Origin: a bacterium | GTDB lineage: Bacteria > Patescibacteriota > Dojkabacteria > SC72 > WJKH01 | NCBI GenBank assembly: GCA_029547225.1 | Contig: JAKPPS010000052.1 | Span: 1 to 63,219, forward strand | Length of the DNA stretch: 63,219 bases | Direction: 5' to 3' | Part shown: positions 1 to 63,219 of the stretch, in pieces | Position numbering within the stretch: position 1 is the first letter of the stretch | Layout: every line of letters starts with the position of its first letter | Notes under the pieces: generated by a model | What the model saw: only the letters and a program-made list of their open reading frames with translations | Told to the model about the DNA's origin: nothing | The model's database searches: none | Program-made: the position numbers and the translations under genes

Positions 1-130
1 CCCCAGACCCCTCCTGCGGGCGGGAAGAAAGCCGAGGCGGGGCAATTCCATTTCCCCAGAAAAATAGTTTGCCCCGCCGAGTCCAAATTAGTTTTCAGGA
101 TTCTCGTCAAAAAATGTTCGAACTTCGTTC
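1..130. other. GC-rich structured segment cut by the window edge (10-bp GC hairpin 36-45/69-78)
   Basis: GC clearly above the AT-rich background. ggcggggcaa (36-45) pairs with ttgccccgcc (69-78). GGGCGGGA at 18-25 is the inverted form of TCCCGCCC, which ends both downstream repeats. Confidence 0.35.
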
Positions 131-142
131 AAAAAACACCGT

Positions 143-182
143 GTTTCGATAAACTTGCCACTTGTGGTGAGATTATCGAAAC
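143..182. repeat. Inverted repeat/hairpin (10-bp stem) immediately upstream of repeat copy 1
   Basis: gtttcgataa (143-152) is the exact reverse complement of ttatcgaaac (173-182). There is an inner ccac/gtgg stem. Confidence 0.7.
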
Positions 183-198
183 AGTTGAAAATCGATTT

Positions 199-324
199 GA
201 ACCCTCACGAAGTGAGAGGGTTCGCGAGATACCCAAAGAATGAGGAGTGAAACGACGAAATGATTTGTTGGTGTCGAGTTGGCAGTCCTTAAAAATTTAT
301 TGCGCCCTGCCTGGCTCCCGCCCC
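199..324. repeat. GC-rich ~126-nt structured repeat, copy 1 (candidate ncRNA or MITE-like unit)
   Basis: About 90% identical to 390-514. Contains the hairpin gaaccctcac-gaa-gtgagagggttc and, on the minus strand, a GGCAG...CTGCC stem. Noncoding. Confidence 0.85.
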
Positions 325-330
325 TTCCGT

Positions 331-373
331 ATGTATCAAAACAAAGTCCTAACAGTAGTTTGTTTTGATACAT
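331..373. repeat. Perfect 15-bp-stem hairpin in the spacer between the two repeat copies
   Basis: atgtatcaaaacaaa (331-345) is the exact reverse complement of tttgttttgatacat (359-373). The loop is 13 nt. Confidence 0.85.
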
Positions 374-389
374 ATTGAGTGTATGGTAA

Positions 390-514
390 GAACCCTCACA
401 AAGTGAGAGGGTTCGCGAGATACCCAAAGAATGAGGAGTGAAACCGACGAAATGATTTGAAGGTAGCGAGTTGGCAGTCCTTAGAAATTAATTCGCTCTG
501 CCTGGCTCCCGCCC
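390..514. repeat. GC-rich ~125-nt structured repeat, copy 2
   Basis: Direct repeat of 199-324 with a 191-bp period. Differences are a loop substitution (cacGaag vs cacAaag), one 1-nt insertion, one 1-nt deletion, and changes clustered in two short blocks. Confidence 0.85.
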
Positions 515-607
515 TATAAACTTACAATAGTTGCTAATTAGTGCAATATTTTTTTTGAATCAGAGGAAATAATTTTCGAGAAAATGACAGCCAAAATATT
601 GATTAAA

Positions 608-1021
608 TTAGCTATCTTGACTAGCTATCATTTTTAATACAAGGGCTTCAATCTCATCACGGATTTGCCTTAACTCTTCATAAGATCTTTGATACGGATC
701 AAGTATTTCATTATAAATAACCTTTTTAGACGAATTCTTAATATATTCCGGAACAATCTCTGAGGAACATAGTACAACAATTTCATCTATCTCATCTATT
801 ATTTCTTGGTTTAAAGGCTTTATCTTTTGCCCAGTGATATCTATACCCTTCTCACTCATAACCTCAAAAACGTGCGGAGTTGGTGTAAAATTATATTTTT
901 CTCCCACATCATCAACTCCAGCGCTTATTGCATATTTCCCTTTCGAATAATGATTATAAAAAGCTTCAGCTATCTGGCTACGACCGATATTTGCTTGGCA
1001 TATAAAAAGCACTTTTTTCAT
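608..1021 (-). CDS. Low-molecular-weight protein-tyrosine phosphatase / ArsC-family phosphatase
   Basis: N-terminal MKKVLFICQANIGRSQ matches the C-x5-R(S) P-loop of LMW-PTP/arsenate reductase. Size of 137 aa fits. Confidence 0.8.
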   Translation of the reverse strand: MKKVLFICQANIGRSQIAEAFYNHYSKGKYAISAGVDDVGEKYNFTPTPHVFEVMSEKGIDITGQKIKPLNQEIIDEIDEIVVLCSSEIVPEYIKNSSKKVIYNEILDPYQRSYEELRQIRDEIEALVLKMIASQDS

Positions 1022-1050
1022 TAGTTATGTAATTATTAACATATTAATTA

Positions 1051-1710
1051 TTATTGGCTCTGATCCTTATATTCAATTAAAGGATTATACATCATCAAAG
1101 CGTGATTTTCAGTAATAAACTCCTCTCTGATCTCAAAATCGGTTTTTTTATCTATCACAGAACGAAAGATTTTATTGTTTCGAGAATATCCACCAAACCA
1201 CTCTTTCTTAAACTCATGATCCTTCTCGAATACTTTGTATTTAAATTCGATAGGCTTATCAGAAAGCCATCTACCAATTAGATAAGTATCATCAATTTCA
1301 AGAGATAATTGGAAATCTTGCTGAGTATTATTTCTAATCTGCAAGTCAAGATTAGGATAAGCACAAGTCGCTCCACTTCCAAACGGTTGATCTCGTTTTA
1401 CATCTGGAAAAACATCATAACTATGTCGCCACCGCTCCACTACACTCAGAGGAGAATGCAGGGTAATCCAGAAAATCAGATTAGATAATTGACAAAGTCC
1501 TCCCCCTATAGCCGAAAGCACTTTTCCATTATTCAAAACCATACCTTCCAAATAACCTTTTTTTACAGTTGGTTTACCAATTAAGCGCCAGTATGAAAAT
1601 GTTTGCCCAGGTTTAACTACAATGCCATCGAGTTTTTTTATTGCAATCTTAAGATTTTCGATTTTGTTTTCTTGCATCCACATATCAACATCTTTTAATT
1701 TACGACGCAA
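1051..1710 (-). CDS. VanW family protein (5' end probably lies upstream, start codon unclear)
   Basis: PGQTFSYW and GGGLCQLSNLIFW are VanW-domain signatures. The frame stays open to 1875 with VanW-like N-terminal sequence but no ATG/GTG/TTG. Confidence 0.75.
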   Translation of the reverse strand: MRRKLKDVDMWMQENKIENLKIAIKKLDGIVVKPGQTFSYWRLIGKPTVKKGYLEGMVLNNGKVLSAIGGGLCQLSNLIFWITLHSPLSVVERWRHSYDVFPDVKRDQPFGSGATCAYPNLDLQIRNNTQQDFQLSLEIDDTYLIGRWLSDKPIEFKYKVFEKDHEFKKEWFGGYSRNNKIFRSVIDKKTDFEIREEFITENHALMMYNPLIEYKDQSQ

Positions 1711-2127
1711 AATCGTTTTATGAAAGAAAATTTCAACAGGTAGCTTAGTCTTGAATTCAGTTGCAAAATTTACTCTTGAGATATACCAGTAGAGATATCT
1801 TAAAAGTGAGTAAAACGAATTTCCTAAAAATAATCTTAGTTTTGATCTTTTAATTGGTTTCTTAATTTTAACAACCTAATAATACTTTATCTTTTATAAT
1901 GCTAAATACCTATTATCCACTCAGTTTTCATGTTAATTAATTGATGATTTCTAGAGGGAATAAATCATTAGATATTAACCTTAATTATATCATTTTTTTG
2001 TTATTACACAATCAACACGAGCTCAGCTAATATATAAATATCACCCTTGAAAATAATAATTTTCATTTAATTGCAAAATGATTATAGATATAATAAAATT
2101 AGCTATTAAGATATAATTACGGATAAT

Positions 2128-2736
2128 ATGGCAGAGAAATATATTAAGAGCGAAAAGAAGGCAAAGGTCACAAAGAAGACCCCAACTTCTACAAACAGCT
2201 CAGAAAATAAAAATTTCAGTGAATCGAAAACCACTTCTAATACAACTGGTCAGAGTGCTAACACAGATACAAACACTCAATCAGTAAATAATGGACCGAC
2301 TTATTCAAATAGAGTTACTCGTAACGAGAGTGATAAAATTCTAGGTGGTGTTGCATCTGGTATTGCACGATATATTAATGTTGATCCTTTGATAATCAGA
2401 TTAGCTTTTGTCGCATTAATATTTGGAGAAGGTTTAGGTATTATTATCTATTTAGTATTATGGATTTTGATCCCATCGGAAAAGAGTACGCAGCAAGAAA
2501 CGAAAAAGGTAATTAGTGAGAATGCCAAGGACATTGAGCATCAAGCTGAACAGATTACCAACAATATGCAGAAAAACACTAACAAGAATACTGCAAAAAT
2601 TATTTTGGGTTCGATATTGATTTTAATCGGTTTATTAATCCAACTAAATATTCTAGGTTTATCGATTGACTTTAGTTGGGCTTGGCCAATTATCATTATT
2701 GCAATTGGTTTAATAATAATTTTTAAGAGGAACTAA
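2128..2736 (+). CDS. PspC domain-containing membrane protein
   Basis: ILGGVASGIARYINVDPLIIRLAFVALIF...IIIYLVLWILIP is a PspC-domain signature. It has a low-complexity N-terminus and C-terminal TM helices. Confidence 0.85.
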   Translation: MAEKYIKSEKKAKVTKKTPTSTNSSENKNFSESKTTSNTTGQSANTDTNTQSVNNGPTYSNRVTRNESDKILGGVASGIARYINVDPLIIRLAFVALIFGEGLGIIIYLVLWILIPSEKSTQQETKKVISENAKDIEHQAEQITNNMQKNTNKNTAKIILGSILILIGLLIQLNILGLSIDFSWAWPIIIIAIGLIIIFKRN

Positions 2737-2737
2737 A

Positions 2738-3877
2738 ATGGAAGATAATAGTAAGAAAGTTTCTGACACACAAGTTGCAACAGCAAATACCTTAAAAAGC
2801 GAAAAGGGAAAAGATTATACTTTTGCCATAATACTAATAATTGTCGGAGCCATATTTTTGTTAAATAATCTTGGAATCTTACCTTGGAATTTTTGGTTAA
2901 GTATTCTTCAATTCTGGCCAATCTTCTTAATATTGCTCGGTCTCAAAATGGTGTTTGGAAATTCAAGGATTGCTAACATTATATTGTCGATATTTATTGT
3001 CCTTGTTGTAGGTGTATTAATTTTATTGGCAGTGATAATAAATAATCAAAACATTTTTAATGGACTTGGAAGTAAGATTCCAGCGATATCACAAATCTTT
3101 AACCCAGAAGCACAAGTTCGAGAAGAAAAGGTATCTATCGATATTCCATCTGATAAACTTATTGAAAATCGAAAATTTGACTTTGATTTTGGCGCAGGTG
3201 ATTTTAATATTGTTGATGAAAAAGAACTTACAAAATCCCTCGAATTAAATGCCAAATATGTTGATGGTTTAGGTTATCCTGTGACTAGTAACGATGTTAG
3301 CGGTAACACTCAAGAAATCGGGTTTGAAACAAAATCGGAAGTATTCAGAGGTTTAAAAACATTATACATAATCAACGAAATGAAATATGATTTCACAATT
3401 GGACAAACTGGTATCCCTGCTGATTTTCTGATTAACCTTGGTGCAGGGACAGCGAAATTTGATTTTAGTGATTTAAAAATCAATTCTTTCGAATATTCTC
3501 AAGGAGCAGGTACCGGTGACATTACCTTTAGCGAAAATTCATTACCTGAGACTCTTGATATTGAAGTCGGTGCAGGTACATTAAAAATATACCTACCTGA
3601 AAATGCTCAATATAATTTTGAGTATAATATCGGTGCAGGAACAGTGAAATTTGATGGACAAAGACTAGTTACCGGAGATGGTAGCCGTAAGAGTGAAAAC
3701 TTTGACAAAGATAATGGTATTACAATAAATCTAGATTTGGGTGCAGGCACTGTTGATATAGTATTTGTTGAAAGCACTGATTCAGAAGAAGATGTTGATG
3801 ATGTTATTGTGGATAATGATTCTAAACAAGACGTTGAATCTGTTGATCAAGATAAGACCGATTCAATAACAGAATAG
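2738..3877 (+). CDS. LiaF-like cell-envelope stress protein (DUF5668-type TM region plus toast-rack repeats)
   Basis: N-terminal TM pair (IVGAIFLLNNLGILPW...WPIFLILLGLKMVF). Repeated GAGT/GAGD beta-strand motifs (LGAGTAKFDF, VGAGTLKIYLP, IGAGTVKFDG, LGAGTVDIVF). The start is 1 nt after the PspC stop. Confidence 0.7.
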   Translation: MEDNSKKVSDTQVATANTLKSEKGKDYTFAIILIIVGAIFLLNNLGILPWNFWLSILQFWPIFLILLGLKMVFGNSRIANIILSIFIVLVVGVLILLAVIINNQNIFNGLGSKIPAISQIFNPEAQVREEKVSIDIPSDKLIENRKFDFDFGAGDFNIVDEKELTKSLELNAKYVDGLGYPVTSNDVSGNTQEIGFETKSEVFRGLKTLYIINEMKYDFTIGQTGIPADFLINLGAGTAKFDFSDLKINSFEYSQGAGTGDITFSENSLPETLDIEVGAGTLKIYLPENAQYNFEYNIGAGTVKFDGQRLVTGDGSRKSENFDKDNGITINLDLGAGTVDIVFVESTDSEEDVDDVIVDNDSKQDVESVDQDKTDSITE

Positions 3878-3954
3878 ATTAAATATCTTTTTCTATTTGA
3901 AGTAACTGATAGAGAAAGCAGGATTTTATTCGACAGTGTGTTTGTGACAAATAC

Positions 3955-4470
3955 TTAGAAGGATTTACATTCAGGGATTTTTATTGAATCAATGATACTT
4001 TTAAAATGTTCATTCTCTGAGTTCTGCTCAATTTTATCGTGATTAATCAAATATTCGTCAGAGTACTCCACCTGTAATTTCGTTATTTCAATACATCGCA
4101 TATTGACTGAACCTAATCTTAAATACCCGCGCAAGTTAATGTTGCTCTGATTCTCAGTATTACCTTCTAACTCCGCATATTTAACCAGCAAGTAGTTTTT
4201 TGTATCCGGATCTATAACTTTTACAGAATAATATCCTTCTTCGATTAGATAATTTGGTGGATACTCAAAAGTAAAACCGAAGCTTTGATTGATATAAAAG
4301 TGATTTCCAGTTTTTGACGAAATAGCGTTTTCTGATTGGTAGCTGTAAACACTAAAAATTATCAGCAAAAGCAAAGCTATTATTGCAATGACTGCAACAA
4401 TATCATACATAATATTCAGAAAACGATTTTTATTCTTTTTTACATTTATCGGTGCGGTTACTTCGTACAT
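3955..4470 (-). CDS. Hypothetical protein with N-terminal membrane anchor
   Basis: A single hydrophobic helix (IVAVIAIIALLLLIIFSVY) near the N-terminus. No recognisable family. Confidence 0.55.
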   Translation of the reverse strand: MYEVTAPINVKKNKNRFLNIMYDIVAVIAIIALLLLIIFSVYSYQSENAISSKTGNHFYINQSFGFTFEYPPNYLIEEGYYSVKVIDPDTKNYLLVKYAELEGNTENQSNINLRGYLRLGSVNMRCIEITKLQVEYSDEYLINHDKIEQNSENEHFKSIIDSIKIPECKSF

Positions 4471-4496
4471 CTTTATTTACCTAAATTAAGTTTTTT

Positions 4497-4883
4497 CTAT
4501 TTGATTGGCAGTAATTGCTGCTCTGCCCTTTTCTTCTCAACTTTTTTGTTCAATTTAGAATCTGATACTGACTGAGTAGTTTTTGATGATATATTGTTTT
4601 TTGCACTTATTTCTTTCTCGATATCTTTGATTTTCCACAAGAATAGTCGCCCTTTATTTTTAGCATTAGGGTAATCTATCGCGAATGAAAAAGCTTTTTC
4701 TAAAATCGCCCTTGGCTTATTCTTAGCTAATTTAATATACATAGAAACTCGCTTTAAGTCATCAAGTTTTAGAGCTAACCTATACCCGTAATCCTGAAAT
4801 TCTTTTGAAACATACTTATGCCGGTCAATAAACTGCTTTTTAATTTCTTCTTTATCTTGTAAAATACTTTTGATCCCTTGCAT
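4497..4883 (-). CDS. Hypothetical basic protein
   Basis: 128-aa ORF in a coding-dense context. No motif recognised. Confidence 0.5.
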   Translation of the reverse strand: MQGIKSILQDKEEIKKQFIDRHKYVSKEFQDYGYRLALKLDDLKRVSMYIKLAKNKPRAILEKAFSFAIDYPNAKNKGRLFLWKIKDIEKEISAKNNISSKTTQSVSDSKLNKKVEKKRAEQQLLPIK

Positions 4884-4921
4884 ATTTATATTCTATCAAA
4901 TATCGTATAATTTGAGTATAA

Positions 4922-6016
4922 TTGAAAATGGAAAAGATAAAAATCAAAAAGAATATATCTGTTGTTCCTTCAGAAAAAGGTAATGATCGGAACAAAGAAA
5001 ATTTAAATACTAAAGCTATAATTAGCCAGCGAGATCATTCGATCGATTTCGCTCGAGGGATTGCAATAATATTAATGGTATTTACTCATGTAAATGGACT
5101 TATGTATTTTGAACCTAAAGCTCCTCTTGACTGGATTACTTTCGCAGGTGCGACAGTATGCTTCTCCTTGTTTCTGTTCTGTTTTAGCTATGTATATGGT
5201 ATGAAGGCTGAGAAAGGTTATCATTACTTTAAAGAGATTATGAGAATATTATTAATATTACTGGTATATTTTATACTTGGTTTTATTGCATATTTTTTTC
5301 TTCATGGAGAGATTGTAAATATCGTAAAGCTTATTACATTTCAAGTTTTTCCTGAATTCACCGAATTCTTAATTGCTTTTGTACTTACCGGTCTTCTTTT
5401 TTTATTAATCGGTAAATATCTTGTTAAACTAAAGAAGTATACAAAAACAATTATTACAGTAGCCATTATCTCCTATGTCCTTGCAATATTTCTTTCTAAA
5501 CTTGACTTTGGCATTTTCAATAACTTAAAAGCCTTAACATTCGGTGATACAAACATTCACGCCTTCCCTATTTTTGCATATATGCCAATAGCTTTGCTTG
5601 GATTTTTCTGGAGCCATATTGAAGAAACATATAAGTCGAAAATCAGCCTAATTGTAATCGCTCTCTTTTCATTTTTCTCACTTACGATTATTAACACTAC
5701 TGTACTTGGAGGTTGGTATAGATGGCCGCCATCTATTTCCTTCATTTTGTGGGGAGTATTTGCGGTTGCTTTATCAATATTCTGTTACAAGATTTCTCCT
5801 ATGATAGTTAAAGATATTATTACTCGTATTGGCAGACATTCACTAAGCGCTTTCATTATAAGTACTATCAGTATTATCGGGGTTTATTACATAGTTGGAT
5901 GGACTCAGTACCCAGCTTACTTTGTTTTCATATTAAGCTTATGTAATCTAGGTTTCTTATATATTTACGATCTATTGGTTGAAGGGATAAAGATCAATTC
6001 AAGAAAAATCCATTAA
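4922..6016 (+). CDS. Integral membrane acyltransferase-like protein (DUF1624 / acyltransferase_3-like)
   Basis: RDHSIDFARGIAIILMVFTH resembles the R..ID..RG.A...M...H opening of this family. About 9-10 TM helices. ATG at 4928 is a likelier start than TTG at 4922. Confidence 0.6.
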   Translation: MKMEKIKIKKNISVVPSEKGNDRNKENLNTKAIISQRDHSIDFARGIAIILMVFTHVNGLMYFEPKAPLDWITFAGATVCFSLFLFCFSYVYGMKAEKGYHYFKEIMRILLILLVYFILGFIAYFFLHGEIVNIVKLITFQVFPEFTEFLIAFVLTGLLFLLIGKYLVKLKKYTKTIITVAIISYVLAIFLSKLDFGIFNNLKALTFGDTNIHAFPIFAYMPIALLGFFWSHIEETYKSKISLIVIALFSFFSLTIINTTVLGGWYRWPPSISFILWGVFAVALSIFCYKISPMIVKDIITRIGRHSLSAFIISTISIIGVYYIVGWTQYPAYFVFILSLCNLGFLYIYDLLVEGIKINSRKIH

Positions 6017-6070
6017 TTATGTAATTATATTTTTGCTTTCTCGTATAATAATTTATAGCAAACAAATGAT

Positions 6071-7507
6071 ATGAAAATAACTGCAGTTGCAAAAAAGACA
6101 GTTCAGAAGAAAACTAAAGGAGTGAGGTATTCTTTTCGCAGGATTAATCTTATCATAGCGATGCTAATTACTGCATTAATAGCTTCTTTATCGGCTAATT
6201 ATGCAATAAGTACACCTGAGCAGGAATATTTACCTGAACAACAAAGTGGAAATGTAATTGATCTTAGTAAGTTAGAACTTTGTGATCGATTTAATTTAGA
6301 ATCAGATTACTTGATCCAAGATATTCAGTTGAGTAAAAATTGGGTACTAGTAGGAAATATAATTGATACTAATATGGGAAAACAGGATGTATCTGTAAGG
6401 TTATCACCTAAAAGTGCAAGATACTTTGACGCTTCTAATCCAATCGCCTTGACATATGAAATCAAGGATACTTCTGTAAGAGGTACTTTAGTTCAAAAGG
6501 AAGATATGTATACTTACGCATCTGAGATCGATACCTCAACATTAAATCCTGGAATATATTCAATTGTAATATCTGTATTCTTCCCTTGCGATAAGGTTGA
6601 ACTTGCGTCATCAGATTTTAATGTCAGTCAACCGATATATGTAACTTGGACTTTTGACTGGGAAGGTTACGACGTAAATCAGCAGTATCTGGATGATATG
6701 GCATATATTTCTGACACATTCCACATGCCTATGACACATTTTTTTAACCCTCGCCTGCTTATGACATCAACTGTTTCACAAGATCGCAAAAATTATCTTC
6801 TTTCATGGATCAATAATCGAATATCGAATAATGGGGATTCTATGGGTATGCATATGCATGGACTCTATGATTTTGTTGAAGGTGCCGGCGTAGAAAAATC
6901 TACTACTCCACGGTGGGGTGATAATTCTACTGATGGATATGATATACCAATTACTAATTATTCATACGAAGACATGATTAAACTACTGACCTACGCGAAA
7001 GATCTTTTTGAATTATATGGAATTCCCCAACCAAAATTTTTTAGAGCTGGTGGATGGTTTGCAAATTATGATGTACTTATGGCAATTAGAGACAGTGGCT
7101 TTCTTGCAGATTCCTCAGGAAGAACATATTACAAGATAGGTAACTTTGGTGTACCAGGATTTTGGAATCTTCAATCTACGACGCAACCTTATCAGATAAA
7201 TCTATATGATCAAAATATTTCCGGTGAACCATATTTGGGTTTAATGGAGTTTCCTAATAATGGTGCAGATTCATGGGCATTTACCTCAGATCAGATGATT
7301 AAAAGATTTACAGATAATTATTCTGGTGGCATTTCTGGTGAAACCAAACTAGTAACATATTTAAGTCACCCACATTGGTTTTATGTTGATAAGCAGAAAA
7401 TGATAGATATTTTTACATATATTGAACAGTATAAATATTCTGAAGATAAAGGCCCAGTAGTATATATCAATATGGATCAAGCATATCAGATTTGGTGTAG
7501 TAATTAA
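6071..7507 (+). CDS. Membrane-anchored extracellular protein, polysaccharide deacetylase-like (tentative)
   Basis: N-terminal anchor (INLIIAMLITALIASLSA). TWTFDWEG, MGMHMHG and FFRAGGWFANYD loosely resemble NodB/CE4-type motifs. Confidence 0.45.
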   Translation: MKITAVAKKTVQKKTKGVRYSFRRINLIIAMLITALIASLSANYAISTPEQEYLPEQQSGNVIDLSKLELCDRFNLESDYLIQDIQLSKNWVLVGNIIDTNMGKQDVSVRLSPKSARYFDASNPIALTYEIKDTSVRGTLVQKEDMYTYASEIDTSTLNPGIYSIVISVFFPCDKVELASSDFNVSQPIYVTWTFDWEGYDVNQQYLDDMAYISDTFHMPMTHFFNPRLLMTSTVSQDRKNYLLSWINNRISNNGDSMGMHMHGLYDFVEGAGVEKSTTPRWGDNSTDGYDIPITNYSYEDMIKLLTYAKDLFELYGIPQPKFFRAGGWFANYDVLMAIRDSGFLADSSGRTYYKIGNFGVPGFWNLQSTTQPYQINLYDQNISGEPYLGLMEFPNNGADSWAFTSDQMIKRFTDNYSGGISGETKLVTYLSHPHWFYVDKQKMIDIFTYIEQYKYSEDKGPVVYINMDQAYQIWCSN

Positions 7508-7552
7508 TATTTTTAAACTTCTTACTTGATAAAAAGATAACAAAGGAAAAGT

Positions 7553-9739
7553 ATGGACATAGACGCAATTGCAACATTAATTTCAGAAAAATTACCTTGG
7601 TTTGAATACAGAATAATGATAATCGCTTCGATTTTATTACTAATTATAACCCTCTGGATTTTATCAGCGATAAAAGTAAAAAATAGAAAGAAACTTTCTA
7701 TTTTCAAAATGGGGAAAACAAAGATTACCATATTTATTATTAATATAATATGTATTCTTTCTGCGATTGCAACTTTTCTCATCACGGCAAAATACAAAAT
7801 CCTCGATATCTATGAATGTTCTATTGTAGGAGTCTCAATATTGGGTCTCTTCACAGCTACTAATACAATTAATCTGATTTATTTGAAACCGAACAATTCT
7901 GCTACTGATAGTACAGAAACTATAGTTAGACATAAAATAATTCCGAAATGTATACCAATTGTTTTCTCAGTAATTGGAGGTCTGGTGATTGCTCTATTAG
8001 TTACCGTTACACTTTTTGCTCGACCATATCTAGTAAGTACAACACCGTGGTGGTTCTCAACAATGAAAAGTACTGATGAAAAAATAGAAGTAAGGTTAGA
8101 TATACCTGTGAAGATTTCAAAAACAACGATTAAAATTTCCCCCGATCAACAAGGTACTTGGGAATGCTCTCAAAGAATATTAGGTTCTGATTATTGTACA
8201 AAATTTCGGTACAATTATGACTCAACATTTTGGCCAGATACTAAAGTTGTCGTTTATGCATCAGGTTTAACAAGAATACTAAACAATGGTCCTGTTCACG
8301 AACAAGCATGGGAATTTCATACACCAAAAACTGCAAACATTGTTTCAATTTCCCCTGCTATAGATGCAGACAATATACCAATTAGTAAACCAATTATTAT
8401 TAATTTCGATAATTCTGTGGGCGATTTTCTTGAATGGAAACTTGTTTCACAACCTGAAGTACCTTATGAAATTTTGTATCCAGAAGACAATGCAATGATG
8501 ATAAACTTCACTCAACCTCTAGAACAGGATCGGGATTATAATTTCGATCTATATCGTAACAGCAGAACATACAAGATTTCAGATAAAACTACAAAGGAAT
8601 TAGGAGAAACTGTTCAATTGCCTAGCATAAGATTTAGAACTGTCCGTACTCCAGGCATAGATAGTTACGAACCACAAGGCGACATGGTACGAGCTGAAAG
8701 CATCATAAAAGTGACATTCAAAGAAGATATGAATCTAAGTGATGTTGAGCGTAAATTTTCTATTACGCCCGAGACACAAGGTACAATAAGTTGGGAATCA
8801 GATAGAATTTTTGTATTTACTCCACAAAATCCTCTTAACAAAGATACCGAATATTCAATTAATTTCGGCAAAGGCTTACTAAGCAAATTCGGAGGAGAAA
8901 CAAAAGATCCAATTAATCTTAAATTCCGCACTATTGGAAAAGTAACAGTAATAGGGACTTACCCTATTTCCGGATATTATGGTATCGAACCTACTTCTAC
9001 CAACTTGGTTATAACCTTTAACCAAGAAGTAGATCATGAATCAGCCCAACAGCATTTTAGTATGTCACCAGATGTCGGCGGTTGGTTTTCATGGGATGGA
9101 AACAGTATGATATACAATGTATCAGGTAAACTTGGTTATTCAACACAGTATAATTACTCAGTTTCTCCAGGTGTCAAAACAATTTATGGTCTAGATTCTG
9201 ACCAACAATACAATGGATATTTTACAACTAGAGATTATGTGTTTTTATTAGGAGTTCCATATTATGGACAAGCAGGCACATTTAACTGTAATGTTGCCGC
9301 TGCACAAATGGCCCTCTCATATCGTGGAATATATGTTGATCAAGAATCAATAAAAGCAGGTATCGGATATGGATCTAATCCAGATTACAATTGGGTAGAA
9401 TCGTACGGTACAAATATTGGTCCTTTGAATGGATATATAAATAATTATCGTGGGACTGGCGTATTTTATGGCACAGATCTGGGACGAGTTTTAGATGAAG
9501 TTTCAAATGGAAATCCAGTAGTGTTCTGGAGATATAATGGACTAACAAGAAACTACGGATGGGACGGGAACTTTTTTAGGGGACAACATTCAGGAGTCGT
9601 AGTAGGATATGTTGGACCTAAATCATATCCATACCAGGTTATCATACATGATCCTTGGTATGGTGCGAATATCTATATGGATACAGGAACTTTCGTCGGA
9701 TATTGGAGTTACATCGGTTGGGCAGTTGCAGTTTATTAA
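7553..9739 (+). CDS. Multi-pass membrane protein with Ig-like domains and a C-terminal C39-like (papain-fold) peptidase domain
   Basis: N-terminal TM helices. Repeated SbsA/Big-like segments (FSITPETQGTISW, FSMSPDVGGWFSW). C-terminal VPYYGQAGTFNCNVAAAQMALSYRG ... GQHSGVVVGY ... IIHDPW fits a Cys/His peptidase_C39-like domain. Confidence 0.6.
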   Translation: MDIDAIATLISEKLPWFEYRIMIIASILLLIITLWILSAIKVKNRKKLSIFKMGKTKITIFIINIICILSAIATFLITAKYKILDIYECSIVGVSILGLFTATNTINLIYLKPNNSATDSTETIVRHKIIPKCIPIVFSVIGGLVIALLVTVTLFARPYLVSTTPWWFSTMKSTDEKIEVRLDIPVKISKTTIKISPDQQGTWECSQRILGSDYCTKFRYNYDSTFWPDTKVVVYASGLTRILNNGPVHEQAWEFHTPKTANIVSISPAIDADNIPISKPIIINFDNSVGDFLEWKLVSQPEVPYEILYPEDNAMMINFTQPLEQDRDYNFDLYRNSRTYKISDKTTKELGETVQLPSIRFRTVRTPGIDSYEPQGDMVRAESIIKVTFKEDMNLSDVERKFSITPETQGTISWESDRIFVFTPQNPLNKDTEYSINFGKGLLSKFGGETKDPINLKFRTIGKVTVIGTYPISGYYGIEPTSTNLVITFNQEVDHESAQQHFSMSPDVGGWFSWDGNSMIYNVSGKLGYSTQYNYSVSPGVKTIYGLDSDQQYNGYFTTRDYVFLLGVPYYGQAGTFNCNVAAAQMALSYRGIYVDQESIKAGIGYGSNPDYNWVESYGTNIGPLNGYINNYRGTGVFYGTDLGRVLDEVSNGNPVVFWRYNGLTRNYGWDGNFFRGQHSGVVVGYVGPKSYPYQVIIHDPWYGANIYMDTGTFVGYWSYIGWAVAVY

Positions 9740-9997
9740 TATTTAATACTTGCATCCGGAAAGAGCTCTAGATTTTATATAGAAATTTCTTCCCTTTTAT
9801 ATATCCAACCGTATTACATTAAATTTTCCGTCACCATTACAATCCATGCTCCGTGCTATAGAAAATACCCGATGCACCCTCTCTAAAAATCTACGAAAAA
9901 GGCACTATCTACGTGTCGAAGGTAATAAATCAAAATAGGATTGGGTAGTCATGGTCAGATAATTTGGGAACGCAATCTGGTTGGTGGCATACAAAAA

Positions 9998-11440
9998 TTA
10001 TGACTCTCGCTCCTCTTTTTTCATTTGAGGAAACATCGTCGTCATCCTAATTGGCATATCCATCATATAAGAAAATAATCTTTCACTTACTCCAAATCCA
10101 GTGACTGGAGGCATACCATATTCAAGCATTTCGATAAAATCATAATCAAGCATTTGTGCCTCATCATCACCACTATCTCGCATTTTCTGTTGCTCGAGAA
10201 ACCTATTTAACTGGTCTTCAGGATCGTTCAGCTCGCTATATCCATTACCCATTTCACTTCCTGCAATAAGTATCTGGTATCGTTCTGTTATTTCTGGATT
10301 ATCTGATTTACTTTTAGCTAATGGCGAAACAAATTTCGGTTGGTTTATAAGGAAAGCCGGACCCACAATATCTTTACGTATCTGTTTAAAAAGCAGATCA
10401 ACCAATCTATGTTTTGTACGACTCGGATCGAATTTAACATGTAATGAATCAAGTTTATTTTTAACATCGTCATGAGAAGCTGTTAGTACATCGATATCAA
10501 AATGTTTCTTGATAACACCTACATAATCAATTTTCTCCCAGTCTTTTGCGAGATCAAATGTCATGCCATTACGGACAAATTCTGTTTTGCCAAATACTTC
10601 TTTTGCGATATATCTATACATTTCTTGAACAAATGGCATCGCTGTTTCATAATTTTCATAAGCCCAATAGAACTCCATCATGTCATAATCCTGCAAATGT
10701 TCATCGTCTATTCCTTCATTTCTAAAGACTGGACCTATTTCGAAGACTTTATCAAATCCAGCACCTATGGCTTTCTTGAGTGGTAATTCCAAAGATATCC
10801 TCAGGTAAAATTTTGTATCTAGCGCTTTATGATATGTTTCAAATGGGTTTGCATCCGCTCCACCTGTTGTGTGTTCCAATACTGGAGTACGTACTTCAAC
10901 GAAATCGTTCCTTAACATATAATCACGCATTGCACGCCAGAAATTTCCCTTTTTTACAAAGATATCTCTCACTTCCGGATTCATTGTCATATCAAGATAT
11001 CTTTTTCTCAATCGAACCTCAACATCTTGAATACCTGACCATTTTTCTGGCAAAGGTCTCAATGATTTTGATACTATCGTGAGCTCTTTAACTTCAACCG
11101 AAATCTCACCTGTCCTAGTTTTAATCACAATACCTGTTGCAGAAACAAAATCACCGATATCAACCAATTTAAGATCAAAATTCGTTATATCGGCAACTCT
11201 AATAAATAATTGGACTCTGCCGGAGAAATCAATCAAAGATGCAAAGATCAGTTTTCCAATATCTCGCCATGCTAAAATTCGTCCCGCTACTGTAACCTCT
11301 TTACCTTCAAACTGATCATATTTTTCGGAAATGTCTTTGCAGTAAGCAGTACGTTTAGCCTTGGAAGGATATGGACTGATACCAGATGCTCTTAATTGAT
11401 CGATTTTTTGCCTTCTTTCAGCAACGATTGTCTCTAACAT
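9998..11440 (-). CDS. lysS: Lysine--tRNA ligase (class II)
   Basis: OB-fold N-terminus. Class II motifs include FRNEGIDDEHLQDYDMMEFYWAY and GNGYSELNDP. Confidence 0.95.
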   Translation of the reverse strand: MLETIVAERRQKIDQLRASGISPYPSKAKRTAYCKDISEKYDQFEGKEVTVAGRILAWRDIGKLIFASLIDFSGRVQLFIRVADITNFDLKLVDIGDFVSATGIVIKTRTGEISVEVKELTIVSKSLRPLPEKWSGIQDVEVRLRKRYLDMTMNPEVRDIFVKKGNFWRAMRDYMLRNDFVEVRTPVLEHTTGGADANPFETYHKALDTKFYLRISLELPLKKAIGAGFDKVFEIGPVFRNEGIDDEHLQDYDMMEFYWAYENYETAMPFVQEMYRYIAKEVFGKTEFVRNGMTFDLAKDWEKIDYVGVIKKHFDIDVLTASHDDVKNKLDSLHVKFDPSRTKHRLVDLLFKQIRKDIVGPAFLINQPKFVSPLAKSKSDNPEITERYQILIAGSEMGNGYSELNDPEDQLNRFLEQQKMRDSGDDEAQMLDYDFIEMLEYGMPPVTGFGVSERLFSYMMDMPIRMTTMFPQMKKEERES

Positions 11441-11524
11441 ATTTTTACTACTTACTTTAAATATCGCTAATTGAGTATTAGCATAATCCCGATATTATGA
11501 TATTATATCGTATATTACTATAAA

Positions 11525-12757
11525 TTGTATAGATTAGCTATGAGAGATTCAAAAATAATCAGGTTTATTGTAGGAATTTTAATTTTGTTATTAATCATCG
11601 TCTACCCTATCGGTAAAATACTTACCGATCCAGTAAAAGTTAATTCGATACTTGATAAAGTCAATTTCGAGAAGAAATTTATTACTATATTTACAGAAAT
11701 TTCAGTAAAGCAACTTTCGTCTAGTACAGGACAAGATACAGATGAGATATCGGAAAGCATATCAAAAGATATTATTTCTGAGGAGGAGTTAAAGCTTCAA
11801 AGAGTTACAAATGTCGAGAATTTCTATAATTACATATCTTTAAATAAAGTTCCAATTATCAAGTTTGAGATACAAAATCCTGTTTCTGCTTTAAAAGATA
11901 AATTCACCGATACTGCAAGTGGAATTGTCGAAGATGTTAAAAATTTTGAGATTTGTTCAGAAGATTCAGAAAACTGGTTTTGCAACATTTACAATAACGT
12001 TTCTGAGAAAATATTTTCAGGAGACAGTGCAGAAGAAAATAATGAGATATCCATAAATCCAGATGAGATAATCGATACTGCAGAGATTGAAGAAAATTTC
12101 CCCAACTATGAACTTGAAACAAGTCTCGGTATTAACGAAAACAATATTAATCAGATAAATCAAATTTACAGAATATTGAGGTACGGTCCCGATATACTGC
12201 TTGCAATCATCGGAGTATTAGCTTTTATCGGATATATCACAACCTTTCCAAGTACAAAATATTCATTTGGGCTATTTATCGATGTCATCAAAGCCGATGT
12301 ATTCGCATTGATTATATGGATACTTTTGCCATTAGGGATTAAAGTATTTTCTCCATTTAAAATTGAAACTGGCGACACTTCACTGACTCCATACATCAAC
12401 GATGCCTTGGGAAGTATTTTCTTTGAGGTTGCTAAAGTTGCACTAATTGTTCCTGTTATTCTTACTGCAATTACCCTATTCATCTGGTTTATCACTGCTC
12501 AGGTTAGTAGATCTAGGAAAATTGAAGATCAGAGCAAAAAACAAAGTGAAAACCGCAAGGAAGTCGAGTACGAAGAGGATGAAGAGGATGAAGACGATAA
12601 TGATGATGTAGAAAGTGAAGATACTGAAACTGATCCAGAAGTAATTACTAAGCAAGAAATTTCAAAAGCAGATAATCAGCTTGACACAATTATTAGTGAA
12701 AAAGATAACTCTGCAATTGATGATCAGGAGAACGGTGAAATAGAAGAACAAGAATAA
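11525..12757 (+). CDS. Hypothetical membrane protein with strongly acidic C-terminal tail
   Basis: One N-terminal and four or so central TM helices. Tail is EYEEDEEDEDDNDDVESEDTETD. TTG start in the track, with an alternative ATG at 11540. Confidence 0.55.
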   Translation: MYRLAMRDSKIIRFIVGILILLLIIVYPIGKILTDPVKVNSILDKVNFEKKFITIFTEISVKQLSSSTGQDTDEISESISKDIISEEELKLQRVTNVENFYNYISLNKVPIIKFEIQNPVSALKDKFTDTASGIVEDVKNFEICSEDSENWFCNIYNNVSEKIFSGDSAEENNEISINPDEIIDTAEIEENFPNYELETSLGINENNINQINQIYRILRYGPDILLAIIGVLAFIGYITTFPSTKYSFGLFIDVIKADVFALIIWILLPLGIKVFSPFKIETGDTSLTPYINDALGSIFFEVAKVALIVPVILTAITLFIWFITAQVSRSRKIEDQSKKQSENRKEVEYEEDEEDEDDNDDVESEDTETDPEVITKQEISKADNQLDTIISEKDNSAIDDQENGEIEEQE

Positions 12758-12790
12758 TAAATAAATTCTAAATGAATCAATAAAAAATTT

Positions 12791-14104
12791 ATGGAAAATA
12801 AACAGGATGTACTAGATAAAATAGTAGCTTTAGCAAAACGTAGAGGTATTTTTTACCAGAACTCAGAGATATATGGAGGTATTGGAGGTTTCTTTGATTT
12901 CGGACCAGTCGGAGTTGAGATGAAGAATAATCTTAAAAAATACTGGTGGCATTTTATGGTAGAAAAGCGAGAAAATGTTGTTGGTATAGATGGTTCTATC
13001 ATAAGTCACCCAACAGTTTGGGAAGCATCAGGTCATGTTAAAAGTTTTGGTGACGAAATGGTCGAATGTAAAAAATGCCATAAAAGATTCAGACTTGATA
13101 AGATTGATAATGCAAATAAGTGTCCAGAATGCGACGGAGAATTTACTACTCCTCGAAAATATAATCTGCTTTTTAATACTGAAATCGGTGTTGTGGAAGG
13201 TGAAAAACTTCCTGCATATCTTAGAGGAGAAGCTTGTCAAAATATCTATCTTGATTTTAAAAATGTTGTTGATTCAACTAGAATGCAGATTCCTTTTGGT
13301 ATTGCCCAGATCGGTAAAGCGTTTCGCAACGAAATAACTCCTGGAAAAGCACTTTACAGAACCAGAGAATTTGAGCAATGGGATCTACAATTCTTCGTGC
13401 GTCCTGAGGAAATGGAGAAATGGTTTGAATACTGGAAAAATGAGCGTGAGACTTTTTATAAATCACTGTATCGCAAACCAGAAAATCTAAGATTTAGAGA
13501 ACATGAGCAAGATGAATTAGTCTTCTACGCAAAAAAAGCATTTGATATTGAGTACAATACTCCATGGGGTTGGGATGAGAATGAAGGAATACATTGGAGA
13601 GCAGACTATGATTTAACCCAGCACAGCAAGTTTTCAGGTCAAGATTTATCATATAGAGATCCTCAAACAAATGAAAAATTCACACCTTGGATTGTTGAAA
13701 CTTCAGGAGGAGTTGATAGAACTTTCTTGTTCTTACTTTTTGATTCATACGAAGAAGAATTATTAGATAATGGTGAAATCAGAACCGTTTTGAAAATAAA
13801 TCCTAAAATCTCAGCTTACAAAGCTGCCATATTCCCGCTAGTTGCAAATAAACTTGAAATAAGTGGAAAAGCAAGAGAAGTATTTGAGAAATTAGTTGAT
13901 ACTCACCGGGTTGTTTGGGATGATCGTGGTAACATAGGAAAGAGATATCGTTACCAAGATGAAATAGGTACGCCGTACTGTATCACAATTGATTATCAGA
14001 CCCTTGAGGATAATACCGTTACAATAAGGGATAGAGACACTATGGAACAAATTCGTTTAAATATTGAGGAAATAGAAGACTTTCTTTCAGATAAGCTCAA
14101 GTAG
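12791..14104 (+). CDS. glyQS: Glycine--tRNA ligase (alpha2 dimeric type)
   Basis: RGIFYQNSEIYGG, the zinc-ribbon-like CKKCHKRFR...CPECDG insert, and GIAQIGKAFRNEITP are typical of GlyQS. Confidence 0.93.
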   Translation: MENKQDVLDKIVALAKRRGIFYQNSEIYGGIGGFFDFGPVGVEMKNNLKKYWWHFMVEKRENVVGIDGSIISHPTVWEASGHVKSFGDEMVECKKCHKRFRLDKIDNANKCPECDGEFTTPRKYNLLFNTEIGVVEGEKLPAYLRGEACQNIYLDFKNVVDSTRMQIPFGIAQIGKAFRNEITPGKALYRTREFEQWDLQFFVRPEEMEKWFEYWKNERETFYKSLYRKPENLRFREHEQDELVFYAKKAFDIEYNTPWGWDENEGIHWRADYDLTQHSKFSGQDLSYRDPQTNEKFTPWIVETSGGVDRTFLFLLFDSYEEELLDNGEIRTVLKINPKISAYKAAIFPLVANKLEISGKAREVFEKLVDTHRVVWDDRGNIGKRYRYQDEIGTPYCITIDYQTLEDNTVTIRDRDTMEQIRLNIEEIEDFLSDKLK

Positions 14105-14271
14105 TCTGTTTTTACTAAACAGTTGAAATCAATAACATCAGAAATCAATTCCGCCATATATTCGCTATAATATCAGCATTTATTTAAGTATTATTAAGCA
14201 AAAGCTTGTAAGAATAGGATTCTTTTTGCAGAAATCAGAGAAATAATTATTTTAGTACTTTGCTCTTCAAT

Positions 14272-14301
14272 AAAAAAAAGGCCACTCATTTCTGAGTGAC
14301 C
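14272..14301 (-). terminator. Rho-independent terminator downstream of 14330..15340 (possibly bidirectional)
   Basis: The stem ggccactca/tgagtgacc (one mismatch) is followed on the minus strand by a run of 8 T. Confidence 0.6.
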
Positions 14302-14329
14302 TTTCAATTCCTTTAATTAGTTTAGCTTA

Positions 14330-15340
14330 TTATTGATTTAAGCTTTGATTACTCTTTTTCTTACGAGTAAACATCACTATACCAACAATAATACCTATTA
14401 ATGCTAATACTCCTGCACCAATAAGAAAGTAATCACCAACTTCTAAACCATTTTTACTAGTTTCTGTACCTAAAACCTCACCATCCTTATCATCAGCTTT
14501 TACCGAAGTTGCGATAATTTTATTATTTTTCTGATCTTTATTATCAGTCTTTTGGGCATCTGATTTATCTTCAACAGGTGTTGTTGAACCACCATCCTTT
14601 GATTCTACTGGAGGATTAACAGGTGGATTGACAATATCATCATCACCATCATCTACTGGTGGGATTACGACAGCAGGATTGACCGTAATAGTAACTGAGC
14701 CCGATGCAGAATCTCCATCAATATCTGTAATCGTTACAGTATATGTTGTGGTTTTTGTCGGATAGACTTCAATATTATCTGATGTGCTTCCATTTGACCA
14801 CATGTATGTAAATGGAGGATTACCACTAAATGTTTGTACCGATATATTAGATTTTTCACCAGCAGTTATTGTTAATGGGTTAGCATACATAGCTATATCT
14901 GGAACGAAATTAAGAATAGAATACAATGAATGCCTTGAAATGACATCATTATAGCTAATCCAAAATGAGCATTCTCTCGTAGAATCAACTTTAGGTAATT
15001 CCCAATTCGTATAACCGGAAAATGGAGCATTAGCAACACCTGCACTATCTCTGACTAATTTCATAGGGATTTTTCCGACACAAGAATCGTTTATAGTTAC
15101 TTCAATAACATCCCCTTTTAATTCTGGATCATTATATGTAGCTGATACTCCCTGTTTCCAGAACTCAAAATTACTTCGAAACTCTAATTCATAATTTAAT
15201 TGTTTTTGAACTGGGATAATCTTTCCGAATTCATTTATCGAACTACCATTAAAAGCATTTACAGATCCAACTCCAAGAGTTGTAACCAATAATGCTGAGG
15301 CAGTGATAGAACTTATAACTTTACTAAATGTATTTTTCAT
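14330..15340 (-). CDS. Secreted surface protein: signal peptide, Ig/PKD-like domain, Pro/Asp-rich stalk, C-terminal TM anchor
   Basis: Signal-like N-terminus ending SVNAF. PFTYMWSNGSTSDNIEVYPTKTTTYTVTITDIDGDSASGSVTITVNP is Ig/PKD-like. PPVDDGDDDIVNPPVNPPV forms a linker. C-terminal helix plus RKKK. Confidence 0.6.
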   Translation of the reverse strand: MKNTFSKVISSITASALLVTTLGVGSVNAFNGSSINEFGKIIPVQKQLNYELEFRSNFEFWKQGVSATYNDPELKGDVIEVTINDSCVGKIPMKLVRDSAGVANAPFSGYTNWELPKVDSTRECSFWISYNDVISRHSLYSILNFVPDIAMYANPLTITAGEKSNISVQTFSGNPPFTYMWSNGSTSDNIEVYPTKTTTYTVTITDIDGDSASGSVTITVNPAVVIPPVDDGDDDIVNPPVNPPVESKDGGSTTPVEDKSDAQKTDNKDQKNNKIIATSVKADDKDGEVLGTETSKNGLEVGDYFLIGAGVLALIGIIVGIVMFTRKKKSNQSLNQ

Positions 15341-15702
15341 TTATTTATAGTAATAATTTAATTTAGCATATTTCATATTATACAACGTACCCTATAGTCT
15401 GTCAATGTGGTGCCTAATACAATATACTTTATTAATAAATAATATTATTTCTTATTTATCTTTCTTACATGTATATACGATTATTATTATAAAAAGTAAC
15501 AAATTTCTTTAATTAATTTTTCTTTATTTATTTCTTTAATAAAAGGAGTAAAACGATTATCTTGCCATACAAATGTTTTTGGAGAGTCGTTCGGAGAATT
15601 ACTTTTTTGAAGTCACGAATTACTGATGTATGCAGCGATATTAGATCTTGCTAAACTAATGTTTAAACATTAATTACTGTGTATATTACATAATTACTGA
15701 AG

Positions 15703-17031
15703 CTATTTTTTAAAGAGTTTGGATATCAGATCAAAGGAACCATATCTTTTGAAAAGGGCGTCAACATCTTGGTATGAACCCTCTGCGAATATTGTCAAGA
15801 CAAGGTTTATTAATTTATCAAGTTTTATCATGTTATCCATCTTTACATGTAATACATTCTCCTTAACGGTAAAAATACCCTTCTCATACCCATAATTAAA
15901 GATAATAGCAAAACCTTTCGCATATTCCATAATTGACATATTGTCGTGACGCCTATTAATCGCATCAATACCGTAGAGAATAAACGCAATTTTTATATCA
16001 TTAAAATCCTGTACAGTAAATAAGCCATTGATAACATAATACCTTGCTGATTTTATACCCATAAGGAAGGCATTGAGCTCACGCATACTATCATTATAAC
16101 CAAGCATCCTCTCATTAATTTTCTTAAATTTCAATAATGCCTCAGATATCTCATGAAGTGATACCATACGCAAATATGCAGTATTCATCCTATCCTCTGG
16201 GATATCAACAAGCTTTTGCGGAAGATACCTTTTAACAGGTTTCAAAATGGTGTCCGTCTTGTTGATCATCGAATTTTGGTAAAAAACAATCTTGGTTCCA
16301 TACTCTTTGACCATATCCGCATCATCGGGTAAGTTTGTACTTGACGGAGTACTACCAGCCTGTCTACCTGCGAAAGTGATTACATCTACAACGCTAACCT
16401 TTATTTTTTCCTTAGAAATATTTGAGGTTTCTATAGATAATGGTTTTAATATGATACCACTTTTGGCTATGTCAGCCATGTTCTGAACTTCTTTTGTCAA
16501 ATCAGGTCTGATTACCCGTAAATTATACTGAAAAGACCTTTTAACACCAAACATGGTGTCTTGATAAGAAGAAATCGGCCCGAGGAGCAGTGAGATCGGA
16601 CCATCTTCCGTTTTAACATAATCTACAATTACACTATCAAAATCGCCTTCATCAAAATCTTTAGCTAAATCTTTAAGATGTTTAGAAAAAACATTGTCTT
16701 CAGATAATTCACTAGCTTTAAGCAACAAAGCTATAATTTCTTCTATCTCTTCTTTATACTCTTCACGATATGAAACAGAAACCAAACCACCCGGTTCTTT
16801 TTTGACAACTGTATAATGAGATAATATGTCAGGATCGCTTATAGAAGCTTGCTCAATCTCTTGAGCTGTTACGCCATTAGGGTAAAAGAGAGAGAGTTTT
16901 TTTTCTTCATCAACTTGTTTGAGCCATATCCTATGAACCCAAGGAGCTATTTCCAGTAATATTTTTACAACTTCCTTTTGATTATTATTTAGAATATTCA
17001 GATCTACATCAAAATATTTTGGCTCTGACAT
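15703..17031 (-). CDS. Hypothetical cytoplasmic protein
   Basis: 442-aa ORF without TM segments. No confident family (the HEISE motif is not a canonical metal site). Confidence 0.5.
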   Translation of the reverse strand: MSEPKYFDVDLNILNNNQKEVVKILLEIAPWVHRIWLKQVDEEKKLSLFYPNGVTAQEIEQASISDPDILSHYTVVKKEPGGLVSVSYREEYKEEIEEIIALLLKASELSEDNVFSKHLKDLAKDFDEGDFDSVIVDYVKTEDGPISLLLGPISSYQDTMFGVKRSFQYNLRVIRPDLTKEVQNMADIAKSGIILKPLSIETSNISKEKIKVSVVDVITFAGRQAGSTPSSTNLPDDADMVKEYGTKIVFYQNSMINKTDTILKPVKRYLPQKLVDIPEDRMNTAYLRMVSLHEISEALLKFKKINERMLGYNDSMRELNAFLMGIKSARYYVINGLFTVQDFNDIKIAFILYGIDAINRRHDNMSIMEYAKGFAIIFNYGYEKGIFTVKENVLHVKMDNMIKLDKLINLVLTIFAEGSYQDVDALFKRYGSFDLISKLFKK

Positions 17032-17076
17032 AATTGAATGAACTGTATTATAAATTATCTAATAGTTTAGTTCTAT

Positions 17077-17541
17077 CTATTTTATTTCTAAGACTCTAAA
17101 TTTCTTAGTTATACCACCAAGATTCACTTCTACTTTATCTCCAACAAATCTTCCAAGCAAGGCCTTACCTACTGGAGATTCACACGAAATTTTCTTCTCT
17201 AAAGGCTCTGCTTCGACAGGATCGACAATTTCATATGTTTCTTCAAATCCTTCAAATCCAACTCGAACAAAAGAACCTATTTCTACACCAGGGAAATTGG
17301 GATCATCATGGATAATTTCATGGTTTTTTAAGATATCTTCAATTTCAGCTACTCTCTTTTCTAGATAAAACTTATCATCCGAGACCTCAGCAAAAGGATC
17401 ATCTAGCTCTTCGACCGTTTGTGTTTGCAATGACTTGAATCTCTCTGAGATGTCTTTACGACCTTCAGTAACAAGCTTGTGTAGCTCAGCTTGGAGTTCT
17501 TCCAATTTCTGGGCAGAAATCAGATACTTTGCCCTCGACAT
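17077..17541 (-). CDS. Gre-factor paralog (GreA/GreB family) with a non-canonical coiled-coil tip
   Basis: The C-terminal domain is GreA-like (VEIGSFVRV..YEIV..EAEP..KKISCESPVGKALLG..GDKVEV). The canonical GDLSENAEY tip is replaced by EELDDPFAEVSDDKFY. Confidence 0.8.
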   Translation of the reverse strand: MSRAKYLISAQKLEELQAELHKLVTEGRKDISERFKSLQTQTVEELDDPFAEVSDDKFYLEKRVAEIEDILKNHEIIHDDPNFPGVEIGSFVRVGFEGFEETYEIVDPVEAEPLEKKISCESPVGKALLGRFVGDKVEVNLGGITKKFRVLEIK

Positions 17542-17786
17542 TAGTGTTTTAGACTTAATTAAATTAAAATATTATAGCACTTTTACAAATAGTGTAATAG
17601 TGTTAGAAAACGCTATTGGATATGCATAAATTGAGCTTGAGAATATTCGTTGTTCGAGAAATATTAATAGAATTTAATTATTTAGGAGGCTCATTACCAT
17701 ATTATGGGACAAGTGCTGAGTTTATGTTTCCTAAAACAGATTTTCAGTAGTCGGTTTCGATGATATTAGGAATCTTGTAAAGGTTC

Positions 17787-18488
17787 CTATTTCTTAGTAT
17801 TTTGACGCGATTGAGTAAGTTTTGTTGCAAGATTTTTTCTAAAAGCTTCTATCTCTTTGTGATTTCCATTTAACAACACATCTGGAACTTGCCAACCTTG
17901 ATAATCAGCTGGACGAGTCCATTGTGGATAATCCAACAATTCACCCTCGTATGATTCTAGCATTGGTGAAAGCTCATTACCTAATACCCCCGGTAATAAC
18001 CTAGTGATCCCATCAGCTAGAATAAGAGCAGGTAATTCTCCACCAGATAATACATACTTACCTATAGACATTTCAAAATCAATTAAATGCTCTCGCACCC
18101 TATCATCTACTCCTTCATAATGTCCGCAGATGATAATATAATGCTTATCTGTACTATCATATTTTTGTTTTTCGTTATCCCAACCTGCCAAGCTTCTAAA
18201 TGTATCTTGATCCAATATCTCTCCTGAAGCTGACATCAATATTACTTTACTATTTGGAGTCCTCAATTGATCTAATGCTTCTTTTATTGGAGTGACCTTA
18301 AGTATCATCCCTGCACCACCACCAAAAGGTCTATCGTCAACAGACTTATGCTTGTCATGAGTCCAATTGCGTAAATTATGAGCTTTGATATCAATAGCAC
18401 CAATATTCTGAGCAATACGCAAAACACCGACTGATGCAAAAGATTCTATCTGGTCAGGAAATATTGTTATAATATCAAACTTTATCAT
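17787..18488 (-). CDS. trmD: tRNA (guanine37-N1)-methyltransferase
   Basis: FDIITIFPD, DDRPFGGGAGMILK and CGHYEGVDDRV are TrmD signatures. Confidence 0.95.
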   Translation of the reverse strand: MIKFDIITIFPDQIESFASVGVLRIAQNIGAIDIKAHNLRNWTHDKHKSVDDRPFGGGAGMILKVTPIKEALDQLRTPNSKVILMSASGEILDQDTFRSLAGWDNEKQKYDSTDKHYIIICGHYEGVDDRVREHLIDFEMSIGKYVLSGGELPALILADGITRLLPGVLGNELSPMLESYEGELLDYPQWTRPADYQGWQVPDVLLNGNHKEIEAFRKNLATKLTQSRQNTKK

Positions 18489-18558
18489 TTTGAAGGGAAA
18501 GGATTATTTTAGAAACAGGACTATCCTCAGAATATACTTTTATTAAAATTTCTTTAAG

Positions 18559-18630
18559 TACCGCCACAGAGAATCGAACTCTGGTTACATGATTGAGAAT
18601 CATGAGTCCTAACCACTAGACGATGGCGGC
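18559..18630 (-). tRNA. tRNA-Glu (anticodon CUC), no encoded CCA
   Basis: Manual cloverleaf: acceptor GCCGCCA/TGGCGGT, D-arm GTCT-AGTGGTTA-GGAC, anticodon stem CATGA/TCATG with loop TTCTCAA, T-arm CAGAG-TTCGATT-CTCTG. Total 72 nt. Confidence 0.9.
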
Positions 18631-18820
18631 ATAAAATCGTATATTTACTAGAGTGTTAATATTGTAAGATATATCAAGCACGGATTCAAGTAGTAGGAAA
18701 ATGTCAAAATATGCTTACAATTCAATATTATAGCACAAATTGACTAATAAATCTAGATATTGTAATATTAAGTTACTGTTCATTTTTATTTGTATACGAA
18801 TTTCCCTAAATTATTAATTA

Positions 18821-19285
18821 ATGATTATGTCACAAAATAATGATATTCAATTGCTAACCAAAGAAGGTTATGATGAGCTTAAAAAAGAATTAGAATACAG
18901 GATCAACGAAAAGCGCAAAGAGATAAGCGTCTTACTCGGCCAAGCAAAAGATATGGGTGATCTTTCTGAGAATGAGAGTTATACTGCTATGACAGAAGAA
19001 ATGCATAATAACGAGTATCGTATCTTAGAATTACAGGCAATACTTGATAATAGTAAAATTGTTGAAAATTGTAACAAAAACAAAGTTTGTGTCGGAGCGA
19101 AAGTTACCGTTTTAATCGATGGTAAATCAGAGAAAACATTAGAAATAGTTGGTGAAGATCAAGCTGACCCGTTCGAAGATAAAATTTCTTACCTTTCACC
19201 TATTGGCTCTGCTCTCATGAAAAAGAAGGTCGGCGACAAAGTCGAAATTGTCGGAACCACATACGAAATTAAAAAGATCGTATAA
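18821..19285 (+). CDS. greA: Transcription elongation factor GreA (canonical)
   Basis: LTKEGYDELKKELEY...MGDLSENESY tip motif and ISYLSPIGSALMKKKVGDKVEI C-terminal domain. Confidence 0.9.
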   Translation: MIMSQNNDIQLLTKEGYDELKKELEYRINEKRKEISVLLGQAKDMGDLSENESYTAMTEEMHNNEYRILELQAILDNSKIVENCNKNKVCVGAKVTVLIDGKSEKTLEIVGEDQADPFEDKISYLSPIGSALMKKKVGDKVEIVGTTYEIKKIV

Positions 19286-19363
19286 ATCATCAATAACTAC
19301 AAAATCAGAAAAATAATCAATCTCCATCGTAATTATTGCTGGATTAAAATCATTAAGAAAAGA

Positions 19364-20077
19364 TTAATTGCTATAAATATGCGTTCCTGATTCAAATACC
19401 GAGCCCAATTCGTCGGCTGAATATATATTTTTACCGCCACTAATAAAGAAATCTACGCCTCTTTTATAACAAAATCTTGCACAAATTGCGTCAACAGGGA
19501 CATGAGCATTTTGTGTATGCGAAGGGTTATCACTATTTATACCGAACATGTCCATATATTTTTCCCAACTAATACTCTGAATTGGTTTTGCCTTTAAATT
19601 AATTGCGGGATCAGAATCATATACATGATCAATATTTGATAATTTATAGACTCGGTCTATTCCTAATACCTCAGCTGCCACAGCGCCATCCATATCTGTA
19701 CTCCAACCTACTTTCAATCCTCCAGTAATTATTGTTTTGACATTGTCCTCAACAAGTAGCTCAAAGAAATGACCTAATGTACTTGGTGATTTAGTCTCCC
19801 TATCAGAAAGAAGTGCATTCACTACAAAAGCATTTGTATTTGTAGCTGACATGTTCATTTGATGAAGATTATGCTGAACATCTGTGTATTCTGACATCTG
19901 CTGGCTTAAAGTTCTTGAAAGCTTACCTCCACCGACAAGTATAACAATCTTACTATAATTTTCCTTATTTTTTTCGTACCAATTTTTGAATTTTTCTAAA
20001 AATGGAGTGTTTAACTCTATGCCTTCACGATACATGAGAGAACCGCCTATTCTAATTACAATTTTTTTATCTGACAT
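19364..20077 (-). CDS. Amino-acid-kinase fold protein, archaeal-type UMP kinase-like
   Basis: IRIGGSLM, VILVGGGKLSR, TGGLKVGWSTDMDGAVAAEVLG and NIDHVYDSDP follow the layout of short PyrH-type kinases. Confidence 0.65.
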   Translation of the reverse strand: MSDKKIVIRIGGSLMYREGIELNTPFLEKFKNWYEKNKENYSKIVILVGGGKLSRTLSQQMSEYTDVQHNLHQMNMSATNTNAFVVNALLSDRETKSPSTLGHFFELLVEDNVKTIITGGLKVGWSTDMDGAVAAEVLGIDRVYKLSNIDHVYDSDPAINLKAKPIQSISWEKYMDMFGINSDNPSHTQNAHVPVDAICARFCYKRGVDFFISGGKNIYSADELGSVFESGTHIYSN

Positions 20078-20098
20078 CTTTTATAAAAACAAATTTAT

Positions 20099-20866
20099 TT
20101 AAAGAATTATTACTATCGCCATAAGAGCAAATAATATTGGTGGCAAATACCCACTAAAATGCCTTTCCCCTGATAACCTGATATGCCAGAATGACAATAA
20201 CATATAAAAAACAAGTACAATTGCAAACGGATACACAAAGAAATTTAATACTCTCGCAAAATACGCTACCAAACCGACAATAAAAGCAAATATTAGCGCT
20301 ATAAATAATCCAGTAGTCGTATACTGTTGAGAAATACTTAATGCAGAGATTAATAGCAACAGGACAGCTAATCCAGTAATTAGCGAAATTGTCTGATATG
20401 TAAATAATCCGGAATACTGCATCCCGCTAACGATGCAAAATATAAACACAATATTTATTAGATCAAAGATCACTCTCGTATTCTTCTCAATAGAATACTG
20501 CTTGAGATAAGAGCTTTTAATGTTAGTAAAAAGTATAAAGAGACAAATCACACCTATTAATATTATAAACTGCTTATAAAAATCATTACTAACAAAGAAA
20601 AGATAGAGAGATACCGAAGAAAAAAAGATCGAAGGTATAAATATGTAACTTATCCACCTCTGCTTTATCTGCATTTTTATCATTGTTTCAGAATATTGAG
20701 ATATCTTTCTTGTAGAGTATTTCGACAATGTTGTGATACACCATACAAGGACTAATACTAGACCTAGCCCATACATATAAATATGGAAGGAATTATCAGA
20801 AAACGATGATATTTCCCACAGTACGAATATCATAATTGTATAAACAAGTTCCTTTCTAAATGACAT
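20099..20866 (-). CDS. Polytopic membrane protein, hypothetical
   Basis: About 7 hydrophobic helices. It overlaps the upstream CAP-domain gene by 11 nt, which suggests co-transcription. Confidence 0.55.
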   Translation of the reverse strand: MSFRKELVYTIMIFVLWEISSFSDNSFHIYMYGLGLVLVLVWCITTLSKYSTRKISQYSETMIKMQIKQRWISYIFIPSIFFSSVSLYLFFVSNDFYKQFIILIGVICLFILFTNIKSSYLKQYSIEKNTRVIFDLINIVFIFCIVSGMQYSGLFTYQTISLITGLAVLLLLISALSISQQYTTTGLFIALIFAFIVGLVAYFARVLNFFVYPFAIVLVFYMLLSFWHIRLSGERHFSGYLPPILFALMAIVIIL

Positions 20867-22247
20867 TTCCTGTAAATCCCCAAATTAAACCTGAAACCAA
20901 TAAAAACCACCAAACTCCGACAAAAAGTAATGAGTATGATCTCTGAGCTAGTTTACCCATTTTTGCATAGTACTTAATCTCAATAATCATTAATACCATA
21001 ACTAACAATGCTATTGCGAAACCTACGATATCCTTGAAAGAATATTTTGTAAGAAGATTATCTTGAATAAAATTTACTAAAGTATTCTGCTCTGCTGTAT
21101 TTTCAGCCTTTGCAACAGAACTTAATATATTCGTTATATCTTTTTCAATACTATTACCATAAGCATCAGTTGCAATTATGGTTGCTGTTTTAACGTTCTT
21201 AGGTATCGTCACTGAATACATACCAGTTTTATTAATATTCATAACATAGCTTTTGCTACCAGCGCTCAGCAATATTTCTGGAGATTGCTCCGCTGTAGCA
21301 ACACTTATTTCAATATTTTTACCAAGAACGCTTGCAACAATTGCATCATCTGAAATTTCAGGAGGAGTTGTATCGACAATAAAATCGACTTGATCAAAAA
21401 TATCTTTGTTATTATCGGATGTCGCTTTAACTGTATTATTTCCTTCTGTCCAATCTCGATTTCCTATGTATTGCCATTTTCCATCGTCTCCGATAGAAAC
21501 ATTACCCAATGGTGATTGATTATTTTCAAGCACTAAAGTGCCTGCCTGCCCATCAGCGCTACCTTCGATACGTAGTCGGCTCTCATTAATCACCTGATTA
21601 TCCAAAGGATATGAGATTTTTATACTCTTGATCTCTCCACTCTCTTTGATTTGTTGAATCTTTTGACCACTTACTGACATTGGAGCTTCAACCACTTCAG
21701 ATGTGATATTACCAAACATTTGTACTACTAAAATAACATCTTCACCCAACAAATTTCCATTAACTACTGCGATGCCGATATCTTGGTAATTTCCACTTAT
21801 GATATTCTCTCTATGTGTTGGGCTTGCCATCCATGCCTGATGCAATCCCTCTGCAGTCTGAAAGCCTTTTGCTAAATTTTCGCCGGCAAAAACATATTCA
21901 TATTGAGCATCATCAATAAACTGCCATGGAGTTTGTCCATCTGGTCCAAAATGATCCCAATATTGATTAGCTAACATATCGTTTGCTTTTGCATATGCCG
22001 CGGAAGTGAGTTTAGCATTAGCTTTAAGCTCATTTAAATCATAATTTCTACGCTCTGAATTAGTGTATTCGATAAGCTTATCTGCAGTTATTGAACTGGC
22101 ATAAGCCTTCTGCTGTAATCCAGGAACATATAAAGGTATGAAATTTGAGATTAGGATCAAAAATGTATAAAAAAGCAATGCCACCTTACGTAAAAGATAT
22201 GGTTGATATTTATTTTTTTCATGTGGTATAAAAAGCAGTTTGAGCAT
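20856..22247 (-). CDS. CAP/SCP (YkwD-like) domain protein with Ig-like region and C-terminal TM helices
   Basis: NSERRNYDLNELKANAKL..., GENLAKGF, HQAWMASPTHRENII and YQDIGIAVV are CAP-domain motifs. There is an N-terminal anchor and two C-terminal helices. Confidence 0.75.
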   Translation of the reverse strand: MLKLLFIPHEKNKYQPYLLRKVALLFYTFLILISNFIPLYVPGLQQKAYASSITADKLIEYTNSERRNYDLNELKANAKLTSAAYAKANDMLANQYWDHFGPDGQTPWQFIDDAQYEYVFAGENLAKGFQTAEGLHQAWMASPTHRENIISGNYQDIGIAVVNGNLLGEDVILVVQMFGNITSEVVEAPMSVSGQKIQQIKESGEIKSIKISYPLDNQVINESRLRIEGSADGQAGTLVLENNQSPLGNVSIGDDGKWQYIGNRDWTEGNNTVKATSDNNKDIFDQVDFIVDTTPPEISDDAIVASVLGKNIEISVATAEQSPEILLSAGSKSYVMNINKTGMYSVTIPKNVKTATIIATDAYGNSIEKDITNILSSVAKAENTAEQNTLVNFIQDNLLTKYSFKDIVGFAIALLVMVLMIIEIKYYAKMGKLAQRSYSLLFVGVWWFLLVSGLIWGFTGNVI

Positions 22248-22441
22248 TGTTATAGTATATGAAATTGTTTGATAGTATGCAAATATAAGATTGGGTTAAT
22301 CACATGTTTATTGCACGACGATATTAATTAGTAAAAATATTTCTTACTAAGTCCTGTGAATGAGCTATTTGTACTGTATGCCTACGGTTTGTAATGGTGT
22401 CGGCCTATGTAGAATATTAGCGCATGGTTATAAAAATATAT

Positions 22442-22487
22442 AAAAACATAGCTCCCGGCTTAAGTATTTAACTTAAACTTGGGGAGC
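22442..22487 (-). terminator. Putative rho-independent terminator after hup
   Basis: The outer stem gctccc/gggagc with inner cttaagt/acttaag pairing (22451-22487) is followed on the minus strand by a T-rich tract. Confidence 0.45.
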
Positions 22488-22515
22488 CATGCTATATACA
22501 AAGTAAAAACTTCTA

Positions 22516-22788
22516 TTACTTTACAGCAACTTTCAAAGCTTTACCTGCTTTAAATGCAGGAACTTTTGATTTTGGCAAAGTAATCTTTTGCAAAGTCTTT
22601 GGATTGATACCAGGTCTTGATTTCCTCTCTCTTACTTCGAATTTACCGAAGCCGGTTAGAAGAACATGATCACCTTTTTTAAGGGCACCTGTAATTGCAT
22701 CCAAGATAGCATCTACTGCAGTACCTGCAGCTCTTTTTGTAAGACCTGCTTTATCAGCAACGATCTCGATTAATTCTTTCTTGAGCAT
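22516..22788 (-). CDS. hup: HU family DNA-binding protein
   Basis: MLKKELIEIVADKAGLTKRAA...GFGKFEVRERKSRPGINPKT is HU/IHF-like. I chose the internal ATG at 22788 because GGAGG lies 8 nt upstream. The track ORF extends to 22851. Confidence 0.9.
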   Translation of the reverse strand: MLKKELIEIVADKAGLTKRAAGTAVDAILDAITGALKKGDHVLLTGFGKFEVRERKSRPGINPKTLQKITLPKSKVPAFKAGKALKVAVK

Positions 22789-22933
22789 ATTATTGTCCTC
22801 CTTTCCTAGAGATAGAGTAATAATTGTTACTCTATCAATAAAATAATGCATATTAAAAGAAATGTCAAGCTATCAAGCTAAAATAAAGATATAGGCTAAA
22901 AGTTACGGATTAGCAATATAAAAAGCATAGTAC

Positions 22934-23722
22934 CTAAACTATAAGGTTGATTCTTTTTATGCTTTTTGCTGATTTTGAGGAATCAATATCTAGTAAAACT
23001 GCGTCAAATCTTCTTTTACCGTCTTCCACTATCTCATAAGCAGGAGAATATGGATACATATTTTGTTGGAAAATGATCTCTGGCTTGACCCATAATACTG
23101 ATTCATATGGGCCCACCATACCGACATCATTAATATATGCGGTACCATTTTTCATAATTCTCTCATCTGCAGTGGGAATATGAGTGTGCGTACCCAATAC
23201 GGCACTTACTTGTCCATCTAAAAAGAAACCTAACGCCAATTTCTCTGATGTCGCTTCTGCATGAAAATCAACAATAATAGCTGAATAGTCATCATGGTTA
23301 ATACCATTTAGGAAGGCCTGAATGGCCCTAAAAGGCTCAGTGATGGTACGCTCCTGCATGAACGCCCAACCCATAAGATGAATAACAAGAACCTTACCAA
23401 GAGCCCCCAAATCAATTTCTCCATATCCCTTACCCGGAAGATCATCAGGATAATTTAATGCCCTTATGATTGGATAATCTCCATTGAGTAATTCGTTGAA
23501 ATCTGGTCTGCGCCAAATATGATTACCAGCAGTCATAAAATCTATACCTGCGGACATAACTTCATTTACAGTGTCAACAGTTGCTCCACGGCCATGTGCG
23601 ATATTCTCAATATTAGTGATAACTAAGTCAATACCCTCTTTTTTTCGGAGATCTGGTACAACATTTTTTAACGCTTCTCTACCGGCTTTACCACATACAT
23701 CTCCAATAAATAGTACTTTCAT
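22934..23722 (-). CDS. ymdB: YmdB-family metallophosphoesterase (2',3'-cyclic-nucleotide phosphodiesterase-like)
   Basis: MKVLFIGDVCGKAGREAL, NIENIAHGRG, GNHIW and GTHTHIPT motifs. It lies directly downstream of rny, as in Bacillus. Confidence 0.9.
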   Translation of the reverse strand: MKVLFIGDVCGKAGREALKNVVPDLRKKEGIDLVITNIENIAHGRGATVDTVNEVMSAGIDFMTAGNHIWRRPDFNELLNGDYPIIRALNYPDDLPGKGYGEIDLGALGKVLVIHLMGWAFMQERTITEPFRAIQAFLNGINHDDYSAIIVDFHAEATSEKLALGFFLDGQVSAVLGTHTHIPTADERIMKNGTAYINDVGMVGPYESVLWVKPEIIFQQNMYPYSPAYEIVEDGKRRFDAVLLDIDSSKSAKSIKRINLIV

Positions 23723-23784
23723 TTTTTCTAAAATGTTAATTTATCACCAATAATATATTAATATAAAACGCCGCTTTATTAAGC

Positions 23785-25317
23785 TTAACTCGCCATTTCA
23801 ATTGCTCGTTTTTCACGAATTACTGTAACCTGTACAGTACCTGGGTAAGTTTGAGTTTTCTGGATACCATCTGCTATCTCTTTCGCCATAACGACGATAT
23901 CATCATCTGTAGTAGCTAAAGGTTTTACTATTACTCGTACTTCTCTACCAGCATGAATAGCGTAAACTTCTTCTAATTTGTCTCCACCTACCTCTTTAGC
24001 AATTTTTTCAATCCCCTCTACCCTTTTGATATAACTTTCATAATTATCCTTACGAGCTCCTGGTCTAGCACCTGAAATTGCATCAGCGAGATAAACAACA
24101 ACTGCTTCAACTGAAGTTGGTTCTATATCTAAGTGGTGAGCTTCAATTGCATTTACAAGATTATCTGGGAGATTAAACTTACGAGCAATCTGTCCAGAAA
24201 TATGATGATGAGGTCCCTCAACTTTATGAGTTAAAACCTTACCAATATCATGTAACAAACAAGCTCGCTTTACAAGATCCATATCCGCGCCTAATTCTGC
24301 AGCGATAGCAGAACCTATACGGATAACTTCAACAGTATGACGCATCAAAGATTGTCCATAGCTTGAACGATATTTCATCTTACCAAGTAGCTTTATCAAT
24401 TCTGGGTCTATACCTGGCCAACCTGCCTCTTCAGCTAGGACTAGTCCATTTTTCTTAATCTCAGTTGCTATTTCATTTTTAGCTTTACGAACTTCATCTT
24501 CAATAGCACCCGGATGTATACGACCATCAGAGATAAGTTTAAGCATAGATACCCTAGCTATCTCTCTACGAAGTGGATCAAACGAAGATAAGCCAATTTC
24601 TGTTGGAGATTCATCAACGATTAAATCAACACCTGTAGCTTTTTCAAATGATCTTATATTACGACCATCTTTACCAATAATCCTACCTTTAATCTTCTCG
24701 TCTTCGAGTTTGATAGTTGCAGTCGTTGTTTCACCAACATAATCTGTAGATATTTTCTGCATTGCTTGAACTAAAATATATTTTGCTTTTTCATCAGACT
24801 CAGCTTCAACCTCTTTTTCAACTTCACGAATCTTCTTAGCTTTATAATTTTTTAAGTCTTCATCTATTTCATTGATAAGTTGTTGTCGAGCTTCATCTCG
24901 AGTTAGCTGAGAAATACGCTCTAATTCGGTTTTTAATTTTGTACGATTCTTTTCCAATAACTCTTGGACTTTTTTATTGTTCTCAATTTCTAATTCTAAA
25001 TCTTGAGCTCTTTTATCAAGTAATGCCGACCTTTTATTAAATGACTGCTCTCTTTCAACCATCAATGCTTCCTGCTCAGTAATTTCTTTACGAGTTTTTC
25101 GAGCATATTCTTCAGCTTGATCACGAATTTCTTGTGCCTCACTCTGAGCTTTTGTTATGCGTTCCTGAGCTTTTTCACTAGCTAATCGGATAGCCTCATC
25201 CTCAGAAATACTTGGTGTATTTGTTTTTGGGGCTTTTGATTTTTGTACAAAATATACTATCGCACCTGCTAAACCTGCAGATAGTACTGCGACTATAATA
25301 AAAATAAAAATATCCAT
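23785..25317 (-). CDS. rny: Ribonuclease Y
   Basis: N-terminal TM helix, long coiled coil, KH domain (GRIIGKDGRNIRSFE) and HD domain (LLHDIGK...HH). Confidence 0.95.
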   Translation of the reverse strand: MDIFIFIIVAVLSAGLAGAIVYFVQKSKAPKTNTPSISEDEAIRLASEKAQERITKAQSEAQEIRDQAEEYARKTRKEITEQEALMVEREQSFNKRSALLDKRAQDLELEIENNKKVQELLEKNRTKLKTELERISQLTRDEARQQLINEIDEDLKNYKAKKIREVEKEVEAESDEKAKYILVQAMQKISTDYVGETTTATIKLEDEKIKGRIIGKDGRNIRSFEKATGVDLIVDESPTEIGLSSFDPLRREIARVSMLKLISDGRIHPGAIEDEVRKAKNEIATEIKKNGLVLAEEAGWPGIDPELIKLLGKMKYRSSYGQSLMRHTVEVIRIGSAIAAELGADMDLVKRACLLHDIGKVLTHKVEGPHHHISGQIARKFNLPDNLVNAIEAHHLDIEPTSVEAVVVYLADAISGARPGARKDNYESYIKRVEGIEKIAKEVGGDKLEEVYAIHAGREVRVIVKPLATTDDDIVVMAKEIADGIQKTQTYPGTVQVTVIREKRAIEMAS

Positions 25318-25774
25318 TGCATTAAAAATATAACAATTAAAATCTTGAGGGAATTACAAAAATTTCTGCGTAATACAGAATATTTAAACTTTTATGTTTT
25401 GTGCGATATACAAATACTTACAGCTTTCGAGCTGTTTTAATGGATTGATAGTATTATTCAATAATGAGTTCATAATATTTTTATCAAAAATTTCCATAAT
25501 CAAAAAAACAATTTCGTTTAAACAGTAGTAATCCCTACTCTTTTACATGATATCATTTTTTATACCTTTGAGCAAGGTTGGATATTGAATAAGACAGAAT
25601 AACCGAAAGTACTTTTTAATGATTCTACACGATTTTTGATATTTTAGATCAAATAGCGTATCACATAAATCCATATACAATATCCTAATAAATGCGGATA
25701 TCCATTTTATGAAAGACCAGAAGCCATACGGTCTGGGTTTCAAGTTTGGAACTGTAAAATTTATCTTAAGAATA

Positions 25775-26875
25775 TTAATTACCTTCTATGCTATTTTGCG
25801 CATTTTTTGTTATTAAATCATATATTTTATCCATGTAACCAAGAAATTCTTGAGCTGTTATGTCTTCATCCATAATTATGAGCCAATAGGAATACAATGC
25901 CGCCAATTGTTCATCAGGACTATCACTTCTCAACATATTAACTAAATAAGGGTCTGGCTTATTGTGTAGAAAATAGTGTACTAATCTGGGCAGAAATCCT
26001 CTTGGATCAACAGAAGAAAAATCACCATTCGCTTCGTCGAGATATCCCCTAAAATATCCATCGCTATTAATATATAATCTAATATTATGTAATCCTGATA
26101 AACTAGGATTTGTTACTTCTGGATCACTATCTTTAATCATTGCTATTATCTGTATGAGTACGGCGGGCAATTCTCGATAACCAGTGACTTCTATCGTATC
26201 CTCGCCATCAATACTTACTAGAACAGGTCTATAATATGTAGGGTTTCTAAAAAGATCTCGCAAATTTGTATCTTCAAGATGAAAAGTGATTCCCAATTTT
26301 GATCGACCTTGAGGACGAGGATTAGCAGATTGCTGTGCGATATGAGTTAATTCGTGTAAAGCGGTTTCTTTAGGTTCTTTTACCAATGCGGAATTAAAAT
26401 ATACTGTTCGGTCATCAGTTTCATTATAGACCCAAGCAATTTGATCAACAGAGGGTAAATATGACGTCACCGCTCGAATTTCACCAACTACTGGGAAACC
26501 ACATTCCATTAAACTTTCTTGAGCACGAATAACTGCCGCTGTAGCATCCGCATTAGTAATATGTGGCGGATTACTAACTCTTTGGACAACAGATAAAATA
26601 TTGGCAATAATTAAAATCGAACATAATAGTAATTCTCTACCTTTCGCAGAATGAAGAATATCATTAGAAGGAAATAATCTTTGAAAAAATCTCTTCACAC
26701 TTTCCAATGGAAGAATTTCATCATTTGGTGCAGCTTGAACATTTCCCTCGGTAGGATATTTTGGTTCATCAAATATCAAATTATTTTTTTGGGGGAACGT
26801 GCTCACACTAGAGTCTGGAGGAGTAAATTGTGATTTCCTAAGTAAAAATGCACTTTCCCAGATATGCGATTGCAT
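25775..26875 (-). CDS. Membrane-anchored hypothetical protein with HExxH (HELTH) zincin-like motif
   Basis: Hydrophobic segment ELLLCSILIIANILSVV near residue 90. KETALHELTHIAQQ motif. It lies 129 nt downstream of the giant-paralog array on the same strand. Confidence 0.55.
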   Translation of the reverse strand: MQSHIWESAFLLRKSQFTPPDSSVSTFPQKNNLIFDEPKYPTEGNVQAAPNDEILPLESVKRFFQRLFPSNDILHSAKGRELLLCSILIIANILSVVQRVSNPPHITNADATAAVIRAQESLMECGFPVVGEIRAVTSYLPSVDQIAWVYNETDDRTVYFNSALVKEPKETALHELTHIAQQSANPRPQGRSKLGITFHLEDTNLRDLFRNPTYYRPVLVSIDGEDTIEVTGYRELPAVLIQIIAMIKDSDPEVTNPSLSGLHNIRLYINSDGYFRGYLDEANGDFSSVDPRGFLPRLVHYFLHNKPDPYLVNMLRSDSPDEQLAALYSYWLIIMDEDITAQEFLGYMDKIYDLITKNAQNSIEGN

Positions 26876-27004
26876 ATTTAATTATATCATTTTTTAGAAC
26901 AATTTACTATGGGACACAGAATGAAGTTGTTAAGATTTTATTAACCTCACGACAAGAAACACATTATTGAGCTGCTAATTCGTAAGTATTAACTAATGAT
27001 ATTA

Positions 27005-30000
27005 TTACTTTACTCGAACAAAATACCCCGCATTTGGAAAAAGTTTATAGTCAAACCCGTAATCTGTGTCATCTATAGATAAATAATTTTTATACTGGCC
27101 ATTTTCCCATTTTGAAACTGTATCAATATCGGATGATAATATTTCATTATCATTGTTTATTAGTGTATCCGCTGTCATATCCTTAATTGGATTTGGTATA
27201 CCTATTAAGTTCCAGCCGATATTTAAGTCATAATTAGGATTTTCTGTAAAACGGTGTCCGTTTAGCCTGAAAGATATTTTACTTTCGGCTTTAACAAAAT
27301 AGGCCTCACCAGGTAATATTGAAAAGTTTTCTCCATAAGGAATATCGCCTCTACGTGATGAAATCATCCACTTACCATCTCGATAAGTAGAAATGTGCAT
27401 TATTGGTATATCCTGAGATTGAAAATATGTTAACAGTTGTTGTGAATCCTGAATTGTTCGACCATTTGCATCGCTTATGACCATAGGTATGGATATAAGA
27501 TTCCAACCTTTTAGCATATCATAATCCGTAAAATGAATTTGAGATTCTAACTCAACAGTAACCGTATCAAGTATTGGTTCATTTTCCTGTTTTATGCCGT
27601 CTTTATTTAGGTCATTAAATACTTTTACCTCTTGTCCCGGTGAATAGAATATATATTTTGAAGTAGTCTGATAACCCTCAACTGATGGAGTATACATTCC
27701 TTCGTACTGAGTGTCTTGCGCTTTTACTTTATTTATAAAAATGTTTTCTAATATGGATGAACCTTGAGAAGTTGTTACTCCAACTAAAACCTCATCTGTT
27801 CTACATTTCAAAGAATAAGTTGCATAATTTAATATTGCAGAAGGATATTTAGAACAAAAATCGTAGTTCTTCTCTAAAGCTAGGCTATAAGATTCACATG
27901 AAGCGTTTTTAAGTATTCCATCTGCAAGAGTCTGGCCAATATCGCTTTTAACATCTTCATAAACCTGAGTGCCACATTTTTCGTTTCCATTACTATCATA
28001 AAAAATATAACCTCCACCATTATTAGATCGAGCTTCAGCACCTACTTCTGTAGCTACCGTCCTACAAAAAGTATAATTAGAACCAGAAACAAATCCACAT
28101 CCAGCGAGATCTGATAATTTCCCTTCATTTAGTTTATCTAGGTACTCTTTATCGGATTTGAATAATTGGATATAGTGACCAACTTCATGTTCAAGAATAT
28201 CGTATTTTGCACAATTACTTATTGTGTTAATCCATGTTCCACACTGCAGGGTTGAGCCAGATGCGAGACAACCTGTATCGCCAGAAGTTAAAATTAGTCC
28301 GCCATAATTTACACAATTTTCACATTTAGCATCTGTATTGCTGTTACATCCACATTCTTTATTATAAATTTCCCGCCACATTTCTTCAGTATCGAGAGAA
28401 TTTACTTTATTTTTTTCTTTTTTCCATATTTCATCAGAGATATAGCTTGGCTTTCCAGAACATAGTCCATCGTTAATAACTTGTGAAGCTTGACAAGCTG
28501 AATTATATTGATCCAAAATGCACATTGAGGATTGACAAGTAAAACCATATACACAATTGTGAGTAGATCCTGTCCAAGTACAGCTTTCTCCGTCTAAAGC
28601 ATTATGCTCAACTCGATTTTCGAGATATGCTTCACCACAGGATAATTTGCCAAAATCTCCTCCAAGTAAGCCTTGTTCATTTTGACCTTCTTGATTGTGT
28701 TCATAAAAATTTTCACAATAATCGTCTCCAGATTCATTTTCAATACAAATCCCGCTCAAACACCTTTTTGGTATTTCACAATCATTCGGATCACCCTCTT
28801 TACATCTAGCTAATGAAGCACCTGTATCATCACAAAAATATTTTTTTGCCGGAATTTCATTAGTAATGGATGTCTTACTCTTGCAAACTCCTTTCGTATA
28901 ATCCCATGTGCATCCGAGATTTAATCCTTCACCTACTTGATTACATGCATCTATTGAGAGCAATAAATCACATCTATCACACCCACGGTTTCCAAGAGTC
29001 TTTTTTGCAGTATCATCAATATTGCATAGTTTATTACTTTTATCTACTTCTATAAATGGTCCACAAAAATACTGCCATTGGCAATTCTGTCTACCATCCT
29101 CGCACTCTTCTTCACACCCATTTTTCTTATCAAGATCATCACATTTATCGTTACCACATGTACAATCTTGAGCACAATTTTCACCTGTGTCACATTCTCC
29201 GTCTCCGCATTTGTTCTCAGCTGGCGGATTGATTGGAGCTGCACGCATAACACATCTACCACTCCTAACTTCACAGCCGATACTTGCAAATGCTTCACAA
29301 TCTTCGACTGGTATTTTCGAGCAAGCATCAGCAAAAACTTGATTAATTAACAGACTATTACTCGATTCGGAGAAGTCTTTCAATTGATCATTTTGAGTTT
29401 CAATAAATGATAATTTTTCTAAGACGATATTATCAACTGGTTTAATCTTTGTATTGGGCACCTCTATTGTTTTCTTTGCGTATGGTCCAATAGCCTCAAC
29501 TACTAAAGTCCAGTCTTTTTCAAAAGTCATTTCTTGACCAGTGACAGAATAAATTGTACCAATATCCATACTCCAACCAGTACCATTATCTGTCACAGAA
29601 GTAAGATTCTGTGAAACACCATCAGTAGGGTTTTTTACATATGCCCTTACTATTACATCATCATATGTCTCCCCATATTGATCAAATACATATCCATAAA
29701 TAGGATTAGGTGTTTTGATGGATTCACGAATAGGAAAAGTATTAATACTTCCGCCGAGACTTGTGGTAAAGATGCCTGTATTAAAACGATAATTGTATTC
29801 AGTTTCTGGATCTAAGCCATAGATTGTTACGTGATGAGAATAATATTTACCTTTATCTATCAATTCATATTTCCCTTGACTTATCTCTTCAATATCTCTT
29901 GTATCATAAAATTTCTTATTATTTTGGAGAAAAGATAATATGAAAAACTTATTATCTGTGCTAATTTCTATTTCGCCTGGATATTTTGTATATGTCGTCC

Positions 30001-30205
30001 ATGATAATGTCGCACTATTTGAAGTAATATTGGATATCGTAATATTATTTACTTCACCTTTATAATTTCGATCTGTAATCAAATACCAAACATATACCCC
30101 CGCTACAATAAGTACAATTACTGCTAAAACAATAGCTATTATTGTTAGAGTTCTTGATTTTTTCTTAACTGTCGGTTCATTTATTATCGCTTGATTCTCG
30201 AACAT
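27005..30205 (-). CDS. Giant cysteine-rich surface protein, paralog C (1066 aa) with HEVGH zincin motif
   Basis: N-terminal anchor (TIIAIVLAVIVLIVAGVYVWYL). FN3/PAP-N-like domain (ATLSWTT...HHVTIYGLDPETEYNYRF). Cys-rich core including CGDGECDTGENCAQDC. HEVGH at 28175-28189. C-terminal GWNL/PGEAYF tandem module. Confidence 0.85.
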   Translation of the reverse strand: MFENQAIINEPTVKKKSRTLTIIAIVLAVIVLIVAGVYVWYLITDRNYKGEVNNITISNITSNSATLSWTTYTKYPGEIEISTDNKFFILSFLQNNKKFYDTRDIEEISQGKYELIDKGKYYSHHVTIYGLDPETEYNYRFNTGIFTTSLGGSINTFPIRESIKTPNPIYGYVFDQYGETYDDVIVRAYVKNPTDGVSQNLTSVTDNGTGWSMDIGTIYSVTGQEMTFEKDWTLVVEAIGPYAKKTIEVPNTKIKPVDNIVLEKLSFIETQNDQLKDFSESSNSLLINQVFADACSKIPVEDCEAFASIGCEVRSGRCVMRAAPINPPAENKCGDGECDTGENCAQDCTCGNDKCDDLDKKNGCEEECEDGRQNCQWQYFCGPFIEVDKSNKLCNIDDTAKKTLGNRGCDRCDLLLSIDACNQVGEGLNLGCTWDYTKGVCKSKTSITNEIPAKKYFCDDTGASLARCKEGDPNDCEIPKRCLSGICIENESGDDYCENFYEHNQEGQNEQGLLGGDFGKLSCGEAYLENRVEHNALDGESCTWTGSTHNCVYGFTCQSSMCILDQYNSACQASQVINDGLCSGKPSYISDEIWKKEKNKVNSLDTEEMWREIYNKECGCNSNTDAKCENCVNYGGLILTSGDTGCLASGSTLQCGTWINTISNCAKYDILEHEVGHYIQLFKSDKEYLDKLNEGKLSDLAGCGFVSGSNYTFCRTVATEVGAEARSNNGGGYIFYDSNGNEKCGTQVYEDVKSDIGQTLADGILKNASCESYSLALEKNYDFCSKYPSAILNYATYSLKCRTDEVLVGVTTSQGSSILENIFINKVKAQDTQYEGMYTPSVEGYQTTSKYIFYSPGQEVKVFNDLNKDGIKQENEPILDTVTVELESQIHFTDYDMLKGWNLISIPMVISDANGRTIQDSQQLLTYFQSQDIPIMHISTYRDGKWMISSRRGDIPYGENFSILPGEAYFVKAESKISFRLNGHRFTENPNYDLNIGWNLIGIPNPIKDMTADTLINNDNEILSSDIDTVSKWENGQYKNYLSIDDTDYGFDYKLFPNAGYFVRVK

Positions 30206-30222
30206 ATTACTAATATGATAAA

Positions 30223-33200
30223 TTATTCAGGCAAAAACTCATCGCCTGTCACACTTAAGACTCTGACAAAATAACCATAGTTTGGATAAACATTATAATC
30301 ATAACTATACTCTTCTTCACCGGTTTTTACAATATTGATATACCTACCATTGTCCCATTTACTCAATGTATCAGATGTAAACCCAGAACTATTCAGTTGA
30401 TTTAAAATCTCAAATCCGGAATAATATTCTTTATTTGAATTATAAATACCAATTAAATTCCATCCAGGATTCAAAATTACTGGCAAAACTCCATCTACTT
30501 TTTTACCTACAAGCTCTATCAAAGCTTCTCTATGATTCAATATGAAATATGCTTCACCAGGAATAATACTAAAATCATCACCGAATGGGACGATCGATCC
30601 TTCTTCATCTTCACGCAAAGAATATGAATAAAATTTTCCATCTAAATACGTCGAAATTGACGTTATATCTGCATTTTGGAGATTTGCAAAATAGATCAGA
30701 TCAGATGCTTTCGATAATTTTGAGGAATTATCACCTTCAAAGACATACGGGAAATGCAACAAATTCCAACCAACTTTTAATTTATATTGTGCTACTGTAT
30801 TTTCCTTATATATTTTATATCCCATTGATTTGATTATTTTATTTGAAATATAATAATCATCACCATTCATAATCCCATTGTTATCAAGATCCTTATAAAA
30901 CACGATCGTATCATCTGGGCTCACGTACAAAGTTTTAACAATATTGTCATAACTCGTTATTGAAAAAACACCAGAATCTAATTCTTCTACTTCTTCATTA
31001 CTCGATGTATTCTTAATAAATAGTTTATCTAATTGATTATTAGATAACTCAAGGCTGGAAGTAGTGACTGGCTCTAAAGTAGGTTTTCTATCACAATTAA
31101 TAAACGGCCCACCCGGGAATGAATCAAAAAGCTCCTTTTGTTTCTCAACGGTACAGCTTTCCTTATCCACTCCAGCCATACCAAAATGAAGATGATATTC
31201 TGTTGATATAGATCCCGTATTTCCAGTAATAAGATTGGTACAATCACCTATATATGCATCATTTTCTTGACCTCCACAAGATAATGCATCTAAATGGCCA
31301 AGCTCAAATACCGTATTCATCTCCGATGTTACAAAAGCTGTACAACCTTCAGTTGTCCACTTTGTATAACAACCGTCTGGGAAGTAATCGTTAATGATAT
31401 CTTCTGAAAGTGGCACAGAAGTAACTGCGATATCTATTGCACAAGTAAAATCTTTGAATTGGTCTCTGTCGTCAGAATGGGACAAATAGGAATTTGAATT
31501 ATTTATTATTGCAGGTCCTTGGGAAACGGGAACATATTTATTTCCGATACCAACACATAATCCAGTTTGAGTACTGCTATTAAACGGAAGTTCGTTAATA
31601 CTAATGCAAGTGTTCGTATATCCGTTTTTATTATCTGGAAGATAGAAAGTCGTACACCTTCCATTTGTACCATCAAAACTACATTCTTCAAGAGAATATT
31701 CCGAGCATTCCTTTTCTTCTACAATCTTACTATTACAACGATATGACGAGTCAGATACCCTAGTCCATTCACAAAGAAGAGAATATTTATCACATATTTC
31801 TTTATACTTTATTGATGAGCATACTGGTTTTTCTACTGTTTCGTATTCATTTGGGAGAGGAAGGTCGTCTTTTGCAGAAATACATTTTTCATAATTTGTA
31901 TCCCATTTGCATCTCTCATCGAGCGAACATCTTGTTAAATCAAATTTATTGCATTCTGAAATTGCATTAATACATCTTCCATATGGGTTACTAACACCTT
32001 CGTTGGTTGGTGGAATGTATATGCAGCGATTACTTGTTTTGCATATTGCTTCTGGGAAGAGCTCACAGTTTTCAAGACTTGCTGGAATATCACGACAAGA
32101 TTCAATACCATTTTCATCAGTTGCCCACTCACAATCTGAATTATTTTTTCCACACTCTAACTGTGAAAAGGAACTACAACTTTGATAATTAGAAATGTTC
32201 ACACCAAATCCCTTTGCAAAAACTTCATGTGTACATACTGAGTTCCATACACAATCACCTCTTTTACAATCATCTTCGTTTAGATAAACACCACACTGCT
32301 CAACCGGTAATGCCAAAATTGGGTTATTACTTCTAACACAAGAATCATCCTTTGACAGATCTTTACTTTCTCTACAAACATATCCGTTTGCACATTCTTT
32401 TATTGTGCCACTAATGACATTAGATAATTTATTATCTTGCGTACATTTTAGTCTTTTTTGAGATACACCTTCCTCATCACCCTGATCATTGATTACATTT
32501 TTATCAGCACACCAATTATCACAATCTAAATTTCCATGTGAGTCAAAATTTAAATCACTATTTTTTACACACGATTTTATATTATTACACTTACATTGAG
32601 TTTCGTTTTCTTTACATTTGTTATTATTAAATGTACCCGTAACTGAAATTCCAGTATTTGTTTTACACTTACTCGAAGTCTTATCGCATATTTGATTACT
32701 CGAACATTGGCCACAAGTACCACCACAACCATCAGAGCCACATTCTTTATTATCACAAGAAGGTTTACAGGTGATAGAGTTATCTTCCTTACCTGCAGTA
32801 GTTTTATCTACATCTGATATTTGTGCAGAAAATACCTTAGGAAGCAAATTTAAAATTTCTTGCTGTTGGTCGCTATTATTATTAAGAATCATTTGCTCAG
32901 TTGGTTGTATATCTTCTATCGGTGAATACGATGTTGATGAATAAGATGAGTTTATCGCATTAACAGTTAATTCAGAATTACCATATATTGGATATTTTGA
33001 AGTGCCATCTGATAATCTAATGTTTGCAAGATCAATCGACCAACCTCTTTTACCATCTAAAGGATAACTATATATCTGTGAAACCACATCTTGATCGTCT
33101 GAAATAGTAAATATAACTAGGGAATCTTCAGATAATTGACCGAATTCGTCCGTAACAATACCATATGCTGGTTGCGGAGTTGAGATTTCCTCAAGCGTAG

Positions 33201-33672
33201 AAAAAGTCTCGAAAGACAAATCAGAATATGAAGGTAAAACTAGGAAGCCAGAGAAAATACTAAAATGATAGTCTTTGCTTGGAGAGAGATTATCTATCGT
33301 AATACTATGTGTATAGCGAGGAAGTTTTTTGTATGAATAGCTATCTTTATCAATCTCGATTTTGTCTCTGTCATCATATATTCTTGCATTCTGGTTAAAC
33401 GATAAAAATGTCTTCTGAGAAGAATCATTTACTATTAAGCTTCCTGTACTTTTATACGTAGTTGTCCAAGTAATTGTAGCGCTTGTATCAGTAATATTTG
33501 TAACCATTAAGTTGTTTACTGATCTAGAAACAATAATATTCCAAATTAAATTACTAAGAAGAAATAAAATTACTATTGTCAATAACCCAATCAATAATTT
33601 ATTGAGTATACTAGAATTGTTCTGATCTGTTATTTTTGTTGACTTATTAAATTTTGTTTCTGAAGGATTCAT
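30223..33672 (-). CDS. Giant cysteine-rich surface protein, paralog B (1149 aa) with M23/LytM-like signature
   Basis: Same N- and C-terminal modules as the other two paralogs. Contains CGSDGCGGTCGQC, about six 4-Cys repeats, and AIDIA...LGHL...GNTGSISTEYHLHF (31174-31452). It lies 17 nt upstream of paralog C. Confidence 0.85.
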   Translation of the reverse strand: MNPSETKFNKSTKITDQNNSSILNKLLIGLLTIVILFLLSNLIWNIIVSRSVNNLMVTNITDTSATITWTTTYKSTGSLIVNDSSQKTFLSFNQNARIYDDRDKIEIDKDSYSYKKLPRYTHSITIDNLSPSKDYHFSIFSGFLVLPSYSDLSFETFSTLEEISTPQPAYGIVTDEFGQLSEDSLVIFTISDDQDVVSQIYSYPLDGKRGWSIDLANIRLSDGTSKYPIYGNSELTVNAINSSYSSTSYSPIEDIQPTEQMILNNNSDQQQEILNLLPKVFSAQISDVDKTTAGKEDNSITCKPSCDNKECGSDGCGGTCGQCSSNQICDKTSSKCKTNTGISVTGTFNNNKCKENETQCKCNNIKSCVKNSDLNFDSHGNLDCDNWCADKNVINDQGDEEGVSQKRLKCTQDNKLSNVISGTIKECANGYVCRESKDLSKDDSCVRSNNPILALPVEQCGVYLNEDDCKRGDCVWNSVCTHEVFAKGFGVNISNYQSCSSFSQLECGKNNSDCEWATDENGIESCRDIPASLENCELFPEAICKTSNRCIYIPPTNEGVSNPYGRCINAISECNKFDLTRCSLDERCKWDTNYEKCISAKDDLPLPNEYETVEKPVCSSIKYKEICDKYSLLCEWTRVSDSSYRCNSKIVEEKECSEYSLEECSFDGTNGRCTTFYLPDNKNGYTNTCISINELPFNSSTQTGLCVGIGNKYVPVSQGPAIINNSNSYLSHSDDRDQFKDFTCAIDIAVTSVPLSEDIINDYFPDGCYTKWTTEGCTAFVTSEMNTVFELGHLDALSCGGQENDAYIGDCTNLITGNTGSISTEYHLHFGMAGVDKESCTVEKQKELFDSFPGGPFINCDRKPTLEPVTTSSLELSNNQLDKLFIKNTSSNEEVEELDSGVFSITSYDNIVKTLYVSPDDTIVFYKDLDNNGIMNGDDYYISNKIIKSMGYKIYKENTVAQYKLKVGWNLLHFPYVFEGDNSSKLSKASDLIYFANLQNADITSISTYLDGKFYSYSLREDEEGSIVPFGDDFSIIPGEAYFILNHREALIELVGKKVDGVLPVILNPGWNLIGIYNSNKEYYSGFEILNQLNSSGFTSDTLSKWDNGRYINIVKTGEEEYSYDYNVYPNYGYFVRVLSVTGDEFLPE

Positions 33673-33730
33673 ATAAAGTAAGAAATATTAATGTACTATA
33701 AATACTATTGTAAATTTATTCTTTAGTCAA

Positions 33731-33757
33731 CAAAACGGGCGACATTATTCGCCCGTT
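33731..33757 (-). terminator. Rho-independent terminator between paralog A and paralog B
   Basis: The stem aacgggcg/cgcccgtt (33734-33757) reads on the minus strand as CGGGCG-loop-CGCCCG followed by TTTTGTTG. Confidence 0.7.
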
Positions 33758-33795
33758 AAGTAAACTAAATATGAATACGTTTACCAATAAGTATT

Positions 33796-36700
33796 CTATT
33801 CAGGGATATAGCTGCCACCTGTTTCACTTAATACCTTAACAAAGTAACCGGCTGTTGGGAAAACCTTATAATCATAGCCATATTCCATGTTATCAGAATA
33901 TACTACTGAATTGTACTTACTATTTTCCCATTTACTTAAGGTATCAGCGACTACTCCCTGACCTTCCATCTGCTTGAGAACATCGAAGGCTTGATAGTTA
34001 TCTACATCTTGTTTGTAGATATTGACTAAATTCCAACCTGGAAGAAGTTGTAGTGGCAAGGCATTTTCATATGCATAACCAACCATAGAAGCTGTTCCAC
34101 TATTTCTACTCTTTACAAAATATGCTTCACCCGGAAGAATAATGAAATTATTACCAACTTCAACATCCTCTCCATTAATATCTTCCTTCATTGAGTATGA
34201 TTCAAACTTGCCTTCACGGTATGTCGCTATCTCTTCAACTAAAATTTCTCTCGCTCTTAGATATTCGTAAATGTCATTTGCAGTTGAAGACTTTTCTTGA
34301 TCAAGAACAAATGGGAAGGATACTAAATTCCAACCTTTACTAAAATCATAGTTTTTTGCTGATTCCACCATCACATAACCAACACCAAGATTTTCGACTT
34401 CATAAGGAGTAAGGATTCTTTCGCCCTCATCTCTGACATTATTTTTGTTCGCATCGTCAAAATAAGCAATATGCGTTTCATTACTTAAGACTAATTTCTC
34501 ATTTGCATTCCCTGTTGATGTATAAATACCAGGTTTTAAGACAGGATCAGAGATTACATTTTCTTGTGCTTTTACATCATTTTTAAAGATATTTAATAAG
34601 GAATTAGTCTCTGTTTCTCCTTCAACTCCAACTTCTAATGTACTCATACCACATGGAAAAGCCCCTGATGGAATATAATCTGTAATGCTTGCGCAGGGTT
34701 TCCAATCTCTTTGTTCATATGTTGGATAGAAAATAGAAACTACTTCATCCTGAATATTTAATTGATTATCATTACAGACAGTCATGGTTGTACAGTCTTC
34801 ACTTTGATAATCAAGATTTGTCAACTTATAAATTTGATCTGAAAAAACTAAATCATTATTCTTACTGCTTATTGAAACTGAAGCTGAGCATTTATTATTC
34901 TCCCAATCGTATTCAGCAGAGCAACCAACTTCGTAGCCGTACAAATCATCCTCTGAGTAATTAGGAAATATTGAGTTAATAGACAGGCCATCTTCCGGAA
35001 GTTCAATTTCAACGTTACAATAACCTTCCTCAGTATTTGAAAGATCACTTATTGGTTTTTCATCTCCACCAACAAATACGCAGTATTCTATTCCTTCTTC
35101 GTTTGAATCTCCAACTTTGAAGCTTATTCCGGATTCACAATTCCCTTCACCTGCTTCAATAACACCATTATTATTACTATCAAGTTCAACCCATGCACAT
35201 GACATGCTTTCTGCTCCATATACATAATGCTCATTGCATTCTTTTTTTCCATATTGAGTTAATGATTCACAACCCTCAACATAAGGCGAAAACGGAAGTG
35301 TACAAACTCCTTCACCCGAAGCAAAAGCTGTCCAATCATAACCATACTTCAAGCATTTTTGCTCATCAAAAATCTGATCAGGTTTTATGGCATTTTGTTC
35401 AATAAAAGACGAATCTACACAACCTGTAGAATTAGAATCGACAAAATAGCTATTTTGAGAATGCGTATCACTTGCAACTACTGTAATTGTCTGATTTTGT
35501 TCATTATTATCTATCCAAGCGCAGCCTGCTTCTAGACAACGACCTACGAGAGGAAATTCCGAATCAAAATCATTAATAGCCTCACAATTGACCTGGCCAT
35601 TAATCATGTAAGTAGCACATTCATCATCTTCGTTGTCATCATTTACCACACAATCACAATCCTCATAGAGAACCTGTTGGTTTAATTGGTTATTTCTATA
35701 CAATGCACCTGTTGCTCGATCACACACATACTGTTTCGAACTTTCTTGACAAAACCCCTCATCCTCTCCTGGTCGCACAAAAAATTCACATTTCAAATCA
35801 TCAAGCATGTTTTCGCAACCTTCTTCTGAATTAAAATCCATACATTCATCTATTCCATCATATATACACTCATTATTCGAACAATACATCCCATTTGTAC
35901 ATTCCGCTAAGTCTGTAAAGCAAGCTCTTCCCACTTCTTCTTTTACACAGGCACCCTCGCCATCGTCAATGTCTCCATCTGCGACATCTACTTTACTCAT
36001 TGGCTCACAATATTCATTAGATTTACAATCAGTATTTTTGGTACAAGAAGTATAATTCTCGACTTCATAGTAATCTCCCTCAGAAGTTTGGTACATACAC
36101 TTTCCATTTAAGCAGAATTGATTTTGTCCGCATTCCTCGTTTTTACTACATGCAAATACAGTAGGAAAGCCCTTAACACATTTATTTTTTATACAATCAT
36201 ATTGACTATCTCTACAATCATCTGCATTATTACAATAATCAAATTTTTGACATGTTGGAGGGCGATTTCCGACTCTAATACATTTTAGATTTTGATCACA
36301 TGAATCATCTTCATCTAATTCACATCTATCTCCGACTCGTGCAGGTCGTTCTGTTTCTGGTTGACTTTGATTTTGTTGACTAGTTGAACCTGATACAGAA
36401 TTTTGAGAAGGAGTCGGCTGAGTATCTGTAGCAGGCTTGGGTTTTAAAAATGATCCAGAAACGGAGCCACCAGATCTAGGTGAATCTCCTCCTCCATCAA
36501 TTACTGGATCTTGTTCAAACGGATTAGCAGCAAACAATCGGTTTACAAGAAGTTTATTCGACTCTTTAACGATCTCCTCTGCGTCATCTGATTTAATTAT
36601 TAAATCAGGGCATGGTGCGATATTCTCTGCATTAAATTGAATCGATTTCTCTTTTCCATCTACAATAGCTGAAAGCTCTGCTATAACTTCATTATCAAAT

Positions 36701-37392
36701 ACAAACAATTCGTCAGAATCTTGTATGCGTATATTTGCAATATCAATCGTCCATGTATTGTTATTACTTGCCAAAGCAGATAAAATTTGTGATTTTTGAT
36801 CTGCACGATTAACAAATGATATCGTAACAATAGGATTATCGTTAACCTCATTTGCCACAGATATTGCGCCAAAAGTAGGTTTTGGTGTAGTCATTGTTTC
36901 GAGTTCTGAATATGTTTTGAACTTTTGACTGAATTTATCGATTGGAAGCACAAAATCTGATATTGCTATCGAATACTCTTTTGAAGATTCCAGCCCGCTT
37001 ACTACGACATAGTGATTATAGTATTTACCCTGATCAACTTTCACAAACTGATTTGGGGATATCTCCTGATAATCGCGAAAGTCAAAGTACTTGTAACCAG
37101 TAATAAAATCAAAAAGTTTATTTTCGTTTTTGTCAGTAAGATAGACTATTGAGCTTGTAGGTTTTGTTGTAGTCCACGATATTGCGGCAGATTCTGAGGT
37201 TATTGAGGTGATTTGAAAATTTGAAATATCCTTTGCGTTATTCTGATTAATTAAATATATTGCTATGCCACCGATTATAGCAATAAAAAGAACTAGCAAA
37301 ATGTAAAACCACCATTTTGAAAGAATCAATTTCTTTGATGTGCTCGCAACATTTTGTGTTGCAACATCAGCAGTTTGATCTTGAGTGACCAT
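33796..37392 (-). CDS. Giant cysteine-rich surface protein, paralog A (1198 aa), no catalytic motif seen
   Basis: N-terminal anchor (WWFYILLVLFIAIIGGIAIYL). FN3-like domain (AAISWTT...HYVVVSGLESSKEYSIAI). Ser/Gly/Pro/Gln linker. EGF- or knottin-like Cys repeats. C-terminal GWNL/PGEAYF tandem module ending LSETGGSYIPE. Confidence 0.85.
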   Translation of the reverse strand: MVTQDQTADVATQNVASTSKKLILSKWWFYILLVLFIAIIGGIAIYLINQNNAKDISNFQITSITSESAAISWTTTKPTSSIVYLTDKNENKLFDFITGYKYFDFRDYQEISPNQFVKVDQGKYYNHYVVVSGLESSKEYSIAISDFVLPIDKFSQKFKTYSELETMTTPKPTFGAISVANEVNDNPIVTISFVNRADQKSQILSALASNNNTWTIDIANIRIQDSDELFVFDNEVIAELSAIVDGKEKSIQFNAENIAPCPDLIIKSDDAEEIVKESNKLLVNRLFAANPFEQDPVIDGGGDSPRSGGSVSGSFLKPKPATDTQPTPSQNSVSGSTSQQNQSQPETERPARVGDRCELDEDDSCDQNLKCIRVGNRPPTCQKFDYCNNADDCRDSQYDCIKNKCVKGFPTVFACSKNEECGQNQFCLNGKCMYQTSEGDYYEVENYTSCTKNTDCKSNEYCEPMSKVDVADGDIDDGEGACVKEEVGRACFTDLAECTNGMYCSNNECIYDGIDECMDFNSEEGCENMLDDLKCEFFVRPGEDEGFCQESSKQYVCDRATGALYRNNQLNQQVLYEDCDCVVNDDNEDDECATYMINGQVNCEAINDFDSEFPLVGRCLEAGCAWIDNNEQNQTITVVASDTHSQNSYFVDSNSTGCVDSSFIEQNAIKPDQIFDEQKCLKYGYDWTAFASGEGVCTLPFSPYVEGCESLTQYGKKECNEHYVYGAESMSCAWVELDSNNNGVIEAGEGNCESGISFKVGDSNEEGIEYCVFVGGDEKPISDLSNTEEGYCNVEIELPEDGLSINSIFPNYSEDDLYGYEVGCSAEYDWENNKCSASVSISSKNNDLVFSDQIYKLTNLDYQSEDCTTMTVCNDNQLNIQDEVVSIFYPTYEQRDWKPCASITDYIPSGAFPCGMSTLEVGVEGETETNSLLNIFKNDVKAQENVISDPVLKPGIYTSTGNANEKLVLSNETHIAYFDDANKNNVRDEGERILTPYEVENLGVGYVMVESAKNYDFSKGWNLVSFPFVLDQEKSSTANDIYEYLRAREILVEEIATYREGKFESYSMKEDINGEDVEVGNNFIILPGEAYFVKSRNSGTASMVGYAYENALPLQLLPGWNLVNIYKQDVDNYQAFDVLKQMEGQGVVADTLSKWENSKYNSVVYSDNMEYGYDYKVFPTAGYFVKVLSETGGSYIPE

Positions 37393-37695
37393 TAAATATT
37401 CATTGAAAATTTATATTTGCTTGATTATAGATAATCACTTTTTATGAAATAAGTCAAATATAATCAGCAACAATACAGTAAGAATTTTATATAATTACTG
37501 ATCGCCATCTTATATTCCACTATTTTGTAAGATTAGTTCATTCATAAAATATATTTTCAAAGAGTTTATATATGAAAATTCTACATCATTCATATTATAT
37601 ATATGGAAATGATAATTGAACATTTTGTTCAATCTGTTCAACGATTTCATAAATATTTAAGAGTGATTTAATAATACACCGCTAAAATTGAGATA

Positions 37696-39681
37696 ATGAA
37701 AAAAGTAAAAACGGCAATCGTATATTATAAATATTATTCTCATGGAAATATCTGCACAGTAGAAATATCGACAGCAATATGCCGTGGTTTTCCAAGTACC
37801 AAAATTATTGGCATGAAGCCTAAACAAGCTCGAGTAATAATTGAAAAAATAAATATTGCTTTAAAATCTGCAGGATATAAATTGCCTCAAGAAAAAACCA
37901 GAATTTATCTAAAGTATTACAAAGGAAACAATTCAGATCAGTTAATACCCTCTAATCTTTCTCTTGAATTACCAATCGCAATCAGTATTTTGCTTTGTTC
38001 AAATCAGATATATTTTGTCTCCGAGTCTAAAGTTATCAACGATAACATTACCGACTCAATTCCAAAAGTTGACTTAAATAATAATAGTTTAGCTACAAAT
38101 AGTTATTCAGTTTTCGCTGGAGGCGATCTAAGTTTTGATAGTTCAATCTCAGGTTATACAGAAATACTGCCCTACATAAAGTTCTTTGATAAAAAAAGAA
38201 GAATCGTTCTAACGAGAAGTAGAAAACCCGAGATAACAAAATCAACTCATAATATTTTTGTGGTATTACCTGACAAGTGCAGGGAATTAGTTCTATATTT
38301 ACAAAATCAAGGATACGAAATCAAAAACAATAGTAATTTGCGATTTATTTTTATTGATTCGCTTACTAATCTGCAGCAATCAATTAATCTTTTCCTCAAT
38401 AAAGAAGTAGCTAATAGAGATCCACTTTTTCACTCTAATACACTGTTAGTAGATGAAAACAAATCTGTTCAAAAAATTTCCTACAATATTGATAAAAAAT
38501 TTAATCCTTGCAAGAGTGAGAAAACCGTATTAAAGAAAACCTTATCAAACACAGAAACGAAAAGTAAATCAGAATCTCGATTGCAGCTACCTACAAAAAT
38601 TACTATTCCGACTGACAAGATTTCATATTTAAGCAAGCCACAGAATAATTATATTTCAAAAGAAAATTTAACAACACTAAATTACTTAGTAGGACAAGAG
38701 AGTGCAAAAAGAGCATGTATTATTTCTGCAGGCGGTGGGCATCATATACTCTTTATCGGTCCTATCGGATCAAGTAAAACATTATTAGCCCACTCTATTT
38801 CAGAAATCACCCCATCGTTATCATTGTATGAAATTCTTGATATGGCAAGGTACCATAGAGTTAAAATCGAAGAGATAGAACAATACTTGCAAAAGATAGA
38901 TACTGCAAATAAAAATCTCCGGAATGTTCGAATATTCGAATTAAGCAGACCAATTATAGAAATAATGCATAACACTACAATACCAGGTCTTCTCGGTAAT
39001 AAGAATAATCCTGGTTTACTTGCAAAATCAGATAAGGGTTTTTTGTTACTAGATGAGATATCAGAGATAAGTAGCTCAGTATTAAACTCATTAAAATCAT
39101 CTTTAGACTATAGACAGATAAAAGTCGGAGCAAACGAGATTATACCTACACGATATACACTTATTGCAACTTCTAACACTTGTCCTTGCGGTAAAGATGC
39201 AAAGGATTGCAAATGTAGGCTTGGAGAGAAAATAAATTACATAAAAAAGATACCGGAATCACTGATTAATCGGATTGATTTACTTTCTCGAGTAAGTGTT
39301 ACCGATTTTAGTTCAGTATCTTCAGCGCAGAATAGTTTATCTGGTCATATAAATAATGTAAAAGATTCAATCGATTATAGAAATATCGTAAAGAAAGTTC
39401 GAGAAATCCAAAATCGTCGATATATTAATGAGAATTTCCGTACTAATGCAGAGATAACACTAGACAAAATCAATACTTATTGTGAGTGTACATCATCAGC
39501 TACAAAAATCTTACATACCTCAATTGAGAAATTGGGATTAAATGGCCGAGATTATATAAAAATACTAAAGATAGCACGAACAATCGCCGACTTAGAGTCC
39601 AAAGAAATAATAACTGAAGAAAACATATACGAAGCCCTGTCGTACAGAACTACCTCTTTGAGAACTGAGGTTTCTTTCTAG
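37696..39681 (+). CDS. comM: YifB/ComM-family Mg-chelatase-like AAA+ ATPase with a large insertion
   Basis: GQESAKRACIISAGGGHHILFIGPIGSSKT (Walker A), GFLLLDEISE (Walker B), NTCPCGKDAKDCKC zinc motif and LINRIDLL. At 661 aa it is longer than the roughly 500 aa I recall as usual for this family. Confidence 0.85.
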   Translation: MKKVKTAIVYYKYYSHGNICTVEISTAICRGFPSTKIIGMKPKQARVIIEKINIALKSAGYKLPQEKTRIYLKYYKGNNSDQLIPSNLSLELPIAISILLCSNQIYFVSESKVINDNITDSIPKVDLNNNSLATNSYSVFAGGDLSFDSSISGYTEILPYIKFFDKKRRIVLTRSRKPEITKSTHNIFVVLPDKCRELVLYLQNQGYEIKNNSNLRFIFIDSLTNLQQSINLFLNKEVANRDPLFHSNTLLVDENKSVQKISYNIDKKFNPCKSEKTVLKKTLSNTETKSKSESRLQLPTKITIPTDKISYLSKPQNNYISKENLTTLNYLVGQESAKRACIISAGGGHHILFIGPIGSSKTLLAHSISEITPSLSLYEILDMARYHRVKIEEIEQYLQKIDTANKNLRNVRIFELSRPIIEIMHNTTIPGLLGNKNNPGLLAKSDKGFLLLDEISEISSSVLNSLKSSLDYRQIKVGANEIIPTRYTLIATSNTCPCGKDAKDCKCRLGEKINYIKKIPESLINRIDLLSRVSVTDFSSVSSAQNSLSGHINNVKDSIDYRNIVKKVREIQNRRYINENFRTNAEITLDKINTYCECTSSATKILHTSIEKLGLNGRDYIKILKIARTIADLESKEIITEENIYEALSYRTTSLRTEVSF

Positions 39682-40054
39682 CTTTAATATGGTGATATTT
39701 TTTACGCTCAACCATACGAGGATCTCTAATTAGTAAGTCTTCTTTACGTAAGACTGTTTTAAGTAATGGATCCATTTTAACAAGTGCTCTTGCAACTCCC
39801 AATTTGACTGCATCTGCTTGACCATTGATTCCTCCACCAGTTACTTTTGCAGTAAAATATAGTTTACCAATTTGATCTGTAACAACAAAAGGTCTCATTG
39901 TCTTACCTACTAATGTCTTCAATGCGAAATATTCTTCAACTGGTTTAAGGTTAACTGATGATGCACTAGCACCCTCAAATACTCTAACTCTTGCAGTAGA
40001 AGTCTTTCTTCGACCTATACCTTCATAATATTTTGATACACTTGTTTTAGCCAC
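39650..40054 (-). CDS. rpsI: 30S ribosomal protein S9
   Basis: GRRKTSTARVRV ... KKPQFSKR terminus. The 3' end overlaps the convergent comM by 32 nt. Confidence 0.95.
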   Translation of the reverse strand: MAKTSVSKYYEGIGRRKTSTARVRVFEGASASSVNLKPVEEYFALKTLVGKTMRPFVVTDQIGKLYFTAKVTGGGINGQADAVKLGVARALVKMDPLLKTVLRKEDLLIRDPRMVERKKYHHIKARKKPQFSKR

Positions 40055-40065
40055 ATTTAATGCAA

Positions 40066-40647
40066 TTATAACTTATAATCAACTGGTTTTTGAGCTTCAT
40101 GTTTATGCTCACTACCATCGTAAACAAACAACCTTGCCATACGATCTGCTTTAAGTTTGTTTTGAGGTAACATCCTCTCAACAGCTTTTTCAATAATAAA
40201 GTTTGGTTTTCGTTTTATCATCATATCAAATCTAGTTTCCTTTAATCCACCCATATATCCACTGTGGTGATAATACATTTTCTTCAATTCTTTACCACCA
40301 GTAACTTTAATCTTCTTACTATTTAATACGATAACATAATCACCACAATCAAGATTATTAACCTGATTAATTTTATCTTTTCCAATAAGCAAAGAAGCAA
40401 CTTTCGAAGCAAGTCTACCTAATATTGCATCTTCAGCATCGATGACATACCATAATCGTTTTATATCATCACTTTTAATCCATTTCGTTGAAAACTTTTC
40501 AACGAACTTTGGACCTTTTTTAGAAGTAGAAGCTACTTTAGTTTTAGCTGATACTGTTTTAGTTTCAGCTTTTACTTTTGTAGTACTGACTTTCTTTGTG
40601 ACCTCTTTTGTATTCTTTTTTACGTTTTTAACTTTTGCTTCAGACAT
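40066..40647 (-). CDS. rplM: 50S ribosomal protein L13 with ~50-aa Lys-rich N-terminal extension
   Basis: WYVIDAEDAILGRLASKVASLLIGK core, preceded by KVKNVKKNTKEVTKKVSTTKVKAETK... Confidence 0.95.
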   Translation of the reverse strand: MSEAKVKNVKKNTKEVTKKVSTTKVKAETKTVSAKTKVASTSKKGPKFVEKFSTKWIKSDDIKRLWYVIDAEDAILGRLASKVASLLIGKDKINQVNNLDCGDYVIVLNSKKIKVTGGKELKKMYYHHSGYMGGLKETRFDMMIKRKPNFIIEKAVERMLPQNKLKADRMARLFVYDGSEHKHEAQKPVDYKL

Positions 40648-40678
40648 ACTATTTACCCTTAATCATTAAATAATCTTA

Positions 40679-41266
40679 TTATAGTCCTGAACGAGTTCTT
40701 ACTCTTTCTCTACCTGAGAATGCTTTTGTAAAAGTTTGTGATAATTTCTCAGCAATACCCTTTTTCTCTTTATTATCAGTCTTATGAGCTTTCTTCTCTT
40801 CTTCAAAAATCTCATTCTTTTCCTTAGATTCTGCTTTTACTTCTTCTACTTTCTTATCTTTTGTTGTTGTTTTCTGTTTAGCTGGAGTCTCTTTACTCTT
40901 TTTTACAAATATTTTATCAAATCCGACTAATACAACTTCGGATTTCTCTGTATTGTCTCCTTTTCTGAATCCGACTTTTACAATAGAAACCTTTAATTCT
41001 GATTTTGCAACAAATTCAGCACAATTAATCCTTGCCTTGCGACTAAGTAACTTTTGATTCAAAATTCTTGTCTGAGATACTTTATCATCAGCATATTTTT
41101 TTACTGCAGACATAAGTTCCTCTGCTTTTGATCTCATTACTTTTGCTTTAACAGTAGTAGTTTCTAATTTACCATAGGTAAATAATGTCGAAAGCTGGTT
41201 TGAAATAAGAGCTTTACGATGACTTGTAGTCCTACCTAGTTTTGCAATACTATTTCGTTTCCTCAT
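40679..41266 (-). CDS. rplQ: 50S ribosomal protein L17 with ~75-aa Lys/Glu-rich C-terminal extension
   Basis: MRKRNSIAKLGRTTSHRKALISN start. The tail is rich in K/E. Confidence 0.95.
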   Translation of the reverse strand: MRKRNSIAKLGRTTSHRKALISNQLSTLFTYGKLETTTVKAKVMRSKAEELMSAVKKYADDKVSQTRILNQKLLSRKARINCAEFVAKSELKVSIVKVGFRKGDNTEKSEVVLVGFDKIFVKKSKETPAKQKTTTKDKKVEEVKAESKEKNEIFEEEKKAHKTDNKEKKGIAEKLSQTFTKAFSGRERVRTRSGL

Positions 41267-41270
41267 ATTA

Positions 41271-42239
41271 TTAATCCTCTAATGTAATACCATAATCAGA
41301 TAATATAGCGATTACTTCATTCAATGATTTAGCCCCGAATCCTGGTAATTTTGCTAATTCTTTTTTAGTAATCTTTGAAAGATCAGAAACTACTTCATAA
41401 CCACCGTTTAACAAGCCTGTTTTAGATCTTTTTGAAATCTGTAAATCTTCAATTCTATCATTAAGTGATTTTCCATCAGCCATTTGCATATTCTCTTCTA
41501 CCTCTTCGATTACAGGTGTAGATGAAGCTTCTGCTAACTGTTCAACCTCTAATTTTGAAATACCTAATGCTAACATCACTCGACCTGCAAACTCCTGCAA
41601 TGTTTTAACTGATTGCAATAGAGCATCTTTTGGTGCAATACTTCCATCAGTTGTAATATCAATAAGTACTGAATCAAGATCAGTTTCTTGACCCTTTCGA
41701 GCTTTACCTAATTCAATTTTTACATTCTTAATTGGAGAGAAGTCAGTATCCAAAGGTATCCTACCCAAGTCACTTCGATTTTCCTCATCTGCGACCTTGT
41801 AACCAACACCTTTTTCAATAACAATCTCCATCTCAAGTTTTGCTCCCTCAGTATTCAAGTGAGCAATCTCAACATCTGGTGTCATGATTTCAACTGAACC
41901 AGTAACATCAATATCTTTTGCTTTAGCAATTTTCTTACCTGAAACCGACAATTTGCATACTTGTGGTTCACTGTTTGACGACTTAAATCTGATAGACTTT
42001 AGATTTAATATTATTTCGACAATATCTTCAGTAACACCATCAATTGTAGTATATTCATGCTTTGCATCTTTAATCTTAATACTTGTAATACCAGCTCCTT
42101 CAAGACTTGATAAAAGTACTCTTCTTAATGGATTAATCAAAGTGTGTCCATAACCTCTTGGCAATGGAGCAATCTCATAGACACCTTGTGTCTCTGTTTC
42201 ACTTTTTGTTTTTACTGTAATGTCTGTAAACAATATCAT
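41271..42239 (-). CDS. rpoA: DNA-directed RNA polymerase subunit alpha
   Basis: GYGHTLINPLRRVLLSS, and a C-terminal HhH domain (LKITKKELAKLPGFGAKSLNEV). Confidence 0.95.
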   Translation of the reverse strand: MILFTDITVKTKSETETQGVYEIAPLPRGYGHTLINPLRRVLLSSLEGAGITSIKIKDAKHEYTTIDGVTEDIVEIILNLKSIRFKSSNSEPQVCKLSVSGKKIAKAKDIDVTGSVEIMTPDVEIAHLNTEGAKLEMEIVIEKGVGYKVADEENRSDLGRIPLDTDFSPIKNVKIELGKARKGQETDLDSVLIDITTDGSIAPKDALLQSVKTLQEFAGRVMLALGISKLEVEQLAEASSTPVIEEVEENMQMADGKSLNDRIEDLQISKRSKTGLLNGGYEVVSDLSKITKKELAKLPGFGAKSLNEVIAILSDYGITLED

Positions 42240-42269
42240 ATTTTACAAATGTTTAATTTATAATTAATA

Positions 42270-42881
42270 CTACTTAGAATAATACTCAACAATCAAATTC
42301 TCTTTAATACCTTCATCTATCATTTCTCGTGTTGGAGATTGCATTACTGATGCACTAACTCCATCTCTTATAAGCCATGGTTGCGATTTAACATATACTT
42401 CAACTGGTTTTAATTCTGTATCAGCAAGAGAAATAGTATCTCCCACCTTCACTTCATAAGAAGGAACATTCAAAATTTCACCATTTACTTTTATATGCCT
42501 ATGTGTCACAAATTGCCTTGCTTGACCTCTAGAAACTGCAAGACCTGCTAGATATACAACATTATCCAATCTCATTTCCAATATTCTTAAAAGTTCCAAA
42601 CCTTTATCAGAGTTAAAATTCTTAGCTCTTCTTACTGATTCAAGATAAGCGTTTCTGAATTGTCTCTCGCGCATACCATATATTCTTTTTACCTTCTGTT
42701 TTTCCCGAAGTTGAACACCATAGTTTGATTGTCTTACTCTTCTTTTATTTCCGTGCTGACCCGGTGCAAATGGTTTGCGCTTAATACCAGCTTTATCTGA
42801 CGAAGATCTAAAACCTTTAAGAAAAAGGTTTACACCCTCTCTTCTACTTAATTTTTCTTTTGGTCCAGTATATCTACCCAT
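42270..42881 (-). CDS. rpsD: 30S ribosomal protein S4
   Basis: MGRYTGPKEKLSRREG, and an S4 RNA-binding domain. Confidence 0.95.
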   Translation of the reverse strand: MGRYTGPKEKLSRREGVNLFLKGFRSSSDKAGIKRKPFAPGQHGNKRRVRQSNYGVQLREKQKVKRIYGMRERQFRNAYLESVRRAKNFNSDKGLELLRILEMRLDNVVYLAGLAVSRGQARQFVTHRHIKVNGEILNVPSYEVKVGDTISLADTELKPVEVYVKSQPWLIRDGVSASVMQSPTREMIDEGIKENLIVEYYSK

Positions 42882-42906
42882 TGTTAATCATTATCAATAA
42901 ATTACA

Positions 42907-43296
42907 TTACTTACGTGGTTTCTTCCTTGGTCTACAACCATTATGCGGTACAGGTGTAGCATCAGCTAAAGATGTTACCCTAATACCAGCAGAATCTAGT
43001 CCTTTTACTGCGGCATTTCTACCAGCACCTGGACCCTTAATTGTAACTTTTACCTCAGATAAACCATATTTCTTAATTGCAACATCTGCTGCTTCTTTTG
43101 CGGCTTTTGTAGCTGCGAAAGCAGTACTTTTCTTAGAACCTTTAAATCCGACATTTACTGGACTTTTCTGGACAAGCATATTGCCCTCAGGATCAGTCAA
43201 TGTGATGATTGTATTATTGAAAGTAGATTGCACGAATGCTAATCCAGATTTCACTACTTTCTTTGCTTTTTTAACTTTTACTTTTTCGTCTGCCAT
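42907..43296 (-). CDS. rpsK: 30S ribosomal protein S11
   Basis: TFNNTIITLTD ... DATPVPHNGCRPRKKPR. Confidence 0.95.
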   Translation of the reverse strand: MADEKVKVKKAKKVVKSGLAFVQSTFNNTIITLTDPEGNMLVQKSPVNVGFKGSKKSTAFAATKAAKEAADVAIKKYGLSEVKVTIKGPGAGRNAAVKGLDSAGIRVTSLADATPVPHNGCRPRKKPRK

Positions 43297-43320
43297 TTGT
43301 TTACGGATTAAGAAATAAAA

Positions 43321-43704
43321 CTATGTTTTTGTTAACACTCTCTTAAGACCACCTACAGCCTGAGATTTACCCTTACGAGTATGAGCATTATGCCTTGTTC
43401 TCTGACCTCTAACTGGTAATCCTCTTTTATGCATTATACCTCTATAGCACCTAATTTCTTTAAGTCTTTTGATATTACGGAAAACAACTTGTCGTAATTC
43501 ACCTTCAACTTGATAATTATCCTCAATGGTTCTTCGAAGCTTCTCGATATCATCATCTGAAAGATCTTTTAATTTAGCTTCTCCGTCAATCTTAGTCTTT
43601 TCTAATATCTCTTTAGCCAAAGTATCACCAATACCAAAAATATATGTTATTGCGATTTTTACTTTTTTATTATCTGATAGTTCTACACCTGCAATTCTTG
43701 CCAT
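43321..43704 (-). CDS. rpsM: 30S ribosomal protein S13
   Basis: MARIAGVEL...YRGIMHKRGLPVRGQRT. Confidence 0.95.
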   Translation of the reverse strand: MARIAGVELSDNKKVKIAITYIFGIGDTLAKEILEKTKIDGEAKLKDLSDDDIEKLRRTIEDNYQVEGELRQVVFRNIKRLKEIRCYRGIMHKRGLPVRGQRTRHNAHTRKGKSQAVGGLKRVLTKT

Positions 43705-43730
43705 TTATTTAGTATTAATACATAAAATAA

Positions 43731-43847
43731 TTAACCCTGCCTTTGTTTATGGTTTGGGTTCTTTTTACAATATACATACACACGACCTTTACGCCTTACT
43801 GTGTAACAATCTTTACATCTAGTTTTTACGGATGCTCTTACTTTCAT
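43731..43847 (-). CDS. rpmJ: 50S ribosomal protein L36 (not in the ORF track)
   Basis: Manual translation gives [38 protein letters not shown] (38 aa) with a C-x2-C...C...H zinc motif, at the canonical position between infA and rpsM. Confidence 0.93.
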
Positions 43848-44082
43848 ATGTTCTATACCTATAAACTATTCTACCTTTGTTTTTATCATAGGGTGTTAAC
43901 TGTATCTTTACCTTATCACCCTCAATCATATCAATATAATTCATACGCATCTTACCCGAAGCGTATCCTTCAACTCTGTGCTTGACACCATTTACATCTA
44001 ACTCAACGATATACTTGCTGTCAGGCAAGCGTTCAATTACCACACCATCTACTTCAATAATGTTCTTTTTGTTTAAATCCAT
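43819..44082 (-). CDS. infA: Translation initiation factor IF-1
   Basis: [20 protein letters not shown]...[24 protein letters not shown]...GRIVYRY. A C-terminal tail overlaps the rpmJ start by 29 nt. Confidence 0.92.
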
Positions 44083-44153
44083 AATATTACCAACAAAACT
44101 CGTAATTTGTTAAGAGTCTTGGGTATTATATCAGACCTCTGATGTTTTTGCAA

Positions 44154-44897
44154 TCACCAAACGGTTAAAATTTCAGGTTTCTTCCCAACAATAACAGTAT
44201 GCTCGAAAAGTCCTGATAGACTACCATCTTTTGTCTTACTTGTCCAGCCATCTTTCCGATTAATAAATATCTCTTTTTTACCCATATTGACTATAGCCTC
44301 AATTGCAATTGATTGACCTTCGTAAAGCTCCTCTCCCTTACCCTTTTTTCCATAACCCGGTATGTATGGATCTTCATGTAATTCATAACCGACGCCATGT
44401 CCCACCATTTCCCTAACAACAGAATATCCATTTTCCTCAACTAATGATTGCATTGCATAACCTATATCTCCAACATGATTTCCAGTAACTGCCTGAGCAA
44501 TCCCAGCATAGAGAGCTTTCTCAACAGTCTGTACAAAATGTTTAACTTTATCATTTACTTTTCCAATCATCACTGTATATGCAGTATCAGAATAGACTTT
44601 CTTATATATCAAACCAAAATCAAGACTTACTATATCACCACTTTTTAAACGATAGTTATCTGGGATACCATGTACAACAACATCATTAACTCCTACACAA
44701 AGTGTATTTGGAAAGCCATCATAACCTTTAAATGCTGGTCTAGTTTCATATTGGTAACATAAGGATTCAGCGAGATTATCTAATTCTAACAAAGATACTC
44801 CTTCTTTTGCCTCCTCACATACTAATTTCAAGATTTGCGATGCAATCTTACCAGCTTTACGCATATTCTTATTTCTAAACTCTAAATCTGCATCCAT
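44154..44897 (-). CDS. map: Methionine aminopeptidase, type I
   Basis: Pita-bread metal ligands lie in the contexts VVHGIP, DIVSLDFG, VGHGVG and HTVIV. Confidence 0.93.
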   Translation of the reverse strand: MDADLEFRNKNMRKAGKIASQILKLVCEEAKEGVSLLELDNLAESLCYQYETRPAFKGYDGFPNTLCVGVNDVVVHGIPDNYRLKSGDIVSLDFGLIYKKVYSDTAYTVMIGKVNDKVKHFVQTVEKALYAGIAQAVTGNHVGDIGYAMQSLVEENGYSVVREMVGHGVGYELHEDPYIPGYGKKGKGEELYEGQSIAIEAIVNMGKKEIFINRKDGWTSKTKDGSLSGLFEHTVIVGKKPEILTVW

Positions 44898-44920
44898 AAT
44901 TACTGTTTTTTCGGTTATTT

Positions 44921-45571
44921 TTAAAATAAATTGATTTTCTCAAGTAAATCCGCCTGAATATCTTCTATTGAAGGACTTGCATCAACTTCAATAAGGATTT
45001 TTCTGCTACGATATTCTTCTAATATTGGCTCAATAGTACGATTATATTCATCTAATCTGTTTGTAATCTTCTCAGGGTAATCGTCATCCCTCTGAATTAA
45101 GCCGATACCATCTTTATCGCATACGCCATCAACTATTGGTGGATTGTATTTCAAATGATATACGGATTTACACAAAGGACAAATTCTACGCATTGACATT
45201 CTCTCAATCGCAGTATCACGATCTAAATTTAAATGAATAAACGCATCTAGTTTTCGATTATATTTCTGCATCAACAGATCAAACATTGCTATCTGATCTG
45301 CTACTCTGACTACAGAAACAAAAATCCAGTTCTGGTTTGGATCATATTTAGATAACCATTTATCCAACATTCGATATGTTAGTTCGGAATCGACAAACTT
45401 ACCTACAGACCAAAGCTCATGTGCTTTTATACCATCCGGATCACCTTCCTCAAAAGTAGTACGAAACATTTCTCCTGTACCAATTTTGACGAATTTTAAC
45501 TTTGTTGCTAATAAATCAATCTGAGTATCTTTCCCGCAACCTGAAGGACCGTGAAATAAATATGTAAACAT
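44921..45571 (-). CDS. adk: Adenylate kinase with zinc-lid (start uncertain: 45571, 45616 or 45670)
   Basis: MFTYLFHGPSGCGKDTQ P-loop region, and a lid CPLCKSVYH...DGVCDKDG. It sits at the canonical secY-adk-map position. Confidence 0.85.
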   Translation of the reverse strand: MFTYLFHGPSGCGKDTQIDLLATKLKFVKIGTGEMFRTTFEEGDPDGIKAHELWSVGKFVDSELTYRMLDKWLSKYDPNQNWIFVSVVRVADQIAMFDLLMQKYNRKLDAFIHLNLDRDTAIERMSMRRICPLCKSVYHLKYNPPIVDGVCDKDGIGLIQRDDDYPEKITNRLDEYNRTIEPILEEYRSRKILIEVDASPSIEDIQADLLEKINLF

Positions 45572-45673
45572 AATATAAGAGATTAATGTTAAATAGAGCA
45601 CTGTATGCTCTAACATTCTATCATTTCTGAAAAATTGAGCAAACAACAAACAAAAGAAATCTACTGACAAAAA

Positions 45674-46957
45674 TTATATGTATTTATCGTAGCTCCTCAC
45701 AACTATCATTGATTCTATCTGCCTTTTAACCTCTAATACTACGCCAACTGCAATCAAGAAACCAGTACCAGATATGACCGTACTTTGTTCAATACCAGAA
45801 ATACTTAATAATCCTGGCAATACTGACAAAAGTGCTAAAAATGGCGCACCTACAGCAGTTAGTTTAAAAGAGGCTTTTCTTAAATATTGAGCGGTTGGTT
45901 TACCTGGTCTAATACCAGGAATGAAAGCTCCTTGTTTCTGAAAATTTTCAGCCAAATCATCTGCATTAAATACAATAGTTACATAAAAGAAGCAGAAACC
46001 GACTATAAGTAAAAATAAACCTACATTTTGTACCCATAAATTAGAAAGAATCAAATCAACTTTTTCAGCTATTAATGTAACTTTCTCACCAAGATCACGA
46101 GAAAGAAGGAAATTTGCTATTAATTGCGGGAACGTCAGCAATGAAGTAGCAAAAATAACTGGCATAACACCAAACTGAGTCAGTTTTATTGGAACATAAC
46201 TCTCATACGTCGCACCAGTACGGACCCTTCTAGAATACTGTACTTTTATGCGTTTTTCAGCATCAGAAATATAAACTACAGAAGTTACTGTAAATATCAT
46301 TACAAATATAAACGCTATTTTCTCAATAACATCCATAGTTAAGAAGTTATTTTGAATGCTACTTGGGATTCCGGCTAAAATACCTATAAAAATCAACATC
46401 GAGGAACCACCACCCAAACCTTTTTCGGATATTAGCTCACCAAACCACATCATAACCATTGATCCACCTGTAAGTGTTGCTATCAAAGCAATTAATTCTA
46501 GAGATCCAAGGTTCTCAACTAATGTAATTTGTGAGAAGCCCCTAAGCGTTGAATAAATCACAAAGGATTGCATAATTGCGAATGGTACAGTAAGAAATCG
46601 TGTAATCATACTAAGTTTCTTACGGCCTTCAACACCTTCTTTACGCATCTCTTCAAGTTTCGGAATAACTGACCCTAATAACTGTAATACTACAGAAGCG
46701 TTAATATATGGTGCTAAACCTATTGCTACAATAGATGCTGTCTCTAATACTCCACCTGATACTAATGAAACTAACTGACCGAAATTGCCACCTGTTTGAC
46801 TAAATAATTGTTTTATCGCATCAGCTTGAATACCTACGACAGGGATAGAAGCCAAAACTCTAAAAAATAGGATGATTAAAAGAGTAAAGATTATCTTATC
46901 GCGGATATCTTTAGTCTTAAATATTTGCGAAATAGTTGCAAGTAACTTGTTAAACAT
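45674..46957 (-). CDS. secY: Preprotein translocase subunit SecY
   Basis: 10-TM layout with motifs such as GIQADAI, LGLAPYINASVV-like and FIPGIRPGKPT. Confidence 0.95.
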   Translation of the reverse strand: MFNKLLATISQIFKTKDIRDKIIFTLLIILFFRVLASIPVVGIQADAIKQLFSQTGGNFGQLVSLVSGGVLETASIVAIGLAPYINASVVLQLLGSVIPKLEEMRKEGVEGRKKLSMITRFLTVPFAIMQSFVIYSTLRGFSQITLVENLGSLELIALIATLTGGSMVMMWFGELISEKGLGGGSSMLIFIGILAGIPSSIQNNFLTMDVIEKIAFIFVMIFTVTSVVYISDAEKRIKVQYSRRVRTGATYESYVPIKLTQFGVMPVIFATSLLTFPQLIANFLLSRDLGEKVTLIAEKVDLILSNLWVQNVGLFLLIVGFCFFYVTIVFNADDLAENFQKQGAFIPGIRPGKPTAQYLRKASFKLTAVGAPFLALLSVLPGLLSISGIEQSTVISGTGFLIAVGVVLEVKRQIESMIVVRSYDKYI

Positions 46958-46959
46958 AT

Positions 46960-47397
46960 TTATTTAATACTGCCTTTTGAAGCCAAGATCTTGCTTTTTG
47001 CGCTTTCAGATACCGATAAACCTTCAATAGTTAAAGGTTTAGTAATTTCGCCAACACCAAGAATCTTTGCTGCAACGGCTCTTTGTTTGATTAGTTTTTT
47101 CTCCTTTAAAGTATTGAGATTTACAACATCGTTTGCCTCGAAAGCTTCTTGTAACTGAGTAACATTTACTGGCTGGACATCTACTTTATTGAGGCTCTTA
47201 AAGCCATGATATTTAGGAAGTCTTTTGTATAGAGGAACATTACCACCTTCAAAGAAAATAAGTGATTTGTGACCAGTTCTTGAAGATTGCCCCTTACTAC
47301 CACGACCAACTGTATGGCCACCTTTTCCTGAACCGATACCTCTACCAAGGACTTTCTTCTTATAGATTCTATTGTTTCTCTTTATCTGATTTAACAT
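46960..47397 (-). CDS. rplO: 50S ribosomal protein L15
   Basis: GRGIGSGKGGHTVGRGSKGQSSR. Confidence 0.95.
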   Translation of the reverse strand: MLNQIKRNNRIYKKKVLGRGIGSGKGGHTVGRGSKGQSSRTGHKSLIFFEGGNVPLYKRLPKYHGFKSLNKVDVQPVNVTQLQEAFEANDVVNLNTLKEKKLIKQRAVAAKILGVGEITKPLTIEGLSVSESAKSKILASKGSIK

Positions 47398-47433
47398 TGG
47401 ATTTACAAACTCGTAAATTATTTATTAATATTA

Positions 47434-48156
47434 TTATGCCTTTTTATCACTTTCAACTGATGCCTCTTTTTTAGGTGCTTCTTTAACTTCTTTTACAGGA
47501 GTTTTGGTTGTCGTATCATGAGCTACTTTATTGTCACCAAATTTACGTCCATCTCTATCGAACCTACCTGCAAATCTACCACCTTTTTTCTCATCAAATT
47601 TCATTTTTCTTTTTAATGCTCTTTTTTTGAGATCTTTTTTAAGTCTTTCCTCATCCATTTTCTCTTTAAGTTCAATCCTACCTTGCATATTTTTCATTCT
47701 TGCTAAAACTCTCTTGTTTCTCAAGCTCAAGAGTGCTTTATATGCACAGTAAGTATTCGCAATAAGATCATTAGTACCTAATTGTTTTGCATAAACATTT
47801 TCAACACCTGCTAATTCCAAAACTGTACGGACTGAAGATCCTGCAATAACTCCAGTACCTGGTTTAGCTGGTCGCATAACAATAATTGCTGCACCATACT
47901 TCATTTGTACTTCATGTGGTATTGTATCACCGATTAATTGTACTCTTTTCATTGTTTTCTCAGCTTTTCGACTTGCCTTTTCTACTGCACTTTTCGTGTC
48001 ACTACCACGACCCAATGCAATACCAACTCTACCTTTACGATCCCCAGCAACAACCATAGAAGCAAACCTTAATCTTTTACTTCCAGCTGTTACTTTTGTA
48101 ACTCTTTTTACAACTATCGATTTTTTTTCAATTGAGAAATCGTCATTCATATTCAT
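47434..48156 (-). CDS. rpsE: 30S ribosomal protein S5 with ~85-aa basic C-terminal extension
   Basis: VKRVTKVTAGSKRLRFASMVVAGDRKGRVGIALG core. The tail is rich in K/R/E. Confidence 0.95.
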   Translation of the reverse strand: MNMNDDFSIEKKSIVVKRVTKVTAGSKRLRFASMVVAGDRKGRVGIALGRGSDTKSAVEKASRKAEKTMKRVQLIGDTIPHEVQMKYGAAIIVMRPAKPGTGVIAGSSVRTVLELAGVENVYAKQLGTNDLIANTYCAYKALLSLRNKRVLARMKNMQGRIELKEKMDEERLKKDLKKRALKRKMKFDEKKGGRFAGRFDRDGRKFGDNKVAHDTTTKTPVKEVKEAPKKEASVESDKKA

Positions 48157-48172
48157 AGCACGAATTTTTTAA

Positions 48173-48502
48173 TTAAATTGATATACCTGATTTTCTAATA
48201 CCATCTACTAAAGCTGTTAATCTCTTTCCGAATTTATAACCGCTTCTATCAAAGCAAGCTTTTGTATAACCAAGCTCCATTAATTTCTTACCAAATTCTT
48301 CACCTACTTTACCAGCTGACTGAGTATTTTTACTTGTTCTCATTCCAGCAATAACCTTACCTGTATCATCATTAGCACAAGCGACGTTAATAAACTTGTT
48401 ACTAATATATACATAAACTCTTGGTTTAAGTTCAGTACCACTCAAGGTTTTTCTAATATGTAATTTTCTTCTTTGTCTTGCTTTTTCGCTTGTTTTTTTC
48501 AT
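48173..48502 (-). CDS. rplR: 50S ribosomal protein L18
   Basis: RRKLHIRKTLSGT..PRVYVYISNKFI...FDRSGYKFGKRLTALVDGIRKSG. Confidence 0.95.
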   Translation of the reverse strand: MKKTSEKARQRRKLHIRKTLSGTELKPRVYVYISNKFINVACANDDTGKVIAGMRTSKNTQSAGKVGEEFGKKLMELGYTKACFDRSGYKFGKRLTALVDGIRKSGISI

Positions 48503-48521
48503 ATCAATATTTCACTAAAAT

Positions 48522-49067
48522 TTACTTGGTAGCAGCTGCAGATTTAGCACTCTTGCGTCTGATTACCTCGTAATCATATTTAATACCTTTCCCCTTATAT
48601 GGTTCAGGTTTCTTCAAACTTCTAATTTTTGCGGCAACTTGGCCGACTTTCTGTTTATCAATACCTTTCAATATAATTGTAACTTCATCAGGAACCTCAG
48701 CTGTAATACCTTCAGGTACAACATAAACTACTGGGTGGTTGTAACCAAGTGAAAATGAAAGATCTTTACCTTGCATCTTAACTCTGTAACCTACACCCAT
48801 AATCTCGAGCTTCTTTGTATAACCCTCTGATACTCCTTCAATCATATTTGCAATCAACATCCTGTATGTTCCATGTAATGCTTTTGTAGGTAGCAATTCA
48901 TTTTTTCGAGTAACATTAAGAACACCATCTACCATTTCATAATTAAGGTTATCATCAAGCTTCATGCTTAATTCACCGAGCTTACCTTTTACAGTAATGT
49001 CGTTACCATTAATATTTACTTCAACACCCTCTTTAATTTTGATTGGATCTAATCCGATTCGTGACAT
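48522..49067 (-). CDS. rplF: 50S ribosomal protein L6
   Basis: MSRIGLDPIKI start (ATG at 49067). The track's TTG at 49079 would overlap rpsH. Confidence 0.93.
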   Translation of the reverse strand: MSRIGLDPIKIKEGVEVNINGNDITVKGKLGELSMKLDDNLNYEMVDGVLNVTRKNELLPTKALHGTYRMLIANMIEGVSEGYTKKLEIMGVGYRVKMQGKDLSFSLGYNHPVVYVVPEGITAEVPDEVTIILKGIDKQKVGQVAAKIRSLKKPEPYKGKGIKYDYEVIRRKSAKSAAATK

Positions 49068-49072
49068 AATTT

Positions 49073-49447
49073 TTACCAAACTTTACATAAATATTCTCCA
49101 CCAAGTTTTTTTGACTTGGCAACTGAGCCACTCATTACTCCAGCAGATGTACTTATTATTGAAATACCTCTACCATTCATTATAGGAACAATTTGTGAAC
49201 TCGTTACATAGATTCTCTGTCCAGGTGTACTTACTTTTTCGAAATGTGTAACAACTGGTTCATTATCTTCACTCTTAAAAAAAACCTTGATACCACCATC
49301 AACCTCTTCATAAGACTCGATCATCGATTCCCTTTTAAGGACTTCAAGAACTGCAAGAACGAGCTTTGACTTTAATACTACTGTATCAGCCTTATCTACT
49401 AATATTGCATTTTGTAACCTTGCTAATGTATCAGCTAAAATATCCAT
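49073..49447 (-). CDS. rpsH: 30S ribosomal protein S8
   Basis: DILADTLARLQNA ... GGEYLCKVW. Confidence 0.95.
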   Translation of the reverse strand: MDILADTLARLQNAILVDKADTVVLKSKLVLAVLEVLKRESMIESYEEVDGGIKVFFKSEDNEPVVTHFEKVSTPGQRIYVTSSQIVPIMNGRGISIISTSAGVMSGSVAKSKKLGGEYLCKVW

Positions 49448-49468
49448 TTTATCTTATTAATATATAAA

Positions 49469-49663
49469 TTACCAACTTGATTTTATAACACCTGGGATAT
49501 CTCCCTGATGTGCAAGTTTTCTAAAACAAATTCTACACATATCAAACTCTCTCATGTAACCTCTTCTCCTACCACAGATTCTACACCTGTTATAAGGTCT
49601 TGAAGCAAATTTAGAGAATTTCTTTAACTTTTTCGCTTGTAATTCTTTTGAACTAGTTGACAT
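49469..49663 (-). CDS. rpsN: 30S ribosomal protein S14, zinc-binding (type Z)
   Basis: [41 protein letters not shown] at 49663 is preferred over TTG at 49684. Confidence 0.93.
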
Positions 49664-50204
49664 TCTTTGCAAATGGGAATCCAAACTTATCTAAAAACAA
49701 CTTCGTATATTCATCTTTTGGTGATCTAAAATTCATAACAACCTGTAAACCTCTAATCTTCTGAACCTTATTAGTATCAATTTCAGGAAAAATAGTATGC
49801 TCTTTAATACCAAAGGAATAATTACCATTACCATCGAATGATTTCGTTGGCAAGCCTCTAAAGTCTTTTGTTCTTGGCAAAACGACATTTATAAGTTTAT
49901 CAAAGAAATCCCACATCCTTTTACCCCTCAAGGTAACTGAAACACCGATTTCCATACCTGGTCGCAATTTAAAGCTAGATACAGCGACACGAGCCTTATT
50001 GATTACTGGTTTCTGCCCTGTAATTGTCGCTAATACTTCCTCTACTTCTTTAATTGCTTGTCCATTGGTTACTGCTTCACCAACACCTGAGTTAACTGTG
50101 ATTTTCTTCAAAACAGGAACTTGCATAAAATTATCAAGTTTTAACTCTATCATCAGCTCTTTACTTATTCGGTTTTTATATTCTGTATATAATCTAGATT
50201 CCAT
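49653..50204 (-). CDS. rplE: 50S ribosomal protein L5
   Basis: [16 protein letters not shown] ... [16 protein letters not shown]. Confidence 0.95.
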
Positions 50205-50213
50205 ATTTTTTTA

Positions 50214-50636
50214 TTACTCTTTTTTAGTTTCTTTCTTAACTTTGTTTTTTACAACTTTCTTAACTTTAGATTCCTTTTCTTCATTAGAACTCTTGGCTTT
50301 ATGTGCCTTTGCTTCTTTCACCTCTATATTATCAAGGATCATACCACACTTTTTACAAAATCTTACTCTCTTACCATTTTCCATCTTAATACCTACTCGA
50401 GTTGGTTTACCACATCCTGGACATACCAACATAACTTTTGCTACTGGCATTGGTTTTACAACTGTAACGATCTCTGACTTCTTCTCTCTATTATCACCCT
50501 TAACATGCTTTTTAAATTCATTAAGTCCATCAACAACAACTTTGTCTAACTTCGCAAATACAGAGATTACTTTACCCTGCTTACCAGCATCTTTACCATA
50601 TAAAACTTTTACTGTATCACCTTTTTTAATATTCAT
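50214..50636 (-). CDS. rplX: 50S ribosomal protein L24 with zinc-ribbon cysteines and Lys-rich C-terminal tail
   Basis: [26 protein letters not shown] motif, CPGCGKPTRVG...FCKKCG, and tail KVKKVVKNKVKKETKKE. Confidence 0.95.
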   Translation of the reverse strand: MNIKKGDTVKVLYGKDAGKQGKVISVFAKLDKVVVDGLNEFKKHVKGDNREKKSEIVTVVKPMPVAKVMLVCPGCGKPTRVGIKMENGKRVRFCKKCGMILDNIEVKEAKAHKAKSSNEEKESKVKKVVKNKVKKETKKE

Positions 50637-51007
50637 TATAGTACCTCCGGTGCTAATGAAATAATTTTATCATAACCCTTCTCTTTCAACTCTCTTGCAA
50701 CTGGTCCAAATATTCTTGTACCAATTGGAGTCTTCTTTGTTGGTTCAATAATTACCACAGCATTATCGTCAAATCTGATATATGATCCATCTTTACGCCT
50801 AATCTCTTTTGCTGTCCTAACTATTACTGCTTTTGTAACCTCATGTGCTCGAACTGTACCTTTTGGTAAAGCATCATTAACTGCTATTGTAACAATCTCA
50901 CCAACTGTAGCCCATCTTCTATGAGATGAACCAGGGATACCGATTATTTTAGCGGTCTTTGCACCTGTATTATCAGCAACTTTTACTTGACTATATGGCT
51001 GTAGCAT
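50636..51007 (-). CDS. rplN: 50S ribosomal protein L14
   Basis: [17 protein letters not shown]... Confidence 0.95.
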
Positions 51008-51248
51008 CTACTTTTTTAATAACAACCCAACTAACTAATTTAGAATAAGGCTTTGACTCAGCTATTAAAACCTTGTCTCCCTCATTTAACTCAATATCTG
51101 TATGAACTAAAAAGTTCCTAACTCTACGCAAAATCTTATGGTATCTAGGATGCCTAATTGATCTCTCAACGGAGACTTTAACTGTCTTTTGCATCTTTGT
51201 ACTTACTACCGTACCTACTAATTGTTTTATGTTTTTTGTTTTTTCCAT
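50991..51248 (-). CDS. rpsQ: 30S ribosomal protein S17
   Basis: [29 protein letters not shown]. Confidence 0.95.
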
Positions 51249-51329
51249 GTTTTCAAATAGTTAATAGTTTGAGAACAGCTTGTATTTTACCAAGTTCAGT
51301 CAAATAAATCAATCCCAAACGCTTATTAA

Positions 51330-51743
51330 TTATATTGTCGATTTTGCAATGAACTTTGTTGCCAACGATAGCTTATTACTAGCAAGCCTAAGTGCCTCTT
51401 TAGATACATCTTCTGGTAAACCTGCAATCTCAAATAGTATTGTACCTGGTTTTACAACAGCTACATAACCTTCAACATCTCCTTTACCACCAAGCATTTT
51501 CGAGTTATTTGGTTTCTGAGTATATGGCTTTGAAGGAAAAATTTTGATCCAAACTTTACCTTTTCTTTTTGTGTATCCTGCGATAGCTCTACGAGCTGCC
51601 TCAATCTCTCTAGCATTTACCCAACCACATTCCAAAGCTTTTATACCATACTCTCCATAAGAGATCTGGTTATTAGCAGTTGCCAATCCCTTCATCTTGC
51701 CTCTAAACTCTTTTCTATGTTTTTGTTGTTTTGGTTGTAACAT
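51330..51743 (-). CDS. rplP: 50S ribosomal protein L16
   Basis: MLQPKQQKHRKEFRGKMKG ... REIEAARRA. Confidence 0.95.
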   Translation of the reverse strand: MLQPKQQKHRKEFRGKMKGLATANNQISYGEYGIKALECGWVNAREIEAARRAIAGYTKRKGKVWIKIFPSKPYTQKPNNSKMLGGKGDVEGYVAVVKPGTILFEIAGLPEDVSKEALRLASNKLSLATKFIAKSTI

Positions 51744-51766
51744 ATTCGTAACTAAATATTATCTAA

Positions 51767-52402
51767 TTATTTTGATTCTTTTTTCTTGTAATAAATCCAA
51801 ACTTTTATACCGAAAATACCAAGTTCTCTTGTAGACGCTCTTTCCTCTGCATAGTCTAAATCTGCTTTGATTGTTTGCAATGGAACTTGCCCAACAGAAA
51901 TTTTTACAACTCTTGCTTGACTTGCACCATTGATACGACCAGAGACCCAGATTTTAACACCATCTGCTCCAGCAGCAACGGCCTTAGTCTTTGCATTCTC
52001 CATGGCTGGTTTCAATGGCAATCTATGCTCCAAAGCATCTGCAATTGATCTTGCTAATATTCTTGCTGATAAATCAGCTTTCTTAACTTCATTAATATTA
52101 ATATTTGCCTGTAACTTTGTCATTTTTGAAATATCTTTTTTCATGAGATCCATAGCTGAACCACCTCTACCTATAGCAACACCTGGTCTTGCAACATATA
52201 CTGTTACATCGATAGTATTTTCACCTCTACGGATAACAATATTATCTAAGCCAGCCAGATTTAATTTATCCTTAATATATTTTTTGACTTGCAAATCTTG
52301 ATGCAGAGCCTCAATATAATCTTGACCCTTATTAAACCACAATGAATTCCAAGTTTTACTTACGCCCAATCTTAATGCATGAGCGCTCATTTTGTTACCC
52401 AT
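51767..52402 (-). CDS. rpsC: 30S ribosomal protein S3
   Basis: GNKMSAHALRLGVSKTWNSLWF, and a KH domain (VARPGVAIGRGG). Confidence 0.95.
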   Translation of the reverse strand: MGNKMSAHALRLGVSKTWNSLWFNKGQDYIEALHQDLQVKKYIKDKLNLAGLDNIVIRRGENTIDVTVYVARPGVAIGRGGSAMDLMKKDISKMTKLQANININEVKKADLSARILARSIADALEHRLPLKPAMENAKTKAVAAGADGVKIWVSGRINGASQARVVKISVGQVPLQTIKADLDYAEERASTRELGIFGIKVWIYYKKKESK

Positions 52403-52403
52403 A

Positions 52404-52757
52404 TTACTTTTCAGACAAAATCAAATTTATATGTGACCTTCTTTTGATCAATCGAGCTACTCTACTTCTCGAAGCAAATCGTACACCTCTTCTGGATGGA
52501 GCTTCATCAACTGAAATACTTGATACAACAAGTTCTTTAGCTGGGATACCCTTTAAGGAGTTTGCATTTGCTACTGCTGATTCCAATACTTTCAAAACCA
52601 TATCAGATCCCTTTTTATTCAAAAATTTTAGCTCATCGATAGCAGTCTGAGCATTTTTATTTCTAATCAGGTTTGCTACCAATCTCAATTTCAAAGGAGA
52701 CATCATCAAATTTCTTGAATATGCTTTAAATTGTAATTTGTTATTTTCTGTATTCAT
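52404..52757 (-). CDS. rplV: 50S ribosomal protein L22
   Basis: SPLKLRLVANLIRNK ... operon position. Confidence 0.93.
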   Translation of the reverse strand: MNTENNKLQFKAYSRNLMMSPLKLRLVANLIRNKNAQTAIDELKFLNKKGSDMVLKVLESAVANANSLKGIPAKELVVSSISVDEAPSRRGVRFASRSRVARLIKRRSHINLILSEK

Positions 52758-52768
52758 ACTTTTAACTA

Positions 52769-53071
52769 TTATTCGACTCTACCAGAGCCACCATAAACTT
52801 TAGATATTTTACCTTTTTTAGCATGTCCTAAAAATGTTCTAGTTTTCGCAAATTCACCAAGCCTATTTCCAATCATTGATTCTATAACTAATACATTTTC
52901 AAATTTCTTTCCGTTGTGAACTGCAAATGTTAATCCGACCATATCTGGTACAATAACTGAATCTCGAGCCCAAGTCTTGATTACGGTTCTTGAACCAGTT
53001 TCCAAAGCTTTAGCAACTTTCTTCATTAACTTTTCATCTGTGTATACACCTTTTTTAATAGATCTTGACAT
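52769..53071 (-). CDS. rpsS: 30S ribosomal protein S19
   Basis: [12 protein letters not shown] ... FAVHNGKKF ... [12 protein letters not shown]. Confidence 0.95.
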
Positions 53072-53096
53072 CTGTATTTACAATCTTATATTTAAA

Positions 53097-53942
53097 TTAT
53101 GCCTTATCAGGCCTTGTACGAACTTTTCTACGGCTAACAATATATTTTTGAGTTCTCTTATTTTTTCGTGTTTTTGTACCAACTCTATGTCCCCAAATAT
53201 CTTTAGCTCTACCGATAACACCTTTACCTTCACCACCACCATGTGGATGTTGTACTGCATGCATAGCCATACCTCTTACAGTTGGTCTCCAACCTAAATT
53301 TCTTCTACGTCCCGCTTTACCCATCTTAACATTTACCCACTCTTCATTACCGATCTGACCAATTGTAGCCATACACTCACCATTAATTAACCTGATTTCT
53401 CCTGATGGCATTTTAACCTGTACATATTTTCCACTTGGATCAAAACCTTGGACCAAAACCGAATTACCAGCTGATCTTGCAATTGCTGCTCCATTTCCAG
53501 GTACTATCTCAACCGAGCTTACCAATGTGCCTGATGGAATATTTTTGATCTTCATAGCGTTACCAAGTAAGACATCAGTCTGTTCATCCGAAACAACTAC
53601 ATCACCAACCTTTAATCCTTTAAGTGCATTAATAAGCCTTTTATCTCCGTCTACATAAGTCAAAAGAGCCAAATTCGCTGTTCTGTTAGGATCATAATGA
53701 ATTGCCGTAACAGTAGCTTTAACTCCAAATTTATTTCTCTTATAATCAACAATTCTTACTCTTCTCTTAAAACCACCACCTCTATGCCTTACCGTAACTT
53801 TTCCTTGATCGTTTCGACCAGATTTTTTCTTTTTAGCTACAGTTAATAGCCTTGGTGCTTTTTCTTTTGAAAGATCTGAACTTCTAAGAAGTTTTGTTGC
53901 TCTCAATGTTGATGTTTTTGGTTTATAATTCTTAATAGCCAC
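53097..53942 (-). CDS. rplB: 50S ribosomal protein L2
   Basis: MAIKNYKPKTSTLR ... HPHGGGEGK. Confidence 0.95.
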   Translation of the reverse strand: MAIKNYKPKTSTLRATKLLRSSDLSKEKAPRLLTVAKKKKSGRNDQGKVTVRHRGGGFKRRVRIVDYKRNKFGVKATVTAIHYDPNRTANLALLTYVDGDKRLINALKGLKVGDVVVSDEQTDVLLGNAMKIKNIPSGTLVSSVEIVPGNGAAIARSAGNSVLVQGFDPSGKYVQVKMPSGEIRLINGECMATIGQIGNEEWVNVKMGKAGRRRNLGWRPTVRGMAMHAVQHPHGGGEGKGVIGRAKDIWGHRVGTKTRKNKRTQKYIVSRRKVRTRPDKA

Positions 53943-53956
53943 TTTAGTATTTTTCT

Positions 53957-54268
53957 TTATATCTTAACAAAATCTTTAATTGAATCACCTTTTTTAAGCG
54001 TTACAATAGCTTTTTTAGTATCAACTTTACGAGTTTTACTATTAGTCTTGTAGTTTCTTGACATTTTACCTGGTCTGTTTACTGTATTAACTTTCACTAC
54101 TTTTACTTTATATTTATCCTCAACAGCTTTTGCTATTTGGATCTTTTCTGTGTCCATAGGTACATAAAAAGAATATTTAGCTTGAGAATCTGCACTTGAG
54201 AAAGACTTCTCAGAAACGACTCTATCCAAACTAATTTCAATTTTGTTTTCTATCTTTTTTTCAGCCAT
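53957..54268 (-). CDS. rplW: 50S ribosomal protein L23
   Basis: Size and position between rplD and rplB. YSFYVPMDTEKIQIAKAVEDKYKVKVVKVNT. Confidence 0.9.
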   Translation of the reverse strand: MAEKKIENKIEISLDRVVSEKSFSSADSQAKYSFYVPMDTEKIQIAKAVEDKYKVKVVKVNTVNRPGKMSRNYKTNSKTRKVDTKKAIVTLKKGDSIKDFVKI

Positions 54269-54270
54269 AT

Positions 54271-54873
54271 CTACTTACTTAATATTTCTTCTATCTTATT
54301 TACAGCATTTTTATCAACAAAAATCTGTTTTGATCTTGTTATATCATACACATTGATTGAAGATGGTCTGGAAATATTTACATCTTCTACATTTCTAAGA
54401 CCAAGTACCACCTCTTTTTTATCAGATATCAATGTTAATGAACCCTTATTTTTAAGTGCAAGTAATTCTGTCCTTGCTTTTTTAGTTGTATCTGATCCAT
54501 CAAAATCTACAAAAAATAGTTTATCAGTTTTAAGCATACGAGCAATTGCAGACCTCATAGCTTTTCTATTCATTTTTTTATTAATTTTGCGAGACCAATT
54601 AGTATCAGTTGAAGGTCCGAAAGTTACACCACCTTTATACCACAACGGTGAACGAATTGAACCTTGTCTTGCACGACCTGTACCCTTTTGAGCCCAAGGT
54701 TTGCGACCACCACCATCAACCTCTGCTCTTGTCTTAGCATTAGCTTTACTCTGTCGTTGATTGCTCAAATAAACCAAAACTGCTTGAGAAATCAAATCCT
54801 CAGAGTATGTTTCTGCCCAAACTTTATCATTTAACTCAATTTCTGTTTTACTGTTTAATATTGTCGCTTTCAT
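54271..54873 (-). CDS. rplD: 50S ribosomal protein L4
   Basis: GGGRKPWAQKGTGRARQGSIRSPLWYKGGVTFGP. Confidence 0.95.
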   Translation of the reverse strand: MKATILNSKTEIELNDKVWAETYSEDLISQAVLVYLSNQRQSKANAKTRAEVDGGGRKPWAQKGTGRARQGSIRSPLWYKGGVTFGPSTDTNWSRKINKKMNRKAMRSAIARMLKTDKLFFVDFDGSDTTKKARTELLALKNKGSLTLISDKKEVVLGLRNVEDVNISRPSSINVYDITRSKQIFVDKNAVNKIEEILSK

Positions 54874-54874
54874 A

Positions 54875-55450
54875 CTATTTCTTTATTACAACCAAATCAC
54901 CATTGTTACCAGGGATTGGACCCTTTAACAAAATATAATTATCAACAATTTTTACGATTTTCTTATTCTTTAATGTAACTGAATTTCCACCCTTACGACC
55001 AGCCATCCTATGACCCTTAATAATCCTACCAGGATCAGTACCTGCACCAACCGAACCACCTGAACGATGCCTATCAGATTGACCATGTGTTTTTGGACCA
55101 CCATGGAAACCCCATCTTTTAACAACACCAGCAAAACCTTTTCCCTTTGCTGTTGCATTAATGTTTACAGTCTTTTCATCTTCAAACATCGATGCGACAA
55201 CATCATCACCAATCTTCAATTCACCTTCAATTTCTGAAAACATAGAGCGATGCATAGGTACATATCCAAGATCTTTATACTTACCTTGCAATGCAGTATT
55301 TGCACGTTTTTTACCGACTCCGAGCTCAACACCGTCCGATGTAATGTTGCAAACTTTACAACCTGTAACATCGACTACAGTAACAGGGACAGATAAATCT
55401 CCATCATATACTCTTGTCATTCCTTTTTTTATACCTAATATTGCTTTCAT
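54875..55450 (-). CDS. rplC: 50S ribosomal protein L3
   Basis: GIKKGMTRVY ... GKGFAGVVKRWGFHGGPKTHGQSDRHR. Confidence 0.95.
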   Translation of the reverse strand: MKAILGIKKGMTRVYDGDLSVPVTVVDVTGCKVCNITSDGVELGVGKKRANTALQGKYKDLGYVPMHRSMFSEIEGELKIGDDVVASMFEDEKTVNINATAKGKGFAGVVKRWGFHGGPKTHGQSDRHRSGGSVGAGTDPGRIIKGHRMAGRKGGNSVTLKNKKIVKIVDNYILLKGPIPGNNGDLVVIKK

Positions 55451-55458
55451 ACTTTTAA

Positions 55459-55773
55459 CTACTTGATTTGAATATCAACTCCAGCTGGGACTTGCAAATG
55501 TTGCAAAGACTCAATTGTTTTTGGAGTTGGATCAACTATATCAACTATTCTTTTATGTACTTTCATTTCAAAATGTTCAAACGCACCTTTGTAAATAAAA
55601 GGAGAGCGTTTAATTGCATACCGTTTACACTCAGTTGGAAAAGGGATTGGACCAGCAACTTTAGCGCCAGTACCAACGGCAGTTTCCATAATACTCTTAG
55701 CAGAACTGTCGAGAACTGCTGAATCGTATCCTTGTAATTTTACCCTAATTCTTAAACCTTGTTTTGCTGCCAT
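55459..55773 (-). CDS. rpsJ: 30S ribosomal protein S10
   Basis: LRIRVKLQGYD...GPIPFPT...SPFIYKGAFEHFEMKVHKR. Confidence 0.95.
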   Translation of the reverse strand: MAAKQGLRIRVKLQGYDSAVLDSSAKSIMETAVGTGAKVAGPIPFPTECKRYAIKRSPFIYKGAFEHFEMKVHKRIVDIVDPTPKTIESLQHLQVPAGVDIQIK

Positions 55774-55797
55774 ATTTAATAAAGAGCTAAATTAATA

Positions 55798-55827
55798 CTC
55801 ATCCGCCAGATCACTCTAGCGGATGAG
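55798..55827 (-). terminator. Perfect 9-bp hairpin between tuf and rpsJ (terminator/attenuator candidate)
   Basis: ctcatccgc (55798-55806) is the exact reverse complement of gcggatgag (55819-55827). Only a weak T tract follows on the minus strand. Confidence 0.45.
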
Positions 55828-55839
55828 ATTGTTACATAT

Positions 55840-57006
55840 TTATTTAATAATCTTAGTTACAACTCCATTACCTACTGTCTGACCACCCTCTCGGATAGCA
55901 AACCTCATACCCTCTTCAATAACAACTGGGGCAATGAGAGTAACTGAGATCTCAACATTATCACCAGGCATAACCATTTCAGTACCCTCTGGTAATTTAA
56001 CTTCACCAGTGACATCTGCGGTTCTAACATAGAACTGTGGTTTGTATCCTGACATAAATGGTTTGTGACGACCACCCTCTTCTTTATGTAATGCATAAAC
56101 CTGCGCTGTGAACTCTGTGTGACATGTTACTGTACCAACTTTAGAAATTACTTGTCCTCTTTCAACATCTATTCTCTTAAGACCTCTTAACAAGAGACCA
56201 ACATTGTCTCCAGCTTGACCCTCGTTCAATGATTTATTGAACATCTCAACACCTGTAACTGCTGTTTTCTGATCTGCTCTACCCATACCTAATACATCAA
56301 CCTCATCGTTTAGTTTTACAACACCTCTTTCAATTCTACCAGTTACAACTGTTCCTCGTCCTTCAATTGAGAAGACATCTTCAATTGGCATCAAGAATGG
56401 CTTGTCTAAATCTCTTGGTGGAATTGGGATATACTCATCAACAGCTTTCATCAATTCTTTAACAGCATTGATACCTTCCTCAGCATTCTCTTGTGCTTTA
56501 AGTGCACTACCAACAATGATTGGACAATTCTTATCATAACCGTTCTTCTCTAATGCATCTTGAATATCAGATTTAATGATCTCCATGATTTCTGGATCAG
56601 AATCAACAAAAGTATTAATGAAAACAACAATCTTTGGAACGCCAACCTGTTTTGCAAGTAAGATATGCTCCTTTGTCTGAGGCATAGCACCGTCAGTATT
56701 AGAAACTACCAAAATAGCACCATCCATCTGAGCTGCACCAGTAATCATGTTCTTGATATAGTCTCGGTGTCCTGGGCAATCTACTAATGCATAGTGTCGA
56801 GAATCTGTTTCAAACTCAACATGTGCAACTGAGATTGTGATACTCTTTGCTCTCGAAACAGGATCTTTATCTAATCTATCTTGAGTTTTCTCATAATCTT
56901 TACCGAATGCTCTCAAAATACCTCTAACTAATGTAGTCTTACCATGATCAACATGTCCGATTGTACCAATATTGACATGTGGCTTTGTTCTTTCAAATTG
57001 TGCCAT
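55840..57006 (-). CDS. tuf: Elongation factor Tu
   Basis: [27 protein letters not shown] and NTFVD G-domain motifs. Confidence 0.97.
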
Positions 57007-57097
57007 ATTTATTATTGTATAAATTTATTTACATAAAAACTTCTAACTGAAGTCCCGAGTATATTACCAGAAACTTCCACTCTTTTCAAGAGCTAAA

Positions 57098-59194
57098 TTA
57101 ACTTTTTTTTGCAATTTCTTCAACTATGTTCCTTGGAACCTCAGAATAGTGTGAAAACTCCATATTTACAGTACCTCTTCCACTAGTCAAGGATCTAATC
57201 TGAGTTGTATATCCGAATAATTCTGACAAAGGTACCTTTGCAGAAACTACAAATAAGTTATTTTTTGTCTCCTGTTTTTGAATAATACCTCTCTTACTAC
57301 TCAAAGAACCGGTAATTTCTCCGACAAATTGCTCAGGAGTAGTAACTTCAACTGACATGACTGGCTCCATTATTACTGGAGATGCGTTTCTACAGCCTTC
57401 TTTAAAAGCCATAGATCCCGCAACCTTAAATGCCGCATCAGAAGAGTCAACTTCATGATATGAACCATCGTAGACTGCAACTTTTATGTCAACAACTGGG
57501 TATCCTGCTAATACACCAGCACTCATAGCTTCTTTAACACCTTTTTCAATTGAAGGGATAAACTCCTTTGGAACAGTACCACCCTTAACTTCATTTACAA
57601 ACTCAAAACCTTTACCAGGATTTGGTTCCAACCTAAGCCAGCAGTGTCCATACTGACCCTTACCACCTGACTGCTTAACATATCGTCCCTCTTCTTCACG
57701 TACTCCCTTGATTGTCTCTCGGTAAGCTACCATTGGTCGACCAACATTTGCTTGAACATTAAACTCTCTCTTTAGTCTGTCAACCATAATATCTAAGTGT
57801 AATTCACCCATCCCCCAGATAATAGTCTGACCGGTTTCAGTATTCGAAGTAACTTTAAATGTAGGATCTTCTTTAATAAGCCTTGCCAAAGCCAAACCCA
57901 TCTTTTCTTGGTCTGCCTTTGTAGCTGGTTCGATTGCCTCTGATACAACTGGTTCAGCGAAAGTAATCTTTTCAAGAATAATTTGATTTGCCTCATCACA
58001 TAATGTATCTCCCGTTGTTGAATCTTTAAGTCCGACTATAGCACCGATATCACCAGCTCTTAGCTCACTTACTTCTTCTCGCTGATCAGCATGCATAAGT
58101 ACAAGACGACTAATCCTCTCTTTTATCTTTTGGGTAGAGTTATAAACATATGATCCAGACTCAACCTTACCTGAATAAATTCGGAAATATGATAGATTAC
58201 CAATATGTGGGTCATTAACTAACTTGAAAACCAATGATGAGAATGGCTCTGTATCACTTGGCTTTCGAATTATCTCTTCGTCTGTTTTAACATCGTGCCC
58301 CTTAATATCACCGACATCCACCGGAGAAGGCAAGAACATTGTTATAAAGTCTAGTAATCTACGAGCAACTGGGGATCTAGAGTCACCACCTGAACATGGG
58401 AACAGATTTGCTGACAATGTACCCTTGCGGATTGCACCTATCAACTCCTCTTTAGTAATTTCCTCACCTCCGAGATATTTCTCCATGAGAACATCATCTT
58501 GTTCAACTGCCCTTTCGACAAGCTCACTACGATACTTATTTGCCATCTCGACCATATCAGCTGGAATTTCTTCTATCGTGAGTTCTTTATCTTCAATACT
58601 ATTATAAGTATAAGCCTTCATTTCGATCAGATCTACGATACCTCTCAAGGAAGTCTCTCTACCGATAGGTAATGTCAAAGCAACTGCCTTTGGAGAGAGT
58701 CTATCTTTAATTGTAGACAGGGTCATAAGGAAATCTCCACCGACAAGATTGAGTTTATTAGCGAAACAAATTCGTGGAACGCCATATTTATTTGCTTGCC
58801 TCCAAACTGTCTCAGATTGTGGCTCAACACCCATCTTACCATCGAAAAGTACTACTGCACCATCAAGAACTCTTAATGAACGCTCTACTTCAGCTGTAAA
58901 GTCAACATGTCCCGGAGTGTCAATGATGTTAATACGATATTTCTTACCATTGATATCCCAGAAGCAAGTAACTGCTGCAGACATGATAGTAATACCTCTT
59001 TCACGCTCTTGAGCCATAAAGTCTGTTGTTGCTTCACCATCGTGTACCTCACCGATTTTATGCTTCTGACCAGTAAAATATAAAAGCCTTTCTGTAGTAG
59101 TAGTTTTACCAGCATCGATATGAGCTATGATACCAATATTTCGGATTTGATCCATTGGCATTTTAACATTATAAGTTGATGACGCGATGTCCAT
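57098..59194 (-). CDS. fusA: Elongation factor G
   Basis: [30 protein letters not shown] and NKLN. Five-domain length of 698 aa. Confidence 0.97.
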
Positions 59195-59302
59195 ATTTAA
59201 TAATTAAAAATATTAATTAGATTTGCTAATAAGCTCGAAGCATATTAGTCACACAAATTGAAAACTATATTCAAGGAAAACAAAAAAGTCTTCGCAAGTG
59301 GT

Positions 59303-59311
59303 ATTATATCA
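59303..59311 (-). promoter_or_regulatory. Extended -10 box (TGATATAAT) upstream of fusA
   Basis: The minus strand reads TTGGCT-17 nt-TATAAT with a TG at the extended -10 position. It lies about 110 nt upstream of the fusA ATG. Confidence 0.45.
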
Positions 59312-59316
59312 GACAA

Positions 59317-60777
59317 TTAATTAATAGCCAAGAGCTTGTTTGCATTATCTGTAACCTCTCCCTGAAGATCAAATTCTATTGCATCTTCAAGATAGGTTGT
59401 AGCCGTCTGTGTATCACCCTTAGCTAAATAATATTTACCATAATAATATTGAACCCAAGGTTTAGGCCCATCGAGCGAAGCATAACTTTCTAACAAAGAC
59501 TGTGCAAGATCAATGTTATTTATCCCGAATGCATATTCGAGATAATAATTGTAATATTGAGATTTTTCTTCATCCGTCATTGATGTCTGAACAGTTAAAC
59601 CATCTAGATTATCTTTTAACTTCTGATAATTCTTATCCTTAAGATACTGCTTGCAATAAGACAGCTTTAGCCAGACACTATCACCTGTTTGCGCAATACT
59701 ATCAAGTACACTTATCGCCTTTGTTCCTTGATTGGCAGTATAGAGCGCATCAAACAATTCTTTCCTGTAGCTTAATTTCAAGTCTTCAGATGCTAAAGAA
59801 ATTGCCTTTTCATAATTTTGAATTGCACTTTCAGTTTGATCACTCATATAATATGCTCTTGCCAAATGTAAATATAATTCGTCAGAACTTGGATTGAGAG
59901 ATGTTGCTTCATTAAGTACATCGATAGCCTTGTTGTAATCACCATAATCTAAATAGGCCTTACCTAGAAAAAATAACCCGTCCCAGTATTCACCCATACT
60001 GTCGCGGAGAGGTTGTAAAATATCAACTGCAAGCTTTGGATATCCAGCGTTTATATATACTCCCGAAATTGCAGTAGAAACAAAAAGATTATCTTCTTGA
60101 TAATTCTTTACCCTATCAAGTGTCTGTGTTAAGTTATTGTATTGAGTTTGTAACTTTGAAACATCGGTTGAATCAACAGTAACAGAGGAAATTGCCTCAG
60201 CAATATCTGAAAGATTAATTCCCTTTGTATAGGAATCGAGAAGCCTTGCCTCAAACCAAATATTTTTATCCGTAGTTGAGACATCAAGGTAATCCTTTGC
60301 CTTCTGAGTATCTCCTTGCAACATATAGCTTCTAGCTAACAATATCTTAGCATCATCGTTCTCACTATTGTTTTTCAATGATTTACTGGCAAGATTGATA
60401 GTTTGTTCATTAGATCCCTGCGAAAAGTAGCTTTTTGATATATCCGCATACATCTGCGAACTCTCAGTATTTAGTCCCTTATTCGAAGCGATATCAGCAA
60501 TCTCTTCGGCTTTCTGTAAAAGGTTTTTATCAATCAAGATTTTCACTATACCCAAATATGCTTCTGGTCTATCAGATATCTGAGATGTTGCATCTAAATA
60601 TAGCTTTAAAGAATCCGCATATTGTTTTGCATCATATTGTGACTGAGCTGACGAGATCAGAGTGTCATATTTTTCGACAGTTTGCTCGCTTTTTGTGCAC
60701 CCTGATAATAATGCGGAAGATAAAGTCACTATCACTATCGCCATTATTGACATTATTACTGTTTTTATTTTTGCCAT
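59317..60777 (-). CDS. TPR-repeat lipoprotein
   Basis: Lipobox LLSGC at residues 23-27. Repeated TPR-like A..Y...G.Y..A...Y helices throughout. Confidence 0.75.
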   Translation of the reverse strand: MAKIKTVIMSIMAIVIVTLSSALLSGCTKSEQTVEKYDTLISSAQSQYDAKQYADSLKLYLDATSQISDRPEAYLGIVKILIDKNLLQKAEEIADIASNKGLNTESSQMYADISKSYFSQGSNEQTINLASKSLKNNSENDDAKILLARSYMLQGDTQKAKDYLDVSTTDKNIWFEARLLDSYTKGINLSDIAEAISSVTVDSTDVSKLQTQYNNLTQTLDRVKNYQEDNLFVSTAISGVYINAGYPKLAVDILQPLRDSMGEYWDGLFFLGKAYLDYGDYNKAIDVLNEATSLNPSSDELYLHLARAYYMSDQTESAIQNYEKAISLASEDLKLSYRKELFDALYTANQGTKAISVLDSIAQTGDSVWLKLSYCKQYLKDKNYQKLKDNLDGLTVQTSMTDEEKSQYYNYYLEYAFGINNIDLAQSLLESYASLDGPKPWVQYYYGKYYLAKGDTQTATTYLEDAIEFDLQGEVTDNANKLLAIN

Positions 60778-61093
60778 ATTTTTATTGTAGCATATTTTAT
60801 ATGTTTTTTTGCAAATTACTCACAGGGAACAATTTTCTTACAATGGTAAGTTTTTCGCAACCTAGAGTACCTGAAATATTTCAACTATTTATTTATTCTA
60901 TAATATATTGTAATTCACTAAGAAATAGTCTGATCCTAAATTTAGGATTGAATAAACATTGTACTGTTGTTTGTTAATTTCATGCACATATTTTTTCAAT
61001 AATACTTATAGTTAGTACAAAAGTATTTACTTAATCACACATAGATGATACCGTAATAGAGAATAAAAATATATAAATTTAGAATAATTAGAC

Positions 61094-61756
61094 ATGGGAT
61101 TAAAATTAGAAGATCACGTATTTAGAATTCTGCAAAACCAAAAGAAATTAGGTGAGTATCTAGGTGAACATCAATGGAGTTTTAACATGGACAAAGGTTT
61201 ATTAACTTTCTTTGATAAACAAGGTAAGGTACTTATTGAGTTTCCCGTTCAGATTATTGGCACTGAAGGATATAAAGCAAATACTTGGTTATGGTCATGG
61301 GCAAATACTAAAAGCAACATACCTGACAACTTATTAGTTGCGGCGAATACAATAAAAGAAGCTGGAACGAAGGAAAATCTTGATCAATTTACAAAAGCTG
61401 AATTGCCCCTCGAACCCAATCTCGGTGTTAATCTATCGATTATATCTGCTGGATATCTTGGACATTTTGCATATTTTCCGTGTAAATATGAAGGCGGATG
61501 CATGTATGTAACTATTGAAAAACCGCCAGTAAGTATTAATAATGTAACTGACTTTCAGACTGTTTTCTCAACATTACGCATGGGAATGTCATCATTTAAA
61601 ATGAATCAAAAACAAGCCGTTATGGCCTACCTTGGGGATAAATTTACAATTTTAGAACCAAATAAATTTAAGTGGGATCTTGATACTGGCTCTGTAGAAA
61701 TCCAATTTGAAGAGAATAACTCAATTAAGGAGTTTAAGGCGTCACCCAAAAAGTAA
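61094..61756 (+). CDS. Hypothetical cytoplasmic protein
   Basis: 220-aa ORF with no TM. The HQWSFNMDKGLLTF...TWLWSWAN pattern is not confidently assignable. Confidence 0.5.
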   Translation: MGLKLEDHVFRILQNQKKLGEYLGEHQWSFNMDKGLLTFFDKQGKVLIEFPVQIIGTEGYKANTWLWSWANTKSNIPDNLLVAANTIKEAGTKENLDQFTKAELPLEPNLGVNLSIISAGYLGHFAYFPCKYEGGCMYVTIEKPPVSINNVTDFQTVFSTLRMGMSSFKMNQKQAVMAYLGDKFTILEPNKFKWDLDTGSVEIQFEENNSIKEFKASPKK

Positions 61757-61833
61757 TTGAACAAGAAATTAGAATTTGATCCCTGAAAATCAGTCTAACT
61801 CATTTTTCACAATTCCTTTATTTATATCAAAAA

Positions 61834-62355
61834 ATGATCCATACTAGTCAAATCGACAAAAACACAATAAATATCTATTTAAGACACTATACCGATAAAA
61901 GATACTTAATAACTATTATCGCCTTGATAATAGTAGACATATTATTAGTCCTATTCGATATTTACCTCATAAACAAATATCCAATTACTCAAATTCATGC
62001 CTCCCAGTTTGGGAACATAAGTATTATAGCAATATACATACTCATATCGATTACTTTGTTTTATGTTACTTACCTTGTCTTTCGAGAAAAAAAACGGGAA
62101 AAAAATGCCCCAATATTTTTTGTTCACACGGATAGAAAGACGATAGAAATACCCTCAGAGAAAAAAGAGATATCACTGAAAGAAATAAAAGATATTTCTC
62201 TAATAAAGCAAGAAAAGGTCTCTTTGTATACTGGCGCTCCTCCTGAAACATATACACTTGTGTTTAATTTACAAGATCAAGACATTATTTCTTATATTCT
62301 TTTTTATTATCAGGATGGTAAGCGGGCAAGAGACTTGATTCTTTCTTATGTATAA
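61834..62355 (+). CDS. Hypothetical membrane protein (two TM helices)
   Basis: Helices YLITIIALIIVDILLVLFDIYLI and ISIIAIYILISITLFYVTYLVF. No family recognised. Confidence 0.5.
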   Translation: MIHTSQIDKNTINIYLRHYTDKRYLITIIALIIVDILLVLFDIYLINKYPITQIHASQFGNISIIAIYILISITLFYVTYLVFREKKREKNAPIFFVHTDRKTIEIPSEKKEISLKEIKDISLIKQEKVSLYTGAPPETYTLVFNLQDQDIISYILFYYQDGKRARDLILSYV

Positions 62356-62477
62356 AAACTGCCTTACTCATAATTTCCGATGATAATTCTAAATATCTTT
62401 TCAATACTCGAAAACATTTTAATATCAAGAAAATATTAGCAACTAATATCAACCTGATACATTAATTTCTGAAAATA

Positions 62478-62486
62478 TGATATAAT
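62478..62486 (+). promoter_or_regulatory. Extended -10 box (TGATATAAT) upstream of the DUF348/G5-like gene
   Basis: Exact TG-n-TATAAT. It implies a leader of about 180 nt before the ATG at 62672. Confidence 0.45.
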
Positions 62487-62671
62487 AGAGTCTTAAGGTT
62501 GACAGAACAAGAGAAAAAATGCTGATATTAATATTATGTTTGATTAGCAGCAGAAATAGCTAATTGACATAGGAAGCAATGTCTGTCAAAATCAGGGTTG
62601 ACTATTGGAACCGGACCGAAAAATACTTGTAAAAACATAGCCAATAGGTTTAATTATGTAAACAAAGCGTA

Positions 62672-63219
62672 ATGAATAGTTTGCTCAGAAAGAGCGAAAA
62701 GGCGACAAGCCGTATTGATCTACTCTATGTTGTAGGTCTTGTTATTGTATTAGCAGTATTACTCATCGTTATGATCTTGAGATCTATTGATGATGATATT
62801 AAGGTTTACGCATCGGATAATGAAAAAAATTCCTCTGATACGCAATCTGCTTTAAATGATGATGAAAATTCCCCGACAAACGTAAACGTTTACGGCCAAA
62901 TATATACAGAATATTTTAACGAGGAGCTTGTAACTCCATTCAATAGTTCATCAATTAGAGTGAACAAAAACCGGTTAGAAAATATTAACTCTGCACCTCG
63001 TATTGTTACTGTCAAAACAAAAGACTCTGAACAAAAGTTACTGACATACGGCAAGACGGTCGGTGAGATACTCTCAGACACAGATATCAACACTGAAGGC
63101 ACTCGGATTATCCCCCCAGCAGACGAGATATTGAAGTATCCACACGAGATAGAAATCCGACAATACCAGGAGATACTTGAAACTACTACTAGACCAGTAC
63201 AATATGAATCATTGATGAT
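62672..63219 (+). CDS. DUF348/G5-domain cell-wall protein (YabE/RpfB-like), 3'-truncated by the window end
   Basis: A manually read open frame from ATG 62672 to the window end, not in the ORF track. N-terminal anchor (LLYVVGLVIVLAVLLIVMIL). VTVKTKDSEQKLLTYGKTVGEILSDTDINTEGTRIIPPADE is DUF348-like. Confidence 0.65.
   Translation, partial: MNSLLRKSEKATSRIDLLYVVGLVIVLAVLLIVMILRSIDDDIKVYASDNEKNSSDTQSALNDDENSPTNVNVYGQIYTEYFNEELVTPFNSSSIRVNKNRLENINSAPRIVTVKTKDSEQKLLTYGKTVGEILSDTDINTEGTRIIPPADEILKYPHEIEIRQYQEILETTTRPVQYESLM

Follow-up and report, generated by a model that had tools for sequence, protein, structure and literature searches.

Tandem cysteine-rich giant proteins of a Dojkabacteria genome belong to a large, unnamed family with conserved ends and variable cores

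Introduction

The CPR/Patescibacteria represent a large share of bacterial diversity, and what is known about how these organisms recognise, attach to, and feed on their partners comes mainly from work on the type IV pili of a small number of Saccharibacteria in culture. To our knowledge, no member of the Dojkabacteria has been cultured, nor is a host known for them. Every cultivated member of the phylum is an episymbiont, according to one report (PMC12206443). Within the CPR, the described proteins closest to those examined here are large, Cys-rich, strain-variable extracellular proteins of Peribacteria that have been proposed to act in attachment (PMC4736985) and the giant surface proteins reported from Vampirococcus (PMC8080830). 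Further points of comparison are Gram-positive modular hydrolases (e.g., LytM/lysostaphin with M23 and SH3b domains, and Listeria Ami/InlB with GW modules), Ca2+-stabilised giant adhesins (e.g., MpIBP/MpAFP RII, SiiE, and SdrD B-repeats), and polymorphic toxins (e.g., CdiA, Rhs, and LXG).

The proteins described below share features with each of these systems and differ from all of them. Like the Gram-positive hydrolases, they combine extracellular wall hydrolase domains with repeated non-catalytic modules (the family includes M23, Amidase_2, VanY, and SH3_3 domains, and one protein of the locus has M23 residues), but they are tethered to the membrane N-terminally, carry a constant FN3/Ig N-module, have an enzyme in the Cys-rich core in a minority of members only, and end in a tandem module that is none of SH3b, GW, LysM, or SLH. 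Ig-like extender motifs and EF-hand-like D-x-N-x-N-G-x-x-D-x-x-E loops are shared with the giant adhesins, whereas the family has one or two such domains instead of long arrays, lacks RTX/T1SS or LPxTG export signals, and matches the corresponding profiles below family cut-offs. The Peribacteria and Vampirococcus proteins are likewise large, exported or membrane-bound CPR products with ~7% Cys, strain variability, and a proposed role in attachment; however, their descriptions cover composition and size only and mention no such domain plan, GWNL module, or embedded hydrolases. Finally, the multi-copy arrays, with effector segments that are exchangeable on a scaffold that stays constant, recall the polymorphic toxins; here, however, the variable segment lies internally, the constant C-terminus is the most conserved part, and neither adjacent immunity genes nor known secretion-targeting domains are present.

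Results

Architecture and topology of the triad

The window (the whole 63,219-nt stretch of DNA that was analysed) contains three consecutive giant minus-strand genes, W1, W2, and W3, with coordinates and lengths exactly as given in a preliminary description of the sequence (Table 1). The run formed by the triad and the downstream gene W4 is interrupted by gaps of 123, 17, and 129 nt. All three proteins share the same order of parts: a signal-anchor, an FN3 domain, an Ig-like sandwich, a Cys-rich core, an EF-hand-like loop, and a C-terminal tandem repeat. Their N- and C-terminal parts are homologous (BLASTP E 1e-20 to 1e-37; 27-36% identity), while the cores do not align with one another by BLASTP. 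DNA-level repeats between the paralogs were not found beyond the conserved motifs, which indicates no recent gene conversion and no cassette borders. W1, W2, and W3 are old paralogs within a large family that has no name and is found chiefly in Dojkabacteria/WS6. The expectation that they match no characterised family was borne out in Pfam, NCBIfam, PDB sequences, and Foldseek. Genes connected with envelope stress and the cell wall (VanW, PspC, and LiaF-like) also lie in the window. A promoter/terminator scan gave counts not above those in shuffled sequence, and no DsbA or VKOR-type oxidative-folding gene was present among the ~26 window ORFs scanned.

Table 1. Positions of the genes and predicted features, all on the minus strand
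Feature	Position (nt)	Residues	Strand	Details or basis
W1, 1198-aa paralog	33796..37392		(-)	ORF as listed
W1 signal-anchor	37243-37314	~27-50	(-)	Single TM; K20, K21, K26 precede
W1 FN3-like domain, purple-acid-phosphatase N-terminal type	36898..37230	55-165	(-)	PF16656
W1 second beta-sandwich, begins TPKPTFG	36538..36897	166-285	(-)	Family profile
W1 variable Cys-rich core	34603..36522	291-930	(-)	46 Cys, 7.2%
W1 junction motif LLNIFKNDVKAQ and beta-sandwich with EF-hand-like loop DANKNNVRDEGE	34351..34602	931-1014	(-)	AF2, junction-motif statistics
W1 tandem GWNL module, two homologous ~90-aa alpha/beta repeats	33799..34350	1015-1198	(-)	AF2, hhalign
W2, 1149-aa paralog	30223..33672		(-)	ORF as listed
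W2 signal-anchor	33529-33597	~26-48	(-)	Hydrophobic segment
W2 divergent M23/LytM-like metallopeptidase domain	31081..31563	704-864	(-)	H732, D747, H793, H827, H829
W2 C-terminal constant module	30226..31038	879-1149	(-)	Family alignments
W3, 1066-aa paralog	27005..30205		(-)	ORF as listed
W3 signal-anchor	30077-30148	~20-43	(-)	Hydrophobic segment
W3 putative HExxH metalloprotease-like region	27845..28387	607-787	(-)	HEVGH 673-677, Q680, EVGAE 720-724, GGGY
W3 C-terminal constant module	27008..27757	817-1066	(-)	Family alignments
W4, 366-aa membrane protein with HELTHIAQQ	25775..26875		(-)	One TM at 79-101

In each giant, one hydrophobic segment lies close to the N-terminus (~residues 20-50) and follows 3-4 Lys/Arg. 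Cys residues (47, 50, and 46 in the three proteins) are all but one located in the core, where they make up 7.2-8.8% of residues. One TM with positive charges ahead of it and Cys confined to the ectodomain core uphold the proposed N-terminal anchor with an extracytoplasmic bulk; these topology signals are those of a type-II signal-anchor, with a predicted cytoplasmic N-terminus and the remainder outside the membrane. The public gene call of W2 begins at Met56, so the anchor is lost from that annotation.

The FN3-like domain claimed for all three giants is matched in each by Pfam (Pur_ac_phosph_N/fn3, at ~residues 55-145). Against the 30-bit cut-off of PF16656, W2 (33.9 bits) and W3 (32.9 bits) score above and W1 (24.1 bits, E 5e-5) below; the FN3 Pfam domain is present in 109/133 family representatives. 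The TP.P.YG motif that opens the second sandwich was likewise found in all three proteins. A profile of this sandwich built from 17 family sequences has its best match in the Ig-like extenders of MpAFP RII (4p99), with a summed E of 6e-7 to which the individual repeats each contribute weakly.

The constant C-terminal part

Behind the core, the conserved elements previously noted are retained unevenly among the paralogs. The L.NIF.N.VKAQ segment holds for W1 and W3 but not for W2, and the D-x-N-x-D-G loop is exact in W3 only (DLNKDG), with DLDNNG in W2 and DANKNN in W1. The AF2 model of the W1 C-terminal part has beta-sandwich strands at 10-87. SdrD_B (PF17210) matches weakly in W3 and a relative (L002), scoring 13.5-17.3 bits against a cut-off of 29.7 bits (E 0.0099 on the W3 DLNKDG); its coverage is limited to profile positions 7-37, the EF-hand-like loop, and the resemblance to SdrD B is confined to that loop.

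The terminal GWNL module is a true internal duplication, as the proposal of a conserved C-terminal tandem module required: repeat 1 aligns with repeat 2 by hhalign at a probability of 99.4% (E 9e-22). The W1 module is modelled by AF2 with a pLDDT of 91.4 and a pTM of 0.85. Foldseek found no match to the model in PDB or BFVD at E<=1e-3, and there was no Pfam match at E<=10, no PHROG family, no PDB sequence match, and no sequence or fold match to known wall-binding repeats (SH3b, GW/SH3_8, LysM, SLH, and CWB). Since the model is confident and lacks both a PDB/BFVD structural match and a Pfam family, the module is an undescribed domain; a role in binding is a guess, given that neither structure nor sequence links it to a relative whose function is known.

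Variable cores and the downstream neighbour

The prediction of an M23/LytM-like domain in the W2 core was borne out by profile comparison and by five key residues. Residues 704-864 align with family M23 regions, which include Pfam-significant PF01551 domains (hhalign, 95.7%, E 8.6e-9), and the five catalytic/zinc residues of W2 fall in the same alignment columns as the H, D, H, and HxH that never vary among eight M23 regions of the family. The M23-like signature GNTGSISTEYHLHFG ends at residue 831. The H-to-D spacing in W2 is 15 residues, as in other divergent members; the canonical M23 spacing is HxxxD. The isolated region has no Pfam match even at E<=10 and does not reach the PF01551 gathering score, and the homology is visible solely via a profile-profile link to the passing relatives P0084 (72.7 bits) and P0071 (37.4 bits). 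The best match in a PDB profile search is a peptidase M23 (5kqb, E 0.13), and the PHROG match is a metallo-endopeptidase (E 0.0018). Divergent M23 domains can lack catalysis. Taken together, these data support an M23-homologous domain in W2 with predicted catalytic activity.

The W3 core was thought to contain a zincin. Its HExxHxxQ...E.GAE motif is indeed conserved, and four homologs that are 25-31% identical all keep HEVGH and E720/E724, but Foldseek against PDB, Pfam, and a PDB profile search gave no match for the region, which AF2 models with a mean pLDDT of 62. The PHROG match is a family of unknown function (E 0.003), and the region is possibly an HExxH metalloprotease. An identical W3 protein occurs on 11 contigs from independent samples and was located on NCBI assembly GCA_035424305.1. 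This location and the distribution of the family indicate the class of the window; RpoA gave best matches of only 36-45% identity scattered across unrelated phyla, an artefact of exact-word searching.

No recognisable enzyme was found in the W1 core, where Pfam identifies a DUF7107 Cys-knot-like module at residues 386-433 (E 1.2e-5). The single ortholog of W1 (P0001), on a syntenic contig, is 56% identical and keeps all 47 Cys; identity is 39-53% in the core versus 70-86% in the ends. Identity is 87-96% for the products of the flanking genes (ribosomal proteins, RpoA) versus 56% for W1, and no homolog of the W1 core other than the ortholog exists among 140 relatives.

The membrane HExxH gene W4 does lie after the triad on the same strand, but it is an orphan without conserved linkage. 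Its only Pfam hit is eCIS_core/DUF4157 at E 0.04, and W4 was rejected as a member of the system on the grounds that an identical copy was the only homolog found and the gene is absent next to relatives of the triad.

Distribution of the family

A word-indexed homolog search was nearly empty (1, 5, and 1 matches), and an exhaustive search of representatives was therefore needed. The C-terminal-module profile recovers 1182 protein clusters (50% identity) at E<=1e-3, and among the best 150 of these 1182 clusters the module sits C-terminally with one exception. An N-terminal TM is present in 111/135 representatives and the FN3 DDRD motif in 101/135. Conserved ends around a variable middle are thus a property of both the triad and more than 1000 related clusters. 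Pfam searches of 133 representatives identify Peptidase_M23 in 6 (best 3e-20), SH3_3 in 8, Amidase_2 in 2, VanY in 2, and Hint and a beta-helix in 1 each; where located, these domains fall in the core. The suggestion that cores bear enzymes therefore holds for a minority of relatives: ~8% of family cores contain a recognisable peptidoglycan hydrolase (M23, Amidase_2, or VanY), some contain SH3b, and most have no recognisable enzyme. The cores of the giants at locus L003 resemble Peptidase_C39_2, and the core of one relative (P0006) combines W3-like and W2-like segments. Cores are shuffled between family members.

For locating the family in genomes, the sequences of one family alignment had diverged too far for loci to be picked out by pattern; a first DNA pattern gave many chance matches in unrelated phyla that were removed by an HMM filter, and a second pattern was specific. 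The validated genome matches are almost all from Dojkabacteria/WS6, 'Saccharibacteria'-labelled MAGs (a class label that may be a mapping artefact for many of these MAGs), Patescibacteria, Blackburnbacteria, and Daviesbacteria, so that the restriction of the family to CPR genomes is nearly complete. The GWNL module also occurs in one archaeal-labelled contig and other non-CPR contigs, which, unless these are mis-binned, argues against a strictly peptidoglycan-specific ligand. Several diverged copies per genome are common and frequently in tandem. Tandem copy number among relatives ranges from 1 to 3 or more with differing neighbours, contrary to the idea of the triad as a fixed system, and no conserved partner genes were found around relatives. 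Related genomes encode FtsEX with M23 separately.

Discussion

The explanation that we tentatively prefer, while giving it slightly less than an even chance, is that the proteins are scaffolds on the cell surface, presenting envelope-active and adhesive payloads with which the wall of a second cell, either a host or a neighbour, would be bound and opened locally. The FN3 domain and Ig-like sandwich would serve as a spacer, the disulfide-bonded core that differs in each copy would be an exchangeable payload, and the Ca2+-loop sandwich with the tandem GWNL alpha/beta module would form a constant part that may bind a constant ligand, either a polymer of the envelope or the N-terminal module of the same protein. 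The W2 payload would be a predicted zinc M23-type peptidoglycan endopeptidase, that of W3 possibly an HExxH metalloprotease, and that of the enzyme-less W1 perhaps a binding module. Because the ends are constant and the middle is interchangeable and sometimes wall-cutting, the members of the triad are good candidates for binding or opening other cells. The adhesin-plus-lysin role originally envisaged is partly supported, by the surface topology, the family hydrolases, and the W2 M23 domain, but other components (a W3 zincin beyond its motif, a partnership with W4, and a fixed triad) are not. Weighing against the preferred explanation, just ~8% of cores bear a recognisable hydrolase, which is absent from W1 and reduced to a motif in W3; moreover, the data do not distinguish a foreign wall from the cell's own as the target.

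A self-directed role, in which tethered autolysins or scaffolds cut and shape the peptidoglycan or S-layer of the producing cell as it grows, divides, or inserts pili and the C-module binds that cell's wall, is unlikely in our estimate. M23, Amidase_2, VanY, and SH3b are classic autolysin parts, the N-terminal anchor would keep an enzyme at its own envelope, and VanW, PspC, and LiaF-like genes lie in the window. However, the copies are numerous and highly diverged with shuffled cores, the W1 ortholog diverges far faster than neighbouring genes, most cores have no hydrolase, related genomes already possess FtsEX with M23, and housekeeping autolysins do not usually have a Cys-rich core of 500-650 aa. 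Many diverged and often tandem copies, the fast divergence of W1, and separate FtsEX/M23 are not housekeeping-like. It also seems improbable that the proteins are mainly adhesins or a surface coat, with cores serving as variable surfaces for attachment or for antigenic or phage-receptor variation and the enzyme-like domains being degenerate binders. The resemblance of the FN3, Ig-like, and Ca2+-loop domains to giant-adhesin extenders, the absence of enzymes from W1 and most family cores, the attachment role proposed for Cys-rich strain-variable proteins in another CPR lineage (PMC4736985), and the giant surface proteins of Vampirococcus (PMC8080830) are all consistent with such a role, yet W2 retains each of its five key residues (Table 1), and the full-scoring M23, Amidase_2, and VanY domains in several relatives suggest that some members, at least, are genuinely catalytic. 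Contact-dependent antagonism, with the variable core acting as a polymorphic toxin against competing bacteria, would account for the constant and variable parts, the core shuffling, the multi-copy arrays, and the one member with a Hint autoprocessing domain (found in some polymorphic toxins), but we regard it as very unlikely given a variable part that is central rather than C-terminal, gaps (between the genes and behind the last one) that contain no small immunity-like ORF, no known trafficking domain, and no DNA-level cassette repeats.

The geometry of the scaffold also allows two arrangements. Placement of the C-terminal module at the tip competes with a hairpin, and junction motifs matching phi-phi-x-x-V-x-A-[Q/S/E], which flank the core on both sides, suggest the hairpin. 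A bolder proposal, which we hold to be quite doubtful, is that the N- and C-modules form one membrane-proximal base, that the junction motifs are paired strands or type-I-signal-peptidase-like sites, that the whole is a CPR-specific device for cassette display or release, and that GWNL is a new host-envelope-recognising fold. If this were true, interchangeable disulfide-rich effectors (wall hydrolases, proteases, and binders) would be presented on or shed onto host cells, and episymbiotic bacteria would have in this family an apparatus for interacting with hosts that is new to science.

Under the preferred explanation of a surface scaffold with exchangeable payloads, the family offers concrete and abundant candidate contact proteins for Dojkabacteria-type organisms. 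The scaffold is recognisable by its ends, includes a confidently modelled new domain, and carries payloads that include predicted wall-cutting enzymes, providing a handle for annotating more than 1000 protein clusters now labelled 'hypothetical'.

Architecture of the giant paralogs

The three tandem minus-strand giant genes of the preliminary description (W1, W2 and W3) were found as open reading frames with exactly the boundaries it had reported. Each protein has one strongly hydrophobic segment inside residues 15-52 with three to four Lys/Arg residues ahead of it, the signature of an N-in signal anchor, and Pfam places an FN3-type domain (Pur_ac_phosph_N/fn3) at approximately residues 55-145 of all three. 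Apart from this domain and an additional small Cys-knot-like DUF7107 module in W1, Pfam found nothing, and NCBIfam and PDB sequence searches gave no relevant match. In MAFFT alignments and BLASTP, homology is clear at the ends (first ~290 and last ~270 residues, E 1e-20 to 1e-37) and the middles cannot be aligned. The middle holds all but one of the cysteines (47 in W1, 50 in W2, 46 in W3) at a density of 7.2-8.8%, so the plan of conserved ends around a divergent Cys-rich core is confirmed. Two shared motifs hold in part: the segment L.NIF.N.VKAQ is absent from W2, and the calcium-loop-like D-x-N-x-D-G motif is exact in W3 but not in W1 or W2. The exact W3 sequence occurs on 11 contigs (NCBI GCA_035424305.1, ENA and Logan samples), each time with RNase Y and W4, the HExxH reading frame following W3, downstream, indicating that the genes are real and not an assembly artefact.

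Features of the window, with the residues of the core-flanking junction motif where present
Feature	Position	Strand	Length	Junction motif (residues)	Remarks
W1	33796-37392	-	1198 aa	~281-290, 932-943	ORF
W2	30223-33672	-	1149 aa	276-284	ORF
W3	27005-30205	-	1066 aa	285-294, 818-830	ORF
W4	25775-26875	-	366 aa		ORF after W3
YifB/Mg-chelatase-like AAA ATPase	37696-39681	+			divergently transcribed from W1
C39-like protein	7553-9739	+	728 aa		Big_5 and Peptidase_C39_2 (2e-18)
CAP/YkwD-domain protein	20856-22247	-	463 aa		Ig-like domains, C-terminal TM; probable surface protein
GreA-family paralog	17077-17541	-			with its paralog, flanks trmD and tRNA-Glu(CTC)
GreA-family paralog	18821-19285	+			as above
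tRNA-Glu(CTC)	18558-18630				sole tRNA in the window

Family size and distribution

The triad belongs to a large family and is not a local curiosity. An exhaustive search of 1.84 billion representative proteins with a profile of the C-terminal region yielded 1182 clusters at E<=1e-3, of which 745 reach E<=1e-10 and 238 reach E<=1e-30; among the best 150 of the 1182 matches, the module sits, with one exception, at the extreme C-terminus of ~600-1700-aa proteins. Among 135 representatives, an N-terminal TM (first 80 residues) is present in 111, the FN3 'DDRD' motif in 101 and the strict TPxPxYG motif in 72, with 0 to 101 cysteines per protein (median 31). In the public annotation, W2 (P0002, 1094 aa) begins at Met56 and loses the membrane anchor; an ATG at 33672, upstream of the public start, adds the first 55 codons (33508-33672) and restores the anchor, as likewise seen in W1, W3 and 111 of the 135 relatives. 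Where members have a public name, it is 'hypothetical protein [Candidatus Dojkabacteria bacterium]'.

Scanning one genome per GTDB species with two degenerate-codon DNA patterns, followed by HMM validation, recovered 101 loci with the full module. Their labels are Dojkabacteria or candidate division WS6, Patescibacteria group, unclassified and 'uncultured Candidatus Saccharibacteria', with a single locus each for Blackburnbacteria and Daviesbacteria. The Saccharibacteria loci come from MAGs of third-party co-assemblies, where the class name may reflect no more than a phylum-level mapping. Several MAGs carry four to five or more copies, and arrangement in tandem twos or threes is frequent (L002/L124, L003, L020, L105, L111, L138, L148). 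The module is found mostly under CPR labels but is not strictly confined to them. Two-repeat copies occur under the labels Thermoplasmatales (L036; 331 aa), Gemmatimonadota (L054; inside a 1183-aa protein) and Pseudomonadales (L038; a 222-aa secreted protein that is the module alone); this may reflect wider mobility of the domain or mis-binning of the contigs.

Constant domains

The conserved C-terminal tandem module is an internal duplication, the last ~180 residues comprising two copies of a ~90-aa unit (GWNL...helix...[ST]x[YW]xxGx[FY]...PGxxYF[VI][KR]) that match each other at hhalign 99.4% (E 9e-22). The predicted structure of the last 268 residues of W1 (42-sequence alignment; mean pLDDT 91.4, pTM 0.85) is a beta-sandwich with an EF-hand-like loop, then two beta-alpha-beta(4-5) repeats. 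Foldseek with this model against PDB (350,542 chains) and BFVD returned nothing at E<=1e-3 (TM-scores <= ~0.3), and Pfam at E<=10, PHROGs and a PDB profile search yielded nothing apart from weak SdrD_B matches confined to the Ca2+-loop. The tandem GWNL module (W1 residues 1015-1198) is thus an undescribed domain.

The top match of a 17-sequence profile of the second N-terminal domain is to the Ig-like extender repeats of MpAFP RII (4p99), a Ca2+-stabilised adhesin (summed E 6e-7, every single repeat being weak), which fits a beta-sandwich spacer. On the related contig L002, the gene at 6005-7336, immediately ahead of a tandem pair of giants, encodes a 443-aa protein that has the same 'DDR[DE]...THHVT' FN3 variant but carries at its C-terminus an LPxTG-like sorting signal (LPQTG and a TM), so the variant is also used with a different anchor.

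Divergence and exchange of the cores

Between the window and the syntenic contig L001, S9, L13, L17, RpoA and S4 are 87-96% identical, compared with only 56% for W1 and its ortholog P0001 (FN3 70%, Ig-like 60%, core 39-53%, C-terminal module 73-86%). All 47 W1 cysteines are preserved in this diverging ortholog, which is strong, though indirect, evidence that they form structural disulfides and lie outside the cytoplasm. Long DNA repeats are absent among the paralogs, which marks them as old duplicates. No conserved partner gene was found around relatives, whose neighbours vary, and related contigs carry separate FtsEX with M23 genes. The YifB-like ATPase beside W1 has ~200 additional residues between its N-domain and AAA core and shares only 48% identity with its counterpart on L001, far below the flanking ribosomal genes.

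The cores act as interchangeable units. In the relative P0006, the first half of the core resembles that of W3 (E 1e-62) and the second half that of W2 (E 6e-31), and no relative of the W1 core was found other than its ortholog. Pfam scans over 133 representatives detected Peptidase_M23 in six (best 3e-20), SH3_3 in eight (3e-20), Amidase_2 in two (1e-14), VanY in two (1e-9), a Hint (intein-like autoprocessing) domain in one and, in the core of one, a strong right-handed beta-helix/NosD domain (2.5e-43); where located, the domains sit in the core (e.g., residues 413-505 of 778 in P0084). Giants of L003 contain a Peptidase_C39_2-like segment (E 8.5e-4 across the whole profile), the domain type also found in the window's 728-aa protein. 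Recognisable peptidoglycan hydrolases thus occur in ~8% of members, and most cores have no assignment.

The M23/LytM-like signature proposed for W2 is borne out. A profile of W2 residues 704-864 and two close relatives has peptidase M23 5kqb as its top PDB match, over the segment Y.HL...GxTGxxTGxHLHF, at an E of only 0.13. Compared with eight aligned family regions that bear the M23 signature and share invariant H, D, H and HxH positions (two of the eight pass the Pfam threshold), it reaches 95.7% hhalign probability (E 8.6e-9), with H732, D747, H793, H827 and H829 on the invariant columns, and a phage 'metallo-endopeptidase' PHROG matches W2 at E 0.0018. We accept this region as a divergent M23/LytM-type domain in which the H...D spacer is expanded and contains Cys, and infer catalysis. 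The W3 'zincin' (HEVGH) is a motif-level hypothesis: HExxHxxQ, E.GAE and GGGxY are conserved in four homologs (25-31% identity), but Pfam, PDB profile search and Foldseek assigned the region to no family or fold (AF2 pLDDT 62). The HExxH membrane protein W4 is present on the same strand, but is an orphan (an identical copy was its only database match) and did not turn up next to other members of the family; it contains HELTHIAQQ, similar to the metallopeptidase motif of DUF4157/eCIS_core (Pfam only E 0.04).

Proposed function

The mechanism with most support is a surface scaffold in which an N-terminal anchor and spacer would hold an exchangeable disulfide-rich payload, followed by the constant C-terminal module as a putative ligand-binder; among the payloads are wall-cutting enzymes. 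A housekeeping role is unlikely, given the many diverged copies in each genome, the shuffling of cores and the rapid divergence in a lineage whose cultured relatives are all reported to live on other cells (PMC12206443); these features favour action on another cell's envelope. We hold this reading tentatively, at slightly short of even confidence. Remodelling of the cell's own wall would also employ wall-cutting payloads, and is unlikely beside the numerous shuffled copies. Pure adhesion or coat variation seems just as doubtful; in its favour, earlier work on CPR genomes noted large, variable exported proteins rich in Cys and saw in them possible attachment factors (PMC4736985; PMC8080830), and against it, the payloads here include candidate hydrolases. 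Killing of competitors is more improbable still. The surface host-interaction or lytic role first proposed is upheld in part, by the architecture and the wall-hydrolase payloads, with the W3 enzyme at motif level.

On both sides the core is flanked by a short motif in which two hydrophobic residues precede x-x-V-x-A-[Q/S/E]. It occurs in 36 of 72 N-junction windows (15% expected) and 40 of 72 C-junction windows (11% expected), the expectation being its rate elsewhere in the same proteins, and is 3-5 fold enriched at both junctions across the family. The motif could be a processing site, with a signal-peptidase-like -3/-1 pattern; alternatively, the junction segments could pair as strands, the constant ends forming one base from which the core is displayed. 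Either, if true, would alter the earlier picture of the C-terminal module at a distal tip.

A literature search found no description of the domain plan or of the C-terminal domain. Among modular envelope-active proteins anchored at the surface, the family is a new and uncharacterised variant that contains a new domain, and it provides testable ways into host interaction for a CPR class that is uncultured.

Follow-up and report, generated by a model that had tools for sequence, protein, structure and literature searches.

Three adjacent genes in a 63,219-nucleotide stretch of bacterial DNA (hereafter the window, meaning the whole stretch that was analysed) encode giant proteins, A, B and C, that end in the same short module. 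This raises the question of what that module is and what it might do at the end of proteins whose middle parts can no longer be aligned. An initial annotation had described it as a tandem of two related sub-domains, possibly a novel domain, at a membrane-distal tip suited to binding a ligand or host. Most surface proteins of small archaea and of CPR bacteria carry only the label "hypothetical", although these cells are thought to use them to hold on to hosts and surfaces.

The three genes are co-directional, with intergenic gaps of 123 and 17 bases (Table 1). On one side they are flanked by a ComM-like Mg-chelatase gene and the genes for ribosomal proteins S9 and L13, and on the other by an unannotated 366-aa ORF, followed by RNase Y, YmdB and HU. 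The neighbourhood is an ordinary chromosomal housekeeping region with a G+C content of ~33%. Among named relatives of the module, the closest belong to Candidatus Dojkabacteria MAGs, and the host is taken, via these homologs, to be a member of the CPR (Patescibacteria), most probably a Dojkabacterium. Its genome is found in communities of anaerobic digesters.

Table 1. Genes A, B and C and the features of their products, in window coordinates; residue numbers refer to the encoded protein
Feature	Coordinates	Residues	Strand	Basis and remarks
Gene A	33796..37392	1198 aa	(-)	ORF list and translation; Pfam Pur_ac_phosph_N/fn3 and DUF7107
A, N-terminal TM helix	37249..37314	aa 27-48	(-)	Sequence
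A, conserved N-terminal block	36529..37302	aa 31-288	(-)	FN3/Pur_ac_phosph_N and further domain
A, pre-pair conserved block	34357..34662	aa 911-1012	(-)	BLASTP alignment A-C begins here
A, unit 1	34093..34356	aa 1013-1100	(-)	GWNLVSFP ... TYREGKF ... FIILPGEAYFV; hmmsearch envelope, AF2 strands and helix
A, unit 2 and tail strand	33799..34059	aa 1112-1198	(-)	GWNLVNI ... DTLSKWENSKY ... YGYDYKVFPTAGYFVKV, LSETGGSYIPE
Gene B	30223..33672	1149 aa	(-)	Architecture as gene A
B, N-terminal TM helix	33529..33597		(-)	Sequence
B, conserved N-terminal block	32884..33585		(-)	FN3/Pur_ac_phosph_N and further domain
B, pre-pair conserved block	30793..31176		(-)	BLASTP alignment B-C begins here
B, unit 1	30520..30792	aa 961-1051	(-)	Envelope and motifs
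B, unit 2 and tail strand	30226..30486	aa 1063-1149	(-)	Envelope and motifs
Gene C	27005..30205	1066 aa	(-)	Architecture as gene A; no C-terminal tail strand; lone HEVGH at 28175-28189
C, N-terminal TM helix	30077..30148		(-)	Sequence
C, conserved N-terminal block	29330..30133		(-)	FN3/Pur_ac_phosph_N and further domain
C, pre-pair conserved block	27530..27814		(-)	BLASTP alignments A-C and B-C begin here
C, unit 1	27272..27529	aa 893-978	(-)	Envelope and motifs
C, unit 2	27008..27238	aa 990-1066	(-)	No tail strand; double stop follows

Each giant is built in the same order: a short, positively charged N-terminus, a TM helix, an FN3/Pur_ac_phosph_N domain, ~150 further conserved residues, a Cys-rich middle, a conserved block and finally the paired module (the pair). 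The hydrophobic helix is 22-24 residues long, too long for a cleaved signal peptide, and is preceded by positive charges. The middle comprises ~550-650 residues, is unalignable among the paralogs and holds all of the 46-50 Cys residues of each protein. The TM helix with its preceding positive charges, together with the confinement of Cys to the middle, fits an extracellular C-terminus, and the giants appear to fit N-in/C-out membrane-anchored extracellular proteins, as the initial annotation had suggested. The placement of the pair at a membrane-distal tip, made in the initial annotation, is a putative one drawn from geometry.

Each giant ends in a ~185-residue module consisting of two homologous ~90-residue units. 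In all three proteins unit 1 carries the motifs GWNL[ILV]..P, [ST]Y.[DE]GK[WF] and F.I[IL]PGEAYF[VI], and unit 2 carries GWNL[IV].I, [DT][TV][LV]SKW[ED]N..Y and Y[GS][FY]DY..[FY]P..GYFV[KR]V. A seventh motif, the tail LS.TG..[FY][IL]PE, closes A and B only (LSETGGSYIPE and LSVTGDEFLPE, each directly before the stop); in C the tail occurs in no frame, and a double stop ends the gene. All seven motifs lie where they had first been reported. Across all six frames of the window, ORFs of 50 aa or longer (37,490 residues) contain GWNL six times, every time within these modules.

The boundaries first drawn around the module (aa 899-1066 of C, 967-1149 of B and 1019-1198 of A) place the motifs correctly but start the units too late. 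The true unit start lies ~7-10 residues upstream of GWNL and includes a leading beta-strand, and the conserved C-terminal block reaches ~100 residues further upstream (A 911-1187 vs C 798-1065, 34% identity). This additional, pre-pair block carries a D.N.N..D.GE loop (also written D.N.NG..D..E) and, in C, has a weak Pfam match to SdrD_B (E 0.084). It corresponds to positions 4-60 of our module profile, which are matched in most of the top relatives. The pair itself contains no Cys and 13-16% aromatic residues, and is acidic, with a pI of 4.5-4.7 in A, B and C and family medians of 4.9 and 4.2.

Equivalent halves of the pair share 39-49% identity across the paralogs (E 1e-19 to 1e-31), and half 1 shares 16-32% identity with half 2 (E 9e-3 to 1e-11). 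When a unit-1 profile (163 sequences) was aligned with a unit-2 profile (167 sequences), hhalign matched them over 85 columns with a probability of 99.8% and an E-value of 1.3e-28. By these comparisons the tandem duplication proposed for the three paralogs is real and, to judge from the alignments, older than the paralog split. Chance or compositional similarity as an explanation of the likeness can be ruled out with near certainty, given E-values down to 1e-31, the hhalign E-value of 1e-28, thousands of relatives and confident AF2 models.

The pair also proved to be the best-conserved part of the giants, as had been claimed: columns identical in all three paralogs number 7-16 per 50 in the module; the N-terminal block has 6-10 and the middle 1-7. 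Nonsynonymous divergence points in the same direction, with dN of 0.56-0.73 in the pair vs 0.79-1.0 in the N-terminal block. The suggested dN/dS comparison across the paralogs is uninformative as a ratio because dS, which ranges from 1.3 to undefined, is saturated.

We compared the pair with known families and structures. Pfam-A (24,736 models, 2025 copy) gave no match on the pair in A, B, C, 10 relatives and 10 distant relatives. When 45 single units were scanned against Pfam-A at E ≤ 1, 18 families were returned, each from a single unit, with a best E-value of 0.0047. NCBIfam release 20 gave no match on the pair, and PHROGs v4 gave none for A, B and C. The PDB sequences yielded 0 matches to the pair profile and a best E-value of 0.26 for the unit profile. 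One relative, P0227, showed an endolysin PHROG match reaching into the pair; this was an over-extension that vanished when the pair alone was scanned, leaving one weak match, to phrog_16022 (unknown function; E 1.3e-4). The pair thus represents a domain family without an entry in Pfam, NCBIfam or the PDB, in line with the novelty first suggested for it.

AlphaFold2 modelled the pair with a pLDDT of 95.9 and a pTM of 0.89, and a single unit (A unit 2 with its tail) with a pLDDT of 94.2. Each unit is predicted to contain one helix and about seven strands, in the order leading strand, GWNL strand, 10-residue helix, hairpin, short strand, PG.[AG]YF[VI] strand and closing strand, and the two units are predicted to pack as a single rigid body. 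In the models, the tail of A and B forms the final beta-strand of unit 2 and is equivalent to the linking strand between the two units. Foldseek comparison of these models with the PDB, which had been proposed as a check for lectin, Ig or jelly-roll folds, returned no match at E ≤ 0.001 (pair best E 0.079, TM 0.23; unit best E 0.24, TM 0.42). Against BFVD, a set of predicted viral structures, the best match (probability 0.96, TMq 0.42) was a phage protein annotated as "Bacterial repeat domain-containing", at a non-significant E-value of 0.069. We treat it as a possible lead towards an InlB-B-repeat type fold, although Pfam and the PDB gave no such match on the pair. Judged by the comparison with PDB and BFVD structures, the pair may be a new fold.

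An HMM search of metagenomic proteins had been suggested, and we searched 1.84 billion cluster representatives with the module profile using HMMER. The search returned 14,832 representatives at E ≤ 1e-3, 4,146 at E ≤ 1e-10 and 857 at E ≤ 1e-30. The module, first described as shared by the three giants, is indeed present in all of them but is not theirs alone, since these representatives lie in CPR, other bacteria and archaea. Named sources include Dojkabacteria and Blackburnbacteria. A further search, started from distant members, added 419 proteins, all "hypothetical" or named for other domains, with Thermoplasmata, Thermoplasmatales, Aenigmarchaeota, Anaerolineae and Deltaproteobacteria among their named sources.

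A close-family set (n = 168) was assembled from the best 150 of the 14,832 matches, earlier matches and A, B and C. It contains exactly two units in 165 of 168 proteins, and the pair ends a median of 8 residues from the C-terminus. Among 120 full-length-looking close relatives, which we used for counts of length, TM helices and Cys, length and Cys content have medians of 1,053 aa and 3.4%, and an N-terminal hydrophobic 19-mer is present in 108. Close relatives are thus Dojkabacteria/CPR proteins of ~1,000 aa with an N-terminal TM helix and FN3 domain, a Cys-rich variable middle and the pair. The distant relatives examined (n = 123) have exactly two units in 119 cases, and in 89% of the 123 the units end within 15 residues of the C-terminus (median 0). 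Many family members carry ordinary cleavable signal peptides. In all, two units were found in 284 of the 291 proteins examined (~97%).

This extreme C-terminal position in most members, behind variable cargo, could indicate a C-terminal sorting or secretion signal, comparable with the C-terminal domain of T9SS substrates or with the stretch that precedes a sortase signal; the LS.TG tail of A and B (LSETG, LSVTG) also resembles LPXTG. The T9SS domain (Por_Secre_tail) is likewise a ~80-100-residue C-terminal module behind variable extracellular cargo. It is, however, a single copy, whereas the pair has two units and is N-terminal or internal in a few relatives (P0201, P0221 and P0248), and Pfam returned no match to Por_Secre_tail, CHU_C or similar families. 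Hosts of the pair include archaea and monoderm-type CPR bacteria, in which a T9SS is not to be expected. A sortase (LPXTG) signal was rejected: there is no hydrophobic segment or charged tail, just 6 residues follow LS.TG, and the tail is missing in C. Where present, the tail is modelled as part of the unit 2 fold, and the corresponding tail of relatives reads G.G.[FYW].P, unlike LPXTG. We therefore consider a sorting role very improbable.

N-terminal TM helices or signal peptides and the partner domains of the pair place it outside the cell. The partners, seen in distant relatives, comprise PKD, FN3, cohesin, Big_5, LTD, DUF11, FG-GAP, NosD and Flg_new_2. A C-terminal pair follows cohesin in P0181, P0192 and P0197, and follows a GH25 muramidase in two related, fragmentary proteins only (P0216 and P0227). 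Some proteins consist of little else than the pair, behind a TM helix (P0010 and P0011) or a signal peptide (P0261). It seems secure that the pair is extracellular, that it is one folding and evolutionary unit and, because pair-only proteins exist, that it is autonomous.

We tentatively favour, as possible rather than probable, the reading that the pair acts outside the cell, and on its own, as a module that binds a conserved partner. Such a partner would be non-variable and most likely a glycan or cell-envelope polymer, belonging either to the same cell or to a partner cell. Attachment, common to all paralogs, would be the task of the pair, and the unalignable Cys-rich middle would carry what distinguishes A, B and C from one another. 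As the TM helix would sit in the membrane, the pair might either reach another surface or staple the far end of the protein to the cell's own wall or S-layer. Two architectures offer parallels, in that GH25 with a C-terminal pair recalls a lysin with its binding domain and cohesin with a C-terminal pair recalls an anchoring scaffoldin with SLH; these are arguments from resemblance.

Several observations count against the binding reading. The GH25 fusion is restricted to the two fragmentary proteins, and no conserved neighbour gene indicates a partner. The acidic pI argues against a classic electrostatic wall anchor, and the giants, already anchored by a TM helix, would not obviously need a second, self-directed anchor. 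In addition, conservation is strongest at residues (G, W, N, L, P, G, Y and F) that look like those of a fold core and not of a binding site.

This core-type conservation would suit a structural or oligomerisation cap, in which the pair has no external ligand and serves to close or stabilise the C-terminus, or else mediates lateral self-association of surface proteins into a layer. The predicted rigid, pseudo-dimeric body formed by the two units, the acidic and Cys-free composition and the clustering of pair-bearing genes with other surface-protein genes are consistent with such a role. Pair-only secreted or anchored proteins would, however, lack an obvious purpose unless they were layer subunits, and the GH25 and cohesin fusions suit targeting better. 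We regard a cap as rather unlikely.

The host-binding role raised at the outset would make the pair the receptor-binding tip of an adhesin on a probably episymbiotic CPR cell. Attachment to hosts is widely regarded as the way of life of CPR bacteria, the putative topology sets the C-terminus outside the cell at a distance from the TM helix, and the three tandem paralogs, like adjacent paralogs in other Dojkabacteria (e.g., locus L017), resemble adhesin arrays. Specificity-determining tips, however, are normally the most variable part of a protein, whereas in the giants variability lies in the middle and conservation is highest in the pair. Hundreds of CPR lineages, as well as archaea and Chloroflexi, have retained this pair, on unrelated cargo such as muramidase and cohesin, and it also occurs in pair-only proteins. 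The conservation of the pair and not of the middle argues for a partner common to the paralogs and to hundreds of species and not for a host-specific receptor, so that specific host recognition is unlikely. The pair instead looks like a widespread, conserved, general-purpose module and is unlikely to be a specificity determinant.

A bolder extension of the binding reading is that the pair is an undescribed fold and an ancient module spread across CPR, DPANN and Thermoplasmata archaea and Chloroflexi. It would then be a missing non-covalent attachment device, which in Dojkabacteria would fix Cys-rich giants to the envelope of a partner cell as part of an episymbiont-host contact apparatus. We consider this doubtful.

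Binding by the pair would have precedents among wall-binding repeats, namely Listeria GW modules/SH3_8, SLH, CWB2, LysM and SH3b, which are tandem, C-terminal and secreted with variable cargo, as the pair is. These modules have repeats of ~45-90 residues (~80 in GW), typically in C-terminal tandems, and their cargo includes muramidases and cohesin-bearing scaffoldins. The conserved Gly-Trp dipeptide of GW modules is a superficial likeness. The pair differs from GW, SH3_8 and SH3b in giving no Pfam match to them, in having no GW or SH3 chain among its Foldseek PDB matches and in its predicted helix, as opposed to the all-beta SH3 fold. It likewise has no Pfam match to SLH, CWB2 or LysM and no Foldseek match to their PDB structures, and its two copies contrast with SLH and CWB2, which characteristically come in threes. 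Classic wall-binding modules for anionic polymers are mostly basic, whereas the pair is acidic.

Two further comparisons bear on the nature of the domain. Flg_new_2 (PF18998), the beta-grasp-like domain of the InlB B-repeat type, adjoins the pair in several distant relatives (P0201, P0222 and P0259). In Pfam, neither Flg_new nor Flg_new_2 (PF18998/PF09479) is matched by the pair itself, and no InlB B-repeat structure was returned by the PDB Foldseek search. Carbohydrate-binding modules (CBMs) and lectins resemble the pair as small, aromatic-rich, acidic, mostly-beta extracellular modules on diverse proteins, and aromatic richness is common in sugar-binding modules; no CBM or lectin family or structure matched the pair in Pfam or by PDB Foldseek. 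The pair resembles familiar C-terminal tandem surface modules in kind, but neither its sequence nor its predicted structure matches any of them.

We also examined the genomic settings of the family. A three-sequence alignment gave no confirmed relative among genome contigs, and a nine-sequence alignment recovered 15 related loci in species-representative genomes, mostly Dojkabacteria, with one Blackburnbacteria locus and several labelled Saccharibacteria. An HMM of the N-terminal block matches 14 of these 15 loci, either on the pair-bearing frame or on the frame directly upstream, and the same arrangement of N-terminal block, variable middle and pair is seen across the loci. Synteny of the window's ten neighbour genes is not conserved at the 15 loci; RNase Y recurs once and CAP-domain genes twice. 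A protease partnership between the 366-aa ORF downstream of the giants, which carries HELTH, and the HEVGH of C was considered and rejected: a homolog of the ORF is absent from the related loci, and HExxH occurs in only 3 of the 120 full-length relatives. Scanning viral contigs gave no confirmed relative of the pair, and tblastn with the pairs of A and P0227 gave no match in 50,697 phage records. Among the literature matches listed, nothing relevant was found for the "GWNL" motif and nothing on these proteins for Dojkabacteria.

The analysis defines a recurrent building block of surface proteins with clear boundaries, diagnostic motifs, a confident model and ~15,000 representatives, and naming the domain would better annotate thousands of proteins. 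At ~185 aa and free of Cys, the pair is a small and easily expressed target for structural work and binding assays. Should an envelope polymer prove to be its ligand, the partners of uncultured CPR cells could be probed with a fluorescent fusion; if it is a structural cap only, the gain would be confined to annotation. The proteins described here are also present in other datasets, with an identical copy of gene A on 8 public contigs and of gene C on 11, including the NCBI MAG GCA_035424305.1 and several JGI and ENA metagenomes.

The N-terminal, FN3-containing block of the giant membrane-anchored paralogs A, B and C can also be found on a protein that lacks their C-terminal pair of homologous GWNL units. 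In L023, a locus on another contig that carries a pair-bearing gene, a 421-aa protein (10915-12177) combines this block with Big_13 and CarboxypepD_reg domains and has no pair. Since the block occurs on a pair-less protein, we infer that it is a mobile module in its own right, separate from the pair.

Each of A, B and C (window 27005-37392, minus strand) contains 46-50 cysteines, all of which lie between residues ~261 and ~914, with none in the N-terminal block and none in the last 190 residues, which include the pair. Within this cysteine-rich middle, A gave a DUF7107 match (aa 386-433) and a weak Dickkopf_N-like match. The middle of C carries a single HExxH motif, HEVGH (aa 673-677; window 28175-28189, minus strand), over which Pfam returned no metalloprotease match, and any HExxH motif was found in only 3 of 120 full-length relatives. 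A HELTH motif can also be seen in the ORF next to C, which had no match in a Pfam search and for which none of the 15 related loci yielded a homolog. Features flanking the giants are summarized in the table.

Features neighbouring the giant paralogs in the window.
Feature	Length (aa)	Position	Strand	Remark
Protein containing Ig-like domains and a CAP (cysteine-rich secretory protein) domain		20856-22247	-	~5 kb from the giants
ORF with HELTH motif	366	25775-26875	-	immediately downstream of C
ComM-like Mg-chelatase/AAA protein	661	37696-39681	+	divergent from A
Ribosomal protein L13	193	40066-40647	-	~63 residues precede the Pfam domain

Frames similar to the CAP-domain protein adjoin pair-bearing genes in two distant loci, namely the 421-aa L023 frame and L025 (2774-3559). 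Because Pfam assigned FN3 and Big_13/Big_6 domains to the L023 frame, and not a CAP domain, part of this similarity may reside in the Ig-like domains.

At the junction of B and C, a stem-loop with a downstream T-rich tract (30228-30248, minus strand) overlaps the last codons of B and lies just ahead of the start of C; terminator-like sites in the region were no more numerous than expected from shuffled sequence. The last 32 bases of the ComM-like gene (39650-39681) are shared with the S9 gene. The start of the L13 gene is uncertain, as one public gene call gives 137 aa at this locus versus the 193 aa predicted here.

Two further observations come from related loci. The anaerobic ribonucleotide reductase NrdD of a related Dojkabacteria MAG (L005, 12916-16917) is 1333 aa long, with faint matches to both intein and LAGLIDADG domains. 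In the Thermoplasmata-type contig L027, two pair-bearing genes are adjacent (4277-6474), one encoding 339 aa and the other P0192, a distant relative that combines cohesin with the pair, and an exosortase/archaeosortase-family (EpsH) gene is located ~1.3 kb from them.

Follow-up and report, generated by a model that had tools for sequence, protein, structure and literature searches.

A divergent, cysteine-rich M23/LytM-type domain in a predicted membrane-anchored protein of Candidatus Dojkabacteria

Can an M23/LytM-type peptidase domain be recognised in a large, cysteine-rich protein when the first histidine of its expected zinc site is replaced by threonine, and is such a domain likely to be an active enzyme? 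The question is raised by one open reading frame, here called ORF B, in a window of 63,219 nucleotides (the whole stretch of DNA analysed) from Candidatus Dojkabacteria. An earlier note had described an M23/LytM-like peptidoglycan endopeptidase signature at 31174-31452, and translation confirms that these positions of the minus strand encode residues 741-833 of ORF B, reading DFTCAIDIAV...TAFVTSEMNTVFELGHLDAL...AYIGDCTNLITGNTGSISTEYHLHFGMA and including T743-C744-A-I-D747, H793-L and an HLH triplet at 31186-31194.

According to its translation, ORF B (30223-33672, on the minus strand like every feature described below) encodes 1149 amino acids, arranged as an N-terminal membrane anchor followed by FN3-like, cysteine-rich, M23-like and conserved C-terminal parts. 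The N-terminal tail is lysine-rich and precedes a single predicted transmembrane anchor (residues 23-47; 33532-33606; Kyte-Doolittle mean 2.58 for the best 19-mer), across which the alignments with homologues extend. An FN3-like/purple-acid-phosphatase N-terminal-like domain at residues 52-141 (33250-33519; PF16656, E 4.7e-8) is followed by a variable cysteine-rich region at residues 302-699 (31576-32769), which carries a CG-DGCGG-CG-C repeat at 302-329, and by the M23-like domain at residues 700-864 (31081-31575), which contains eight cysteines. The conserved C-terminal domain (residues 893-1149; 30226-30996) has two GWNL-type repeats and is the hallmark of a protein family with 1451 members in a representative search, the best 150 of which were used here; it is modelled by AF2 with a pLDDT of 91, and a fold search of the PDB with it gave no fold match. 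Only 10 of the 1149 residues of ORF B are histidines, and four of these (732, 793, 827 and 829) lie within the M23-like stretch.

Pfam finds no PF01551 in ORF B, either in the whole protein at E<=1 or in the isolated segment at E<=10, and the family check suggested earlier was thus negative even at a very permissive threshold. The NCBIfam scan of the protein and of the segment gave no M23 match, and phmmer searches of the PDB with both returned noise only (Fibcon, E 2.4; Pal, E 0.65). A home-built HMM of phage M23 domains gave a borderline E value of about 0.013-0.015, and single-sequence hhalign of ORF B against M23 a probability of 46%. The two closest relatives had no match to PF01551 at E<=0.1, and the more distant ones reach 18-28 bits only, the gathering score of this model being 28.7 bits. 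In the first homologue search, which was word-indexed, the CG-DGCGG-CG cysteine repeat accounted for most of the matches, and the sole PF01551 protein among them, P0011, was rejected because it had matched via this unrelated repeat and not via the M23 region (pairwise E 1.7). In a plain MAFFT alignment of ORF B, lysostaphin, LytM and P0011, motif 1 fell out of register, so that nothing could be learned from it.

Homologues of the segment occur at the equivalent position in proteins of the same architecture (P0014, E ~1e-33 to 6e-33; P0013, E ~1e-27 to 2.5e-27), and relatives with 41-45% identity retain D747, H793, H827 and H829. When seven sequences were aligned and compared by hhalign with an independent M23 alignment of 73 domains (71 phage-encoded ones, lysostaphin and LytM), a match spanning all three motifs was obtained (97.6%, E 3e-12). 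Alignments of 17-19 sequences matched M23 profiles at 97.8-98.2% (E 8e-13 to 5e-14), including the 17-sequence alignment from which two near-canonical members had been left out (97.8%, E 8e-13); reversed and ten column-shuffled controls gave at most 0.5% probability and E values of at least 0.11. All proteins retrieved with the seven-sequence profile from 5.8e9 proteins carry a PF01551 annotation (E 4.6e-6 to 6e-3), and the 19-sequence profile matched 34 M23/LytM entries in the PDB, among them TagE/Csd (8e-12), zoocin A (1.6e-9), LytM (6.5e-6), lysostaphin (2.5e-4), LasA (5.8e-3) and ShyA. Pfam's own model finds PF01551 in seven of the 19 aligned modules at E<=0.01 (best 7.4e-22). Other family members have a near-canonical M23 domain at the equivalent position (P0150, 2.7e-17; P0077, 2.4e-16, with the phage HMM), and a continuum from canonical to divergent domains therefore exists within the family.

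The hhalign register agrees with the earlier reading in that T743 (codon 31444-31446) falls on the first histidine of the canonical Hx3D motif, with C744 (31441-31443) adjoining it; D747 (31432-31434), the proposed zinc ligand of this HxGxD-equivalent strand (31432-31446), falls on the aspartate, H793 on the histidine of 'xHL', and H827 and H829 on HxH. The H793-L794 pair (31291-31296, with H793 at 31294-31296) would provide the catalytic histidine 34 residues before HxH, is aligned to His82 of lysostaphin and lies 46 residues after D747, while the glycine-rich 'GxTG' loop ahead of HxH is represented by G817-N-T-G820 (31213-31224), both glycines of which are invariant. D747, H793 and H827 are present in all 19 aligned modules, H829 in 16 and C744 in 15. 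Many different residues occur at position 743 across the subfamily (T, G, A, S, F, V, K and R, among others), and the 18 divergent members all lack a histidine there. An upstream [S/T]-H, located 7-15 residues ahead of the invariant aspartate and most often spaced as H(x)8D, is found in 16 of the 19 modules; two of the three members without it, P0033 and P0150, also lack the second histidine of HxH. In ORF B the upstream histidine is H732 (31477-31479), part of an S-H-S-D motif and separated from D747 as H(x)14D, and hhalign against M23A places it on His23 of LasA and the conserved QG on the QG of LasA.

The M23 family is defined by H(x)nD and HxH, with spacings such as H(x)12D in LasA and H(x)7D in gp13 (PMC9662197), and the conservation of the upstream histidine together with its alignment to LasA His23 fits this definition. 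To judge from the alignments, the 'missing' first histidine is most likely H732, 15 residues upstream of D747, as a putative zinc ligand. The site had been suspected to be degenerate or to use a different ligand; given the upstream histidine and the variability four residues before the aspartate, it is probably neither degenerate nor liganded by threonine or cysteine. C744 was dropped as the favoured candidate for an alternative metal ligand: it stands three residues before the aspartate and, by simple alternation, should face the opposite side of the β-strand, and the histidine set persists in members where N, R, I or A takes its place. As one of seven to eight conserved cysteines of an extracellular domain, it is more likely to take part in a disulfide than in metal binding, and the same probably holds for the other conserved cysteines.

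The AF2 model of the M23-like domain has a pLDDT of 80.7 and a pTM of 0.81. Foldseek against the PDB returned M23/LytM structures as all of its top 18 matches, although these are weak (best E 9.6e-3, TM 0.3-0.4); the top set includes 2638A endolysin, LasA, Csd, ShyA, zoocin A and beta-lytic protease. Among viral structures, too, every top named match is an M23 protein (best E 1.2e-3, probability 1.00). A short helix stands in place of the usual 'GTPVxAxxxGxV' strands, a segment that is unrecognisable in the ORF B sequence, and the loop bearing H732 has a pLDDT of about 55 and a six-residue insertion in ORF B. We propose a trimmed M23 scaffold, whose central catalytic sheet would be formed by the strands AIDI, CTAFVTS, VFELGHL and LHFGM.

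Among characterised systems, the best profile matches are with M23B (lysostaphin, LytM, zoocin A, ShyA, TagE/Csd; PF01551), with which ORF B has in common the 'xIDIA' strand, 'xHL' and 'GxTGxxTGxHLH', as well as motif order and spacing (hhalign 97.8-98.2%, PDB E values down to 8e-12). It differs from them in the replaced Hx3D histidine, the unrecognisable 'GTPVxAxxxGxV', the seven to eight additional conserved cysteines and a similarity below the detection of PF01551. The interval from aspartate to histidine and from histidine to HxH is 46/34 in ORF B, 46/31 in lysostaphin and 46/39 in beta-lytic protease, and the additional catalytic histidine found about 30 residues before HxH in LytM (His260) and LasA (His81) corresponds to H793. 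In M23A (LasA/staphylolysin, 3IT5; beta-lytic protease, 8AF1; pseudoalterin, 6IK4) the first histidine lies well upstream of the aspartate, as H732 does in ORF B, and the [A/S]-H-[S/T/N]-[N/D] context, the upstream QG and HxH are likewise common to both. LasA and pseudoalterin act on elastin. The M23A domains are secreted and contain cysteines, as that of ORF B does, and are among its top fold matches, and their long H(x)12-13D motif is similar in spacing to the x14 of ORF B (modal x8 in its subfamily), but the cysteine positions differ, and sequence similarity is marginal (LasA E 5.8e-3; hhalign 50-87%, against about 98% for M23B, figures that are not directly comparable since the M23B alignment is much deeper). 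Moreover, M23A enzymes are free secreted proteins, whereas the domain of ORF B is internal to a membrane-anchored protein with no sign of an M23A-type propeptide. Non-canonical H(x)nD spacing is also known from gp13 of phage phi29 (H(x)7D; PMC9662197), and the M23 domain of phage 2638A endolysin (6YJ1) is the top Foldseek match in the PDB, a weak one (E 9.6e-3, TM 0.32); both are phage lysins, in contrast to the cellular surface protein considered here.

With H732 available and D747, H793, H827 and H829 retained, ORF B therefore has a full candidate catalytic set. In M23 enzymes zinc is bound by the second histidine of HxH, while water is activated by the first (PMC9662197), roles that may by analogy be assigned to H829 and H827, and the catalytic set of beta-lytic protease consists of His22, Asp36, His82, His121 and His123 (PMC8715609). 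In ORF B, zinc would be held by H732 and D747, as H(x)14D, and by H829, and water would be positioned and activated by H793 and H827, as in LasA, beta-lytic protease and lysostaphin. One N-terminal transmembrane helix would anchor the protein, with the FN3-like domain, about 400 cysteine-rich residues, the M23 domain and the C-terminal double-repeat domain outside the cell, so the enzyme would be displayed on a long stalk (about 700 residues) outside the Candidatus Dojkabacteria cell. The bonds cut are most likely those of peptides in peptidoglycan cross-links or stems, which may belong to the cell's own wall or to that of a partner. Residues ~700-864 form a previously unannotated, cysteine-rich addition to the known M23 family, and it is quite likely that they constitute a stalk-displayed zinc metallopeptidase using H732/D747/H829 and H793/H827, the peptide bonds of peptidoglycan being its most likely target; the domain is thus probably an active extracellular peptidoglycan endopeptidase.

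Two paralogues flank ORF B in tandem and have its N- and C-terminal domains in common, and the M23 histidine motifs are found in neither. In paralogue A (1066 aa; 27005-30205) no M23-like module is detectable. Residues 768-873 of paralogue C (1198 aa; 33796-37392) may be a decayed relic of the module (34774-35091; hhalign E 1.3e-3, probability 18%), with E at the position of D747, N at that of H793 and DEV in place of HLH.

The absence of the motifs from both paralogues, together with the failure of ORF B alone to match PF01551, NCBIfam or any PDB sequence and the discovery of P0011 through an unrelated cysteine repeat, might suggest that the motifs arose by chance in a low-complexity, cysteine-rich spacer and that no M23 domain exists. 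This is next to impossible, as the profile searches against other profiles, the protein database and the PDB all lead to M23 while the negative controls stay clean, Pfam's model recognises seven of the 19 homologous modules, and the fold search has only M23 at its top; the chance pattern is refuted by the profile and Pfam results, and the M23/LytM-like signature proposed earlier belongs to a genuine domain.

A domain derived from M23 could also be catalytically dead and serve in binding or regulation, for example by gripping peptidoglycan or by activating another hydrolase, as in EnvC, NlpD or DipM. Degenerate M23 folds occur commonly and do have functions (PMC9662197), the LytM domains of DipM, SpoIIQ and EnvC are among the profile and fold matches and belong to the same fold family, and T743 at the canonical histidine position, the invisibility of ORF B to Pfam and a β-sandwich partly missing from the AF2 model would all be compatible with such a role. 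Nevertheless, we regard this as unlikely, if well worth keeping in mind: degenerate LytM factors (EnvC, NlpD, DipM, SpoIIQ) lack the zinc ligands, whereas ORF B has a plausible full set, with H732 as candidate, and its relatives keep D747, H793, H827 and H829. Relaxed constraint at the same locus looks different, as paralogue C illustrates with a relic that resembles the degenerate state. An active M23 peptidase might instead cleave a protein, such as a host surface protein or a neighbouring surface protein during maturation, and the placement of the first histidine and the top fold matches do resemble the cluster of LasA, beta-lytic protease, pseudoalterin and 2638A, which has broad specificity (PMC9662197). 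Peptidoglycan is, however, the target of most characterised M23 enzymes (PMC9662197), and the locus itself gives no hint of a protein substrate, which makes this reading distinctly improbable.

Taking the domain, then, as a probable peptidoglycan endopeptidase, its wider meaning can be considered. M23 peptidases are ubiquitous, so one more of them is no surprise. An M23 clade in surface proteins of Candidatus Dojkabacteria escapes Pfam and NCBIfam, and the cell-wall hydrolase repertoires of these bacteria are therefore under-counted. The clade is also a further natural case of variation in H(x)nD spacing, on a trimmed cysteine-rich scaffold, and helps to define the minimal M23 core. Bacteria of the CPR are regarded as dependent on other cells, and an extracellular lysin held on a stalk is a concrete candidate for attack on a host wall or for remodelling of the cell's own. 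It is conceivable, though unlikely and put forward as speculation, that the family, with interchangeable cysteine-rich modules in the middle of its proteins, serves an episymbiotic CPR bacterium as a modular toolkit that works on contact. The disulfide-stapled M23 domain of ORF B would then be the blade opening the host wall and the decayed or swapped modules of the paralogues would reflect diversification against different hosts.

The closest named relative of ORF B, HNZ70786.1, is annotated as 'hypothetical protein' only. A scan of a genome collection relied on one peptide pattern and for that reason yielded no more than three loci. The contig encoding P0013 is 4 kb long.

Ordinary bacterial genes in the window (~33% GC) include EF-G, RNase Y, YmdB and a YifB/ComM-like ATPase, and there is also a run of short minus-strand ORFs. 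Three tandem minus-strand paralogues, A (27005-30205, 1066 aa), B (30223-33672, 1149 aa) and C (33796-37392, 1198 aa), show pairwise identities of 26-28%; they have the N-terminal part and the final ~260 residues in common but show little conservation in the Cys-rich middle, and an N-terminal FN3-like/purple-acid-phosphatase-N domain is the sole Pfam match in each. Translation of B exactly reproduced the strings of residues 741-833 (31174-31452) in which an earlier note had recognized an M23/LytM peptidase signature, with T743-C744-A-I-D747, H793-L794 and H827-L-H829 (31186-31194) placed as it had stated. Four (732, 793, 827 and 829) of the ten histidines of B fall inside this M23-like stretch.

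As long as B was considered alone, a chance pattern was a live explanation for these motifs. The Peptidase_M23 match by which the earlier note would have its assignment checked was not returned by Pfam, either on whole B at E<=1 or on the isolated segment at E<=10; an NCBIfam scan of B gave nothing relevant, phmmer of B against all PDB sequences found no match, and HLH is missing from A and C in the paralogue comparison. Against chance, however, homologous modules and profile searches converge on M23. Scanned exhaustively with HMMER at E<=1e-3, 1.84 billion representative proteins yielded 1451 relatives of B, nearly all with the N- and C-terminal domains, and a subset aligns across residues 600-880. 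Segment 690-880 is strongly matched by the two closest module relatives, P0014 (E 6e-33) and P0013 (E 2.5e-27), and more weakly by others. The aligned modules display textbook M23 features, namely a 'C-x-[IVLF]-D-[ILV]' strand, with 'GTP[LI]' after it in many cases, then '[RY]-x-[AGS]-H-L' and '[ST]-G-x-[ST]-G-x(2,4)-G-x-H-L-H-[VFY]-E', and C706, D747, H793, G817, G820 and H827 are invariant across 19 sequences.

These alignments were compared by hhalign with an independent M23 reference of 71 phage-encoded domains (IMG/VR) plus lysostaphin and LytM. A 7-sequence family alignment matched at 97.6% probability (E 3e-12), all 19 sequences at 98.2% (E 5e-14), and 17 sequences, with two near-canonical members left out, at 97.8% (E 8e-13), while reversed and ten column-shuffled controls stayed at <=0.5% (E >=0.11). 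Searched against 5.8 billion proteins, the 7-sequence profile retrieved five, all annotated PF01551, and the 19-sequence profile matched 34 M23/LytM entries in the PDB (best 8e-12). Pfam itself calls PF01551 in 7 of the 19 modules (best 7.4e-22), other relatives at 18-28 bits fall just short of its 28.7-bit threshold, and P0150, P0077 and P0034 have a near-canonical M23 at the equivalent architectural position; the PF01551 model detects neither B nor P0013 nor P0014. This transitive and profile evidence establishes the homology of B's domain to M23, though the curated model cannot reach B itself.

The AlphaFold2 model built from the 19-sequence alignment (pLDDT 80.7, pTM 0.81) is supportive, not decisive. 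Foldseek against the PDB gave M23/LytM proteins at ranks 1-18 (including 2638A endolysin, LasA, Csd1-Csd2, ShyA, StM23, zoocin A, beta-lytic protease, SpoIIQ, EnvC and pseudoalterin), as weak matches with a best E of 9.6e-3 and TM of 0.3-0.4, and the top named matches among predicted viral structures were all M23 (best E 1.2e-3, probability 1.00). The strands bearing the catalytic residues are retained and an irregular Gly/Cys-rich loop precedes HLH, and the 'GTPVxAxxxGxV' strands of M23B enzymes are replaced by a short helix; the modelled domain would thus be a trimmed M23 core.

The first metal ligand had been described as atypical and the site as perhaps degenerate. The former stands, since the hhalign register on lysostaphin sets T743 on His32, the place of the Hx3D histidine, D747 on Asp36, H793 on His82 and H827/H829 on His113/His115; a degenerate site is disfavoured, as H732 completes a candidate set. 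Position 743 is T, G, A, S, F, V, K, R, I, Y, Q or N across the subfamily and never His, and is therefore not the ligand position here. C744, at -3 from the Asp, is kept in 15 of 19 sequences and belongs to 7-8 conserved cysteines (706, 744, 768, 777, 811, 840 and 860, plus 799 in B), which would form disulfides. An upstream His in [S/T]-H context, in many cases with a Tyr before it, is found 7-15 residues N-terminal of the Asp in 16 of 19 sequences; in B it is H732 (S-H-S-D), 15 residues ahead of D747. Of the three members without it, two (P0033 and P0150) lack the second HxH histidine as well. The M23 family is defined by H(x)nD and HxH, with H(x)12D in LasA and H(x)7D in gp13 (PMC9662197), and the catalytic residues of beta-lytic protease are His22, Asp36, His82, His121 and His123 (PMC8715609), giving a spacing of 14/46/39/2 against 15/46/34/2 in B. 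Aligned by hhalign with an M23A set of LasA (checked identical to PDB 3IT5), pseudoalterin and beta-lytic protease (sequences from alignment output), H732 falls on LasA His23 and a conserved 'QG' on LasA 'QG' (50-87% probability); the H732 loop has a pLDDT of ~55 in the model. Read most economically, B possesses a complete candidate catalytic set via H(x)14D, and B is most likely an active, zinc-dependent, extracellular endopeptidase on peptidoglycan peptides. The M23 enzyme family, its variable H(x)nD spacing and its degenerate relatives are already known, and the novelty here is a divergent, cysteine-rich, unannotated M23 clade within an undescribed CPR surface-protein architecture.

B is probably type-II-anchored with the remainder extracellular, because a strongly hydrophobic helix at residues 23-47 follows a Lys-containing N-terminus and homologues align across it. 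In the stretch 33508-33672, the public gene call, P0001 (1094 aa), leaves out this predicted transmembrane helix by beginning at Met56; homologues align from residue 22, which favours the ATG at 33672 as the start. The C-terminal domain of ~260 aa (30226-30996, minus strand, B residues 893-1149), also ending A and C, defines the family, with at least 1451 proteins conserving it. It apparently comprises two ~100-aa repeats, with GWNL[IV] at the start of each and a P-G-E/x-[AG]-Y-F-[IV]-like strand at the end, and its AF2 model is very confident (pLDDT 91, pTM 0.81); since Pfam has no family for it and the PDB no matching fold (best TM 0.17), it could represent a fold or domain family not yet described. 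The M23-type module is one among several interchangeable middle modules, because ~22 of the best ~150 of the 1451 members carry it. Across the tandem paralogues (27005-37392), whose ends are conserved and Cys-rich middles divergent, only B has it intact: C holds a weak relic (hhalign E 1.3e-3) in which D747, H793 and HLH have become E, N and DEV, and the same comparison found no trace in A.

MAGs of Candidatus Dojkabacteria encode the C-terminal domain, in some cases in tandem paralogues (loci L081-L083), and HNZ70786.1 of that group, annotated as a 'hypothetical protein', is the closest named relative. L082 holds a tandem pair of the family (2335-6693 and 6743-10912), and in the L083 homologue the module is intact, showing H(x)7D, 'GHL' and 'HAH'. 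In L081 (2-1045, minus strand), a separate ORF cut by the locus end pairs a coiled-coil-like region with an M23 domain whose end reads ...GAHLHFGV...NPCNYLPGGSYGSCG, with a C-terminal tail, 'NPCxYxPGGC', that is also the tail of the surface-protein M23 modules; this common tail suggests that a lineage-specific M23 type may have been their source.

B also contains a Cys repeat, C-x-P-x-C-x2-K-x-CG-x-DGCGG-x-CG-x-C (32686-32769, minus strand, residues 302-329), which dominated the word-indexed homologue search and is 50-65% identical to repeats of unrelated multi-domain proteins (P0004-P0012) whose annotations or domains include agmatine deiminase family, PPC, LamG and M23+SLH. Elsewhere in the window lie two probable extracellular proteins, one with Big_5 repeats and a Peptidase_C39_2-like domain (7553-9739, plus strand) and one with CAP (cysteine-rich secretory protein) and Ig-like domains (20856-22247, minus strand), and a 442-aa ORF (15703-17031, minus strand) with a partial Peptidase_M49 (dipeptidyl-peptidase III) match (E 5e-9, profile positions 68-300 of 548).
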